This document shows, piece by piece, positions 1-60,142 of a stretch of 60,142 bases of DNA. This DNA is from Nitrospirota bacterium (lineage in GTDB: Bacteria > Nitrospirota > UBA9217). The first letter of the stretch is position 1. Each line of letters starts with the position of its first letter. The stretch spans positions 1 to 60,142 of the forward strand of contig CAVUHW010000021.1 in assembly GCA_963741205.1 (NCBI GenBank), written 5' to 3'. The notes under the pieces were generated by a model. It was not told where the DNA came from and ran no database searches. It worked only from the letters and a program-made list of their open reading frames with translations. The translations under genes were made by a program, and so were the position numbers.

Positions 1-115
1 GTAGCCGCGAGGGGGACAGCGCGCATGAGGTGGTCCAGGGATCGGTGCTGATCTGTCTGCTCGCCCGGCGCCACACCTGTTTCCCCGTCACACGCCCGCA
101 ACTACCCTCGGGCGT

Positions 116-547
116 GTGAGCGCCTCAGAGCCGGTGCCGTTTGAGGTGTACGAGGCAGGCGTCTACCTGCACGGCACGAAGGCGGATCTAGCCGTCGGCG
201 AGATGCTGGTCCCCGGACGCGAGTCGAACTTCGCGGCGGGCCGGGTGATGAACTACGTGTACTTCACCGCGACCCTGGACGCCGCGACCTGGGGTGCCGA
301 GCTCGCTGTGGGACAGGGCCGTGGGCGCGTCTACATCGTCGAGCCAATGGGCCAGTTCGAGGATGACCCCAACGTGACCAACAAGCGGTTCCCCGGCAAC
401 CCGACGCAATCCTTCCGCAGTCGCCAGCCGTTGCGCGTGGTGGGCGAGCTCGTCGACTGGGTCGGTCACTCATCGGAGAAGCTGCTGGCCATGCGAGACG
501 GACTCGATGCGTTGCAGAGGCAGGGCAGGGCGCAGATCGAGGACTAA
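116..547 (+). CDS. arr: NAD(+)--rifampin ADP-ribosyltransferase
   Basis: Arr motifs HGTKADL, SNF...NYVYFTA, WGAELA, YIVEP.G.FEDDPNVTNKRFPGNPT.S.RS..PLRVVGE; intact 143 aa. Confidence 0.93.
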   Translation: MSASEPVPFEVYEAGVYLHGTKADLAVGEMLVPGRESNFAAGRVMNYVYFTATLDAATWGAELAVGQGRGRVYIVEPMGQFEDDPNVTNKRFPGNPTQSFRSRQPLRVVGELVDWVGHSSEKLLAMRDGLDALQRQGRAQIED

Positions 548-1828
548 CGGTGAGCAGTCACACCGCGCGCCGAGCGCACGCCACCGCCTTGCGGGCGCCT
601 GGCCGTGTATGACCAGGCTGATGACCCGCTCGGCGGAGGTGTGTCATATCGCCGCGTATCGACCTTGCTGAGCACAGTGGACGTCGCGTTCGTAAAGCGA
701 CGCCGGTCCGGGGGCGGACCATGGGTGTCCGGGTGCAGCACTCGGTGGCCAGGTCGTAGGCCGAGCAGACTACTGGGAATCCCCCAACGCCGACCTCGCG
801 TTGATTCGAGCCCACGCCGTCTGGCCTGCCCTCTGATGAGGAGCAGGCTATCCGCGAACCCGCAGCTGGTGTGCGCACGACCGTGCTGTGGGCGACCCGC
901 GCCGCTTCGGGGGTCTCGAAGGTCAGTCACCGGGGGCGTCAATCATTTAGGTCTCGCGGCTGAGGCCCTGTCCAGCGCCGCGCCGAACGTCAGTGGCTAC
1001 GCAGTCGACCACCACCCGTCCCGACCCTGGGCAGAGCGGGACAGGTGACGACGGAAGGGACGGGACGCGCAAGGTACCAAAGCTCGACACCCCGTGATGC
1101 CTCACGTCAAGATGCCCGCGAAACTCAACCCGTGCCTCAGTTGGGGGTCTTGTAATTGGCCAACACGATCAGGCGGGTCTGCAGGTCGGCGATCTGCCGG
1201 GCGAGCTGGGCGGGGTTGAGGCTGTCGCGGCGGGCGGTCAGCTCGGCTGTCTGTGTGGGTGAGAGGACCCGGGCGGTGAGCAGCCGCTGCAAGGGCGTGC
1301 TCGGCTTGTCGTTGACGCGGCGGCGTCGGCCGTCGCTGGTTGAGGTCTAGCCGACCGGTTTGACCGTTGGGGTCAGGTAGTTGAGCCGGTCGTTGACCAG
1401 GGGCCAGCGCCGGTTCAGCACGCGTCGTTCGTCCTCGGTGTCGTAGCGGTAGTAGAAGCCGTACCGGTGCACCAGGTGGTTGTTCTTCGACTCGACGGTG
1501 GCCTGGTCGTTCTTCTTGTACGGCCTGGACCTGGTGAAGGAAATCCCACGGTCGCCGGCCCACCCGATGACCGCCTGGTTGAGGAACTCGGACCCGTTGT
1601 CGAAGTCGAGTCCCATTATCCCGTAAGGGATTTCGTCGGCCGCGGTGTGCAACGCGGACAGGATGTGGGTGTGCGCGTTGTTGCGGATCGTCCGGGTGAA
1701 CACCCACCCGGTGTGCACGTCGGTCAGGTTCAGGGTGCGGGCGAACTCACCCTTGAGGGTGGGGCCGCAGTGCGCGACAGTGTCGCCTTCGAAGAACCCC
1801 GGCTCGGCCTCGACCTCATCACCGGCCT

Positions 1829-2938
1829 TAGGGCTCTCCACTTAACCGGAGTAGACTTGGACCGTGGTTGCGCTCCGAGGCGGGCAAGACTATCCACGGT
1901 CGGTGGGCGAGTTCCTGTCGTGGTTCGGCACGGACGCGGACTGCCGGGACTACTTGGCGTGGTTGCGCTGGCCGGACGGTTTCGTCTGCGATGAGTGCGG
2001 GCACGTCGACGGTTGGCGGCTGGCGGACGGCCGGTGGGAATGCGCCGGGTGCTCGCGCCGCACGTCGGTGACCGCGGGCACGATCTTCGACCGAACGCGC
2101 ACGCCGTTGACGGTGTGGTTCCACGCGTGCTGGTCGTTCGCTACCGCCAAGGACGGTATCTCCGCGCTGGGCCTGCAGCGCACACTTCAGATCGGGTCCT
2201 ACCAGACCGCGTGGGCGATGTTGCACCGGCTGCGTTCGGTGCTGCTCCGGCCCGGTCGAGAACTGCTGTCCGGGCAGGTGGAGGTTGACGAGACCTACAT
2301 CGGCGGTGAGGAGGCCGGGCTGGCCGGTGGTCGGGCCAAGGGCAAGAAGGCGCTCGTCGCCGTTGCTGTGGAAGTCAAGCCTCCCACGGGTTTCGGGCGG
2401 TGCCGGATGCGCGTCATCCCGGATGGCTCCGCCAGCGTGCTGCACACGTTCATCACCGACAACGTCGCCCCAGGGTCCACGGTGATCACCGACGGATGGT
2501 CCGGTTACCTGGGCATCGACAAGGTCGGCTACACCCATGATCGGCGCAGCCAGCGCGCCGCCAAGGCGCTGGGCGAGGACATCGGCAAGCTGCTGCCCGG
2601 CGTGCACCGCGTAGCGTCGCTGGCCAAACGGTGGCTGCTTTCCACCCACCAAGGCGCGGTGGACATCGAGCACCTGCCCGGCTACCTGAACGAGTTCTGC
2701 TTCCGGTTCAACCGTCGCCGTTCACGCAGCCGCGGCCTGGTCTTCCTGCGACTACTCCAACTCGCCGTCGGTCACGACCCGGTCCGCTACCGGCAGCTGA
2801 TCAAACGACACCAGCCACGCAAGGCGCCGCCACGGCCGCCCGGAGCGACCGGGCACCCGCCCAGCATCGACCGGCCCCGCGCTACCCGCCCCTGGCGACG
2901 GCATGACCAGCACGACTCCGGTTAAGTGGAGAGCCCTA
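1829..2938 (+). mobile_element. IS1595-family insertion sequence, complete
   Basis: Perfect 24-bp TIR TAGGGCTCTCCACTTAACCGGAGT (1829-1852 / 2915-2938); 8-bp TSD ACCGGCCT (1821-1828, 2939-2946). Confidence 0.95.
1864..2925 (+). CDS. IS1595-family transposase
   Basis: Zn ribbon (LRWPDGFVC..CG, C..C...SVTAGTIF), catalytic VEVDETY, TDGW..Y, YLNEFCFRFNRR. Confidence 0.93.
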   Translation: MVALRGGQDYPRSVGEFLSWFGTDADCRDYLAWLRWPDGFVCDECGHVDGWRLADGRWECAGCSRRTSVTAGTIFDRTRTPLTVWFHACWSFATAKDGISALGLQRTLQIGSYQTAWAMLHRLRSVLLRPGRELLSGQVEVDETYIGGEEAGLAGGRAKGKKALVAVAVEVKPPTGFGRCRMRVIPDGSASVLHTFITDNVAPGSTVITDGWSGYLGIDKVGYTHDRRSQRAAKALGEDIGKLLPGVHRVASLAKRWLLSTHQGAVDIEHLPGYLNEFCFRFNRRRSRSRGLVFLRLLQLAVGHDPVRYRQLIKRHQPRKAPPRPPGATGHPPSIDRPRATRPWRRHDQHDSG

Positions 2939-3744
2939 ACCGGCCTTACGGATCGTGATGCTCGAGCGAAGCAGCGGCGACGGTTTCGTCGTGGACACCC
3001 CGCCGATCTGGTCCTTCGCCCTCGCGCGCGCCAGGTACCGGTCGATCGTCGCCGCCGACATGGCCAGCAGCTCGGCCCGCACCTGCTGGATGTACCGGTC
3101 CTGGCCGGGCACCAGCTCGCCGTGCCGCTCCAGCCCGTCCAGCTGGGTGCGCATCGACGCGACCAGGTACTTGCCGCCACTGGCCACCCGAGGCGGCCCA
3201 CACCCGCTGCAACACCTTCCGCGCGTCGTACGATTACCTTGGCGACCGAGGCCTACTGACCCGTGACGCCACCGTCCGACCGCGGCCCGGGGGCTGCGCG
3301 GCAGGTGCGACCAGCCTTCGCCGGGCGTTGTCCCGCGACCAGCCCGTCACCGAGACCACCTCATCCAGCACCCGACCCTCGTCCTTCTTGGCCGCCTTCA
3401 CGTACCCCCGCGTACCTGGTCGTGATCTCCCCACGAGACGTCATCGACAACCCACTCCTCATGCCTCACGACGCTCCCCGTTACGCGGGCATTTGTGAGG
3501 CACGGGGCGTGTTTCGCGGGCAGTCCTCGTGAGTCAAGCCGCACCCTTCACGGGCGGGTGTCGCCGCGGCTACGGTGAGTGTCACGTCAGCGTTCCCAGC
3601 TGCTGTCGTCCGACCCCCGGAGGTTGCCACCTCGCGGGGGTCTTACCTCTTCGCGACCGGCTGCGCTTATGCCCTACATATGCCCACGGGTGTGAGCAAA
3701 GGAGGGCCGTGATCGCGTTTCCGCAGGTCAGAGCCCAGGATTAG

Positions 3745-3821
<77 letters not shown>

Positions 3822-3949
3822 TCGCTGCGGACGCCCGACGCGGACAGCCGGGCGCGGCAGCAAGGAGTCACACTAGCCGACCGGCAGGAACCGGCTCCAA
3901 TCGACCATCGGCCCGACCCGAAAACCCGCACGCCAGCCGTGGGCCCTGG

Positions 3950-4480
3950 TCAGCTGGCCCGCGCTGTCAGGGTCAGCAGCGTCGCCTCAGGCCGGCAGGC
4001 GAAGCGGACTGGGGCCATCGGCGAGGTGCCCAGCCCCGCTGAGACTTCCAGGTATGCCGCGCCCGCCGGCTCCGGCGCGCGGCGCGGCGCTGTGCCTGCT
4101 CCGGGCCACCAGCGCGAGACACCCTTAGCCCGGCTGCGGTCGAGGTCGCAGTTAGTCACCAGGGCTCCGAGCAAGGGCACGCACAGCTGCCCGCCATGCG
4201 TGTGGCCGGCGATGAGCAGACCGGCGCCGTCGGACGTCATCGCGTCGAGCGTGCGCTGGTAGGGCGCATGGGTGACGCCGATGGTCAGAGCGGCCGACCG
4301 GTCCGCCAGTCCGGCTACCAGCTGATACCGGTCGTAGCTCAGATGCGGGTCGTCCACGCCGACGAACTCCAGCGGTAAACCAGCCACGTCCAGGCGCGCT
4401 CGCACATTGTTGAGATCCGTCCAGCCGCCTGACTCTAGCGCGGTGACCAGCCGTTCCGTCGGCAGGGGCGCTCCCTCAGC
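3950..4480 (-). CDS. Metallophosphoesterase, 3' part only (cut at the junction)
   Basis: GVDDPH, GVTHAPY, AGHTHGGQLCVP, VTNCDL, SAGLGTSP..PVRFACRPEATLLTL; typical actinobacterial gene beside tRNA-Pro. Confidence 0.85.
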   Translation of the reverse strand, partial: AEGAPLPTERLVTALESGGWTDLNNVRARLDVAGLPLEFVGVDDPHLSYDRYQLVAGLADRSAALTIGVTHAPYQRTLDAMTSDGAGLLIAGHTHGGQLCVPLLGALVTNCDLDRSRAKGVSRWWPGAGTAPRRAPEPAGAAYLEVSAGLGTSPMAPVRFACRPEATLLTLTARAS

Positions 4481-4620
4481 GAAGTCCAACCCCCAGCAGT
4501 TCATCGACCAGCATACCGACTGGCGCTTCATCAATGAACTGAAAAAGGAATTCGGAATACACGTGGTAGGGATCTGCGATACCATCCTTGATCCGATCGC
4601 ATGCGGGGTGTCGGACATGA
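4481..4620 (+). CDS. C-terminal fragment of a NitT/TauT-type substrate-binding protein (5' part missing; end approximate)
   Basis: KSNPQQFIDQHTDWRFINELKKE resembles the TDWRFLNELK C-terminus of this family. Confidence 0.55.
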
Positions 4621-6194
4621 AGGATTGGCTTCCCCGGCTTGTGGCGAGAGCGCCGTTTACGGTCCATACCAAACTGATCGGCGCCTTCTTTGCCATCGCG
4701 GCGCTGCTGATCATATTCGGCGTCGTTGTCATTCAGGTCCTCGAGCGGCATGAACCGCCGTTCCGAGGACCTCAGCCAGCTCCGGCGCAAAGTCGCCGCG
4801 TTCCGTCAGCTGCAGCACGATACCACCGCCCAGCTCTACAGCGTTACGTCAGCGCTGCTGTCGCCGGAGGAGCGGATGCTTGAAAGCGCCCTCCGTCAGC
4901 TGAACCAGTTCAGGTACGACCTTGACCGGCTTCAGTTCGTAACGCGGGACGAGGTGGAGCTTTTCAAAAAAATCAGCGAAGAGCATGAGCAATTGATCCA
5001 GTTGATAACGAGCTGTTCTGGAACTTACCCGGGAACAGGCATTCACCAGGGCAAAGGAGCTCCGGCTTACCAGGATGGCCCCGTTGGCCGACAGCCTCGA
5101 GCGGCTTACCAATGAGATGGTGAACAGGGCCGAGGCTGATATGGAGGCAAAGATGGACGAGAGCAACCGGGCATACCTGACATCCCGCTGGGTGGTCATC
5201 GGATTTGCCGCCGGGAGCATCGGACTGGCGATCCTGCTCGGCTACGCGGTCTCTTCATCGCTGATGGGGCCGGTCATGCTCATGGACATCGCAGCTCAGG
5301 CAGATCGCATCAGGGGATTTCTCGAAGCGCGTTGAGGTGCCGAACCGGGACGAGCTCGGGACCCTGGCGAACAACCTGAACCGCATGAACAATGAGCTCA
5401 GGAGCCTCTATCAGCAGATCGAGGCCGCGAGCCGCCACAAGTCCGATTTTCTGGCCAGCATGAGCCATGAGCTGCGCACGCCCCTGAACGCCATCATCGG
5501 GTACAGCGAGATGCTGACCGAGGAGGCTGAGGACCGTGAATCAGAAGGACCTTGTCCCTGACCTCCAGAAGATCCGGGCATCGGGCAAGCATCTGCTGGC
5601 GCTCATCAACGACATCCTCGACCTTTCCAAGATCGAGGCGGGAAAGATCGAGCTCTCCCCCGAGACCTTTGACATCGCCGCCCTGATCGAGGAAGTGGCG
5701 AGCATGGTCCAGCCGCTGATCGAAAAGAATGCGAATGTCCTCACGATCAACCGCCCTGACGATCTGGGCTCCATGTACGCTGACATCACGAAGGTCCGGC
5801 AGATCCTGTTCAATCTGCTGAGCAATGCCTGCAAGTTCACGGAGCTTGGGACGATCACGCTGGACGTCGATCCGGGAGAAGTCTGAGGGCTCCGAACGGC
5901 TTTCCCTCAGCGTACGCGACACGGGCATCGGCATGACCGGGGAGCAGATGGCAAAGTTGTTCCAGCCGTTCTCGCAGGCGGATGTGCAGACTGCTCGAGA
6001 AATACGGGGGCACCGGGCTGGGTCTGGCGATCACGAGGCAGTTCTGCGAGATGATGGGCGGGGAGATCAAGGTCGCGAGCGAGTACGGCAGAGGCACAAT
6101 ATTTACCGTGAAGCTTCCTCTCTCAGCATCGAACTGGCAACAGCAGATGCGATGTCGTCGGCCGAGAACAGGCGATCCGTCAAAATCCGCGTAA
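4617..6194 (+). CDS. Membrane sensor histidine kinase (HAMP-HisKA-HATPase), several frameshifts
   Basis: Two TM helices, HAMP ([10 protein letters not shown]), H-box [27 protein letters not shown]-box [22 protein letters not shown]. Confidence 0.88.
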
Positions 6195-6206
6195 CAAAGG
6201 AGAGCC

Positions 6207-6585
6207 ATGCCCAGGATACTGTTGGTGGAAGACAATGAGATGAACCGGGACATGCTGTCCCGCCGGCTCCAGCGTAAGGGGTATGAGGTCATGATCGCCG
6301 TGGACGGCGAAGCGGGAGTGAACATGGCCGCGTCGGAACGGCCGGACCTTATCCTGATGGACATGAGCCTTCCCGTGCTTGACGGGTGGGAAGCGACCCG
6401 GCGGCTCAAGGGACATGCCGGAGACGGCGTCGATACCGATCATAGCCCTGACTGCGCATGTCATGGCAGGCGACCGGGACAAGGCGCTCGAGGCCGGCTG
6501 CGACGATTATGATTCCAAGCCCATCGATTTTGAGCGGCTGCTCGGGAAGATGCAGGCGCTCCTGAAGAAACAGGAGAAACCATGA
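6207..6585 (+). CDS. Single-domain response regulator (DivK/CheY-like), one frameshift
   Basis: [39 protein letters not shown]. Confidence 0.9.
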
Positions 6586-8605
6586 CGATTCCGAAGCGAG
6601 GTCCCCTTAAAAAAAGGCCGGGGAAAAGCGCCCCGACTGAACAATGCGGGACAGATCAGGCGCATGAGGTAGAACGGTCTGACAGGGCTGTTTCTCGCCA
6701 ACCTGCGCAATGGGCTGCGCATGCCCGTCAATGCGGTCATTGAATACAGCGAAATGCTGCTGGAGGACGCGAAGGAGCAGGGACGGGCAGATTTCATACC
6801 CGACCTGATGAAGATCCATGCCCTGGGCAAGAAGCTGCTTGCGCTCGTTGATGACAGCCTGGATGAAACGACCCTTGATGACGGCGAGGACGGAGAAGGA
6901 GAGGGAGGATTTTCAGCGTCAATCTTCGCCATGAACTGCGTACGCCCCTCAATGCGATCATCGGATACAGCGAAATGTTGCTTGAGGATGCCGCGGCGGA
7001 CGGGCCGGAAGGCTTCATCCCCGACCTTGAGAAGATCCGCTCGGCCTGCAAACTGTTCCTGTCTTTCATCGAGGACATCGCCGGTTTTTCAAGGATCAAA
7101 CACGGGGCAACGGATCCGGCATTTGATCATTCTGACGCCTCATCCATGGTCCGGAGCGTAATGAACGATATCCCTGCCCTTGAGGAGGACAGGCCTTCCC
7201 TTGATGCTGCCAATCGGGGAAGTCTGCTGGTGGTCGACGACAATGAGATAAGCCGTGACCTGATGCGCCGTCAGCTTGAGCGGCAGGGCCATACCGTCAC
7301 TGTCGCGGAAAACGGGCAGCAGGCCCTGGAGATCATGCAGGCCGGGACTTTCGATATGGTCCTTCTCGACCTCATGATGCCCGGGATGAGCGGTTACCAG
7401 GTGCTGCAGCGTCTGAAAAGCAGCGATGTCTACGGGGACGTTCCGGTCATCGTGATCTCAGCGCTCGATGACATGGACAGCGTCGTGCGATGCATCCGGA
7501 TGGGCGCTGAAGATTACCTGCTCAAACCATTCAATCCGGTGCTGCTGAAGGCCAGGATAAGGACCTGTCTCGAGAACAAGCGGCTCAGGGATCTGAGCGA
7601 AGCGCTCGAACTCAGGAACCTGAAGGAAGAAGTTCAGCTCGTCGCGGAAAGCCGGGCCATGCAGCAGGTCCTCGGCACGATGCGCGCCGTGAGCAGAAAC
7701 CCGGTGAATGTCCTTATCCAGGGAGAGAGCGGTACGGGCAAGGAAGTGATCGCCCGCATGATCCACCAGTACAGCGACCGGAAGGACAAGCCCTTTGTGG
7801 CGGTCAACTGCGCTTCCATCCCCGAGAACCTCATGGAGAGCGAATTCTTCGGATATGAGAAGGGCGCGTTCACCGGAGCGGTCGCGAGCAGGGGCGGACA
7901 TTTCGAGGAGGCCGACGGAGGCACCCTCTTCCTGGACGAGATCGGGGACATGCCGCTTGCCATCCAGCCCAAGTTCCTGCGCGTTATCCAGGAGGGTGAA
8001 GGGAGCAGGCTCGGCAGCAGCAAACCCGTCCGCTACGACCTGCGGATCATCAGTGCATCGAACAAGGACATGCGGCGTGAGGTCGAGGAAGGCAGATTCA
8101 GGGAAGACCTCTTTTACCGGATCTTTTCCGTTGAGATACCCCTTCCCCCCTTGCAGAGAGCGGACGGGAAGACATCGTGCCGCTTACGCTGTTCTTCATG
8201 AACAAGGTGGGCAGGCGTTTCAATAAAAAGATGAAGGGATTTTCTCCCGAGCTGCTTTCCTTGTTCGAAGAATATCCCTGGCCCGGAAATGTGCGGCAGC
8301 TCCTCCACGAAGTCGAGCATATGGTCGCATTGACCCCTGAAGGGGAGCGGATCTCCTTGAAGCATTGTTCCCAGGAACTGCAAAAATGGAGAACCGCCAA
8401 ATCTTTCCCCGGCGTACAAGGCCAGCCCACCCTCTGCCTTCCCGAAAGAGTTGAAGAGCTCGAGATCGCATGCATCAAAGACGCGCTGCGGAGAACCAAC
8501 GGAAATAAACTTCAGGCATCGAAACTGCTCGGGATCACGCGGCAGGGGCTTGATAAAAAGCTTCAGCGGTATAAGACCGGCGAAGCGTCAAAAAGCGGCA
8601 CATAA
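6582..8605 (+). CDS. Sigma54-dependent regulator: two HisKA-like helical domains, REC, AAA+, Fis HTH (frameshifted)
   Basis: [49 protein letters not shown]-terminal HTH; REC LLVVDDN..LLDLMMP. Confidence 0.88.
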
Positions 8606-8681
8606 AAGATTTCAGGTCATAGACATTCATCCTTCCAAGAGTAACGTCCTCAGTTCCTCCGTATTGAGATAACCCTTACGC

Positions 8682-8976
8682 CTGTCCCATCAAAAAGCAT
8701 GCAAACGACACATGCTGAGTGCCAACGCTGTTTGCGCAAGAGATAATCCAACAATTTAATAGCGTTATCCTCAATCCAGCCTATTTAGTGTAAACCATGT
8801 TTGCATCCTGCCAAGACGATCTTGAAGTCCGTTTATCTTGAATGCCCCCTACCTTATTGAAACAAGAGCATTTCTCTTAAAAACCCTGGCTGGCATCGTT
8901 ATTGAAATAGAGAGTGACATGGAGAGTGATATGGAACAACCAATTGATCCTGGGAGGTGCCGTATTAATAACAGGA
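8682..8976 (+). repeat. Regulatory module copy 1 (copy 2 at ~9982-10265)
   Basis: Long shared blocks, e.g. GTGCCAACGCTGTTTGC, AATTTAATAGCGTTATCCTCAATCC, AGACGATCTTGAAGTCCGTTT; core offset 1300 bp. Confidence 0.9.
8891..8905 (+). promoter_or_regulatory. Putative sigma54 -24/-12 promoter with upstream palindromic boxes at 8720-8736 and 8789-8805
   Basis: TGGCATCGTTATTGA (-12 deviates from TTGC); boxes TGCCAAC-N3-GTTTGCG and TGTAAAC-N3-GTTTGCA. Confidence 0.6.
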
Positions 8977-9385
8977 CCCGCACATGCGCAGCAGTAATTC
9001 ACTCTAGGTGTTCTGGCAGTTTTCTCTGGTTTTGATTTTTTCTATAGCTTGCAGAAGTATTACGGGAACGGAGGCGATTATCATGAAGATTATTACTCCT
9101 ATACATTGTACTGGTAATTGTAGTTATTGTGAAATTGGGGTTTTGTGTAGCCATGCTGGAAGTCCTATTAAGAAAACAGGAGGGAAATATAATGTCAAAT
9201 GTTATCGACCATGAATGCGGGAAATACCATTATGGCGATATGTCGGTTATTAGGCCATGTTGTGGAAAAGAGGTGATTAACATGAAAATATTTTGTCCAT
9301 CGTGACAACTTCGATGAATGATGCTGGTGAGTAAGAAGTGGTGGCGTTTAAAAAAATAATATAGAAAAGAAAGGGGTACACAAAC

Positions 9386-9772
9386 ATGAAAAAGATCGCG
9401 ATTTATATGATGACAATGGTGTTCACTCTTGCTTTCGGTTTGGCGTATGCAGGGGAACAGCTGAATAACGGCGTTACCGATTTTACCGGCAGATCGTATG
9501 AGACGCTGGAACTCAATCCGGCGATTGCGGTGAACAGTTTCGAAAGTTCAGGCGCCGCCGGTTTACGCGCAGGCGATTATGAGGTCGCTAACGCCGTTAC
9601 GGATTTCAGCGGCAGGTCATATGACACGTTCGAGATCGGGCCGTCAGCTGCGGGGAACAGTGTCGAAGGTGAAAGCGCCGGGGGTCTGCATATGGAACAA
9701 GCGGTCAATAAGGCTTCTCATGAAGGCGTCGGAACAACCCGCACCTATGACACTCTCCCAGTGGCCTGGTAG
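9386..9772 (+). CDS. Secreted hypothetical protein with internal duplication
   Basis: Signal peptide ending LAYA; repeats NGVTDFTGRSYETL / NAVTDFSGRSYDTF; RBS upstream, terminator downstream. Confidence 0.75.
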   Translation: MKKIAIYMMTMVFTLAFGLAYAGEQLNNGVTDFTGRSYETLELNPAIAVNSFESSGAAGLRAGDYEVANAVTDFSGRSYDTFEIGPSAAGNSVEGESAGGLHMEQAVNKASHEGVGTTRTYDTLPVAW

Positions 9773-9825
9773 TTTTGAAGCGAGACTTGGAGTAACTTCC
9801 TTGGTCATGTCGTCTGAAGCTTATC

Positions 9826-9856
9826 AAGCAGGCTGGAATCCAGCCTGCTTTTTTTC
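9826..9856 (+). terminator. Intrinsic terminator
   Basis: AAGCAGGCTGG-AAT-CCAGCCTGCTT followed by a T run. Confidence 0.85.
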
Positions 9857-9981
9857 AGAGACAGGTGCAGTGACACCCTAAAACCTGGATTGCTTCGCTT
9901 CGCTCTCAAAGACGGCTAAAAGATTTTTCAGCAACCTGCCAGAGGACTCCTCAGGATGCCCGGCTGAGATCGCCCTTCCCT

Positions 9982-10265
9982 CTGTCCCATTATGAAATCA
10001 TGCAAACGAACATGCTAAGTGCCAACGCTGTTTGCACATGAGATAATCCAATAATTTAATAGCGTTATCCTCAATCCTGCCTCTTAAGTGTAAACCATGT
10101 TTGCATCCCTCTAAGACGATCTTGAAGTCCGTTTGTCTTGAAAATTCCGTACTTGATTGAAAAAAAGATCATTTCTCTTTACAACCCAGCTGGCATCGTA
10201 CTTGTAATAGAGAGCAGCAGGGAACAACATGGTGATCCGGGGAGGTGGCGTATTAATAACAGGAT
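9982..10265 (+). repeat. Regulatory module copy 2, with sigma54-like promoter at 10191-10205
   Basis: Boxes at 10020-10036 and 10089-10105; TGGCATCGTACTTGT. Confidence 0.88.
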
Positions 10266-10431
10266 TTACAGCGCAGTCGGATTCATTATGTTCTGGATCG
10301 GCATGCTCCTGACTGTCGGCGGTCTGTGTATCCTGCTTATCAATCTGCTGCGCCATTAGAAGGGATGGAAAAATCCGGACATTGGTACACACATAGTGAC
10401 GGAGCGGGAAGCTCCAAAAGGAGGAATAACG

Positions 10432-10996
10432 ATGAACAGGTCAATGAAGGAAGTGGGAAGAGTTTTGTTGGTGGTCACGGCGTTTGTTGTTTGGACGTTG
10501 TCCGGGGTCGGGGATGTCAGCGCCGGGCAGACAGCGGGCGGCTTGGAACAACAGATTCAGGGAAAGGTCCTGGCCAGTTCGGAGCAATCTCCACCCACGT
10601 CAGAGCAGGCAAAGCGGATCGAAGCGATGGTCAACAAGGCTGCCACGCTCGTTGAAAGCCAAGGCAAGGCGGCCTTCTCCGAGTTCAGAAAGAGCGATAG
10701 CGAATGGTGGTTCGGGAACACCTATTTGTTCGCGTACGATCAAAACCTGAATGTATTATTGAACCCCGCTTTCCCAAAGCGGGAGGAGGACCAATCCTCG
10801 CGGCCAGAAAGATGCCAACGGCAAGGCATTTCATGATGAGTTTCTGAGGGTGGTTCAAACAAAGGGGTCAGGCTGGGTTGATTACATGTTCCCCAAACCC
10901 GGGCAGACCCAACTGTCCCAGAAATGGAGCTACGTGAAGGCGGTCAACATCGATGGCACACCGGCGATCATCGGCGCGGGTTTTTATCCCGAATAA
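10432..10996 (+). CDS. Periplasmic single Cache-domain protein (frameshifted)
   Basis: Signal peptide; MVNKAA.L...GKAAFSEF, YLFAYD, KDANGK, GWVDYMFPKPG..KWSYVK...GAGFY. Confidence 0.8.
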
Positions 10997-11128
10997 GAGC
11001 GGCGAACCCGCAACAACTCTGTGGGCCTGCAGCGTCAGCAAAGCAACTGCGGAGAATTTCAATTTAAGCTGTCATAAGCTTATTACGATAAAGCCAGGTT
11101 TAATAATAATGAACAAAGGAGGTGGATC

Positions 11129-12173
11129 ATGAACAACGGAATGAATCGCAGGGATTTTATGAAGTATTCCGATCGCAACAGGAGTGCTGATCGCGGCAGG
11201 CGAAAGATTGATAGGAGCGTGCATGGCGGAGGAAGCGGCAAAGGTGACCGAAGTGGACAAACTGACGATCTGGGTGTTGTCAGACAACTATCATGACGCG
11301 AATGAACCGGACACCAAAATCACAAAGCGTTACCGCTCAGTGCCGGGGAAATCGATTCAGCGCGCAACACGGTCTTTCTTTTTATGTCGAGACTGTTATT
11401 GGCGGAAAGACAAGCGCCTGTATGTTCGATTACGGACTTGACCCAGTGGGTGTGATGAACAATATTGCTTTACTGGGGCTTGATATTGGGAAGACAAATG
11501 CCTTCAGTCTGAGCCACGGCCATCACGATCACTATTCGGGTGCGGTCAGTATCCTCAAGCAGAACCAGTCGCGGATCGCCGGGGGGACGCCATTTTATGT
11601 GGGCGAGGAGGCCTTTGCCCGCAGATACCAGCTCCGCCCCGGAGCAACTGAACCTACAGACCTTGGACAACTGAGGAAAGAAGATATCGAAGCTCTTGGG
11701 CTGAAGGTTGTGGAGGCGAAAACCCCAGTTGAAATTGTTCCCGGCGCGTACTTTACCGGAAACATAGAGAGGGTTACCAGCTATGAGAAAGTGCCGGCGA
11801 GTTATCAAATAAAGCGTGGCGAAAAGCTTGAACAGGACGATTTCCGGGTGAGCAGGCTGTCTTCTTTAACGTAAAGGGAAAAGGCCTGGTGGTCCTTTCC
11901 GGTTGTGCGCATTGCGGCATCGTCAATACAGTCAAACAGGCGCAGAAAAGTGCGGGCACAGACAAGGTGCATGCGATAATGGGAGGGTTCCATCTGATCA
12001 ATGCGAAGCCTGAGCTTATTCAGAGTACAGTTGCTGATATCAAGGCGATGAAGCCGGACTATATCGTGCGGACCCATTGTACCGGGTTCAGGGCGATGGT
12101 GGCTTTCAGCAAGGAGATGCCCGAGGCATTCACCCTGAATACCGCCGGAACGAAGTACACCTTTGGCGCGTAG
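11129..12173 (+). CDS. Tat-exported MBL-fold metallohydrolase (frameshifted)
   Basis: MNRRDFMK Tat motif; HGLSFYV, FDYG, SHGHHDH, SGCAHCGIVN, GGFHL, HCTG. Confidence 0.82.
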
Positions 12174-12295
12174 AGATCATCATTCGTCAAGAAGGGAGGT
12201 TTGCGAAGACTGAAATTCGAGAAAAGCTTTTCCGTGATTTCCGCAAATGCGGGGCAGTAATTTATAAACCAGGTAACGATCGAAAGGAGAATAGC

Positions 12296-12668
12296 ATGAA
12301 AAAGTCAGTGTATATCACTCTGGGTGTTCTGGCAGTTTCTCTGGTGTTGGTCTTTGGTGCACGGATGGCAATGGCGCAGGACCTGGCAAAGGTATCGTCG
12401 GATGTCAAAGTATTATTTGAAAATGACCGGGTGCGTGTGCTTGAAGTACAGCATCAGCCGGGCGGGAAAGAGCCGATGCATTCCCATCCGGCATATGTGG
12501 CGTATTCGCTGACCGCCGCCACGGTGAAGGTCACGTTTCCTGACGGCAAGACCGTGGTGAAGGAGCGTAAGGCCGGAGAGGTTACCTGGGGTGAACCCGT
12601 GACGCATGCAGTGGAAAACGTGGGAACTACTGAGTGGCATGATGGTGGTTATTGAATTGAAGAAGTAA
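12296..12668 (+). CDS. Secreted cupin-domain protein, copy 1 (frameshift near 3' end)
   Basis: KVLFENDRVRVLEV...PG.KEPMHSHP...HAVENVGTTE. Confidence 0.85.
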
Positions 12669-12826
12669 TGGCACAACAAGAAGCAATAGCAGGCGGGTTA
12701 CCCGCCGTTAACTAGTGCCCCAGAGAGGGAAAATAAGGACATCCGGTTCTTTGGAGAATAAATTTAAAAGAAGAGAGATGTGTCCCTAATTCAAGCGTCA
12801 AGGCAAGAGGAGGGAGGTGAAGGGAG

Positions 12827-13072
12827 ATGGAAGAAGTCATCACGGAAACAACAAGAACGGTAAAGAACACGCCATCAGGCGCAAGACAAGCTGAAGAAGA
12901 CAATGACCAGGAAATGCACGAATGCCTTGCCCGTCTGAAGGTGTGGCGAATTGAAAACCTCATGTCACCGACCGGCATGGACAGGTTCGCACAGGATATC
13001 AGGACGAGGGGGACTAACATTGAAGGGAGGTTGACGCATCGGGAGATTGTCCTCATCACCCACCCAGTGTAG
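12827..13072 (+). CDS. Hypothetical protein
   Basis: 81-aa ORF with strong GGAGG/GGGAG RBS; no motif recognised. Confidence 0.4.
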   Translation: MEEVITETTRTVKNTPSGARQAEEDNDQEMHECLARLKVWRIENLMSPTGMDRFAQDIRTRGTNIEGRLTHREIVLITHPV

Positions 13073-13248
13073 TGCGTCATAAATCCTTTTACCTTGGTTG
13101 TCATTGAAAGTCAGTCTGAAGAGAATAGAGATATCATTCGTCAAGAAGGGAGGTTTGCGAAGACTGAATTCGAGAAAAGCTTTTCCGTGATTTCCGCATA
13201 TGCGGGGCAGTAATTTATAAACCATGAAACGATCGAAAGGAGAATAGC

Positions 13249-13620
13249 ATGAAAAAGTCAGTGTATATCACTCTGGGTGTTCTGGCAGTTTCTCTGGTTT
13301 TGATTTTTAGTATGCGTACGGCAATGGCACAGGACCTGGCAAAGGTGTCGCCGGATGCCAAAGTATTATTTGAAAATGACCGGGTGCGTGTGCTTGAAGT
13401 ACGGCATGAGCCGGGCGGAAAAGAGCCGATGCATACTCATCCGGCATATGTGGCATATTCATTTACCAACTCCACGGCGAAGACCACGTTTCCTGACGGC
13501 AAGACCGTGGTGAAGGACCGTAAGGCCGGAGACGCCACCTGGGGTGAACCCGTGACGCATTCAGTGGAAAACGTGGGAACTACTGAGTTTCATATGGTGG
13601 TTATTGAATTGAAGAAGTAA
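13249..13620 (+). CDS. Secreted cupin-domain protein, copy 2
   Basis: Close paralog of copy 1, sharing its ~120-bp upstream leader; hairpin at ~13628-13666. Confidence 0.88.
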   Translation: MKKSVYITLGVLAVSLVLIFSMRTAMAQDLAKVSPDAKVLFENDRVRVLEVRHEPGGKEPMHTHPAYVAYSFTNSTAKTTFPDGKTVVKDRKAGDATWGEPVTHSVENVGTTEFHMVVIELKK

Positions 13621-13799
13621 AGCATGCATGGGCGGCGTCTCTCCGCAGCAAGGGACGCCGCCCATCAATTTAGAGTTTTGTAGGTCGGATAGAGCAGCGC
13701 GAATGGGCAAATGACCAACCAGCCGTCGAGAGGATCGCTGAGATACGCGCCCCACACGGTGGTGTTAGCCATCACACAAAGAAGGAGGAAGTTCGTATA

Positions 13800-14260
13800 G
13801 TTTAAGATTGCATTAATTGCAGCGGGCCTGTTGTTCGGTTGCTAGACAATGGCGTCTTCCGTACGCAAGAAGAGACCGAATTGTGAGCAGCGGAATCAAG
13901 ACTGGATTGACGGTATGAGAGTTACATCTCGAGCGCGTCGTGGCTCTCTATGACCCTGAGGCAGTGTTATGGGGCACTCGATCGCCCACGCTTCGGGATA
14001 ACTGAGCGGCAGTCAGCTGAATAGTCTTCAACATACCTTGGCACAGCTCCGTTATCGTACAGGCTGTTCTTGGTGAATTGACTATTCGCATTTAGGCGAG
14101 AGATGACGATCAACGCGAGGACCTACACATATCCGAGGTCCGCGATGGCAAAGAGATCATTCGATCGGCGCTGGTTGAGTTTTGTCTATCGAAAGCTCGC
14201 AGATGGGCATTGAGCTAATTGTCGACCACCACTCGTCGGCGAGGTGCCCGAGGCACCAAA
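13800..14260 (+). pseudogene. Degraded or error-rich NTF2/SnoaL-like (SgcJ/EcaC, DUF4440-type) gene
   Basis: Readable fragment ERVVALYDPEAVLWGTRSPTLRDN; surrounding frames broken; limits approximate. Confidence 0.45.
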
Positions 14261-14680
14261 ACCGTGATGAGATAACCGGTTGTTCAACGTGGACGCGGAC
14301 TGCACAAGCTCCGCGTTCACGCGATGCGCACCGATGATAGGATTTGGGGTCAGGCGGTCTTCGGCGGCTCATTTTTAAATCATTTCTGGCTCATCTGCGC
14401 CTGCATGCAGGTCTGGCGCGATGCGCCGGCCGAGGATGAGAGCAAAGCTCAATTCAGATCGGGGTGCTCGAAAAAGAGGGCGCTGTGACGCTTGACGGGT
14501 TCGTCGTCAATACCGCTTTCGCGGTAAACCAACGTTATACCGATGAGACGCAAAGGATCTTATTCCCCCGCAGACTAAGCCGAAAATCGGAGATCGACTT
14601 TACGGAGAAGTGGCGGCGCGGAGACCGGTTGGGGCCTGGAAAACTGGAATAAGTCCTTCGAGAACGAAAAGATACCGGGG

Positions 14681-15121
14681 ATGAAGTATCTCTGGGAAGG
14701 ACCCAAAACACCACAGCATACAAGAATGATGATCGTTGTGGACTACGAAATCCATGAATATCTGTTGTTTTTTGTTATGGAAGAAAGCGAAGAATCCTTC
14801 TTTGAATTACCGGACGAAAGCCTCAGTAAAGAGCGGGATAATCCCCCACTCCCCAAAGCTTCGGATTTCCCTCCAGGGACAGCGTTTGTTATCAATGAAT
14901 TCGATGTGCCCCTGGTTTCCGTTCCGGACACAGCCAAAGGCAGTTCCGAAGTTAGCTGGTTCAACTGGTATGGCGGCTTTCCCCGGCCATATGACCCATC
15001 GCACCTCAAACCAGGCGACGCTTTGGACGCTGATTCATTTGAAGAATGGGTCGGAATCGTTGAGGCCTCTCTCAAGAGGACATCCGCTAACGGGCTGCGG
15101 ACACCCCGGCGTCTGCGATGA
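14681..15121 (+). CDS. Hypothetical protein (true start may be ~14777)
   Basis: Protein-like composition (PKASDFPPGTAFVINEFDVPL..WFNWYGG); no family recognised. Confidence 0.5.
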   Translation: MKYLWEGPKTPQHTRMMIVVDYEIHEYLLFFVMEESEESFFELPDESLSKERDNPPLPKASDFPPGTAFVINEFDVPLVSVPDTAKGSSEVSWFNWYGGFPRPYDPSHLKPGDALDADSFEEWVGIVEASLKRTSANGLRTPRRLR

Positions 15122-15253
15122 GTAAGCTCATTGAATGAAAAGCGGTATCGCAAAGGCAGCAGTGCATCGGGTCATCGAGCTTGGCCCGGCGCATTGCTGC
15201 ACTTCTAAATATCTTCTTTTCTTTTCATCACCACTCATGCTATCATTCCCGCC

Positions 15254-16498
15254 ATGCCAGAACCGAAAATCTCCCGTCTCCCCTTCCACTACGCCTGGGT
15301 GATCGTCGCGACCGGCATGCTCTCGATCGTGGCCTGCCTCGGTTTCGGACGCTTCGCCCTGGGCATGCTGCTGCCCTCGATGGCTGCGACGCTCAAGCTC
15401 TCCTATTCACAAATCGGCTTCATCAGCACCGGAAACTTCATCGGTTATCTCGCTGCCGTTCTCGTCTGCGGCCATATCGCGGGAAAGATCGGTTCGCGGC
15501 GGCTGATCGTGATTGCGCTCGTCGTCATCGGGGCTTCGATGGCCCTCATCAGCCGGGCGGGGGGCTTCACCTCGATCCTGGTCCTTTATTTCATCACCGG
15601 CATGGGGAGCGGGGCGGCGAACGTGCCGGTCATGGGACTCATTACCGCATGGTTCGACCGCACCATCAGGGGCAGGGCCGCCGGATTTGTGGTCATCGGC
15701 AGCGGTTTTGCAATCATCATCTCGGGCAAACTTATCCCTTATGTAAACAGGCTTATCGGACCCGAAGGCTGGCGGACGAGCTGGCTGATCCTGGCAGGTA
15801 TCGTGACCGCCATAGCGGTTGTCGGCCTTCTCTTCCTCCGGAACAAACCCGAGGACAAGGGGCTAAAACCCCTGGGCAGCGAAGACCGGGACGTCGCATG
15901 GGTCCCGCGGTCAGGCCCCGCTCCGCATATAAGCATTTACAAAAACAAGACCCTCTATCTTCTCGGCATAATCTACTTTCTCTTCGGTTACACCTACGTA
16001 ATCTACGCGACCTTCATCGTCACGACGCTGGTCAAGGAGAGAGGATTTTCGGAGACTATCGCGGGAAACTTCTGGTCCTGGGTCGGGTTTCTGAGCCTCT
16101 TTTCAGGGCCGGTCTTCGGTACTCTTTCGGATCGTCTCGGCAGGAAGGCCGGGCTTATGATCGTGTTCTTTTTCCAGATGCTCGCGTACCTCCTGGTGGC
16201 TGCCGACCTGCCGCCTGCGTTTCTATATCTCTCCATCGTCTTTTACGGCATTGTCGCCTGGTCCATACCTTCCATCATGGTCGCGGCAGTGAGCGAATAT
16301 GTGGGCATTGACAGGGCGCTCGCGGCCTTCGGATTCATCACCTTCATCTTCGGGCTCGGCCAGATCACGGGCCCCTCCGTTGCCGGCGTCCTGGCCGAAA
16401 AGACCGGCGGATTCTCCTCCAGCTTTTTCATGGCAGCGGTATTTGCCGGTCTGGCCATCTTTCTTTCCGGTTTTCTGAAAAAACCGCACTCAACGTAG
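15254..16498 (+). CDS. MFS transporter (YbfB/YjiJ-like)
   Basis: About 12 hydrophobic segments; GFGRFALGMLLPSM, GTLSDRLGRK. Confidence 0.9.
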   Translation: MPEPKISRLPFHYAWVIVATGMLSIVACLGFGRFALGMLLPSMAATLKLSYSQIGFISTGNFIGYLAAVLVCGHIAGKIGSRRLIVIALVVIGASMALISRAGGFTSILVLYFITGMGSGAANVPVMGLITAWFDRTIRGRAAGFVVIGSGFAIIISGKLIPYVNRLIGPEGWRTSWLILAGIVTAIAVVGLLFLRNKPEDKGLKPLGSEDRDVAWVPRSGPAPHISIYKNKTLYLLGIIYFLFGYTYVIYATFIVTTLVKERGFSETIAGNFWSWVGFLSLFSGPVFGTLSDRLGRKAGLMIVFFFQMLAYLLVAADLPPAFLYLSIVFYGIVAWSIPSIMVAAVSEYVGIDRALAAFGFITFIFGLGQITGPSVAGVLAEKTGGFSSSFFMAAVFAGLAIFLSGFLKKPHST

Positions 16499-16684
16499 TC
16501 CCGCTTATAATCCAATCAATGTCAGACCCCGGATTGCTCCCCGAGAGTTCTAAAATCATACCTGCTATGCTTGTGCTCTCGTAAAAAGTCTCGTATATCC
16601 TGCTACCAAGGGATTATTGTACACCTGTTATCGAAGGGTTAACATATAAGCAAAGGGAAGTCCGCTGTAAAGAGCGGGTGAATT

Positions 16685-17878
16685 ATGTGGCATGAAAACA
16701 TAATGATCAAATTGACCAGAAGATCAGGAAAACGGGGAGTTGTACTGACGAAGCTGGTTCTCGTTGTAATGAGCGCGGGCCTGCTGATTCTTCTTTCGGG
16801 TGGTCAAGTCCTGGCCCAGGAAAGCGGCGAGCGGTTTACGAGGATAGACCTTGTTTCTAACGTTTTCGGCTGGGCCAAGTTTTCGGACTCAAACCTTGTG
16901 AACCCGTGGGGTATCGCAAGTCCGCCTGATGGCGGCCCATGGTGGGTTGCAGACGAGGGAAAGGGGCGCGTAACGGTGTATAGCGGTAAAGGGGCTCCGC
17001 TGCCCGGTCTGTCGCCGCTTGCGGTCACTATCCCGGTTAATCCCGGCGGCGTGAATGATGATTCAACTCCGACAGGCGTTGTTTTTAACGGCAGCGGGGG
17101 CTTCGAGCTTGCTCCGGATGTTCCGAGCATGTTCATCTTCGTGACCAGGGACGGCACCATCGCCGGCTGGAGCAGTGATATTGACCGCACCAGTGCAGTA
17201 CCCGTTGCTGACAACTCACCTGAGGCGGTTTACACCGGAGCGACCATCGCTGATCTGGAGGGAAAGAACGCCCTTTACGTCGCGAACTTCCGGCAAGGTC
17301 GGATAGAGGTTTATGACACGGACTTCAGCCCCATTCTCATGAGCAAATTTGCCTTTGTCGACCCCCTTCTTCCGAACGGCTATTCCCCGTACAATATCCA
17401 GAACATCAACGGGGAACTCTATGTGACCTTTGCGGAACCCCGTGCTGACGGCAGGGACGCCGCTCCCGGAGAGGGTTCCGGGTACGTTGACATCTTTGAT
17501 ACAGAAGGGAACCTCATCCTCCGGCTGGAGCACGGACCATGGATGAACGCGCCCTGGGCCGTTACGCTCGCGCCGGCAGGCTTTGGAGACCTCGGTAATC
17601 ATCTGTTTGTGGGAAACTCGGGAAACGGCCGGATAGCGCTATTCGATCCCGGAACAGGATCATATGAAGGAGATATGATGGACGCCGGGGGCTCGGCACT
17701 CACCATTCCCGCTCTCCACGGCCTGGGTTTCGGCAACAACGGGCTTGCGGGACCGGCAACGGCGCTCTACTTTACCTCGGGCAGTGAAGAGAAGGAAGAT
17801 AATGTTTTCGGCGCAATTATTCCCGCCGCCCTGCTCCAACAGCCCGACTTAGTCATGGAACTCCCCGTGCTCCGCTGA
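16685..17878 (+). CDS. TIGR03118-family secreted beta-propeller protein
   Basis: DSNLVNPWGI, WVAD.G, PTGVVFN, FIFVT.DGTI.GW, LYVANF, NAPWAV..AP..FG, LYFTSG. Confidence 0.82.
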   Translation: MWHENIMIKLTRRSGKRGVVLTKLVLVVMSAGLLILLSGGQVLAQESGERFTRIDLVSNVFGWAKFSDSNLVNPWGIASPPDGGPWWVADEGKGRVTVYSGKGAPLPGLSPLAVTIPVNPGGVNDDSTPTGVVFNGSGGFELAPDVPSMFIFVTRDGTIAGWSSDIDRTSAVPVADNSPEAVYTGATIADLEGKNALYVANFRQGRIEVYDTDFSPILMSKFAFVDPLLPNGYSPYNIQNINGELYVTFAEPRADGRDAAPGEGSGYVDIFDTEGNLILRLEHGPWMNAPWAVTLAPAGFGDLGNHLFVGNSGNGRIALFDPGTGSYEGDMMDAGGSALTIPALHGLGFGNNGLAGPATALYFTSGSEEKEDNVFGAIIPAALLQQPDLVMELPVLR

Positions 17879-17979
17879 ACGTCCCATCTCGGTCAAGGTT
17901 CGATCGTCCTTTTTTCGTTTGACAGGCAGGCGGGGCGGCGCTAAACTTGGGTTGTACCGTTCAAACCAAGGAGGACCCC

Positions 17980-18441
17980 ATGCAGCTCAAGACGATCCTG
18001 TTTCCAACTGACTTCTCCCAGGGCGCCCGCGCCGCCATGGACCACGCCATGTCGCTGGCAACGGATTATCAGGCCAAGCTTATCCTGCTCTACGTCATCC
18101 AGGACATCAGCATCGCGGAATGGTATATCCCCTCAACGCTTTCCGTGACCGACATCGTTGAGGACATGCAGAAGAGCGCCTGGAAGGAAATGGACAAATG
18201 GGGGGCCGAGGCGCAGGCGTCGGTCAAGGACGTCGAGAAGATGGTCGAGCGCGGTGTGCCCTTCGTCGAGATTATCAAGACGGCGAAAAACAAGAATGCC
18301 GATATGATTGTTATCGGCACGCACGGCAGGACGGGCATCGATCACATGCTCTTCGGGAGTACGGCGGAAAAGGTGGTCCGCAAGGCCCCCTGTCCCGTGC
18401 TCGCGGTGCGGATAGCGGGGAAGGAATTTAAAATGCCGTGA
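17980..18441 (+). CDS. Universal stress protein (Usp)
   Basis: ILFPTDFS, DMIVIGTHGRTG, FGSTAEKVVRKAPCPVL. Confidence 0.93.
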   Translation: MQLKTILFPTDFSQGARAAMDHAMSLATDYQAKLILLYVIQDISIAEWYIPSTLSVTDIVEDMQKSAWKEMDKWGAEAQASVKDVEKMVERGVPFVEIIKTAKNKNADMIVIGTHGRTGIDHMLFGSTAEKVVRKAPCPVLAVRIAGKEFKMP

Positions 18442-18458
18442 GACCCCGCAGGACGGGG

Positions 18459-18585
18459 AAATTTCCAAGCACCAAATAACAAATCCCAAATAATGTCCAA
18501 ATCACAAATTCAAATGGCGGAAACGTTTTGAATTTGGACGTCGGTATTGGGATTTATTTGGGATTTGATGTTTGCGATTTGAAAT
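18459..18585. repeat. Palindromic element built from ~7-bp units (CAAAT../..ATTTG)
   Basis: CAAATAA CAAATCC CAAATAA...mirrored by TTTGAA TTTGGA..GGGATTT ATTTG GGATTTG. Confidence 0.7.
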
Positions 18586-18620
18586 ATGAAAGAAGGCAGG
18601 CTTGCGCCTGCCTTTTGTAT

Positions 18621-19046
18621 TTATTGTCCCAAGAGCGTCGTGAAGGTGTCGTGATGGCCTTCTTCCTGCGAGAGGATCTCTTCGAAGAGAAGCCGCGTGG
18701 TCTCATCCCCCTCCGAGGCGGCCTGCTTGATGATGTCCTTGTAAAGCGCGATGGCCTCTTCCTCGGCCTTGGTGTCCGCTTTCAGCATCTGGGTCGGGTC
18801 GCCGCCGGTGACGATGGGGTTCGGCTTGGTGGTTGGGTTGACGTCGAAATAAAACAGCCGCTCCGCGATCTTTTCCGCGTGCTTCATTTCATCGATCGAC
18901 ACTTTTTCGAAAACCCCCCCAAGCGATTCCGCGTGCATCCCCTTGACCATAACATGGTGCCACATGTACTGGACGATCGCCTGGAGTTCCCCGGCAATCG
19001 CCTGGTTCATCATTTCCGTCAACTTCGGACTCGCTTTCTGTACCAT
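18621..19046 (-). CDS. Bacterioferritin/ferritin-like diiron protein
   Basis: ELQAIVQY, DEMKHAEKIAERL, EEEAIALY, EEGHHD ferroxidase ligands; RBS GGAGG. Confidence 0.88.
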   Translation of the reverse strand: MVQKASPKLTEMMNQAIAGELQAIVQYMWHHVMVKGMHAESLGGVFEKVSIDEMKHAEKIAERLFYFDVNPTTKPNPIVTGGDPTQMLKADTKAEEEAIALYKDIIKQAASEGDETTRLLFEEILSQEEGHHDTFTTLLGQ

Positions 19047-19243
19047 ATGTCCCGCCTCCTTCGCGCTGGTGAATTGTGTATGCGGCTGTGGGTCTTTCCG
19101 ACGCAGTGGCCATAAGCATAGCATAGAACATCCCTGTTTTCAACCAAGGCGGCAATTCATGGCAAATTCCTGTTGCCTTAAGCGGCCTCTTGAAATATAA
19201 TGTCGCGGACATTCAATCAAGGTTTTAAGGAGCGCCGACGCAA

Positions 19244-21188
19244 ATGGGCAAGAATCTCGTTTACAAAATATTGGAATCCCACCTGGTCGCGGGCGCGCTT
19301 ACGCCCGGCACGGAGATTGCGATCAGGATCGACCAGACCCTGACGCAGGACGCCACCGGCACCATGGCCTATCTCCAGTTCGAGGCCATGGGCGTGCCGC
19401 GGGTCAGGACCGAGCTGTCGGTAAGCTACGTCGACCACAACACGCTCCAGGACGGCTTCGAGAATGCCGACGACCACCGGTACCTCATGACCGTGGCCGC
19501 GAAGTACGGCATCCACTATTCGAAAGCAGGCAACGGCATCTGCCACCAGGTCCACCTGGAGCGCTTCGGCAGGCCGGGCAAGACGCTGCTCGGGTCCGAC
19601 TCGCATACGCCCACGGGCGGCGGGCATCGGCATGATCGCCATCGGCGCGGGCGGGCTCGACGTGGCCGTTGCCATGGGCGGCGGTCCCTTCTACCTCACC
19701 TGTCCCAAGGTCGTGAAGGTGAACCTCTCCGGAAGGCTCAGGCCCTGGGTCTCGGCCAAGGACGTGATCCTCGCGGTCCTCAAGACTCCTCACGACCAAG
19801 GGCAATGTCGGGACGGTCATCGAGTACGGCGGAGACGGCGTCAAGACCCTCTCGGTGCCCGAGCGGGCCACGATCACGAACATGGGCGCCGAGCTCGGCG
19901 TGACCACCTCGGTCTTCCCGAGCGATGAGATCACGCAGGCGTTCCTCAAGGCGCAGAAGCGCGAGTCCGACTGGACGGCGCTCGCAGCCGACGCTGATGC
20001 GAAGTATGACCGGGTCATCGAGCTCGACCTCGGCGCCGTCGAGCCGCTCATGGCCAAGCCGCATTCTCCGGACAACATCGGGACGGTAAAGGAACTGGCG
20101 GGAACGAAGGTCGACCAGGTCATGGTCGGCTCCTGCACGAACTCGTCCTACCGCGACCTGATGATCGTCGCCTCGATGCTGAAAGGCAAGACGGGTGTTC
20201 CCGGACGTGAGCTTCGGCGTGGCGCCCGGCTCGCGCCAGGTGCTCGAGATGATCGCGAAGAACGGCGCGCTGGCCGACATCATCGCCGCCGGCGCGCGCG
20301 TCCTCGAATCCACCTGCGGGTTCTGCATCGGCGCGGGCCAGGCCCCGAAGACCGACGCCGTCTCCGTCCGCACGAGCAACCGCAACTTCGAGGGCCGCTC
20401 AGGCACTAAGAGCGCGAAGGTCTATCTCGCGAGCCCCGAGTCGGCCGTGCCGCGGCCCTGACCGGCGGGATCATGGACCCCCGCGACCTCGGAATCCCCT
20501 ATCCCGAGATCGAGATGCCCGAGCAGTTCTGGATCGACGACACGATGATCCTGCCGCCGGCCAAGGACCCGCTGTCCGTCACGATCTACCGCGGCCCGAA
20601 CATCGGCGATCCACCGGCAGCGGAGCCGCTTCCCGGAGACCATCAGAGGTGTCGTCGCCATCAAGGTCGGCGACAAGATCACCACTGACCACATCATGCC
20701 CGCGGGATCGAGATTAAAATACCGCTCGAACATCCCGAAGTACGCCGAGTTCGTGTTCGAGGGCGTGGATGCGGCGTTCTCGAAGAAGGCGCTCGAGAAC
20801 AAGAAGGCGGGTGTCCACAATATCATTATCGCAGGCGCGAGCTACGGCCAGGGTTCGAGCCGGGAGCATGCCGCCATCTGCCCCATGTACCTGGGCGTCA
20901 AGGCCGTGATCGCCAAATCCTTCGAGCGCATCCACGCTGCGAACCTGATCAATTTCGGCATCCTGCCGCTCACGTTCGCGAACGAGGCTGACTATGATTC
21001 CATCGGGGCAAGCGACAAGGTCGAGATCGGGGACATCAAGGCGGCGCTTTCGAGCGGGCGCGGATTTGAAGCTCAAGAACACTACGAACGGAAAGTCCGC
21101 TACGCTCAAGTATTCACTGAGCACGAGGCAGCGGGATATTCTTCTGGCGGGCGGGATGCTTAATTATACGAGGTCGCAGAGCAAGTAA
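19244..21188 (+). CDS. acnA: Aconitate hydratase (frameshifted)
   Basis: DQTLTQDATGTMAYLQF, GNGICHQVH, GSDSHT, GSCTNSS, CGFCIG, NRNFEGR, TTDHI, YGQGSSREHAA. Confidence 0.9.
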
Positions 21189-21315
21189 TGGCATGACGGA
21201 ATTTTGTCGAAGTAAAAACAATGGCCGCGCTCAAACGAGCGCGGCTTTATTGTTTCACCTGGCCTATTCCTCGGTCAGTTGAGGTGGGAGTCACTGCAGG
21301 GACAAGGCAGGCACA

Positions 21316-22343
21316 TTAGAGCCTCACATTCCGGAGATACTTCGCTGCTTCTTCCGGCGGCGTGGGATTGATATAGAAGCCGGAGCCCCTCTCGAATCCC
21401 TCGACCCGGGTAAGCCGCGGCATGATCTCGAGATGCCAGTGGAAGTCGTCGTTCAGCGTGTGCCAGTGGCCGCGGCGAGGAACGCGGTTCGGCGCCGTAT
21501 AGAGCGTATAGTTGTACGGCGGGTTTTTCAGCACCATTGCCGAGCCGCTGGAGCGTGTGCCGGAGCGTCCTGGCGAAGTCCATGATCTCTTCCTTGGTCA
21601 CATCGACATAGGAGCAGAGGTGCTTCTTCGGATAGATCCAGGTCTCAAAGGGAAAACGCGGCGCAAAGGGCACCATGACGAGGAAGTGGCGCGTTTCTTC
21701 GACGACCCGCTCCGGGCTCGAGAGTTCCTGCCGGATGATATCGCAGAAGATGCAGCGCTCCTTGTAATCGAAGTACGCCTTGGCGCCGTCTAGCTTTTCC
21801 TTCACGAGCTTGGGGATGACCGGCGTGGCGATGAGCTGGGAATGGGGATGGTTCAGGGCGGAGCCCGCGGTCCAGCCCTGGTTCTTGAACACAAGCACAT
21901 ACCGGAGCCGGCTGTCGCGCTCCAGGTCCAGGATGCGGTCGCGGTAGGACCAGAGCACCTTTTCGACCTGGCTCTCGGGAAGGTCTTCGAGCCGGAGGGC
22001 GTGCTCCGGGCTCTCGACGATGATCTCGTGGGCGCCGATGCCGTTCATCCAGTCGTAGATGCCGCTGCCCTCGCGCTCGAGATTGCCTTCGATGTGCAGC
22101 ACCGGATACTTGCTCGGGATGACGCGCACCCACCAGCCCGGCGTGTTCGGCAGGGTCTTTTCGGGCCGGAACGACGCGATCTCCGGCGGGGTCTTTGTCT
22201 CATTGCCGCCGCAGAAGGGGCACTCGGCCGGTGTTACGTCATCTTCTGTCTTCTTCAAAGGTGTAGTCTTCGGGTTTTTTCGGACGCTCGGTGTTAACGA
22301 TGATCCACCGGCCGACGATGGGGTCCTTGCGCAGACGTGACAT
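21316..22343 (-). CDS. galT: Galactose-1-phosphate uridylyltransferase (frameshifted)
   Basis: LRKDPIVGRWII, CPFC.GNE, GAHEIIVESP.H, HPHSQL, CIFCD, FHWHLEIMPR. Confidence 0.9.
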
Positions 22344-22720
22344 CAGTTGCCTGACCTCGCCTTTTGCTCCGTCAGGACCTTGTGCACGATCCGCTTCAGT
22401 TCTTTAATGCGGATGGGTTTGTTGATGTATTCGGCGGCGCCTAGGCTCATGGCCTTGAGATAGCTTTCGACCTCGCCGTATGCCGTGACCATGATCACGT
22501 CGGTTTTCGAGCCGATCTTCCGGATCTCCTGCAGCAGCTGGAGACCGTCCATGACCGGCATCTTGATGTCCGTGATCACGAGATTGAAGGGTTGGTTTTT
22601 GAACTGGGCCAGCGCCTCCTCGCCACTCACCGCCAGGGACACTTCATAGCCCTCATCGGTCAAGATGGTGTTGAACAGTTCGCGCGCGCCCTCTTCGTCG
22701 TCGACGACAAGTATCTTCAT
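22343..22720 (-). CDS. Single-domain response regulator
   Basis: ILVVDDE, VITDIKMP.MDG, MVTAYG, YINKP. Confidence 0.92.
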   Translation of the reverse strand: MKILVVDDEEGARELFNTILTDEGYEVSLAVSGEEALAQFKNQPFNLVITDIKMPVMDGLQLLQEIRKIGSKTDVIMVTAYGEVESYLKAMSLGAAEYINKPIRIKELKRIVHKVLTEQKARSGN

Positions 22721-22851
22721 CAGTTCTCCTGAGTATTCAGCCGTAAAGCAAAAATATCAAAAAAAACGAGAGTCGTCAAGCACGGGGGGAAGAAGATGAG
22801 GCCCGGTGAACACTATGTCACATACGGGCAATAACGTGATCCGTTGAAAAG

Positions 22852-23618
22852 TCAACGATTTAATTCGTAGAGCAAGCCGAAGGCCTTCGAGGGTCAGATT
22901 GGTCTTTACCTCCTCAATGCTCCTGGTCTCGGGCGAGACCAGCTCGGCCAGACCGCCCGTTGCCACTACCCTGGCATCGGGCGACAGCTCCTTCTTCATC
23001 CGTTCCACGATGCCGTCCACGAGCCCGGCATAGCCGTAGATGATCCCGGCCTGCATGGCGCTGACGGTGTCGCCGCCGATGACCCTCGGCGGGCTTGACG
23101 AGCTCGACCCGCGGCAGCTTCGACGCCCGCTGGAACAGCGCCTCGGCCGATATCTTGATGCCCGGACAGATGGCCCCGCCCAGATATTCTCCGTCCTTCG
23201 TCACCGCGCAGAACGTCGTTGCCGTGCCGAAGTCCACGATGATGACGGGTCCGCCGTAGAGCTTGTACGCCGCTGCCGCGTTCACGATCCGGTCCGCGCC
23301 CACTTCCTTGGGATTGTCGTAGCGGATCGTGATGCCCGTCTTGATCTCGTGGGTCACGACCATGGGCTCGATCTTGAAGTACTTCCGGGACATCTCGGTC
23401 ATCACGGGCAAGAGCGGCGGAACGACCGTGGAGATGATGACGCCCGTGATCTGCTTGAACTCGAGCCCGGCGAAACCGAACAGGTCCTTCAAGATCATGG
23501 CGTACTCGTCCGGCGTGATCTGCGCGTTCGTCCCGACGCGCCAGTTCTCGACGAGCCTCTCCTTCTCGAACACGCCGAGGACGACGTTGGTGTTGCCGAT
23601 GTCGATGGCTAAGAGCAT
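22852..23618 (-). CDS. coaX: Type III pantothenate kinase (frameshifted)
   Basis: [38 protein letters not shown]. Confidence 0.93.
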
Positions 23619-23741
23619 AATTCCTCCGGAAATTACGTCAGGGACCAGGGGGAAAAAGTAGCAAGGAGCAAGGCAAAGTCGCCTTGCTACATGCTACTTG
23701 CTACTGTCCTTGACTCTTGACGGCGTTCCTTCCCCTGGCCC

Positions 23742-24714
23742 CTATCTTTTTACGATCGTCACATCTCCCGCCGCTACCGTTCGCACGGTGCCGTCGTCCT
23801 GCCTGAGGATGAGTCTGCCTTCATCATCGATCCCCTGCGCAAGACCTTCCAGTGTCTCACCGGCGCCGCTAACGCATGACCCGGTTGCCGATCGTCATGT
23901 TGAGCGTCTTCCACTCCTTCAGCACATCCCGTTCGTTCGTAAGAAAGACCCGGTACCAATGGTCGAGTTCCCGGAGGAGCTGCCGGAGGAGCGCGGTCCT
24001 GTCGATCTTGACGCCGGTCTCGGCCGCGAGCGTAGTCGTCAGGGCGCGGACGTCGGGAGGAAGCGCTGCCAGCTCCATGTTCACATCAATGCCGATGCCG
24101 AGCACGATATGCCTGACCCGGTCCTGTTCGGCGCTCATCTCGGTCAACAGGCCGCATACCTTTTTACCCGAAATAAGGATGTCGTTCGGCCACTTGATGA
24201 AGGCTTTAACCTCGCACATCCTGCGCATCGCCGAGGCGACGGCAACGGCGCCCATCAGCGTAATAAGCGGCGCCTTGTGCAACGGGATGTCCGGCCGCAA
24301 GATCACGCTGAGGTAGAGGTTCCCTTTCGGCGAGATCCACGTTCTGCCTCGCCTGCCTTTGCCGCCGGTCTGCGTCTCGGCGAGGACGACCGTGCCTTCG
24401 GGAGCGCCGGTTGAAGCCATCTCCATGGCAAGGGTATTGGTTGACGCGACCTCGGGGAAGAGATGGATCTCCCGCCCGATGACCTTGGTCTTGAGGCCCG
24501 GCTTGATGTCGCCCTGCCGCAGGAGATCGGGCACGGAAATGATGCGGTAGCCCTGCGACGGCACGGCCTCGATCCCGAAACCCTCCCGCTCAAGCGTCTT
24601 GATGTGCTTCCACACCATGGTGCGGGAGATGCCGGCCTTCCGGCCAAGCTCCTCGCCGGACAGGAACCTCGTTCGCGATGATCGGAGCAGGCTCAGGATT
24701 TTTTCTTTGTACAT
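23742..24714 (-). CDS. birA: Bifunctional biotin repressor/ligase (frameshifted)
   Basis: HTH SGEELG...ISRTMVWKHI, STN, QTGGKGRRGR.W.SP, KWPND, KVCGLL, AGDV. Confidence 0.93.
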
Positions 24715-24822
24715 GGAAATACCAGGGTCAAGGGGACAGGGATCAGGGTCAAGTTCAGCAAGGCGATTTCATTTCGCACGCCTTGCCTGGATCTGCCCTG
24801 GACCCTGTACTCTGGCACCCTG

Positions 24823-25671
24823 TCATTTAATCTTCATGCTGATGTCCGCTGCCGGCGCCGAGTGGGTCAGACTGCCGGAGGATATGAAGTCCACGCCCGT
24901 CTCCGCGATCAGCCTGATCGTATCGAGCGTCACGTTGCCCGAGGCTTCGACGAGCGCCCGTCCGGCTACGAGCTTCACCGCCTCGCGCATCATGTCGAGC
25001 GGCATGTTGTCCAGCATGATGATGTCGGCCCCTGCGGCCAGCGCCTCCACGACTTCATCGAGGGTCTTCGTCTCCACCTCTATCCTGAGCAGATGGTGGG
25101 CCTTCTTTCGGGCGCGCTCGACCGCCTTGATGATGCCGCCGGACGCCGTGATGTGATTGTCCTTGATCAGGACACCGTCATAAAGCCCGAAGCGGTGGTT
25201 CCTGCCGCCGCCCATGCGCACGGCGTATTTTTCGAGCTTCCGAAGGCCGGGAAGTGTCTTTCTCGTATCCAGGACCTCGGCCTTGAGGCCCTTGACCTTC
25301 TCGACGTATTTCGATGTCAGGGTCGCGATCCCGGACAGATGCTGCAGCAGATTAAGCGCCACTCGCTCGCCCGCGAGCAGTGCCCGCGTGTTCCCGGACA
25401 CTTTCGCGATCTCGGTCCCCCCGTGTACGGCGTCGCCGTCTTTGGCAAAAGGAATAAACTCTACGGACGGATCGAGCTGATGAAACACTTCCCGGGCCGC
25501 GTCGATCCCGGCAAGCACCAGGTGCTGCTTCGCCAATATCACGGCGACGGACGCGGAGTCGGCCGGGATCGTCGCCTCGGAGGTCACGTCCCCGGGTCCG
25601 AGGTCTTCTGCAAGGGCGTGTTTGATGAGGTTCTTAATATACTGGTCCATATCAAGCTCCGGGTAATGCAC
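24823..25671 (-). CDS. nadC: Quinolinate phosphoribosyltransferase
   Basis: EDLGPGDVTS, ERVALN, DTRKTLPG, NHRFGL.D..LIKDNH, MLDN, EASGN, DFISSG.LTHS. Confidence 0.96.
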   Translation of the reverse strand: MHYPELDMDQYIKNLIKHALAEDLGPGDVTSEATIPADSASVAVILAKQHLVLAGIDAAREVFHQLDPSVEFIPFAKDGDAVHGGTEIAKVSGNTRALLAGERVALNLLQHLSGIATLTSKYVEKVKGLKAEVLDTRKTLPGLRKLEKYAVRMGGGRNHRFGLYDGVLIKDNHITASGGIIKAVERARKKAHHLLRIEVETKTLDEVVEALAAGADIIMLDNMPLDMMREAVKLVAGRALVEASGNVTLDTIRLIAETGVDFISSGSLTHSAPAADISMKIK

Positions 25672-25959
25672 TCATACTAAGATCAATAAATTGACCTTAT
25701 TTATATCATCTTTAAGAAACGATTACAACTATCCAAATTGTAAAGCTTTTTATGGATTTGATTGGCGCCGATAAGAAAGCAGCAATGACGTGATAGTTGT
25801 CGACGATCAATTCTCATTGCGGAAGATAATGCAATTCCAGAATCAGTGTCCCGCCCAGACATCCTTACGACGATCATCAATCTTTATACAATTTTAATAC
25901 TTTCACAGTTACTTTTTACGGCATTTTTATGCCGCTCTGCTTATAATATAAAATTCGCA

Positions 25960-26448
25960 TGGAGCGCGTTTAGTAGATTTGCTCTTTCCTCCATGTCTTC
26001 TTCGTGGCGGACTCAATGATACGAGGCCGCCGATAATGCCTGCGGAAAAAGAACTCATATTGCCGATCGCTGGCAAGCTCCTGGCAAGGACCCGCGTGGC
26101 CCTGCGTCGTGCAGCTCGGCAAAATGCTGACCTGGCAGGAGCCCGTATTCACCCTGCGCAATCCCCGGGGGAGCTGGCGCAGAGAGTGGTGTTCGTCGAC
26201 GACAGAGAAGTGCATCAAGCTCCTCTTAAATACAAGTTGCTGCTCGTCTGATCCGGCATGCGCGCACAGTCATTACCCACACCCAGCTACTGAAGGCAGT
26301 CTGGGGTCCCGTGCACGTCAACGAAGTCTATCTGCATGTTTATATGGCACAGCCCAGACACAAACTTGAGGCGGACCCCACGCGTCCCCGTTCTTTCATG
26401 AATGAGCCAGGGATCGGTTACCGACTGAAATACGATCCCGAAGAATAA
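25960..26448 (+). pseudogene. kdpE-like response regulator remnant
   Basis: Degenerate pieces LLARTRVALRR, EVHQAPLKYKLL, THTQLLKAVWG, VYMAQPRHKLEADPTRPRSFMNEPGIGYRL; receiver largely missing. Confidence 0.7.
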
Positions 26449-26462
26449 CGGAGAATTATTAC

Positions 26463-28470
26463 ATGGCACAGGAACGCAAAGCTTCCTTCATCTGGCGATT
26501 AAGGACTTTGATCATCGGCGGGAAGCATGATATCGAGGACACCTCACTTTTTCACAAGCTCGCGCTGATCGCGTTCTTTGCCTGGGTGGGACTTGGAGCC
26601 GATGGTCTGTCGTCGTCCTGCTACGGTCCGGAGGAGACCTTTCTAGCGCTCCAGGGCCATACCTATCTGGCGGTCTTTGTAGCGATCATGTCCGGGATCA
26701 CGGTGATGGTCATCGCCGCCAGCTACTCCCAGATCATCGAGCTCTTTCCCACGGGCGGGGGCGGTTATCTCGTCGCGAGCAAACTACTGTCTCCGACGGT
26801 TGGGATGATTTCCGGGTCGGCGCTGCTGATCGACTACGTGCTCACGATTACCATCTCCGTGGCGAGCGGGGCGGACGCCCTGTTCAGCTTCCTGCCCCAT
26901 GCCTGGCTGCCTTATAAGCTTTTTTTCTCGGTAGCCGGCGTCCTGATATTGACGGTCATGAATATGCGCGGGGTAAAGGAAACAGTATTGCCTCTCGTGC
27001 CCATATTCCTTACTTTTGTTATCACGCATGCGGTCATTATAGGTTATGCGCTCGTTTCGCATGCGGGTAATTTTAGCGGGCTTATCGTAGCAACCGGCAC
27101 TGAGGTCGCTCGCTCGCGGGCGGAGCTCGGAATGGGCGGAATGATCTTCCTGCTCCTCCGGGCGTACAGCATGGGCGCGGGCACGTACACGGGAATCGAG
27201 GCGGTAAGCAACGGCCTGCCGATACTCCGGGAGCCGAAGGTCGTGACCGGCAAACGGACCATGCGCTATATGGCGATCTCCCTTTCCGTTACCGTCATGG
27301 GGTTGATCATCGCATACCTTCTGTACGGAGCCAGACCGCAGGAAGGGAAAACCCTGAACGCGGTACTCTTCGAAACCATGACGAAGGACTGGGGAAGCGG
27401 AGGCGCTGCCTTCGTACTCGTAACGCTCCTGTCCGAGGCCGTACTCCTGTTCATCGCGGCCCAGGCGGGCTTCCTGGACGGCCCTCGCGTGCTCTCGAAT
27501 ATGGCCCTGGACCGCTGGTTTCCGACCAAGTTCGCCATGCTTTCCGACCGCCTCGTGACGCAAAAAGGCATCCTGATGATGGGCGGCTCCGCGCTCGCTA
27601 CCATGCTCCTCACGGGCGGTTCCGTGAAGTATCTCGTGGTCCTGTACAGCATCAACGTGTTCATTACCTTCTTTCTGTCCCAGCTCGGCATGGTCCGCCA
27701 CTGGTGGCAGACCCGGGGCAAGGAAGCCCACTGGGAGAAAAAACTCTTCATCAACGGTGTGGGTATGACGCTCACCCTGTTCATCCTCATAACCGTGACG
27801 GTGCTCAAGTTTCATGAAGGAGGATGGATCACCCTGCTCCTCACCGGGGCACTGGTCGGCGTCGCGCTTCTGACGAAGCGGCATTACCGGAACACCTTCA
27901 AGGTGCTGAAGCGGCTGGATGAACTCGTGGACGTGGCCGAGGCCTCCTGCCCCATCATGCCGGAAACCTCGGAGCAAGGACCGGGTGAAATACGATCCCC
28001 AGGACAAGACCGCGGTCCTGCTCGTGAACGGATACAACGGGCTGGGGCTGCACACGCTTTTCAGCATCATCCGCCTGTTCGGCGGGACGTTCAAGAACTT
28101 TGTCTTCATCCAGGTCGGCGTGGTGGACGCGGGCAACTTCAAAGGCGCCGAGGAAGTCGCGCGCATGAAATCCGAAGTGAAAAAAGAGCTTGACCGCTAT
28201 GTGCGGTACATGCGATGCCATGGATATTATGCCTCGGCGTACTCCTCCTTCGGTACCGATGTGGTCGACGAGGCGGCCCGTCTCACTCCCGTTATCCTGG
28301 AGCGTTTTCCCAACGCAATTCTCTTCGGCGGGCAGCTGGTGTTTCCGACAACGACGTTTATGTCAGGTGTCTTCCACAACTACACCATCTTCGCGGTCCA
28401 GAGAAGATTCTACGGCGAGGGGATTCCGGTCGTGATCCTTCCGATCCGCGTCGGGGAGCCGGGGAAATAG
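26463..28470 (+). CDS. APC-superfamily KimA/YdaO-like potassium transporter (one frameshift)
   Basis: ADGLSSSCYGPEE, SYSQII..FP.GGGGY, LLIDYVLT, TGIEAVSNG, LYSINVF, KF.EGGW, cytoplasmic C-domain. Confidence 0.82.
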
Positions 28471-28571
28471 TATGGGAGCGGGTGCAGAAGTGCATGGAAA
28501 AAAGCTGAGGAGCCCAACGGAAAGTCTCTTTGGGGTATGCGTCAATAATTCCGGGATTAACCGGGCAGAAG

Positions 28572-29096
28572 TCAGGGCACCAATTCCACCGCTTCAACCT
28601 TGGAAACGCGAGCAGGGGCTTTCGGAATTCGTGCGGGATAACCGACCGGAACGATGGCAACAGGTCTTAGGTTATCCGGCAGATTCAGAATTTCCTTCAC
28701 CTTTTCCTCGTTAAAGGCGCCGGCCCAACAGGTCCCGAGGCCGAGGTCGTGGGCGGTAAGGAGCAGGTTCTGAACGCTCGCGGCCGTGTCCTGGATGCAG
28801 TAGAGGTGCTTGCCTCTCTCGCCGTACTGCGAGGAAATGCGAAGGTCGGCGCAGGCGACGATGACAAGGGGCGCCCTTGCGATGAAGCTGACAAAGTCGT
28901 GCCGTAAACCCGCCTGTGCCAGCTTGTTTCTAATATCTTCATTAAAGACGAAATAAAATTTCCTGCTCTGAAGATTCCCGGCGCTCGGCGCCCAGCGAAG
29001 GGCCTCGATAAGAGCGTCTATGGCGCTCTCAGGAATCTGCTGGTCAGCGAAATCCCGCACACTCCGTCTGTTTTTGATGATATCGAGGATGTTCAT
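28572..29096 (-). CDS. Nitroreductase family protein
   Basis: RRSVRDF, APSAGNLQ, GLGTCW.GAF, PVGYP. Confidence 0.93.
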   Translation of the reverse strand: MNILDIIKNRRSVRDFADQQIPESAIDALIEALRWAPSAGNLQSRKFYFVFNEDIRNKLAQAGLRHDFVSFIARAPLVIVACADLRISSQYGERGKHLYCIQDTAASVQNLLLTAHDLGLGTCWAGAFNEEKVKEILNLPDNLRPVAIVPVGYPARIPKAPARVSKVEAVELVP

Positions 29097-29141
29097 TACT
29101 TTCCGGGCAATGATCTTTGAAGTGATGCCTAAGTCGCCGCA

Positions 29142-30329
29142 TCATCTTCCCGCATCCAGCTCCGCACGCACGACCCCGGCAAGCTGTTTGGCGGTCGGCA
29201 GTTTCCCCTTCAGTTCGCCGGGCAGTTTCGACTGCAATTGATACGCGGCCACGCCGATAGGATTTGCTTTCGTGCGCAGGGCGTATTCCACCTCCACGTC
29301 GTCCTTCTCGGCACAGAGGATGATGCCGATGGAGGGCTGGTCGCCAGGGCCTCGTTCCTTGTCGTTGAGCAGGTTCAGGTAGAAATCCATCTTCCCGGCG
29401 AACTCCGGCTCGAACGGCCCGACTTTCAGCTCAAAGGCCACCAGCGCCTTGAGGAAGCGGTGATAGAACAGCAGGTCGATGAAATACTCCTTGTTGCCGA
29501 GGGCGATGTGGTGCTGGCGGCCGACGAAGCAGAAGCCGTAGCCGAGTTCGAGGAGGAACGCTTGCAGGCGGGATATGAGCCGGTCTTCGAGTTCGCGCTC
29601 CTTCACTTCCCGGTGGATGCCGAGGAATTCGAGGTTGTAAGAGCTTTTGAGCATCTCATCGGCCTGCTCGGCCAGATGTTCCGGCAGGACGAGGGGGAAG
29701 TTGTGTGTCTTCTTTTCCGTTAGCGCCCGTTCGTAGGCCCCGGCTTTGATCTGGTTCACCAGGACATTGCGCGACCACCCGAATTGCGCAGTGGCGCGGA
29801 GGTAGTAAAACAACTCTGGCGGGGATTTAATCCTGCCGAGCAGAAGAACGTGATGCCCCCATGGGACAGCCGCTGACAATTCTCGCACAGCTTGTGCGAG
29901 AATCGGACTCCCCTCGGATACCGCCTGCATGGTCTTACTTTCTGGAACAACTTGTCCCAGAAATGATGGCAACCCTTGCCGAGGGAGGCGGTTTTCAAGT
30001 TCTCGCGCAGCCTGTGCGAGAATTGCCTCACTGGAGTAAACCGTATGGAGCTGGCGCATCCGCCAGACGTTTGCCGGGGAGAATCCGCGCATCTCCGGAA
30101 ACGCGCCCCGTAAGTCAGCCGCCACCATTTCCACCACAGCATCGCCCCAGCCCAGCGCCTTCTGCTTTTCCACAATCCCGCGTCCAATGTCCCAGTAAAG
30201 CAGGATCAAATCATGGTTGACCGCCCGCGCAGCGGACAAGCGGGCGGCGGCGACCCGCGCTTTCAAATCCGCGATGAATTGCCGGTAGTCCGGAGTGTTC
30301 AGCAGAGTGGTATCGGCCGAAGCTTTCAT
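29142..30329 (-). CDS. YhcG/DUF1016 PD-(D/E)XK nuclease family protein
   Basis: LYWDIG, GFS..N..RM, PWGHH, WS...L..QI, FLLELG.GF.FVGRQ, IDLLFYHR.L, ELK, GKMDFY, IGIILC. Confidence 0.92.
   Translation of the reverse strand: MKASADTTLLNTPDYRQFIADLKARVAAARLSAARAVNHDLILLYWDIGRGIVEKQKALGWGDAVVEMVAADLRGAFPEMRGFSPANVWRMRQLHTVYSSEAILAQAARELENRLPRQGLPSFLGQVVPESKTMQAVSEGSPILAQAVRELSAAVPWGHHVLLLGRIKSPPELFYYLRATAQFGWSRNVLVNQIKAGAYERALTEKKTHNFPLVLPEHLAEQADEMLKSSYNLEFLGIHREVKERELEDRLISRLQAFLLELGYGFCFVGRQHHIALGNKEYFIDLLFYHRFLKALVAFELKVGPFEPEFAGKMDFYLNLLNDKERGPGDQPSIGIILCAEKDDVEVEYALRTKANPIGVAAYQLQSKLPGELKGKLPTAKQLAGVVRAELDAGR
29881..30021. repeat. Three 21-bp palindromes with exact 60-bp period inside the YhcG gene
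   Basis: TCTCGCACA-GCT-TGTGCGAGA (29881), TCTGGAACA-ACT-TGTCCCAGA (29941), TCTCGCGCA-GCC-TGTGCGAGA (30001); dissimilar 39-bp spacers. Confidence 0.8.
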
Positions 30330-30373
30330 TGCGCGAGGTCCTCCAACTTAGTCCGACGCGTCAGACAAAAAAC

Positions 30374-33089
30374 TCACCCCAGCATCTTCAGGCTCTGCTC
30401 CAGTTTCTCCCGCTTCGCCTTGAAGTCTTCGAGCTTCGCCGTGTCCTTCTCCACCACCGCCTTCGGCGCCTTGTCCACGAAGTCCTTGTTCGACAGCTTC
30501 TTGGAGAATACGTCGATGTCCTTCGATATCTTCGCGATCTCCTTCTGCAGCCGGTCGCGCTCCTGCGTAAGGTCGAGAATGCCTTCGAGCGGCACATAGA
30601 CCTCGGCGCCTTTGATCACGGCTGTTGCCGCTGCCTTGGGCTTGGTCTCAGCTACGCCGATCCGGAGCTCGCCGAGCCGCGCGAGGGTCCTGACGTAGCC
30701 GGAGGTCTTTTCCAGGTGCTCGCCGATCTCTTTTGTTTCCACCTTCACGATCGCCCTTATCTGCATGGACGGCGCGATGTTCATCTCGCCGCGGATGTTC
30801 CTGATCGCAAGGATCAAATCCATCACCATCTGCATGTCCTGCTCGATCTCGGCATCGATCAGCCGTTCCTCCGCCATGGGATAGGCCGAGATCATGATGG
30901 ATTCCTGCTCTGACTCCTGATTTCCGGCTTCTGACTCCTGCCGGCAAGTGTCTGCCAGATCTCCTCCGTGATGAACGGCATGATCGGGTGCAAAAGCCGG
31001 AGTCGCGGTTTCGAGAACGTGCGCAAGCACGGTCTGCGCCGCTTTCCGTGATGGCGACCCCTTTTCTTCATTCAGTGCCGGCTTGGACAGTTCCAGATAC
31101 CAGTCGCAGTATTCGTGCCAGATGAAATGATAAAGCGCCGAGGCCACGTCGTTGAAACGGTATTCCGCCAGCGCAGACTGGACCTCTTTTGTGACCGAGT
31201 TCAGTCGGGAGAGGATCCATTTATCGGCGAGGGACGCGTGAGGAGCCAGGAGCTCGGCGTTCGGAGTAAAACCCTCCTCCAGGTTCATCATCACGAACCG
31301 GCTCGCGTTCCAGATCTTGTTCGCGAAGTTCCGGTAGCCCTCGATGCGCTCCGCGGACATCTTGATGTCCCGGCCCTGGGCCGCGAAGGCTGCGAGCGTG
31401 AACCGGAAGGCGTCGGTGCCGTACTGGTCGATCATCACGATCGGGTCGATGACATTCCCCTTGGACTTGCTCATCTTCTGGCCTTCGGCGTCGCGCACGA
31501 GCGCGTGGATGTAGACGTCTTTGAACGGGACCTCCTTCCTGAAGTGGAGGCCCATCATGATCATGCGCGCGACCCAGAAGAAGATGATGTCGAAGCTCGT
31601 GATCAGGACCGACGTCGGATAGTAGACCGAAAGCTCTTTCGTCTTATCCGGCCAGCCGAGCGTGGAAAAGGGCCAGAGGGCCGACGAGAACCAGGTGTCG
31701 AGCACGTCCGTCTCCTGCCGGATGTTTTTGCTTCCGCATTTGCCGCACGATACGGCATCGGTGCGGCTGACCGTGATCGTCCCGCATTCGTCGCAATACC
31801 AGGCAGGGATGCGGTGGCCCCACCAGATCTGGCGTGAGATGCACCAGTCCTTGATGTTGCGCATCCACTCGAAATAGGTGTTTTCCCAGCCCTTGGGAAC
31901 GATCCGCACGCTGCCGTCCTCGACGACTTTGATCGCGGGCCCGGCAAGCGGACCGGTTTTCACGAACCACTGGGGAGACAGATAGGGTTCGACAACGGAC
32001 CGGCAACGGTAGCACTTGCCGATAGAATGCGCGTGATCATCCGTTTTGATGAGGAGACCGCGCGCCTGCAGGAGCTCCACGACCATGCCGCGCGCCTTCT
32101 TCGCAGGCTTGCCGGCAATCTGCTTCTGCACCTCGGGGAGCACGTCGGGGATATCGGAAAGGATCTCGGCCTTGTCGTCGAGCATCTTGATTCGCGGCAG
32201 TTCGGGTTTCTGGCGTTGGCCCGCCTCGTAATCGTTAAAATCATGGGCAGGCGTCACTTTGACCGCGCCGGTGCCGAATTCAAGGTCAACGAGTATGGAG
32301 TCGCCGATGATCGGAATCTTTCTCTTGGTAAGGGGCAGATCGACCGTCTTGCCGATGAGGTCCTTATAGCGCGGGATCGAGCGGGTGCACGGCTACAGCC
32401 GTGTCACCGAGCATGGTTTCGGGCCTTGTCGTGGCCACGGTGAGACGGATGTTGTGGTCGTGGGAGATCGGATAGGCGATATGGTACAGCTTGCCCTTCT
32501 CGTCCTCGTGCTCGACTTCGATATCGGAGAGCGCCGTGTGGCAGCGCGGACACCAGTTGATGAGCCTCTCACCGCGATAGATGAGCCCTTCTTCGTATAG
32601 CGTGACAAAGACCTCGCGCACGGCGCGCGAGAGCCCTTCGTCCATGGTGAAGCGCTCGCGCTCCCAGTCGCAGGATGCCCCCATGCGTTTAAGCTGATTG
32701 ATGATCCTGCCGCCGTACTCTTTCTTCCACTCCCAGACCTTCTCGATGAACTTCTCACGGCCCAGGGCGTGCCGGTCGATATGGTCTTTCGCGAGCTGAC
32801 GCTCCACCACGTTCTGCGTGGCGATGCCGGCGTGGTCCGTGCCCGGCACCCAGAGGGTGTTCCTGCCGGACATGCGCATCCATCGCACGAGGATGTCCTG
32901 GAGCGTCGAGTTCAAGGCGTGTCCGATGTGGAGCGAGCCGGTCACGTTCGGCGGCGGTATCACGATCGAAAAGGCCGGCCCCCCGGCGTTCTCGTCGGCG
33001 TGGAAATAGCTCTTCGAAAACCAGAAGGCGTACCACTTCTGCTCTACGGATTTTGGATCATAGGTTTTGGGTAGTTCCTGCGATGACAT
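30374..33089 (-). CDS. valS: Valine--tRNA ligase (frameshifted)
   Basis: [54 protein letters not shown]-terminal coiled coil. Confidence 0.97.
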
Positions 33090-33190
33090 TGGTGATGCTC
33101 TCCTTCATGGTGTACCGCTCTTAATAAAAAGAGGGGAGCAAGTCCCCTCTTTTGTTTCATTCCGCACTCCGAACTCATGACTCTGAACTG

Positions 33191-34467
33191 CTACTCCATC
33201 GCCTTCAGCCGGTCGATCTCCTCCTTGATCAGCTGTTCCGCGAGGGGAGGGATCACTTCCCAGGCCACCCGCTCGATCACTTCCTTCGCGATCTCCCGGG
33301 CAACCTTTCTGACGGCGTCCTCGATTCCTCTTCTCAGGGTATCATCGGAGATCTTCGGGGGCGAAGGCGGGGGCATGTCCTTGAACGCGTCTGCGGCCAT
33401 CCTGGCCACGGCCTCTTCGGCCATGCGCCGGAGTTCGCCCTCGGGCAGCGACGGCGGCCGGACCAGCGGCATCCTGGCGAACATATCCTCGGCCATTTTT
33501 GAAACAGTCTCTTCCGCTATGCCCCAAAGATCGCCCTCCGATATCGTCGGGGGCTGCGGAAGCGGCATTTTTTCGAATGTCTCTTTTGCCAGCTTCGCAA
33601 CGGCCTCTTCGACTATTTTGCGAAGCTCGCCTTCCGGCAGCGGTAGACTGGCGGACCAAGCCGCGGCCGACGGCGCAGGCGTCGCTGCCTTCGGTTCCGT
33701 GACCGTTTCAAAAGACTCGAAGGACGCGACCCCGGTCCGAGACTCGGCGGTAGAATCCGCCAGGCCAAGACCGGCCCGCATCTCCTCAACGGCCTTTTCG
33801 CCGACAGGGAGGGCCTTTGCTCCTTCACGGGGCATCGGTTCCTCAACCTCCTCCACCTCGGGCTCCACTTCGTAAACCGACTCCTCCTCGCCGGCCGATT
33901 GGGCGGTAGTCTGCCTGACTTCCGATGCGGTCGGTGCCTCCTGAATAATGTCGAAGATATCGGCGGGCGTGGTCTGCTTCGGCTTGGCAATGGTTGCCGG
34001 TGGAACGGGGGAGAAGGCGCGGCCTCTGCCGGGCGCGGGGCCGGTGCCACAGGCTTTTGAGCAGTGGCCGGACGAGCGGGCTCTTCATGCTGCGGTTGGA
34101 CCGAGCCAACAGCCTTCCTGACCTTGGCGATCAGCTCCTGCGACTCGAAGGGTTTGGCGATATTGTCGACGATCCCTGCCTGCTTGCCTTTTACGGAATC
34201 GTAAACATCATCCCTGCTCATCATGAGGATAACGGGTATCTGCGCGAGCGGCGGCGTCTGCTTGAGCCTGGCGGCGAAGGTATAGCCGTCTATCTTCGGC
34301 AGATCAACGTCGGCGAGCACGACATCCGGAGCGGCGCGGGACGCTTCATTCAGGGCGGTCTCTCCGTCGCTCACGCACATTACTTCGTAGTCGCGGCCGG
34401 AAAACAGCATTTCCACGACCTTCTGGATGGTGATGCTTTTGTCAGCTAGCAGTATTTTAACCGGCAT
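33191..34467 (-). CDS. RomR-like response regulator (REC, Pro-rich linker, conserved C-terminal helix), frameshifted
   Basis: ILLADKSITIQKVV, C-terminus IERVAWEVIPPLAEQLIKEEIDRL, directly upstream of valS. Confidence 0.78.
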
Positions 34468-34654
34468 TGAGCAACCTTTCAAAGTCAAGGATTGTAATTT
34501 CCTGATCGTCGTCGAACACAAGCCCTTTTACAAAATTAGGATCGATCTCCAGCAGTCTCCCGATTGGAGCGGCATAACTCTCGCCGTCCAATGATAATAT
34601 CAGAAATCGAGTCCCTTCGTCCATCATTTTAAAATCAGCCCCGGGTCGCCAGGG

Positions 34655-34727
34655 CGGCGCCGGAGAGCAGCCGTTTCAGCGCCTCAAGCATTTCCTGTTC
34701 CTCGAAGGGTTTGACCAGATACTAGCA
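34655..34727 (-). pseudogene. Orphan C-terminal fragment of a receiver domain
   Basis: YLVKPFEEQEMLEALKRLL with no upstream frame. Confidence 0.5.
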
Positions 34728-34976
34728 TGGGGGAAAAGCCATTGTCAACAGCTGTCATCCTTCCCCGGCCGCTCTTATAAACTATTTCTATCTCTTGTAA
34801 CCTCTTTCTATGCTATAGTATCATTGGCTTTTCGCGGTTCGCCTCCCTGTCCCCAATGCACGGCCCCTTCCTGAGGACGTTGCAGGCAGGGACGGCGCTT
34901 GATACCCTGATGCCCGCGCGTTCACATCGCGATTCGGGTCCCGTTGAAAAAATACCTGGATACGAAGGAGGATAGT

Positions 34977-35837
34977 ATGAAGCAACGGATTTTATGGTAT
35001 GCAGTAGCAACGTTTTTGTTCTCCGCCCTGTCGGCTGTCCGTTCCGGCGACGCGTCGGCGGAGATCAAGTTCGGCATTCTGCCGAGACTGAGCGCCGTAG
35101 AGATGTCCCAGATGTTCAATCCCCTTGCGGAGTACCTGACTAAGGAAACCGGACAAAAAGTCGTACTGGTGATCCCGAAGGACTTCGAAGCCTTCAAGAA
35201 CATGGTAAAGGCGGGACAGGTGGACATGGCGTTTGCCAATCCGCTGATCTACGTCGAGCTCAAGAAGAGCGTCAACCTGGAGCCGCTCGCCCTTGCTTCA
35301 GAGCCCAAAAGCGGCACGAGGTTCCGGGGGATCATCATCGCGAGAAAGGACAGCGGCATCGAAAATATCCAGGACCTGAAAGGCAAAAAGCTGAGTTTTG
35401 TGGACAAGGACTCCGCTGCCGGCTACATCTTTCAGATACTCCTCCTGAGCAAGGCGGGGCTCGATGTGAAAAAGGACTTTATCCAGCTTCCGTTCGCGAA
35501 GAAGCACGACAATGTCACCATGGCCGTGTTCAATAAGGCCGCCGATGCCGGCGGCATTCGCGAGGACGATCTGGACAAGATGAAAGACAAGGTGGACCTT
35601 TCGAAGCTCAAGATCGTCGGGTTTACAGACTATTTCCCAAACTGGCCCGTTTTCTCCTCGCCGAAACTGGACAAGGCGATTGTCGCGAAAATACAGGCGG
35701 CGCTGCTTAAGCTTAAACCGAACGAGCCTCAGTCCGAGACGGTCCTCGGGGCCGCGCGTCTGACCGGGTTCGCGCCCGTCGCGGACAAGGACTACGACAA
35801 CCTCCGCAAGGCGGCTGCCCTCGCGGGGGCGCTGTAG
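34977..35837 (+). CDS. PhnD/PtxB-like (phosphate/phosphite/phosphonate family) periplasmic binding protein
   Basis: Signal peptide; FGILP, PLAEYL, DMAFANP..YV, DLKGK..SFVD..SAAGY, HDNV..AV...ADAG. Confidence 0.85.
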   Translation: MKQRILWYAVATFLFSALSAVRSGDASAEIKFGILPRLSAVEMSQMFNPLAEYLTKETGQKVVLVIPKDFEAFKNMVKAGQVDMAFANPLIYVELKKSVNLEPLALASEPKSGTRFRGIIIARKDSGIENIQDLKGKKLSFVDKDSAAGYIFQILLLSKAGLDVKKDFIQLPFAKKHDNVTMAVFNKAADAGGIREDDLDKMKDKVDLSKLKIVGFTDYFPNWPVFSSPKLDKAIVAKIQAALLKLKPNEPQSETVLGAARLTGFAPVADKDYDNLRKAAALAGAL

Positions 35838-35865
35838 GCGGGCCGGCCTTCCGCGCTTGGAGCAG

Positions 35866-36047
35866 GCGCGGCGAGCGGAGCGGGCGGGAGGAATGATCGC
35901 GAAGCTGGTCCCGGACATCCAGAAGCCGCCGAGCTCGTTCAGGAAATCAGCGCGTCGAGCAAGGAACAGGCAGGAGGGGCGGGGTAGATCAGCTGCGCCA
36001 TCCAGCAGCTGAACACGGTAACCCAGCGGAACGCGGGCGCGGCCTAA
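35866..36047 (+). pseudogene. Methyl-accepting chemotaxis protein signalling-domain remnant
   Basis: KLVPDIQK, EISASSKEQ..G, AIQQLNTVTQRNA with internal stops; no N-terminus. Confidence 0.65.
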
Positions 36048-36111
36048 GAGAAGGGCCTGCCCCAGGCGGGGCAAGCCCTTTTGTCAGAGCTAAGACGAGG
36101 GACTGTTGCCG

Positions 36112-36951
36112 CTATTCCTTCGGTTTGGTCCATACGAGGAACGGGCAGAGTTTGCACATGTTGAACCCCGGATAGGTCTCTCCTGTTCGCGGGAAGGACA
36201 CGCCGCCGTCGCGCACCGTGCGCTCGAGCATCCACCGGACCGTGGGCGCGAGCTGGTCGCCGGGCCAGATCCAGTTGATCTCTCCTTGTTCCGTCTTTCC
36301 GGCGGTGTAGCTGCCGCTGCACATGGGCGTGATGTTGGGTTTGTTCGAGAGGAAGACCGCCGAAACGCCGTGGCACGCGGAGCTGTTCATGGTCATCGTC
36401 ATCTCGAGGGGATGAATGTCCATGGCCGCCATCCAGTCGTTCCCCAGGTGGTAGACCTGAAGCACGTCGCTCATGCCGTGGATCACGTCGGGCTTGTAGG
36501 GCGCTTTGTGGAGCGGCGCGGTTGCAAAGGCCAACAGGCCGGTCTTCAGCCTCTGTTTCGATTTGACGAACTTCTCAGCCTGCGCCTTGTCCTTCGTATA
36601 CTTGAAGTGGCTTTTCACTTCGCCTTCATCGTACTCCTTCCAGCCGAATACATACTGGGCGTTGCTGCACCCGAGTCCCTTGAGTTCGGAGAGCAGGACG
36701 TCCCCCCGCTGTCTCGACGCAGCCAGGTAGTGGCAGAAGGTGAAGGGATGGAGCCCCGTCTTGTACTCCGTGGATTTCTTGAATTCCTTCAGCTCGTCCT
36801 GGGAATAAAAGAACTTCACGGCCACCGGGTAGTACTTCATCTTGAGGAGGTTCCTCAGGGAAAAAACCAGGTCCGCGTTGCTCAGTGTCTTCTTTTCGAG
36901 CATGGCCTTGGCAAAGGCCACGTCGTCCAGCATGGTCATTGATTCAATCAT
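36112..36951 (-). CDS. DUF169 family protein
   Basis: L.MKYYPVAVKF, TFCH, LGCSNA.YVFG, PDVI, SSACH. Confidence 0.7.
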   Translation of the reverse strand: MIESMTMLDDVAFAKAMLEKKTLSNADLVFSLRNLLKMKYYPVAVKFFYSQDELKEFKKSTEYKTGLHPFTFCHYLAASRQRGDVLLSELKGLGCSNAQYVFGWKEYDEGEVKSHFKYTKDKAQAEKFVKSKQRLKTGLLAFATAPLHKAPYKPDVIHGMSDVLQVYHLGNDWMAAMDIHPLEMTMTMNSSACHGVSAVFLSNKPNITPMCSGSYTAGKTEQGEINWIWPGDQLAPTVRWMLERTVRDGGVSFPRTGETYPGFNMCKLCPFLVWTKPKE

Positions 36952-36987
36952 GACGTTCTCCTTCCTCGATCATTGTGAAATTTATTC

Positions 36988-37380
36988 CTAACCCCACCAG
37001 CCCAGGAGCTGCGTCGCCAGGGCAAGAAGCAGCACGACGGCGACCCGCTTGACCCAGAGGGGGCTGATGCGCTTTGCGATCTGCGGGCCGAGGTAGCCGC
37101 CGATAACGGCGGCCACGGCCATGATGGCGAAGAGCTTGTAGTCGACTGTTTCGAAAAACACGTTTTTGCTCGTGGCCATCAGCGTGTTGAAGAAGATGGC
37201 GAGGAGCGAGCTCCCCACCACGACATAGATGGGAAGTCCCATGATGACCGTCATGAGCGGCACCATGAAAGGCCCGCCGCCGAACCCGAACATGGACGAC
37301 GCGATGGCGATGATGAACGCGCCGATAACGCCGATAACCGGGTTTGCCTTAATTTCCTGTCCGCAAAAAAGGATGTTCAT
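36988..37380 (-). CDS. TauE/SafE (TSUP) transporter, C-terminal half
   Basis: SSMFGFGGGPFMVP, VVGSSL, GGYLG. Confidence 0.8.
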   Translation of the reverse strand: MNILFCGQEIKANPVIGVIGAFIIAIASSMFGFGGGPFMVPLMTVIMGLPIYVVVGSSLLAIFFNTLMATSKNVFFETVDYKLFAIMAVAAVIGGYLGPQIAKRISPLWVKRVAVVLLLALATQLLGWWG

Positions 37381-37393
37381 GTGATGTTCCCCC

Positions 37394-38626
37394 TTAGGAT
37401 TTTTTGATCTCGCACTTGCCCTGCTCAGCCTGCTTTTTGAGGTGCTTCAATATTTCTTGCTCCTGCTTGTTCTTCGCTACCTGGGCGGGAAGCGTCTGCC
37501 AGAACATGAGGCCCGCCAGGATGATGAGAACGATCCCGAAGAGGCTCTTGAACTGTGTCAACGAGATAAGCTGGGTGAGCACCGGGCCGATGAATCCTCC
37601 GGCCAGCATGGCAACACCCATGGTGAGCCCGAGCTTCCAGCTGATGAATTTGATCTTGCTGTAGTTGTAGATGCCCGAGGCCTGGGAGAAGAGCACCGTC
37701 GGGAGCACCGTCCCCGCCACGATGGCATGGGGCAGCCCGTAGAGCCAGAGGAGGACCGGGGTCAGGATGAAACCGCCGCCCGCTCCCATAAGCACACCTA
37801 GCATCGTGATGACCAGCGCGAGGAAAAAAGGGCCGAAGACGTTCATGGCCATGCCCGCGCGTTCGAAGTACCACGTACCCGCCGGAAGCTTCACGGCGAG
37901 GGGTGCCGCGGCCTTGTCGCTCTTGTCCGTGAAGGCCGTCACTGTGTAGGAGCCGTCGGCGATGCCTGCGGGCAGTTTGAGCGACGCTTCGAAGGTCCCA
38001 TCGGGTCGAATATCCACCGCGGGCTTGAGCAGTTTGCCCGGCGATCTAAAGCGGGCCTTGTAAAGCGGGAGCGCCCCCTTCAGGTTCCCTTTGTCATCCA
38101 TCGGCTCCATGAGGCTGCCGCGCGACCCGGTGATCACGGCGATGATGGAAGTCTTCCTCCGCTCCACTTTGGCTGCCGCAGGCCGTAATCCCGAGGGGTC
38201 GATTCCCAGGTCCTTGAGGGCGCCGGAGTAGCTCCAGTCGTCTTTCTGCGCCCTGAGGGCCTCGATCTTTTCCTTGGTGTCTTTCGGGGTAAGGGTTATG
38301 TAGTACGCGGGGATGTCGTGGCTCGAGTAGAAAATCCAAGGGATCTTCCCGGTTTCCTTGTCCGGCTTGCTGTCAAGCCGCCTGACCTCGACGGTCTTCT
38401 CCGATGCCACCTCGATGAACACCGGCTTGCCCTTCTCCGCCGTCCCTGTTATCTTGATTGTGTCTTCCGGATTGTATTCCGTCTTATCAATCTTGATCGT
38501 GACAGGCGCGGGGGCAGGCTGAGGGGCGGGGAACTTCCTTGGTGTGACTGCGGCGCCGGCCGGGGACGCAAGGCATGCTGCCACTAACAAAACATTTACT
38601 GCGAAGAACAGCTTTCTCAATGCCAT
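37394..38626 (-). CDS. TauE/SafE (TSUP) N-terminal half fused to a large exported domain
   Basis: Signal peptide, ~250-aa soluble beta-rich region, then LMGAGGGFILTP, VAGT.L, GGFIGP. Confidence 0.8.
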   Translation of the reverse strand: MALRKLFFAVNVLLVAACLASPAGAAVTPRKFPAPQPAPAPVTIKIDKTEYNPEDTIKITGTAEKGKPVFIEVASEKTVEVRRLDSKPDKETGKIPWIFYSSHDIPAYYITLTPKDTKEKIEALRAQKDDWSYSGALKDLGIDPSGLRPAAAKVERRKTSIIAVITGSRGSLMEPMDDKGNLKGALPLYKARFRSPGKLLKPAVDIRPDGTFEASLKLPAGIADGSYTVTAFTDKSDKAAAPLAVKLPAGTWYFERAGMAMNVFGPFFLALVITMLGVLMGAGGGFILTPVLLWLYGLPHAIVAGTVLPTVLFSQASGIYNYSKIKFISWKLGLTMGVAMLAGGFIGPVLTQLISLTQFKSLFGIVLIILAGLMFWQTLPAQVAKNKQEQEILKHLKKQAEQGKCEIKKS

Positions 38627-38781
38627 ACTTTTCCTCCCTGTCGTAGGTAAAATAGGAGTGGACCTTTCGTGTAGAATGGTAACAGAAGAATCGCAGGTTG
38701 GCAATATATTTTACTATTACAAACTGCAATGATAGTTTTTATTCGCCTTCTGACGCAGATGAAGGAGCCCCGTGAGGAAAC

Positions 38782-39780
38782 ATGGACTGCTCTCGAAAAT
38801 TCAGCCTCTTCAATAGAATATTCTTTTTATCAGTCCTGGTCGTCAGCATAACCACAGGCTGCGACTTCAGCCCCGGAAAGTCTCGCACAAAATCATCAGG
38901 TGTGACAACTCTTGATACAGCAGCTGTCCTGGCGGGTCCGGATCCTGTTTTCGTTTCCGACTATTTTTCCTTCGTCGGGGCTGACGAGAAAGGTCATGTA
39001 GCATTTGCGATCGACAATGACCGCTCTCGCCGCGGTAACAACTTCGACGCCGATGCGCATGTGTTCCTGCACGACGAACGCGAGGGGTGGGTCAGGATCT
39101 CGGGCAACGGAGCGTACAAGAACGGAAAGAAGGAGCTGCTGCGTATTCCCGATTCTCCGGACTTTCAATTCAGTGGCGAGGTACAGAGCGGGATAACCCT
39201 CGAAAGTCCCCGAAACCGGTTGAAGCTCGTCGCTGAACCGATGCTGGAGCGGTTCTCCCGCGTCACGAACGATTCGATATTTTCCATGGGCTCGACCTCG
39301 GCTGCCCTCTTCTGGAAGGACCGGGTGATCCCCGGACGGGTAATCTACGAATATATATTCATGGTCAACACGTCTCCCTGGTACTCGTACGTTTCCGGCC
39401 TGTTCTATAACGACTTTCAGGGATTGTACCTGGAAACGATCGACCAGGGAGACCTCTATCTCAGGAATGAAAAAGGGAAAACATCTTTCGGAAACGCGTT
39501 GGGGTTCCTGGTGCTGGATCAGAAGAGCGAGGTCTTGGAAGACCTGCGAATTGAGGTTCCCGAACGAAGCCTTGCCTTCGGCTTCTACCGCTGGCCCGGT
39601 ACCTGGCAAGTGTCCTGGCGAGGCAGCAAGGGCCATGGCTCGCTTTCCGTAACAGTCGTCGACCGGAAGAACGTTACCAACTGGGTCATCGGCGGTTTTG
39701 CCATGGCTGTTGTTTCGGGCCAGCTTACCTGGGACGGAAAAACCCGGCCGGTCTACGGCCTCGCGGAGCTGATACGATAG
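38782..39780 (+). CDS. Hypothetical lipoprotein, beta-rich
   Basis: Intact 332-aa ORF, lipobox-like TTGC, RBS upstream. Confidence 0.7.
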   Translation: MDCSRKFSLFNRIFFLSVLVVSITTGCDFSPGKSRTKSSGVTTLDTAAVLAGPDPVFVSDYFSFVGADEKGHVAFAIDNDRSRRGNNFDADAHVFLHDEREGWVRISGNGAYKNGKKELLRIPDSPDFQFSGEVQSGITLESPRNRLKLVAEPMLERFSRVTNDSIFSMGSTSAALFWKDRVIPGRVIYEYIFMVNTSPWYSYVSGLFYNDFQGLYLETIDQGDLYLRNEKGKTSFGNALGFLVLDQKSEVLEDLRIEVPERSLAFGFYRWPGTWQVSWRGSKGHGSLSVTVVDRKNVTNWVIGGFAMAVVSGQLTWDGKTRPVYGLAELIR

Positions 39781-39910
39781 GAAATCCTCCCAGGATGCCA
39801 TGAGAGTCTCATCGCGCGGAAGATGAGACACCTCAAAAAAAAATCCGGGAATCTTACCCTCCCCGGATCTTAGCAAATGAGAAACTCGAGATGTGAGTTC
39901 GGAGTTTTCC

Positions 39911-40102
39911 TTACGCCGCCTTGCCGGTTTTACTTACACGTTCTATTCCGGCAAATACCTGGGGCCGATTCTGGAACTCCTTCTTATCATTATTGCTGCA
40001 GAAATAATACGTTTGTCCCTTGTAGTCGGCTTTGAACTTTGAGTCCTTTTTAACTTCCATGCCGCACACGGAACAATTCATTTTGTTTTTTGTCGATGAC
40101 AT
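39911..40102 (-). CDS. YHS-domain protein
   Basis: CSVCGMEV...YKGQTYYFCS..DKKEF...P; RBS GGAGG. Confidence 0.85.
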   Translation of the reverse strand: MSSTKNKMNCSVCGMEVKKDSKFKADYKGQTYYFCSNNDKKEFQNRPQVFAGIERVSKTGKAA

Positions 40103-40399
40103 TTACTTCAACCTCCCTTCCCCCTATTTAAAATATAGCAACCGGACCTGCAGCCTGTCAAATTTCAGACGTATTTTCACCTTTTTTTAATACTATTTCA
40201 TTAGCTTACGAGCTGGCCGGATGCGGCTCCGCGACGTCTGTTCGACGTACTCAAGAAGCAGCTTCCGGGACTCGGAGGTCAGGTCCGTGAATATGAGTCC
40301 GTATTGATAGCCTTCATCGCCGGGAGCCGGCTCAACGGCCCCGATGACCGTAAAGGCGGCCTGGAGATACTCGCCTATCGTCAGATTGGCAATCCCGCC

Positions 40400-41590
40400 C
40401 TACATCCGCTTCGCAATAACGTCCAGGAACTCCTCGGTCTGCGCATACTTGCCGGGCCTGGGTTCCGCGATGGACGCGAGGTCCTTGGTCATAATGCCGC
40501 TCTCGACGGTCGCGATCACGACCTCTTCAAGCCTCCGCGCGAAAGCGACAACCTCCGGCGTCTTGTCCAGCTCACCGCGGCGGGCGATCGCCCCGGTCCA
40601 GGCGAAGATGGAGGCCACGGAGTTCGTGGACGTGGGGTTTCCCTTCAGGTGCTCGTAGTAATGGCGCATGACCGTGCCGTGGGCCGCCTCGTACACGTAT
40701 TTTCCCTCGGGCGAGACGAGGACCGAGGTCATGAGGCCGAGGCTCCCGAAGCCCGAGGCCACCATGTCGCTCATCACGTCGCCGTCGTAGTTCATGCAGG
40801 CCCAGAGCATGCCGCCTTCGGCCTTCATGATCTGCGCGACCGCGTCGTCGATCAGCATGTAGCGGTATCTAACCCCGCTTGCTTCGAGGTCCGCCTTGCG
40901 GGCGTCCGCTTCGGAGTCGAAGACCTCCTTGAAAAAGCCGTGGTAGGTCTTCGAGATCGTGTCCTTGGCGCCGAACCACAGGTCGCACCTCTCCCCGACG
41001 GCGTAATTGATGCAGGCCCTGGCGAAGCTCCTGATTGATTTTTCCGTATTGTGGATGCCCATGATCACACCCGGTCCCTTGAACTCGTGGACCGCGAGGG
41101 ACACGCGCTCGCCGGACGCAGGCGTGAAGACGAGCTCGGCCTTCCCGGGGCCGGGCACCTTGTACTCCACGGATTTGTAGATGTCACCGTAGGCGTGCCG
41201 GCCGATGGAGATGGGCCTCTTCCAGCTCCGCACGGCAGGCGGAATGTTTTTGACGATGATCGGCTTGCGGAAGACCGTCCCGTCCAGAATGGACCGGATC
41301 GTCCCGTTCGGGCTTTTCCAGGCCTGCTTCAAATGGTACTCCTTGACCCGCCCCGCATTCGGCGTGATGGTCGCGCACTTCACGCCCACGCCGTGCAAAA
41401 GGACCGCGTTCGCCGCGTCAAGGGTCACCCGGTCGTCGGTCTCGTCGCGGTGCTTTATGCCGAGGTCGTAGTATTGCAAGTCCATCGCGAGATGGGGAAA
41501 GAGCAGCTTCTCCTTGATCATTTGCCAGATGATCCGCGTCATCTCGTCGCCGTCCATCTCGACGATGGGTCCTTTTACGATAATCGCCAC
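40400..41590 (-). CDS. icd: NADP-dependent isocitrate dehydrogenase (type II)
   Basis: [59 protein letters not shown]. Confidence 0.96.
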
Positions 41591-41677
41591 GTCATAATCT
41601 CCTTCAGAATAAAATAGTAGTGATATGAGCGATGATTGTAATGCCGGGCAGGAAAATTGTCAACCGGCAATCGAAGG

Positions 41678-43214
41678 CCGAATTGACTCACAATAAATGT
41701 TACCCAACCGCATTTTGAAAAGTATCGTTGACTCATAATGCATGTTACCGGAACTATACCCCTAAAAGGAGGGTTAGTTCTGATGAGTCCACGATCCAAA
41801 CGGGAGTACCTGGCTGCAATCGTAAAACGGTACCGGGCCGCCTCCCGGAAGATGAAAACAGCGATCCTGAACGAGTTCTGTTCAACCTGCGGGTATCACC
41901 GAAAGCATGCCCTCAGGCTTCTGCGGACCTTCCGGCGATTTACCCAAAAGAATCCGGCAAAACGAGGCAGAAAGCCGGTGTATGACACGGAGACGCTCCT
42001 CGTACCCTTAAAGCGTATCTGGATGACGGCAAATCTGCCGTGCTCAAAGCGCCTGAAGGCCATCATCCCTGAGTGGCTGCCAGGATATATTAAATCCTAT
42101 GGCCCCATCTCGCAGGAGACGGCAGTGGCCTTGCTCAGAATATCTCCATCGAGCATCGACAGGATACTAAACCCGATCCGCGCAGAGTATACCAAGCACG
42201 GCAGGGCCACAACCAAGCCGGGAACGCTCTTAAGAAGGCATATCCCGGTGAAAACCAACCAATGGGATGAATCCCGGCCGGGCTTCCTGGAGGCTGATAC
42301 CGTAGCCCACTGCGGAAGCACTACAGAAGGCATGTACGCCAATACCGTCGACTGCGTGGACATCGCCACCGGCTGGACGGAGCAGCGCGCTGTCTGGGGC
42401 AAAAACTATCAGGATGTCATCGACCAGATCAAGGATATCGAACAATCCCTGCCGTTCCCGATCCTGGGCTTTGACGCGGACAACGGCAGTGAGTTCTTAA
42501 ACCATCACCTGCTTCGCTATCTGACCGAGAGGAAACGGCCGATTCAGTTCACCCGAAGCCGGGCCTATAAAAAAGACGATAATGCTCATATCGAGCAGAA
42601 AAACTGGACCCATGTGAGACAATGGCTTGGCTACGATCGCCTGGACTCTCCGGAGGTTGTTCCTCTCATGAACGAGCTTTATACCACCGAGTGGAGGCTG
42701 TTTCTGAACTTCTTCTGTCCTTCGGTGAAGCTGCTGGAAAAGAAACGGGTTGCTTCAAAGATCGTGAAACGCTATGATAAGCCCAAAACTCCTTACCGGA
42801 GAATCTTGGAGTCTCCCGATGTCTCCGATGAAACAAAGCGCAAACTCAAAGAACAATATAAAACCTAAACCCTTTTGAGCTGAGAAAAGCCTTGGAGGTT
42901 AAGCTTAAAAAGATCTTCAAACCGTAAACCCAAACCCTGCGTCCACGCTATTGCACCAAGACGGAGCGGACAGATTGCTTAAAAGAGGCTGCTTGAGAGG
43001 GATGGTTAGGTATGGCCCAGCCTCAGAAAACTCAAACACGGCCATCCTACGAAGCCTATTTTTTAAGCTGCGATGCCTTACATCCCCAAATCTCAAAAAT
43101 GCCTAGACTAGAGGAGAGCAACTATAGTTGAGAGTCACTCAGACAAATTTCAATTAAAAAACTCGACAAAGCCCATAATGATCTTCCGGTAACATTTTAT
43201 TATGAAGCAACTGG
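41678..43214 (+). mobile_element. IS1604-like (ISNCY) insertion sequence with 12-bp TSD
   Basis: TSD GGCAATCGAAGG (41666-41677, 43215-43226); ends CCGAATTGACTCACAATAAATGTTACC vs reverse complement CCAGTTGCTTCATAATAAAATGTTACC; extra internal TIR copy at 41728. Confidence 0.88.
41783..42927 (+). CDS. Integrase-core DDE transposase (probable frameshift at ~42866)
   Basis: PGFLEADTVAHCG, DIATGW, DADNGSEF, FTRSRAYKKDDNAHIEQKN, YDKPKTPY.R. Confidence 0.92.
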
Positions 43215-43363
43215 GGCAATCGAAGGATTTGCGTCGGTTCAGGGTAGGTTATGCTCACGTCCACCCCGCCAACAAGGACGATGCCCTGCACTTTGCCAAT
43301 TCATCGTCTTCATCAGGCTGGGTAGACGACTTCCATTTCCAAGCTGTCTAACATGCTCGACAC

Positions 43364-43389
43364 AAAAAAGGGCCTGCGTGAGCAGGCCC
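43364..43389 (-). terminator. Intrinsic terminator after the repeat cytochrome gene
   Basis: GGGCCTGC-TCAC-GCAGGCCC followed by a T run on the minus strand. Confidence 0.8.
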
Positions 43390-43435
43390 CTTGGATGGTT
43401 GAAGACGTTCTAAGTCAGTACTTCCTCGCTACAAC

Positions 43436-45399
43436 CTACCAGGTCCGCGTGCCGTGGCACCCGGGAGAGCAGGAGCGCGTAGTCGCGTTGAAATTCAAGG
43501 TGCTTACGACGTCTTTCACGCCGTTCTTGTGCGTCGTCGCAGTCACGGCAGTTGAACTGTAGCCCGTGCCGTGGCATCTGCTGCAATCGTACCCTTGCGA
43601 GTTCACGTGGAAATCGTGCTGGCCTGTCGCCGGCGGGATGGCGTGGCAGGAGCCGCATGCGGGCGTCGGCGAGGTGCAGGCCTGTGACAGGATCGACGCT
43701 GCTGCGGGCGTCCCTACGCAATTGGCGGGGGACAGTGATGTCACCGTTCTGGTCTGCAGGTTGTTCGTGCATGTGCCCCATGCGGAGTAGTTGTAGGTGG
43801 TGCAGGCCGACCGGCGAGGTGCAGGCCTGTGACAGGATCGACGCTGTTGCGGGCGTCCCTACGCAATTGGCGGGGGACAGTGATGTCACCGTTCTGGTCT
43901 GCAGGTTGTTCGTGCATGTGCCCCACGCGGAGTAGTTGTAGGTGGTACAGGCCACCGGCGAGGTGCAGGCCTGTGACAGGATCGACGCTGCTGCGGGCGT
44001 CCCTACGCAATTGGCGGGGGACAGTGATGTCACAGTTCTGGTCTGCAGGTTGTTCGTGCATGTGCCCCACGCGGAGTAGTTGTAGGTGGTGCAGGCTACC
44101 GGCGAGGTGCAGGCCTGTGACAGGATCGACGCTGCTGCGGGCGTCCCTACGCAATTGGCGGGGGACAGTGATGTCACAGTTCTGGTCTGCAGGTTGTTCG
44201 TGCATGTGCCCCACGCGGAGTAGTTGTAGGTGGTACAGGCTAGCGGCGAGGTGCAGGCCTGTGACAGGATCGACGCTGCTGCGGGCGTCCCTACGCAATT
44301 GGCGGGGGACAGTGATGTCACAGTTCTGGTCTGCAGGTTGTTCGTGCATGTGCCCCACGCGGAGTAGTTGTAGCCGGTGCAGGCCGCCGGCGGCGGTGTG
44401 CAGTTCTGTGTCAGGACCGGCGTGCCAGTGCAGCCTGCGGGCGATGACGATACAAGGCCCCTGACCTGCGTTCCGTTTGACAGACATGCGCCCCATGCAC
44501 CATAGGTGTAGTTGCAGGCCACTGGAGTTGGCGGAATAGGTGCAGGGTTGCGACAGGACCGGCGTCCCTGTGCAGCCTGCAGGAGACGAGGTCAGCATGT
44601 TCCTGGTCTGCGTTCCGTCTGACTGGCATGCGCTCCACGCGTCATAGGTGTAGGCGCAGGCAGTGGATCCCCCCGGTCCGGCAGGCATGTTTTCTGCGTA
44701 GAAGGTACCCGAGGCGAGATCTCTGAGCGATCCTGAAAAGATAACGTCGCCGGTCTGCCTGTTCGTAACGGTTACCCTTCGGTCTTTCACGACAAACCGC
44801 ACGTCTTGGAACATTGCACGAAGTCCGCTGTTATCATTCTCATCATCGTCATCGGTGACAGCGTTGCCCGAAATCTGGTACAGCTCAAACAGAGGCGCCA
44901 GCACGGTGCGCAGGCGGGAGATGATCACTTCAAAATGGTCCGCGGTTCTGTGGTGTTCATCTTCACTTTCACTGGACCTTATGATCGAGAGTACGCTCGG
45001 ACCTGTATTATCCGCTGACGCGGCTACTGCCGTGTCCGAAATCGGGTTGATGTTGGCCCGGCCGCCGTTTTTCGAAACAGAATACAGCGTCTGTCCATTT
45101 CCAGCCTGGTCAGCCCCTTCGGCCTTGAGCAAGAAAGGCGGCTTGAGCCCGCTCACGTCAACAGTGTAATTTCCATTGCTGTTGACGGCTGCCGTCTTTT
45201 CCTGCGCCGGCACGGAAGAATCAATCATGGAAACAGTGCCGTTATCCATCATGTCCAGTGATGCGACACCGGACACTGTTGCTTTAGATGCATGAGACGC
45301 GGCCGATGAGTCTGACGAACCGGGCGAACTGCAACCGGCAACCACGAAACCGATCATCGCTGCACATACCATGAGAAGGGTGAGAATGTTTTTCTTCAT
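43436..45399 (-). CDS. Lipoprotein with TSP1-like Cys/Trp repeats and a C-terminal triheme cytochrome c domain (two frameshifts)
   Basis: Lipobox VVAG-C; beta-sandwich-like N-domain; seven W..C....QTR....C.G.....Q.C repeats; CGSCH, CSRCH, CSPGCH. Confidence 0.82.
43668..44388 (-). repeat. Five near-identical 144-bp coding tandem repeats (plus two diverged units to ~44660)
   Basis: Unit starts at 43668, 43813, 43957, 44101, 44245; 48-aa unit ACTTYNYSAWGTCTNNLQTRTVTSLSPANCVGTPAAASILSQACTSPV. Confidence 0.95.
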
Positions 45400-45715
45400 T
45401 ATTCGAATCTCCTTTTTGAAATTGGTCCGGCTTGTCCTTCGGGCATGGGTGCTACTGCTTTCTTGATGTACTGCTCTGCAATTTTGCTCTTTCTTTACAG
45501 GATGCACTGTCAAAATACAATGTCCGTGAACCGTTCGTGATGGTGTTTTTGTGAAACCGGGTTGCCCGTGCTTCTACGCCACCGGCGGGAGTCGGGGGCT
45601 TTTTCTAACTGAGCAACCATCCCGCATTGTGTGCCATGGTCGGCGTCACCTCCTTAGTTACTTTATTCCGCAAGGGCATTCGAAAACAAAAAAGCCGGGC
45701 GCCTGAATATCGAAA

Positions 45716-45799
45716 GATATTTCGGCAGCCCGGCTGTCTCAGAGAGACCCGTAGGTTTTCCGCCCCACCCTCGCGGATGGTTTAGTATTGTCGTCTATC
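45716..45799 (-). ncRNA. GEMM-I (c-di-GMP-I class, A20/cGAMP-type) riboswitch, downstream copy; terminator ~45687-45735
   Basis: GACGACAATACTAAACCATCCGCGAGGGTGGGGCGGAAAACCTACGGGTCTCTCTGAGACAGCCGGGCTGCCGAAAT closely follows the Geobacter GEMM-Ib pattern. Confidence 0.9.
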
Positions 45800-45886
45800 A
45801 GCTGGTATGTATCTCGAGCTGAAAAAGGCGTGTGTGTACTGCGCGAGAATCACAGAAATAAAAAGCCGGGCGCCTGAATATCGAAA

Positions 45887-45970
45887 GATATTTCGGCAGC
45901 CCGGCTATCTCATGGAGACCCGTAGGTTTTCCGCCCCACCCTCGCGGATGGTTTAGTATTGTCGTCTATC
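45887..45970 (-). ncRNA. GEMM-I (A20/cGAMP-type) riboswitch, upstream copy; terminator ~45858-45906
   Basis: Near-identical to the other copy at 171-bp offset; differences lie in the distal hairpin (TCTCCATGAGAT). Confidence 0.9.
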
Positions 45971-46028
45971 AGCTGGTATGTATCTCGAGCTGAAAAAGGC
46001 GCGTTGCTATGTGTTTACTATAAAAACA

Positions 46029-46061
46029 GAAAAGTCGGCGCCCTGCCTTGCGGCAGGGCGC
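46029..46061 (-). terminator. Intrinsic terminator after the PgcA-like gene
   Basis: GCGCCCTGCC-GCAA-GGCAGGGCGC followed by a T-rich tract. Confidence 0.7.
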
Positions 46062-46083
46062 TCCGTATATCCTTACTTCTTAC

Positions 46084-48843
46084 TTACCATCTATGCGTGC
46101 CGTGGCACGAGTTCGAGCAGGAGCGCGTGGTCGGATTCCAGCCCGGTGTGCTCCCGCTCGCGATGTTTACCACACCATTGTTATGCGTCGCCACGTTATT
46201 AGAGGTCGAGCTGTAGCCCGCGCCGTGGCATACGCTGCACGAACGCGACGCGTGGGTCGAGTGATGGCCGGATGCCGGCGGAATGGCGTGGCAGGAACCG
46301 CACATCGGTGTCGATGTGACGGCGTCGGTGTCGTCGTCGATGATGTTGAATTTCCCAACGCAGTCGAAATGGCCTGGATCTGCGCAGACGTGAGCGTAGA
46401 AAGCGACATCATCCCGCTGATCGTGTTGATGCCGGTCTGTATCTGGGCAACCGTTGCCCCTCTGTAGGCCGCTCGAGGCAAGCGCTCCATGGCACGGCTG
46501 CAGTAGTGGCGTAGAGCGCCGCGCCGTCGATCGCTCCCGACGTTGTTGTGCCGTCGGTGCAGGCGTCGTCGTTGCGATGTCGTGCTTCCTCCCCAGCTCT
46601 GCGTGCCGTGGCACGAGTTCGAGCAGGAGCGCGTGGTCGGGTTCCAGCCCGGGGCTCCGCTCGCGATGTTTACCACGCCGTTGTTGTGTGTTGCCGTATT
46701 CACGGTAGTCTTGCTGTAGCCCGTACCGTGGCAGGTGCCGCACGACACCCTTGCGAGTTCACATGATACGTGTGATGGCCGGTCGCCGGCGGGATGGCGT
46801 GGCAGGAACCGCACGTCGGTGTAGGCGCAACATTGGTGTAGGTTTGAGAAGGACCGGCGTTGCTCCGGTGCAGCTGCGTAAGATGCCGTCGCTATAGGCC
46901 TGGATCTGCGTGCTGTTGACTGGCAAGCTCCTCAGGCAGAATACATGAACGAGATCCAGGCTTGACCGGCTGGACTTAGGGGCAGGTCTGCGACAGACCG
47001 GCGTTCCTCCGGTGAAGCCGCCGGTGCCGATGACGCCATATCTGGACTACGTGCCGTAGATGCGCTGCCCCCGCGGTCGGCGCAGGAGTTGCCGTAATTG
47101 CCAGGGCAGCAGCGATGGCCTGGACTTGCGTTGCCGTAAGGTTCGACAGAGAATTCATGCCACCTACTTGCTTCCAATGGCGGTCTGGATCTGGGTGGCT
47201 GTTCTTCCAGCTTTGGCGCTTGCGGCCAGTGCTGCATGACACGAACTGCAGTTAGGTGGTATAAAGCGCGGCCCCGTCAGTCGGCGCGGGCGTCGGCGTC
47301 GGTGTGACGGGACAGGGGTCCCGGTGCAGTCGGCGGAGACGCATGAGGCGATGGCCTGGATCTGCGTCTGTCAGACGAAAGATCTCGACAGTGAATAGCT
47401 CATGGCGCAGGCTGTCGACGATGCCCGTACTGGATCGGAAGCTTTGGACCCCGATTGGTGCTGCTCGCCAATGCAGCCGTGACAGGAGACTGCAATGCCG
47501 CTAGAGTGTCTGGCTCCGTGCGGTCAGATTGGCGTGGGGTCGGTGTCGGCGTAGGTGACGGAGGTGCGGGTAGGGCCGCGCCGGTGTCGTCCTAAGGCGG
47601 TAGCGATGGCCTGAATCTGCGTTGTCGAAAGATTCGAAAGTGAACTCATGGCGCCGACGCTGCCGATGCCCGTCTGGATCGTGGAAGCTGTTGCACCCCG
47701 CTTGGTGCTGTTCGCCAATGCGCCGTGGCACGAACTGCAGTTAGGCCGCATAGAGCGACGCCCCGTCAGTTGGCGTGGGTGTCGGTGTAGGTGTAGGAGC
47801 CGGCGTTGACCCTAATGCCGTCGCAATGGCCTGAATCTGCGTTGGAGTGAGATTCGTGAATTGTCCCATGCCGCCGTAGTTTCTGGAAATACCGTTCTGT
47901 ATCTGAGACACTGTTGCTCCCGACTTGCCGCTCGTGGCAAGCGGACCGTGACATGAATTGCAGTTGGCCGCATAGAGCGCAGCCCCGTCGTTATGTCGTG
48001 GGACGCAGGCGTCGGTGTCGGCGAAGGCGTAGGAGTCTGCGCAGGCGCTGATCCCAATGCTGTTGCTATGGCCTGAATTTGAGCAATCGTAAGGGTGGAG
48101 AGAGACCCCATGGCGGGTTCACACTGCCGATGCCGGACAGGATCCTGGGCGGCAGTCCTTCCCTTCTTGCTGCTCGTGGCAAGCGGCGCCGTGGCATGAA
48201 CTGCAGTACGTCGCGTAAAGCGAAGCGCCGTCTGTCAGTGTTGGAGTAGGGAGTGGGTGTTGGTGCAGGCACTGCTGCTAACGCATCCGCAATGGCCTGA
48301 AGCTGGGCTGTCGTAAGGTTCGAGAACCGACTCATTCCGCCTTTGTTGTTTGCAATGGCGGCCTGGATAGCGGATGCCATTGCGCCGGCCTTGCCGCTTG
48401 CGGCAAGCGGACCGTGGCACGAAGCGCAGTTGTCCGAATAGAGCGCGGCCCCGTCGAGCGAGGCTGTTGAGAGGTGGGAGTATTATTGCGTTCGTCGTGG
48501 TGGGGTTTGTCGTCCCTACCGCCGTCAAGGCGGACACAATTGCCTGGAGTTGATCGGCGGTGAGGCTCCTATAGGCCCCCATGCCGCCCATGTTGTGTGC
48601 AATCGCGTTTTGGATCTGGGATATTGATGCCCCTTTCTTGCCGCTCGTGGCAAGGGAGCCATGACATCCGCTGCAATCGCTGCTATAGAGCGCGGCCCCA
48701 TCGATCGTTCCCGAGGCTGTCGTGTTCGACGATTTGCCGCTGCTGCATCCAAAAAGCGCGAAGGCCAGAATTACCGCACCAATCACAATCAGGTTGATCA
48801 CAAATAGGTTGACATTCTCCGTCTTCATTGTATCCGTCTTCAT
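46084..48843 (-). CDS. Expanded PgcA-like multiheme cytochrome c lipoprotein with PT linkers (many indels)
   Basis: Lipobox LFG-C; repeated DGAALY...CxxCHG.LA.S.K.GA....IQ..I....GGM....LT..QIQAIA.AL domains joined by PTPTPT; two triheme domains (CGSCH, CxxCH, CSNSCH). Confidence 0.82.
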
Positions 48844-48909
48844 AGTATTGTCCTTCCTTAAATCCTAAAATGATGTCCTTGTTCTGTGCGCCTCTGCTGT
48901 GCATTTATT

Positions 48910-48924
48910 GCAACTCAAATGCCA
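48910..48924 (-). promoter_or_regulatory. Sigma54 -24/-12 promoter
   Basis: TGGCATTTGAGTTGC on the minus strand, 66 bp upstream of the start codon, with an AT-rich tract behind it. Confidence 0.85.
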
Positions 48925-49012
48925 GAATAAGTATATAAGTTTTATCTTACTGATATATAAACGTATTTTATTAATTAAGGGTGTTTATTTTCGTCTGAGA
49001 AAACAGTCGTGC

Positions 49013-49112
49013 TGTATGGATTTTTATACAGCGATAACCTATGGCATTATGCAACATCTGATAAAATTTTCAATAAATCAGTATGTTAAAATTCTGTCCA
49101 CAATTCCATACA
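49013..49112. promoter_or_regulatory. Two putative GlrR-type enhancer boxes
   Basis: TGTA-N10-TACA (49013-49030) and TGTC-N10-TACA (49095-49112); E. coli GlrR consensus is TGTC-N10-GACA. Confidence 0.6.
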
Positions 49113-49221
49113 AAATGGTGATAAGCCCGTTAGTTTTCACCAACCCATGTGCACCATGCCTTCAGTTTTTCACAGCAATTCAACTAATGCGAACGAAATA
49201 AATAATGTTACATCCCGGCAA

Positions 49222-49275
49222 GCCCCCCCCCTCACCCAACCCTCTCACCTCTGGGGAGAGGACAAAGAAGAGGGG
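49222..49275. repeat. REP-like palindromic element
   Basis: CCCCTCACCCAACCCTCTCACCTCTGGGGAGAGG...GAGGGG. Confidence 0.5.
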
Positions 49276-49609
49276 CAAAGCAGGAACGAATCTGAATGCG
49301 TTTGTATTAGGCTGGCCTTATATCTCTTTGCACTTGCGGACACCGCGAGAACTTCGATCCCCTTCCCCGGGATTCACGGAGCATAATCTAACTCATGAAA
49401 TTACTGAGCAGGGCAATAAGGAAAGGCAGGCAATCGAGTTGAAGACAGACATGTTTTTTTAAAGCGATCAATTAGGTGAAGCCAAAGCAAAAAAATGGTA
49501 TAGTAAGGATACTTTGCAAGCTCAGGTGAAGAAGCATCCTTCGCAGTGGTTGAAAAACGGCGAACATGAAGCGGTCTGTTCTTGACCGGAATCTGAAAAG
49601 GCTAAAAGC

Positions 49610-51047
49610 GTGAGATTTAGCATCCTTTCAAGGTTGATCCTGGGATACGTTTTCCTTCTGGCCCTGGCAGCGGCAATGAGTTACCGCTTCATCGTGCAGC
49701 TCGGCAACGTGACCGATGTCACCCATTCCATCATCCTGGTGGACAATTCCCTCATCAGCCTTCAGAAAGACATGACGGACGAGCTTCTGTCCGAAACGAG
49801 GTATGAAAAAAAGTATCTCATTGTGCGGGACCGGGAGCTCTATAAGGGGTTTCTGAAATCCAGGACGGAGTTCGAACACAATCTCAGCCAGGCGCTCACG
49901 CTCGGCGTCAGTCCCGCGGTGCGGGATGCCTTGAACAGGGCGGCGGACTTCCACCTGACCTATAACTCGCTCTTCAAGGAAGAGGCGGAATACCACAGGG
50001 CAGGCTGCGCTACGACCGCACGTGGTACACGAAAGAAAAGGAGCGTGCGGTGAATGCCGCGATGGAGGAACTGGTCAAGGTCCGGACCATGAGCCAGCAG
50101 AGCATTCTCGACAAGGTGAAGAAGCTGAGCGAGGCAGGCAGGCGGGCGCGGACCACCGCCATGGTGGTGAGCGCCGTGTCCCTGCTGTTCGGGATCGCTC
50201 TGGCCGTGCTGATCACCAGGAGCATTACGCGTCCCCTCTCGGAAATGCAGAAAAAGACGAAGGACATCGCCGACGGCGTCTTTGAGGCGGATTTGAGGGT
50301 GCCCTCTTCGCCGGAAATCGGGGCACTGGCCCAGGCATTCAACACCATGTGCAGCAAACTGAAGGAAGTGGACAGGATGAAGTCCGATTTCTTCGCGCTC
50401 ATGTCCCACGAGCTGCGCACGCCGCTCACCTCCATCAAGGAGGGGACCAACCTCTTCCTGGAAGGGATGCTGCGGCGAGGTCACGGAAAAGCAGAAAAAG
50501 GTGCTCCTGATCATCGCCGAGGAAAGCAACCGGCTCATCGGGCTGGTCAATTCCGTTCTGGACCTGGCGAAGCTCGAATCGGGACTGCTGGCGTTCAACT
50601 TCGGCAAGGCCGACCTGTCTCCGCTCATCGCGAGGGTCGTGGAGGAAGTGGGGCCGCTGGCAGAAGCGAAACACATCAAGATCAGCAGGGAGGTGCGGGA
50701 CCTGCCGCCGCTGACCATGGACGCCGAGAGGATGCTCCAGGTCCTGCGGAACCTGATCGGAAATGCCTTGAAATTCACTCCTCGCGGAGGAACGGTGAGC
50801 ATTACCGCCCGGCGGGAAAAGGATGCCGTCATCGTTGCGGTCATCGACACGGGACCGGGCATTCCCAAGGAACATGCAACCGCGATCTTCGACAAGTTCC
50901 GGCAGGTCCCCGGCGCCGGCAGGCACCACGGGAACCGGGCTGGGGCTGGCGATCGTCAAGCACATCATTCAAGCGCATGGAGGCTCGGTATGGGTAGAAA
51001 GCGAAGTGGGAAACGGCAGCACTTTTACGTTACAGTTGCCTGCCTGA
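49610..51047 (+). CDS. GlrK/QseE-like sensor histidine kinase (frameshifted)
   Basis: Two TM helices, [51 protein letters not shown]. Confidence 0.88.
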
Positions 51048-51487
51048 TCCTGTCGATCGCAGCGGGCTGTGCGCCGGTCCGGACACGGGCCCCGGAGGTC
51101 CGGAGTGCCCGGAGTGCCCGGAGCCCGTGTGCCGGAATGCCCGGAGTGTCCTCAGAGCGACTCACCTGATGCGCGTGGAGAGTCTGCTCAGCAAAGGGCA
51201 ATTTCGAGGGCGCGATGAAGGAGAGCCAGGACATCCTTGCCCGCTCGCCGAAAACACCGCCGGGAGATGAAGCGCTCATGGACATGGGGCTGATCAGCGC
51301 CCACTACGCAAATCCGAAGAAGGATTACAAAAAGGCGTTGAGTTACTTCATGCGCATTGAGAGGGAATTTCCCCGAAGTCCCCTGGTGGAAGAGGCAAAG
51401 ATATGGGTCGGCGTGCTGCAGGCCTTTGAGAAGGCGAAGCAGGTGGACCTCGAGATCGAGGAAATGAAGAAAGGGCTCGGAAAGTAG
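50990..51487 (+). CDS. QseG/YfhG-like TPR lipoprotein (frameshifted)
   Basis: Lipobox AAG-C; ALM.MGLI.AH..NP.KDY.KA..YF...FP.SP; ends [10 protein letters not shown]; lies between kinase and regulator. Confidence 0.65.
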
Positions 51488-51489
51488 CG

Positions 51490-52857
51490 ATGGAGAAGGC
51501 GGCGGCAAAACTGTTGATCGTTGATGATGACCGGAACCTCCTGGAGCTGATGAAGATGCGGCTCGAATCGTCCGGTTATGCGGTCACCACGGCGCCGGAC
51601 GAAGACGAGGCAAAAGCCGCCGTGGTGGCGCAGGCCTTTGACCTGGCCATTCTCGACCTTCAGCTCGTGCGCCAGGACGGGATATCGCTCATGGAGGAAC
51701 TGCGCCGCGTGGCGCCCGACATGCCGGCCATCATCCTCACGGCCCACGGCAGCATCGAGAGCGCCGTGGATGCGATGAAACGCGGCGCCTTCACCTATCT
51801 CACGAAACCCTTCGATGCCCGCGAGCTGATCCTGCACGTGGAACGCGCCCTGGAGAACAGGAAGCTGGCCTCGGAGGTCGACCGGTTGCAGGGGCTGCTC
51901 TCGGAGCGGTACGATTTCAAGAACATCGTCGCGCGAAGCGGGGCCATGCAGGCGGTGCTCGAGACCGTGTCCCGGGTCGCAAAAACGGATTCCACGGTCT
52001 TCGTCCGGGGGGAAAGCGGCACGGGCAAGGAGCTCATCGCGCGGGCGATCCACCTTGCGAGCAACAGGAGCGACAAGCCCTTCGTGGCCATCAACTGCGC
52101 CGCCCTTCCCGAAACGCTCCTGGAGAGCGAACTCTTCGGCCATGAGAAGGGCTCCTTCACCGGGGCGGTGAGGACCTCCAAGGGCCTCTTTGTCCAGGCC
52201 CATGAGGGGACCATATTTCTCGACGAGATCGGCGACATGCCGCTCTCCATCCAGGCCAAGTTCCTCCGCGTGCTCCAGGAGCGCCAGTTTTACCCTGTGG
52301 GCAGCGAGCAGACCGGTGGACGTGGATGTGCGGGTCATCGTTGCCACGAACAAGAACATCGAAGAACTGGTCAAACAGGGCCAGTTCCGGGAGGACCTCT
52401 ATTACCGGATCCACGTCATTCCCGTCGAACTGCCGCCTCTTCGGGAACGCAGGGATGACATTCCCGTTCTGGTTGACGCATTCCTGAAAAAATTCTCCGA
52501 ACAGATGACAAAAAGATAAAAGGCCTGACGCCTGCCGCCATGCAGCGGCTGATGCTCCATGACTGGCCCGGTAACGTGCGCGAACTCGAGAACACGATCG
52601 AGTATGCCGCGGCCATGGCCGAACAGGACGTCATCGGCGAGGAGCTGATCCCTCTCGAAAAATGCGCCGTGGAAGAAGCGATCAAACCGCTCAAAGAGGC
52701 CCGGGAGAACTTCGAGAAAAGATATCTCATCAGGCTCCTTGAACTCACCCGGGGGAACGTAAGCAGCGCAGCGGCCCTTGCCGGGAGGTACCGGGCAGAT
52801 CTGTACAATCTCCTGAAGAAATACGTCATCAACCCCTCGGACTTTAAAAAAGAATAA
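51490..52857 (+). CDS. GlrR/QseF-like sigma54 response regulator (frameshifted)
   Basis: [72 protein letters not shown]. Confidence 0.9.
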
Positions 52858-53116
52858 GCAGCAGGTCGTTAAAAACCTTTTTCGCAGGCAGTAGCCGCAC
52901 CCTATGGAGAGCGAATTATGGGTTTTTTCAACAGCCTGTTAGACTCTTTCCTTCACGCTATTGTCCGCCGCCTTATTCCTGAATAACATTGCATATCACC
53001 TTTGTTACTAATCCAGACTGAGTTTCGACGACTGACCAACAATCCCCGGTACGGAAATGATATACTTATTTTCTGACCACATAATGTCCTGGTTATCTCA
53101 AAATGAGGAGGGGACT

Positions 53117-56100
53117 ATGGAAAAAAAAATTTTCGTAATTCGGCCCGTTCCTGTTCTGTCAGGCTTGCGGTTTGCGCTGGCCGCTCTTGCCGTGATCGGC
53201 GCGCTTCTTTCAATCGGCTGCCAGACGGCGGGACACCAGCATCTGTCCGACCCGGACTTTAAATGTGTGGCTCTCGCCCCGGTCTTGCCTGAGGCCCCCT
53301 TTGACCTCAGGTTTTTCTCAACTGCTGTAAAGACTGATTCAAAGGGGCAGGTCATTACCGGCCCGACAGCCGACCCGGTGAAAGACATCGTTGGCGCCGA
53401 GGCCGCAGGGGTGCGCGCGGGCATGCCGCGGTTCACCAAGATCATGTTCGGGGCCGGCTACTTCGACGGCGCGCCGGGCATTGGCGACCGCATCGATCCG
53501 AATAATCCGGTCGTGAAAGCCGGCGGAGAACACTGGCCTCATGTGCCGCAGCCGTTCAGAAGCCAGCCGAACTCGCTGGCGCTTACCGCCGACGGCGCGA
53601 AACTCTACGTTACGCTCCCCGGCAAGGAAGGCTATCCCGACTGGAGGGTCGCGGTGATGAACACCGCGACACGTCAGGTCAAGTGGATCGATCTCCGGCT
53701 GCCGGGAAAAACGGGAGGGCTTCGTCCGATGGGCATTACGATCTCGCCGGAGAATCCCGCCATTTCAGCGTCGCCCTACGTCGTTGTCCTGAACCAATAC
53801 GCGAATTTCGCAACCGTGGTCGACACAAAGACCGACAACCTGATCGGCCAATTCAAGCTCGGCTTTTATGCGGAAAAGGCGAGATTCAATAAGATCCGGC
53901 ACCCGCTTGTATACAACCGACCGGGTAAGAAAAACCGTGCGCGCCTTCCGCATCGACCCGGGACCGAAGTTCACGCAGATCGCTGAAGTTCCGACGGGCA
54001 CGAAAGATCTGGAGCGCTCGCATCCGCGCGATCTGGACCTATCTTCTGACGGAAATACCCTCTACGTGGCGAACACCCTAGGCCACACCATCGCCGTCAT
54101 CAACGTGGCCGGTGATGCGAATACGCTCGTCAAGGTGATGCCCGTGGGCGGCCTGGCAACGGACGTTAAGATCGCCGGAAAATGGGGCTTTGTCTCGGGT
54201 CAGGAGACCAACACTGTATTGAACCAGCGGGAGACCGGGCACGGTATGCCGAAGCTCATGGACGGGATCGCCATCCGCAACAACGGCCAGCCCCTGGGCT
54301 ACACGCCCGTGATGACTGACGCGACGCAGGCCACGACTTTCGACGATCTCGGCAGCGAACTAAACGTGTTCGATGCTGCGACCAATATGTTCGTTTTCCG
54401 CTATGTCGATTTCGAACGCGACCGGTCCATGATTACCGTGCCGGGGCAGGTCTTCGATCTTCATGACCACACAGCAGGCCAGAAGATCATCCAGGGAAGC
54501 GGTCCCGAGCAGATGTTCGTACGGGGCGACTTCCTCTTCGTCACCCACATGCACTCGGACAAGGTCGAAGTCTTCCGCATCAACCAGAATCCAGTCACGC
54601 TCGACGGGATCCTCACGGAAACTGACTTCGAGTTCACCGGCGGCGTCACGCCTCAGGGAGTCGTCGTATCGCCCGACGGCAAGACCGTGTACGTCACCAA
54701 CATGCAGACCGAGGACGTATCAATTCTTTCGGTCGATGAGATCGGCAAGCTTACGCGCCAGGGTTTTGTGACCGTAGGTGTGACCGATAAGACACCTGAC
54801 CCCACCAAGGCCGGCAACGGTTCAGGGCTCTTTGCCACTGCGGAAGAAAAAGGACTGCGCTGGTTCTTCACCCAGTCCTATTCCGACGACGGACACAAAT
54901 CCTGCGCTTTCTGCCATTGGCAGAGCAGGCAGGACGGAAACCAGTGGAACGTCGGCGGAAATGCCGTAGGCGGACCGAAGGTGGCCCCCCAGAACAAGGA
55001 TGTCTCGGACAACTGGCCGCAGTGGTTCGAGGGGCTCTCCAACGATATGGTAGGCTACGCATCCTCGTGCAACGGCGAGATCATCCTTGCTGAGCGAAAG
55101 ACGGCGCTCTTCCCGCAGGATACGCTCCAGGAGCGCCTCCTGGCCCGCGATGCCTTTGTCAGGCAGAAAACCGCGGAGAATTCGGTCGCCATCGGAAGAC
55201 CCGAACTTCAGGGAGACGCCTTCTCCACCGGGTACTATGAAATGGCGTTTGCCCAGATCCTCTGGACCCAGAATGAGACCCGGCGCTTTCCAAACCCCCT
55301 TTCGCAGTTTCCAGAGGCAGCCGATGCCGCGAAGATCGAGCGGGGCAGGCAGCTCTTTACGCTCGAAGTGGACCAGGGCGGAAGCGGATGCGCCAGCTGC
55401 CACCATAACGGCAACAAGATTACGAACGGCGAGGTGGATAACACTTTCCAGGACTTCAACCTCCATGAACCCGGGGTCATAGCCGAAACCACGGTTGACG
55501 GAGACGGGGTCTTTGTGCGTCTCGGAAACAACTATATCTTTGAAAAATTCGGTCCGCCGCAGGACCTCGGTGCGCGCCAGAACATAAGCAGCCGGAACAC
55601 GAAACATTTGCGCTCGTTCTGGGACAGCGTGCCGCGCTGGCTTCACCACGGCGCCGCGCACTCCATCCGCGAGATCATCCTGCCGCCCGATTCCCCGTTC
55701 CTGCAGCCGGGTGAGCGGGGGTTCAACTTCCGCACCGTGCGTGCTGACCACAAGCGGCGGGTTGCGAACAGCTTCCTGGGAGGTCCTCCTATCGTGCTTC
55801 CGACCGAGGTCCCGATCACGGTCGCGGACTCCAGCGGCAGTTTGGCCGGCGACGGCAACGGCCCGATCTTCGTGAGCCTGGATCCGCCTACGCCTGTTTC
55901 CGGTCCGAGCGCGGCCTACCCCGAGGGCAGGCTCTTAGTGGACCAGTTGGGAACATCGAACCTGGCCCCGCTCGTCGTAGTTGACACGGCAGGAAACAGA
56001 ACGATCAATCCGGAGCTTCAAGCCAAGGGAATCACCGTCATTCGCGACACACATGGCAAGACGAGCCAGCTTTCGGCGGACGATATCGAGGCGCTCTCGA

Positions 56101-56123
56101 TGTACCTGCGGTCGCTGCAATAG
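53117..56123 (+). CDS. Lipoprotein: YncE/YVTN beta-propeller fused to a diheme cytochrome c peroxidase-like domain (frameshift ~53895)
   Basis: Lipobox LSIG-C; propeller repeats (DG.KLYV, SPDGKTVYVTN); CAFCH, CASCH, WLHHGAAHSI, HGKTSQLS..D.EAL..YLRSL. Confidence 0.82.
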
Positions 56124-56180
56124 CCTTGCTGCCTTGCCGCGATTTCGATGTTAGCCCGTTTAAATGGAGAAGGTCGATAC

Positions 56181-57086
56181 ATGATCATAAGCGCAAGCAG
56201 AAGAACCGATATCCCCGCTTTTTACAGCGACTGGTTCCTGAAACGCATTGAAGAGGGTTCCGTGATGGTGCGGAACCCCATGAACCCCCGCCAGGTTAGC
56301 AAGGTTTCTTTGGAGCCGGGAGCGGTGGATTGCATCGTCTTTTGGACCAAGAACCCAGCGAACATGGTAGGTAAGCTCGCGGACCTTGACGAAAGAAAGT
56401 ACAGCTACTACTTTCAGTTCACCCTGACGCCGTATGACAAAACGATCGAACCGAATCTGTCACCCAAGGACGAAGTGATCTCGACCTTTATCGCGCTGTC
56501 TGAGCGGATCGGCAAGGAGCGGGTAATCTGGCGGTACGATCCGATTCTAATCACGAATGAGCTGGACAGGGAATATCACTGCCGGTCCTTCGAATCCCTG
56601 GCAGGGAAACTGGCGGGCTATACTGAAAAGTGCGTTATGAGTTTCGTGGACTTCCACGCAAAATGCCGTAAGCGGCTTACGAGCCTGAACGCCAGGGAGG
56701 TAACCCGGGAGGATATGTGCGCTGTCGCTTCAGCCTTTGCCGGCATAGGAAAAGCTCAAGGTATAAAGGTCGAGACGTGCGCTGAAGAGGCCGACCTTTC
56801 GGAGTTTGGCATTGTCCATGGGAAGTGCATCGACGATCAGCTTATCTCCAGAATCATCGGGCGCCGGCTTGAGGTAAAGAAGGACAAAGCGCAGCGGGAA
56901 CTATGCGGCTGCGTCTCCAGTTTCGATGTAGGGGCTTACAATACGTGCTTTTTTAACTGTCTTTACTGCTACGCGAACGACGGCAGAGCGGCCGTGACGG
57001 AGAAGACCGCAAACCACAGAAAAGATTCCCCCCTGATGAAGGGCGACCTGGAAGACGGCGACAACGTTTGCCTGAGAACCGGTTAA
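56181..57086 (+). CDS. DUF1848 family (radical-SAM-like) protein
   Basis: MIISASRRTDIPAFY, CIVFWTKNP, WRYDPI, TCAE, CID, QR..CGC..S.D.GAYNTC...C.YCYAN. Confidence 0.9.
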   Translation: MIISASRRTDIPAFYSDWFLKRIEEGSVMVRNPMNPRQVSKVSLEPGAVDCIVFWTKNPANMVGKLADLDERKYSYYFQFTLTPYDKTIEPNLSPKDEVISTFIALSERIGKERVIWRYDPILITNELDREYHCRSFESLAGKLAGYTEKCVMSFVDFHAKCRKRLTSLNAREVTREDMCAVASAFAGIGKAQGIKVETCAEEADLSEFGIVHGKCIDDQLISRIIGRRLEVKKDKAQRELCGCVSSFDVGAYNTCFFNCLYCYANDGRAAVTEKTANHRKDSPLMKGDLEDGDNVCLRTG

Positions 57087-57348
57087 CGTCTTATTGAATC
57101 TAGAGAAACAACCTCAGCATAATACACACTCCTCTTACCACAGGCAATTCAGCTGGCCGCAGGTCCGAACTTGAACAGTTTACTATTGAGAAGTAATCGC
57201 AGAGAAGAACGAGTCCCCAATAATCAGCAATTCGAGACTGAGAACGATATTCCCCTTGGCCTGATCTGCTTCAACACATCAAACTTAAGGAGATAAAAGC
57301 TTCAATCATGGATTGGGTCTCCGTCTCCCACTGAATAGCCCGCGTTCT

Positions 57349-57898
57349 CTATGAACCACTCACCACAATCTGATTGCCAGCCAGGGCGTTGTTCGTCTCA
57401 TTGGACTCCTGGACGTTACCCTGATAGTCTACGATGGCACCGATGTAATACGTGCCTGCGGCAAAGCCCACGGGGACCGTTACCGTCGTGTTCGCCGAGT
57501 TTGATGCGCCGGGGGCAAGGGCGCTCACGTACCGGTAGCCCAGGAAGGTGTTCGTGGTCGTGATCGTGCTGGTCGGAGATAGATAGATGCCGACATAGAA
57601 TCCGCCTGCCGTGCCGCCTGATGACGAGGCCGCTACCGTGTTAGCGATTGTGCTCGTTCCTGCCGGCCCCTGCACTCGACGGTCCCGATACCGCCGTCAT
57701 TGTCAAATCGGGGCTGGCTATCGTGATCTGATTGCCGGCGAGGGCGTTGTTCGTCTCATTGGACTCCTGGATGTTACCCTGATAGTCTGCGATGACCCCG
57801 ATGTAATACGTGCCCGCGGCAAAGCTCACGGGGACCGTTACCGTCGTGTTCGCCGAGTTCGATGCGCCGGGGGCAAGGGCGCTCACGTACCGGTAGCC
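57349..57898 (-). pseudogene. 3' fragment of a CARDB (Ig-like) tandem-repeat surface protein
   Basis: Two near-identical units ~358 bp apart (SALAPGASNSANTTVTVP..FAAGTYYIG...DYQGN.QESNETNN; PDLTMTAVSGP); frame stops abruptly at ~57898. Confidence 0.75.
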
Positions 57899-57997
57899 GA
57901 TGTAAGTTCACGCTTGAAATCCTCTAGCCTTGACATATCATAAATCCTTAAGCATTTTGTGGTTGAAAATTAACCACTGAATGGCTATAATTCAGCC

Positions 57998-59238
57998 ATG
58001 ATAAAAAGAAATATCACTCAGCTTTTGCTGGATGCCCTGTCCGATACGCCGGTTCTCCTCCTGAATGGAGCCCGGCAAACCGGTAAGAGCACCCTCGTAA
58101 AGACCATTACCGAACATTCCCATCCGGCCCGCTATATCACTCTGGACGATGCCACCGTTCTTGCCGCTGTTAAGCATGATCCAGCGGGCTTCCTGTCAGG
58201 ATTGGACGGCCCTGTTGTCATCGATGAGGTGCAGAGGGCTCCTGAGCTGTTCCCTGCTATTAAGGCAGAGGTAGACCGCAACCGGCGACCGGGACGGTTC
58301 TTGCTTACGGGCTCCGCCAATGTCCTCTTACTGCCTCGATTGTCTGAATCCCTCGCCGGCAGGATGGAGATATTGAGTCTCTGGCCGTTTTCCCAGGGAG
58401 AGCTCGAAGGGATCAAAGAGCTTTTTGTGGATGGCTTGTTTGCGGCCAAACTGCACGCTGTTACTTTGCCTAAAGAATCCCTTGCTTCACTTCATGCCAG
58501 GATCATCAATGGTGGTTATCCTGAAGCGGTCGGCAGAACAAAGGAAGATAGACGCCGGGCGTGGTTCGAGTCATATATCACGACGATCCTCCAAAGGGAT
58601 ATCCGGGATCTTGCCAATATCGATGGGTTGACCAGCCTGCCAAGACTCCTGGCGATTATCGCTTCGCGCGCCCCGGCGCTTCTCAATTTCTCGAGCTGTC
58701 CCGCACCCTTGCCATGCCTCAAAGCACTCTCAAGCGGTACATGACGCTCCTGGAGGCCACGTTTCTGATCCAGCATCTGCCCGCCTGGTCAGGGAATCTC
58801 GGAAAGCGATTGGTAAAGACATCCAAGCTCGTTATGAGTGACACCGGCCTTATGTCGCACCTGCTCGGAGCCAATAAGGAACGATTGGCTACGGGCGGTA
58901 TTATCGGTCCATTGCTCGAAAACTTCGTTATCATGGAACTGATCAAGCAGATCACCTGGAGTTCAATCAAGCCGCAATTATTTCATTTCCGAACCCAAAC
59001 TGGCCAGGAAGTGGATATCGTTGTGGAAGACCGGGCGGGAAAACTGGTAGGAATCGAGGTCAAGGCAAGCTCAACAGTGATTGCCCGAGACTTCAAAGGA
59101 CTCCGTGCGCTTGCCGAGACCACTGGCAAGCGATTTTATCGAGGCATTGTATTTTATACCGGTTCCGAGAGCTTGTCGTTCGGTCCGGAACTCTATGCCA
59201 TCCCTGTTAATGCCTTGTGGCATAAACGGGGTAAATAA
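57998..59238 (+). CDS. AAA+ ATPase with DUF4143 domain (frameshifted)
   Basis: GARQTGKST, IDEVQR.PEL, FLLTGSAN, ESLAGR, GGYPE, DTGL, ENFV, EVD...E...GIEVK. Confidence 0.9.
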
Positions 59239-59277
59239 GCGATAAGATAGGGGGCCTGGATGACCAGTCCCTTTCTA

Positions 59278-59520
59278 TTAACGGAATACCTGCCCGCAGA
59301 TGGTCCTGAGCCTGTGAGCCGTTTCCTGTGCCCCTCTTGACTCGACACGGCGCAGGACCGCGAGCAGCTCCGGGGCCTTGATCTCACCGATAGGCCGTGT
59401 CCCGAGCCAGGGGAAAACATCTAGCTCCAACCGCCGGATTGTCGTTTTCGCATGTACCTCTGTCCATCTCTGTTTAAACTTTTCGTGCCACTCGCGGTAG
59501 GAGTAACTGGTTGCTGCCTG
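59278..59520 (-). pseudogene. P4-like tyrosine integrase internal fragment
   Basis: REW...W...HA....RRLELDVFPWLG.RPI.EI.APELLAVLRRVESRGA.ETAHRLR.ICGQVFR; arm-binding and catalytic domains absent. Confidence 0.82.
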
Positions 59521-59657
59521 GATCGTGTTACCCCTGATATTACCCGTAACCCCCAAATGTCAACGATCACGAAGAAACCTAGATGGAAAATAATAACAGA
59601 AAAAGCCCCTTTTTCAAGGGGCTTATGGACTAAATCGGACTTCTTTAGACTATCAAA

Positions 59658-59676
59658 TGGTGGCCCAACGGGAATC
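59658..59676 (-). other. tRNA 3'-end-like fragment (possible att scar)
   Basis: Minus strand reads GATTCCCGTTGGGCCACCA with no upstream cloverleaf; flanked by GTTACCCC motifs at ~59527 and 59733-59751. Confidence 0.45.
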
Positions 59677-60142
59677 AAATTGTTTGTCCAATCCATTGAA
59701 ACAATGTAATAATATCCAATGCAATTTTGCTTGTTACCCCTAAAGTTACCCCCGCATTTTTCCCTCATTTTCTAAAATTGAACCACTTCCCTGGGGTCAA
59801 TGTTCAGATATTCAGAAAGCGGTCCTTTTGATAAAAACATCCGATTACACAATACCGTCACATACAAGGTTGGCATGGCAACTGATAAATAGTAGATACA
59901 GAAGCGCACCTGTACTTCGCATGAGTTTCAATTATTGGAATTTGCAGAATCTATCTACAAGCTCACGGCTGAGCCCGGTTGGTAAAACTGCGAACTTCGA
60001 TATTCTCGCGGTCATCGACCACACCTACAACATCGTGATCGTACTTCGTGGAAAAAGTCGTGAAATACGGTTGAACAATATTATCAAGCCGCTCATTCGG
60101 CGGAATCTCATGGCAAGAAAAGGCGGCCATAAAACGGGCGAA

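Follow-up and report, generated by a model that had tools for sequence, protein, structure and literature searches.

How might an uncultured member of the Nitrospirota decide when to make cytochromes for extracellular electron transfer (EET)? This question is raised by a locus in the stretch of 60,142 nucleotides analysed here (the window), where two cytochrome genes, two riboswitches and a divergently encoded two-component system lie side by side. On balance, sequence comparisons favour the reading that the locus is an EET cytochrome module built from parts of PgcA and placed under two-level control. The suspicion that the host is not a Geobacter was borne out, as relatives of gene B belonged to Nitrospirota/Nitrospirae MAGs in 11 out of 12 loci and to Myxococcales in the twelfth. 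Two of these 12 loci correspond to contigs from one genome of the same genus and one of the same family. Labels beginning with C (C9, C15, C19, C20, C28, C30, C31, C32) denote contigs of the window's genome, which is 84% complete. G007 is a relative, P0001, P0002 and P0044 are intact proteins of relatives, and L034-L042 are relatives' loci with gene B homologues.

Two lipoprotein cytochromes with PgcA domains

The cytochrome genes and their terminators are as follows.

46084..48843, minus strand: gene A, about 919 codons, three-frame translation read across at least a dozen frame changes
46038..46061, minus strand: intrinsic terminator after gene A, 10-bp stem with 9 GC pairs and a T-rich tail
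43436..45399, minus strand: gene B, about 654 aa, frame changes near 44540-44600 and 43810-43860
43367..43392, minus strand: intrinsic terminator after gene B, 11-bp stem with 7 GC pairs and a T-run

Both genes encode lipoboxes and haem motifs on the same strand, and the two co-oriented lipoprotein cytochrome genes of the preliminary description are thus present. The gene A product, with a lipoprotein signal whose lipobox was read from the sequence as LFGC, contains about eight monohaem domains of PgcA type on Thr/Pro-rich linkers, together with two trihaem modules and a single Cys-rich repeat; its haem motifs number about 14. It matched Pfam family Cytochrome_CBB3 (9e-08), and its first haem domain matched domain I (8QJ6_A, 5.5e-17) and domain II (8QJG, 4.7e-12) of PgcA. 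This first haem domain begins about 20 residues past the lipobox, and the non-haem N-domain of PgcA is absent. An intact paralogue of 847 aa is encoded on C32, and hairpins equivalent to the terminator follow the gene A paralogues on C19, C9 and C32.

The frames of gene B were joined across its two changes by reading the three-frame translation. Its product has a lipoprotein signal (lipobox VAGC, read from the sequence), a non-haem domain of PgcA type, Cys-rich repeats of 48 aa (144 nt, 5.0 copies, 97% identity) and a C-terminal trihaem module with the only three haem motifs of the protein (CGSCH, CSRCH, CSPGCH); monohaem domains are lacking. The N-domain matched the non-haem domain of PgcA in sequence (PDB 9I0D_A, E 4.1e-28) and in fold (9i0d by Foldseek, E 2.5e-16, TM 0.66/0.83). 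A match to PTN_MK_C (28.9 bits) was also found. The intact orthologue P0002 has 652 aa and is 66% identical over residues 1-281, and P0001 of relative G007 combines the N-domain with seven monohaem domains and a trihaem module.

These matches argue for kinship of both haem-bearing lipoproteins with PgcA. The likeness to PgcA had been assigned to gene A, yet the N-domain and the riboswitch wiring sit with gene B, as they do for pgcA. No relative of OmcS was found, in that neither the family nor the structure of OmcS occurred among the Pfam, NCBIfam and PDB matches of A and B. The architecture of PgcA itself, with three monohaem domains on (PT)x linkers, is matched by neither gene (about eight in A, none in B).

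Tandem riboswitches of the A20 type

Between genes A and B we found two riboswitches.

45892..45967, minus strand: GEMM-I aptamer 1 (RF01051, 45.9 bits)
45858..45906, minus strand: terminator of riboswitch 1, hairpin and U-run
45721..45796, minus strand: GEMM-I aptamer 2 (RF01051, c-di-GMP-I, 46.1 bits)
45686..45735, minus strand: terminator (expression platform) of riboswitch 2, its 5' arm being the 3' strand of the aptamer's second helix

Both aptamers exceed the gathering score of 35, which confirms the tandem riboswitches described upstream of gene B, and the repeat that holds them, a unit of 171 nt, occurs in 1.8 copies with 97% identity. The hairpins that follow have folding energies of -29.1 and -28.6 kcal/mol (z -6.3 and -5.5). 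By default each riboswitch is predicted to fold into the terminator, which takes the 3' strand of the aptamer, and each is therefore predicted to be an ON switch.

Model position 11, which we take to correspond to G20 of Vc2, is A in both aptamers. By this residue the riboswitches appear to be of the type that senses cGAMP in Geobacter, as had been suggested. An excerpt of PMC6456294 reports that A20G in Gmet_0970 shifts specificity from cGAMP to c-di-GMP. PMC6140456 describes binding of both ligands by the G20A mutant of Vc2 and by certain natural A20 aptamers (Cbe 1-2), so A20 is not proof of cGAMP selectivity. The genome has 13 RF01051 matches, five G-type and eight A-type. A-type aptamers precede cytochrome or EET genes in five of six loci, G-type aptamers in none of five. 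Among relatives, all eight aptamers before gene B homologues (7/7 loci) were A-type with terminators.

A candidate source of cGAMP was found on C20, which encodes a HAMP-GGDDF protein with Ser at the position of S348 in GacA. The search for Hypr-type GGDEF enzymes in relatives, proposed earlier as a check, recovered a candidate of this kind in 57 out of 64 genomes of the family, and Ser together with GGDD[F/Y] in 29 of the 30 loci read. The same combination of HAMP, GGDDF and Ser is described for GSU1937 in the part of PMC8835794 consulted, and the C20-type cyclase is a possible source of cGAMP. Three Ser-type GGDEF proteins occur in the genome, the other two (C15 and C28) being GAF-GGEEF proteins without the central Asp that goes with Ser/Thr at this position in Hypr enzymes; the best PDB match of the C15 protein is GacA itself (6D9M, 4.5e-32). 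No SMODS-type cyclase was found in this genome (84% complete).

Alternatively, the riboswitches might sense c-di-GMP, or both dinucleotides, and the locus would be under ordinary c-di-GMP control. The bispecific A20 aptamers named above speak for this, as do 15 Asp-type GGDEF sites in the genome, the lack of a SMODS cyclase and the GGEEF motif of two Ser-type enzymes, a form that is inactive in GacA. We nevertheless consider it less likely than cGAMP sensing: G-type and A-type aptamers are clearly separate classes in this genome, and the sets of genes that follow them do not overlap, which is hard to explain with one common ligand, and a Ser/GGDDF cyclase resembling GSU1937 is conserved across the family.

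The riboswitch type also bears on the purpose of the cytochromes. The sequence itself does not fix which way electrons flow, and haem-string homologues occur not only in metal reducers but also in Sideroxydans and Candidatus Methanoperedens, which would suit electron uptake (cathodic, or by oxidation of Fe(II)/Mn(II)) or transfer between cells instead of mineral reduction. Such a role seems rather improbable to us, since the closest characterised relative, PgcA, is an Fe(III)/Mn(IV)-oxide reductase in the excerpts seen of PMC10570954 and PMC11520253, and the A20 riboswitch regulon of Geobacter serves Fe(III) oxide reduction in that of PMC6456294.

A sigma-54 promoter and a divergent two-component system

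Upstream of gene A the following elements were recognised.

48909..48924, minus strand: sigma-54 promoter (-24/-12), TGGCAT-N5-TTGCA, TGGCATTTGAGTTGCA
48944..48956, minus strand: ATCA(A/G)-N4-GAT element between boxes and promoter
49013..49030, no strand assigned: proximal upstream box, GCTGTAT-N8-ATACAGC with perfect 7-nt arms, TGTATAAAAATCCATACA
49095..49112, no strand assigned: distal upstream box with a degenerate 3' arm (TGGACA), TGTATGGAATTGTGGACA

Nowhere else in the window is TGGCAY-N5-TTGCW matched. With 0.18 matches expected by chance and at least one in 18 of 100 shuffles, the motif does not reach significance by itself; what gives it weight is its conservation and its location 66 nt ahead of the start codon of gene A. 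The genome encodes RpoN on C31 (Sigma54_DBD, 209 bits). The boxes, of the type TGTATG-N6-CATACA, lie about 95 and 185 nt upstream. A repeat search of the window at the settings used reported neither, and we accept both as real because of an alignment of 17 promoters: those of gene A, its twin on C19, a cytochrome of G007, four riboswitch-gene B units and ten promoters downstream of regulator genes. The same two boxes align across all 17, supporting the boxed promoter proposed earlier. The ATCA(A/G)-N4-GAT element forms conserved columns in the alignment and is possibly an IHF site. Both boxes accompany five of the 39 strict sigma-54 sites in the genome, and four of these five head haem-string genes.

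On the other strand lie three genes.

49610..51047, plus strand: sensor histidine kinase with N-terminal sensor, HAMP, HisKA and HATPase_c, at least three frame changes
50990..51487, plus strand: small lipoprotein (LSIAAGC) overlapping the kinase end, one frame change
51490..52857, plus strand: NtrC-type sigma-54 activator with receiver, AAA+ and HTH_8, read across two frame changes

The divergent trio is thus present as described, with all three genes frameshifted. Intact kinase orthologues in relatives have 479-541 aa. The small lipoprotein gives a weak YbgF/BamD-like TPR signal; orthologues of 148-168 aa are listed in seven of 15 relatives' loci and in G007. Over three frame fragments the regulator matched Response_reg (1.3e-27), Sigma54_activat (2.5e-55) and HTH_8 (2.5e-05). 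Its AAA+ domain carries a GSFTGA loop, the mark of activators that interact with sigma-54. The best NCBIfam models, GlrR and AtoC, were both under cut-off, and no NCBIfam equivalog reached it. An intact copy of 455 aa is encoded on C19.

Just downstream of the regulator gene, a strict sigma-54 motif occurs in 12 of the 15 relatives' loci and also in G007. Boxed promoters next to orthologous trios tie gene A to the regulator, and from this shared layout it is plausible, as had been assumed, that the two-component system next to gene A controls it. Paralogous regulators on C19 and C30 provide several possible binders of the boxes. In relatives the trio normally adjoins a non-cytochrome gene, and adjacency to a cytochrome is limited to this genome.

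Frame changes within the locus

Most genes of the locus are broken by 1-nt frameshifts. We regard the many frameshifts as most likely assembly errors of an error-prone MAG contig, because at 50467, 50925 and 52312, in stretches where the frames of the window change, the contigs of relatives are one base shorter, and because intact copies of the regulator (C19) and of a gene A paralogue (C32) exist in the same genome. The C19 twin contig, 94.6% identical to the locus, is broken at other places, as would be expected if polishing mixed reads of two similar haplotypes, and valS elsewhere in the window is likewise split. Public runs searched for this organism contained only relatives 90-95% alike.

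Alternatively, the copy in the window could be a pseudogene locus in decay, the functional copies being those on C19 and C32. Within 2.8 kb gene A changes frame a dozen times or more, far more often than its intact C32 paralogue, which makes decay possible; the kinase and regulator are broken too, and an IS481-like transposase abuts the locus. Every fragment has, however, kept its haem motif and domain signature, and this together with the one-base differences, the differently broken twin and the split valS makes decay improbable.

One control or two in series

The preliminary description had split the wiring, with gene A under the two-component system and gene B under the riboswitches. The first part is plausible; the second agrees less well with relatives, where a boxed sigma-54 promoter lies directly before the riboswitch of the gene B homologue in four of seven loci (L034, L037, L039, L042). 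From this arrangement serial control is common in this Nitrospirota family, and the two controls probably act in series here, not one per gene. Nor is the system "differently wired", since an N-domain gene behind a riboswitch is the wiring of pgcA in Geobacter. Synteny was likewise only partly retained: the whole locus is kept in the nearest relative and the twin contig, while its sub-modules are conserved more widely.

At the first level the kinase, aided by the small lipoprotein, would sense an envelope or extracellular cue and phosphorylate the regulator, which, judging by comparative promoter anatomy, would bind the two boxes and activate the sigma-54 promoter. The output would be gene A, a lipid-anchored string of about eight monohaem domains ending in trihaem modules. 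At the second level, past the terminator of gene A, transcription would meet two complete A20 GEMM-I riboswitches, each a terminator by default. The ligand, most likely 3',3'-cGAMP, would hold the aptamer helix needed by the terminator, so that transcription would reach gene B only with both riboswitches occupied, yielding a protein in which a Cys-rich repeat stalk joins the non-haem domain of PgcA (secretion/processing) to a trihaem tip. Gene B would require both signals and gene A only the first. We suggest this AND gate because we recognised no promoter belonging to the riboswitches themselves, and because relatives carry a boxed promoter directly before theirs.

Gene B might also be an independent unit with its own unrecognised promoter, sigma-54 then acting on A only and the riboswitches on B only. 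A strong terminator directly follows gene A and its paralogues and may let little transcription pass into the riboswitches, and no strict sigma-54 motif lies near the riboswitch and gene B homologue in L035 and L040. We give this possibility some weight but lean against it: no sigma-70-like promoter was found on the minus strand from 46038 to 45967, the gap between terminator and aptamer on C32 is only about 30 nt, four relatives have the boxed promoter directly before the riboswitch, and C19, C9 and C32 again show promoter, haem string, riboswitch and second gene in this order.

Serial control may extend further. Our tentative view, held at somewhat less than even confidence, is of a family-wide Nitrospirota EET regulon in which A-type GEMM-I riboswitches are fed by the Ser/GGDDF cyclase and coupled serially to a sigma-54 two-component system, cyclase and kinase having a sensor domain in common, and PgcA parts are shuffled among cassettes of fixed layout. 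The shuffled parts would be the non-haem domain, haem beads, trihaem tip and Cys-repeat stalk; the fixed layout would be promoter, haem string, riboswitch and second gene. Genomes of the family contain up to 27 GEMM-I copies. If this view is right, production of surface cytochromes would depend on agreement between two read-outs of a related external cue.

Significance and comparison with known systems

To our knowledge, Geobacter is the only genus in which experiments have established how cGAMP controls mineral-respiring cytochromes through riboswitches. An uncultured Nitrospirota family has RNAs of that class as well as PgcA parts and a candidate Hypr-type cyclase, and joins to them a definable sigma-54 regulon (box consensus, regulator, target promoters). 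Box-bearing members are haem strings, riboswitch-gated cytochromes and an operon for a membrane protein without Pfam match. In the literature searched we found no report of such a Nitrospirota system, nor did we meet the consensus TGTATG-N6-CATACA and its regulon, the searches having been aimed at other topics. If the reading holds, second-messenger control of EET would reach a second phylum, and the enhancer-dependent promoter with tandem attenuators would form a natural transcriptional AND gate. The box motif, A-type aptamers and PgcA non-haem domain could then serve to trace electroactive Nitrospirota in sediments and aquifers.

Among known systems, PgcA of Geobacter sulfurreducens (GSU1761) shares the lipoprotein signal, the N-domain (gene B) and monohaem domains on Pro/Thr linkers (gene A), but its parts are divided over two genes here. 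Gene A has about eight monohaem domains and extra trihaem modules without the N-domain, whereas in gene B a Cys-rich stalk and trihaem tip replace the monohaem domains. As with the GEMM-Ib riboswitch of pgcA, a predicted ON switch of A20-type GEMM-I precedes the N-domain gene; unlike there, it is doubled, follows a sigma-54-driven gene and belongs to a host of the phylum Nitrospirota. The tandem GEMM-Ib of GSU2885-omcAHG in G. sulfurreducens, in the portion seen of Hallberg et al. 2019 (PMC6456294), likewise has two complete A20 aptamer and terminator units before outer-surface cytochrome genes. The units here differ in being 97% identical, which suggests recent duplication, and in lying downstream of another cytochrome gene with a sigma-54 promoter. 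The Ser at the S348 position recalls the Hypr GGDEF cGAMP synthases GacA (GSU1658/Gmet_1914) and GSU1937, and the C20 protein has HAMP and GGDDF as in GSU1937; the REC-GGDEF architecture of GacA was not seen here, the C15 and C28 enzymes being GAF-GGEEF. Finally, the receiver, AAA+ and HTH_8 domains, the GG-N10-GC promoter and the two dyad boxes resemble NtrC-family activators with tandem upstream sites, from which this system differs in the small TPR-like lipoprotein encoded between kinase and regulator.

Two lipoprotein cytochromes and their features

The cytochrome pair, the sigma-54 promoter with its two boxes, the tandem riboswitches and the divergent kinase/lipoprotein/regulator trio named in the preliminary description were all confirmed. 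They are arranged as follows.

Features of the locus (window coordinates)
51490-52857, plus strand: NtrC-type regulator, divergent to gene A
50990-51487, plus strand: small lipoprotein, divergent to gene A
49610-51047, plus strand: histidine kinase, divergent to gene A
48924-48909, minus strand: sigma-54 promoter TGGCATTTGAGTTGCA, 66 nt before the gene A ATG
48843 to 46084, minus strand: gene A, haem-string lipoprotein cytochrome, upstream of the aptamers
46061-46038, minus strand: strong terminator after gene A
45892-45967, minus strand: GEMM-I (RF01051) aptamer 1, 45.9 bits (gathering score 35)
45721-45796, minus strand: GEMM-I (RF01051) aptamer 2, 46.1 bits (gathering score 35)
45399 to 43436, minus strand: gene B, lipoprotein cytochrome, downstream of the aptamers
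43392-43367, minus strand: terminator after gene B

Gene B starts with a lipoprotein signal (VAGC) and encodes a 200-residue domain that matched the crystallised non-haem domain of PgcA both by sequence (9I0D_A, E 4.1e-28) and as a structural model (pLDDT 74.4; Foldseek E 2.5e-16, TM 0.66/0.83). This N-domain terminates in ENM-PAGPGG, which is kept as NxP in all 10 aligned homologues and falls, in the alignment, where the crystallised PgcA domain ends and where PgcA is cleaved between Met252 and Pro253 (PMC11520253). By analogy, gene B would be processed at the same site. The protein further contains Cys-rich repeats of 48 residues (144-nt period, 5.0 copies, 97%), which may be thrombospondin-like judging by a PTN_MK_C match (28.9 bits), and a C-terminal trihaem module (two CxxCH motifs, one CxxxCH). 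Modelling one Cys repeat together with the trihaem module in AlphaFold gave a poor structure (pLDDT 48.6; 5 sequences, without haem).

Gene A, with the lipobox LFGC, encodes about 8 monohaem domains joined by Thr/Pro-rich linkers, the first of which matched PgcA haem domains I and II (8QJ6_A, 5.5e-17; 8QJG_A, 4.7e-12). A single Cys repeat and two trihaem modules are also present, and haem motifs number about 14 in all. With these beads in gene A and the N-domain in gene B, the parts of PgcA are divided between two genes; in a same-genus relative (genome G007) they are united in one protein of 757 aa (P0001). The bead-plus-trihaem architecture is widespread, occurring at E <= 0.001 in 403 of 7,999 scored candidates, with named carriers in Geotalea, Citrifermentans, Pelotalea, Geothermobacter, Desulfobulbaceae, Sideroxydans, Candidatus Methanoperedens and Nitrospirota. 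The parallel to OmcS drawn in the preliminary description was not upheld, as family and PDB searches of genes A and B gave no OmcS-like match. An NCBIfam search returned no equivalog for gene B, nor for the regulator, kinase or small lipoprotein.

Host genome and sequence quality

The genome comprises 4.27 Mb in 50 contigs at an estimated completeness of 84%, the window being contig C21. A search with the gene B N-domain found 12 related loci, two of which coincide with contigs of one same-family and one same-genus genome. The proposed non-Geobacter host was borne out, with 11 of the 12 loci titled as Nitrospirota/Nitrospirae MAGs and one as Myxococcales.

Reading the genes through required at least 12 frame changes in gene A, at least 3 in the kinase and 2 each in the regulator and gene B. 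These could reflect real decay of the locus, which we consider unlikely. We think that most are assembly errors, because each fragment retains its haem motif and domain signature, because relatives' contigs from public runs are one base shorter at 50467, 50925 and 52312, in the same stretches as the frame changes of the window, and because the regulator is unbroken on contig C19 (455 aa) and a gene A paralogue is unbroken on contig C32 (847 aa). C19 (8331-25165) is collinear with window 60142-43235, with 94.6% identity along 12 kb but 78-86% in the cytochrome genes, and two haplotypes or paralogues as alike as these copies would confuse polishing. In 23 public sequencing runs at most 9% of sampled words were present, and four runs examined further yielded nothing but short contigs from relatives, most of them 90-95% alike.

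The C19 copy, which is either a paralogue or a co-binned strain, covers the entire locus and its right flank; homology ends at 43235, beside an IS481-like transposase (41738-42868). Positions 1-6000 of the window have a GC content of 0.62-0.69, compared with 0.48-0.61 elsewhere in it, and could be foreign DNA or a mis-join.

Tandem riboswitches

Both aptamers belong to a 171-nt unit (1.8 copies, 97% identity) and carry A at covariance-model position 11, which we take to be the equivalent of Vc2 G20; aptamers with A or G there are termed A-type or G-type. The genome holds 13 RF01051 matches (8 A-type, 5 G-type) and two further A-type fragments detected by DNA similarity. Cytochrome/EET genes lie downstream of A-type aptamers in 5 of 6 loci and of G-type aptamers in 0 of 5. 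GEMM-I aptamers occur in 63 of 64 family genomes, with a maximum of 27 copies, and were found upstream of the gene B homologue in all seven relatives' loci, one with two aptamers; all 8 were A-type with terminators.

Each aptamer in the window is followed by a hairpin and U-run; the second helix of the aptamer supplies its 3' strand as the 5' arm of this hairpin. Without ligand, the terminator is the fold of minimum energy (-29.1 and -28.6 kcal/mol; z -6.3 and -5.5). Because the terminator is the unliganded fold and is built on the aptamer's 3' strand, both riboswitches are predicted to be ON switches, a type shared with Geobacter GEMM-Ib elements (PMC6456294). The same paper describes for Gmet_0970 that an A-to-G change at position 20 turns cGAMP sensing into c-di-GMP sensing, but bispecific A20 aptamers also occur (PMC6140456).

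A second tandem A-type pair, on contig C36 (26791-29481), stands ahead of a gene whose 758-aa product combines InlB B-repeat/Ig-like domains with an MtrC/MtrF-like multihaem domain (7 haem motifs).

The sigma-54 promoter and the trio

TGGCATTTGAGTTGCA is the sole match to TGGCAY-N5-TTGCW in the window, yet at least one match arose in 18 of 100 shuffles. A repeat search (seed 6, minimum 12 nt, distance <=40) missed both boxes, i.e. the two TGTATG-N6-CATACA-type dyads upstream of the promoter, and recovered an AT-rich palindrome only.

Close matches to the kinase sensor domain (E <= 1e-26) were present in 30 of 64 family genomes, and 15 such loci were taken for neighbourhood comparison. The kinase/lipoprotein/regulator order was retained in these 15, the lipoprotein ORF being listed in 7; the divergent neighbour was usually not a cytochrome gene. 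A strict sigma-54 motif lies directly 3' of the regulator gene in 12 of the 15 and in G007. We aligned 17 promoters, namely those of gene A, its C19 twin, the G007 cytochrome, four riboswitch-B units and 10 regulator-downstream sites. Their common layout is CTGTATG-AATTTC-ATACAG, an ATAAC...CTGATTT stretch and then, in order, TGTAnGAAAATCCATACA, AAATCAATAnGAT and TGGCATTnGAnTTGCT. By position, this shared layout associates the boxes with this regulator family, and we infer from it that gene A belongs to the regulator's regulon. Sigma-54 is encoded in the genome, where both boxes occur at 5 of 39 strict sigma-54 sites; behind four of these five (C21, C19, C9, C32) come, in turn, a haem-string gene, a terminator and an A-type aptamer.

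The C32 cluster (6106-11797) consists of a boxed promoter, the intact 847-aa haem string (10 monohaem domains, one trihaem module), a terminator and an A-type riboswitch, followed by a 446-aa secreted protein and two small cytochromes (5 and 6 haem motifs). It may be a porin-cytochrome conduit with a putative porin; naming the 446-aa protein as that porin is unsupported, as it has no Pfam match.

The regulator-downstream promoter has a conserved target, namely an operon for a 288-aa membrane protein and two small proteins, all without Pfam match (relatives' loci, for example L058:11488-12461 and L060:1106-2877; own contig C45:79726-81106). Two further genes, both also on C19, follow the regulator at 53057-56123. 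One encodes a 309-aa lipoprotein without Pfam match; the other encodes a 751-aa beta-propeller (Lactonase) protein that carries two haem motifs and gives weak CCP_MauG/DUF1924 signals. A G/C-rich element, probably a dispersed repeat, lies in the spacer between gene A and the kinase (49205-49330; …CCCTCTCACC…GGGGGGGG…); it is present on C19 too, and contigs of other organisms stack on it (depth 11-14 in bin 49078-49398).

Control of gene B

A boxed promoter stands 37 to 150 nt upstream of the B-homologue riboswitch in four relatives' loci (L034, L037, L039, L042); a promoter followed in series by a riboswitch is therefore a common arrangement in the family. Gene B might be transcribed from a promoter of its own, a possibility of some weight, but a sigma-70 scan found nothing usable ahead of the riboswitches. 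Serial control, by the sigma-54 promoter and then the riboswitches, is the somewhat more probable arrangement because no promoter was recognised from the gene A terminator to aptamer 1.

Possible source of the ligand

Among 18 GGDEF active-site stretches in the genome, the position of GacA S348 is Asp in 15 and Ser in 3. One of the latter, on contig C20 (100302-101748), is a sensor-HAMP-GGDDF protein and thereby resembles GSU1937, for which the same combination of HAMP, GGDDF and Ser is described (PMC8835794). Matches to the C20 protein at E <= 1e-30 were present in 57 of 64 family genomes; the suggested search of relatives for Hypr-type GGDEF proteins yielded a candidate cyclase, with Ser and GGDD[F/Y] in 29 of 30 loci read. 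The N-terminal sensor of the C20 protein is about 30% identical to that of the kinase (window 49610-50020), so that the two regulatory arms may read related signals. No SMODS-type cyclase was found in the 84%-complete genome.

The other two proteins (C15, 131638-132840; C28, 101305-102474) are of GAF-GGEEF type, the former with GacA 6D9M as its best PDB match (4.5e-32) and the Ser aligned. Both pair Ser with GGEEF, a combination inactive in GacA mutants and reported absent from natural enzymes (PMC6456294, Hallberg et al. 2019).

Comparison with known systems

The preliminary reading as a differently wired relative of the Geobacter system is partly supported: the non-Geobacter host stands, and the likeness to OmcS does not. 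Whole-locus synteny was not seen in six relatives' loci with 10-kb flanks, judged from ORF lists. Our literature search found no paper on GEMM-Ib-like switches before PgcA-type cytochromes in Nitrospirota. PgcA-type cytochromes behind GEMM-Ib-like switches are a known kind of system; new here are the Nitrospirota host, the re-sorted parts of PgcA and the probable series with a definable sigma-54 two-component regulon.
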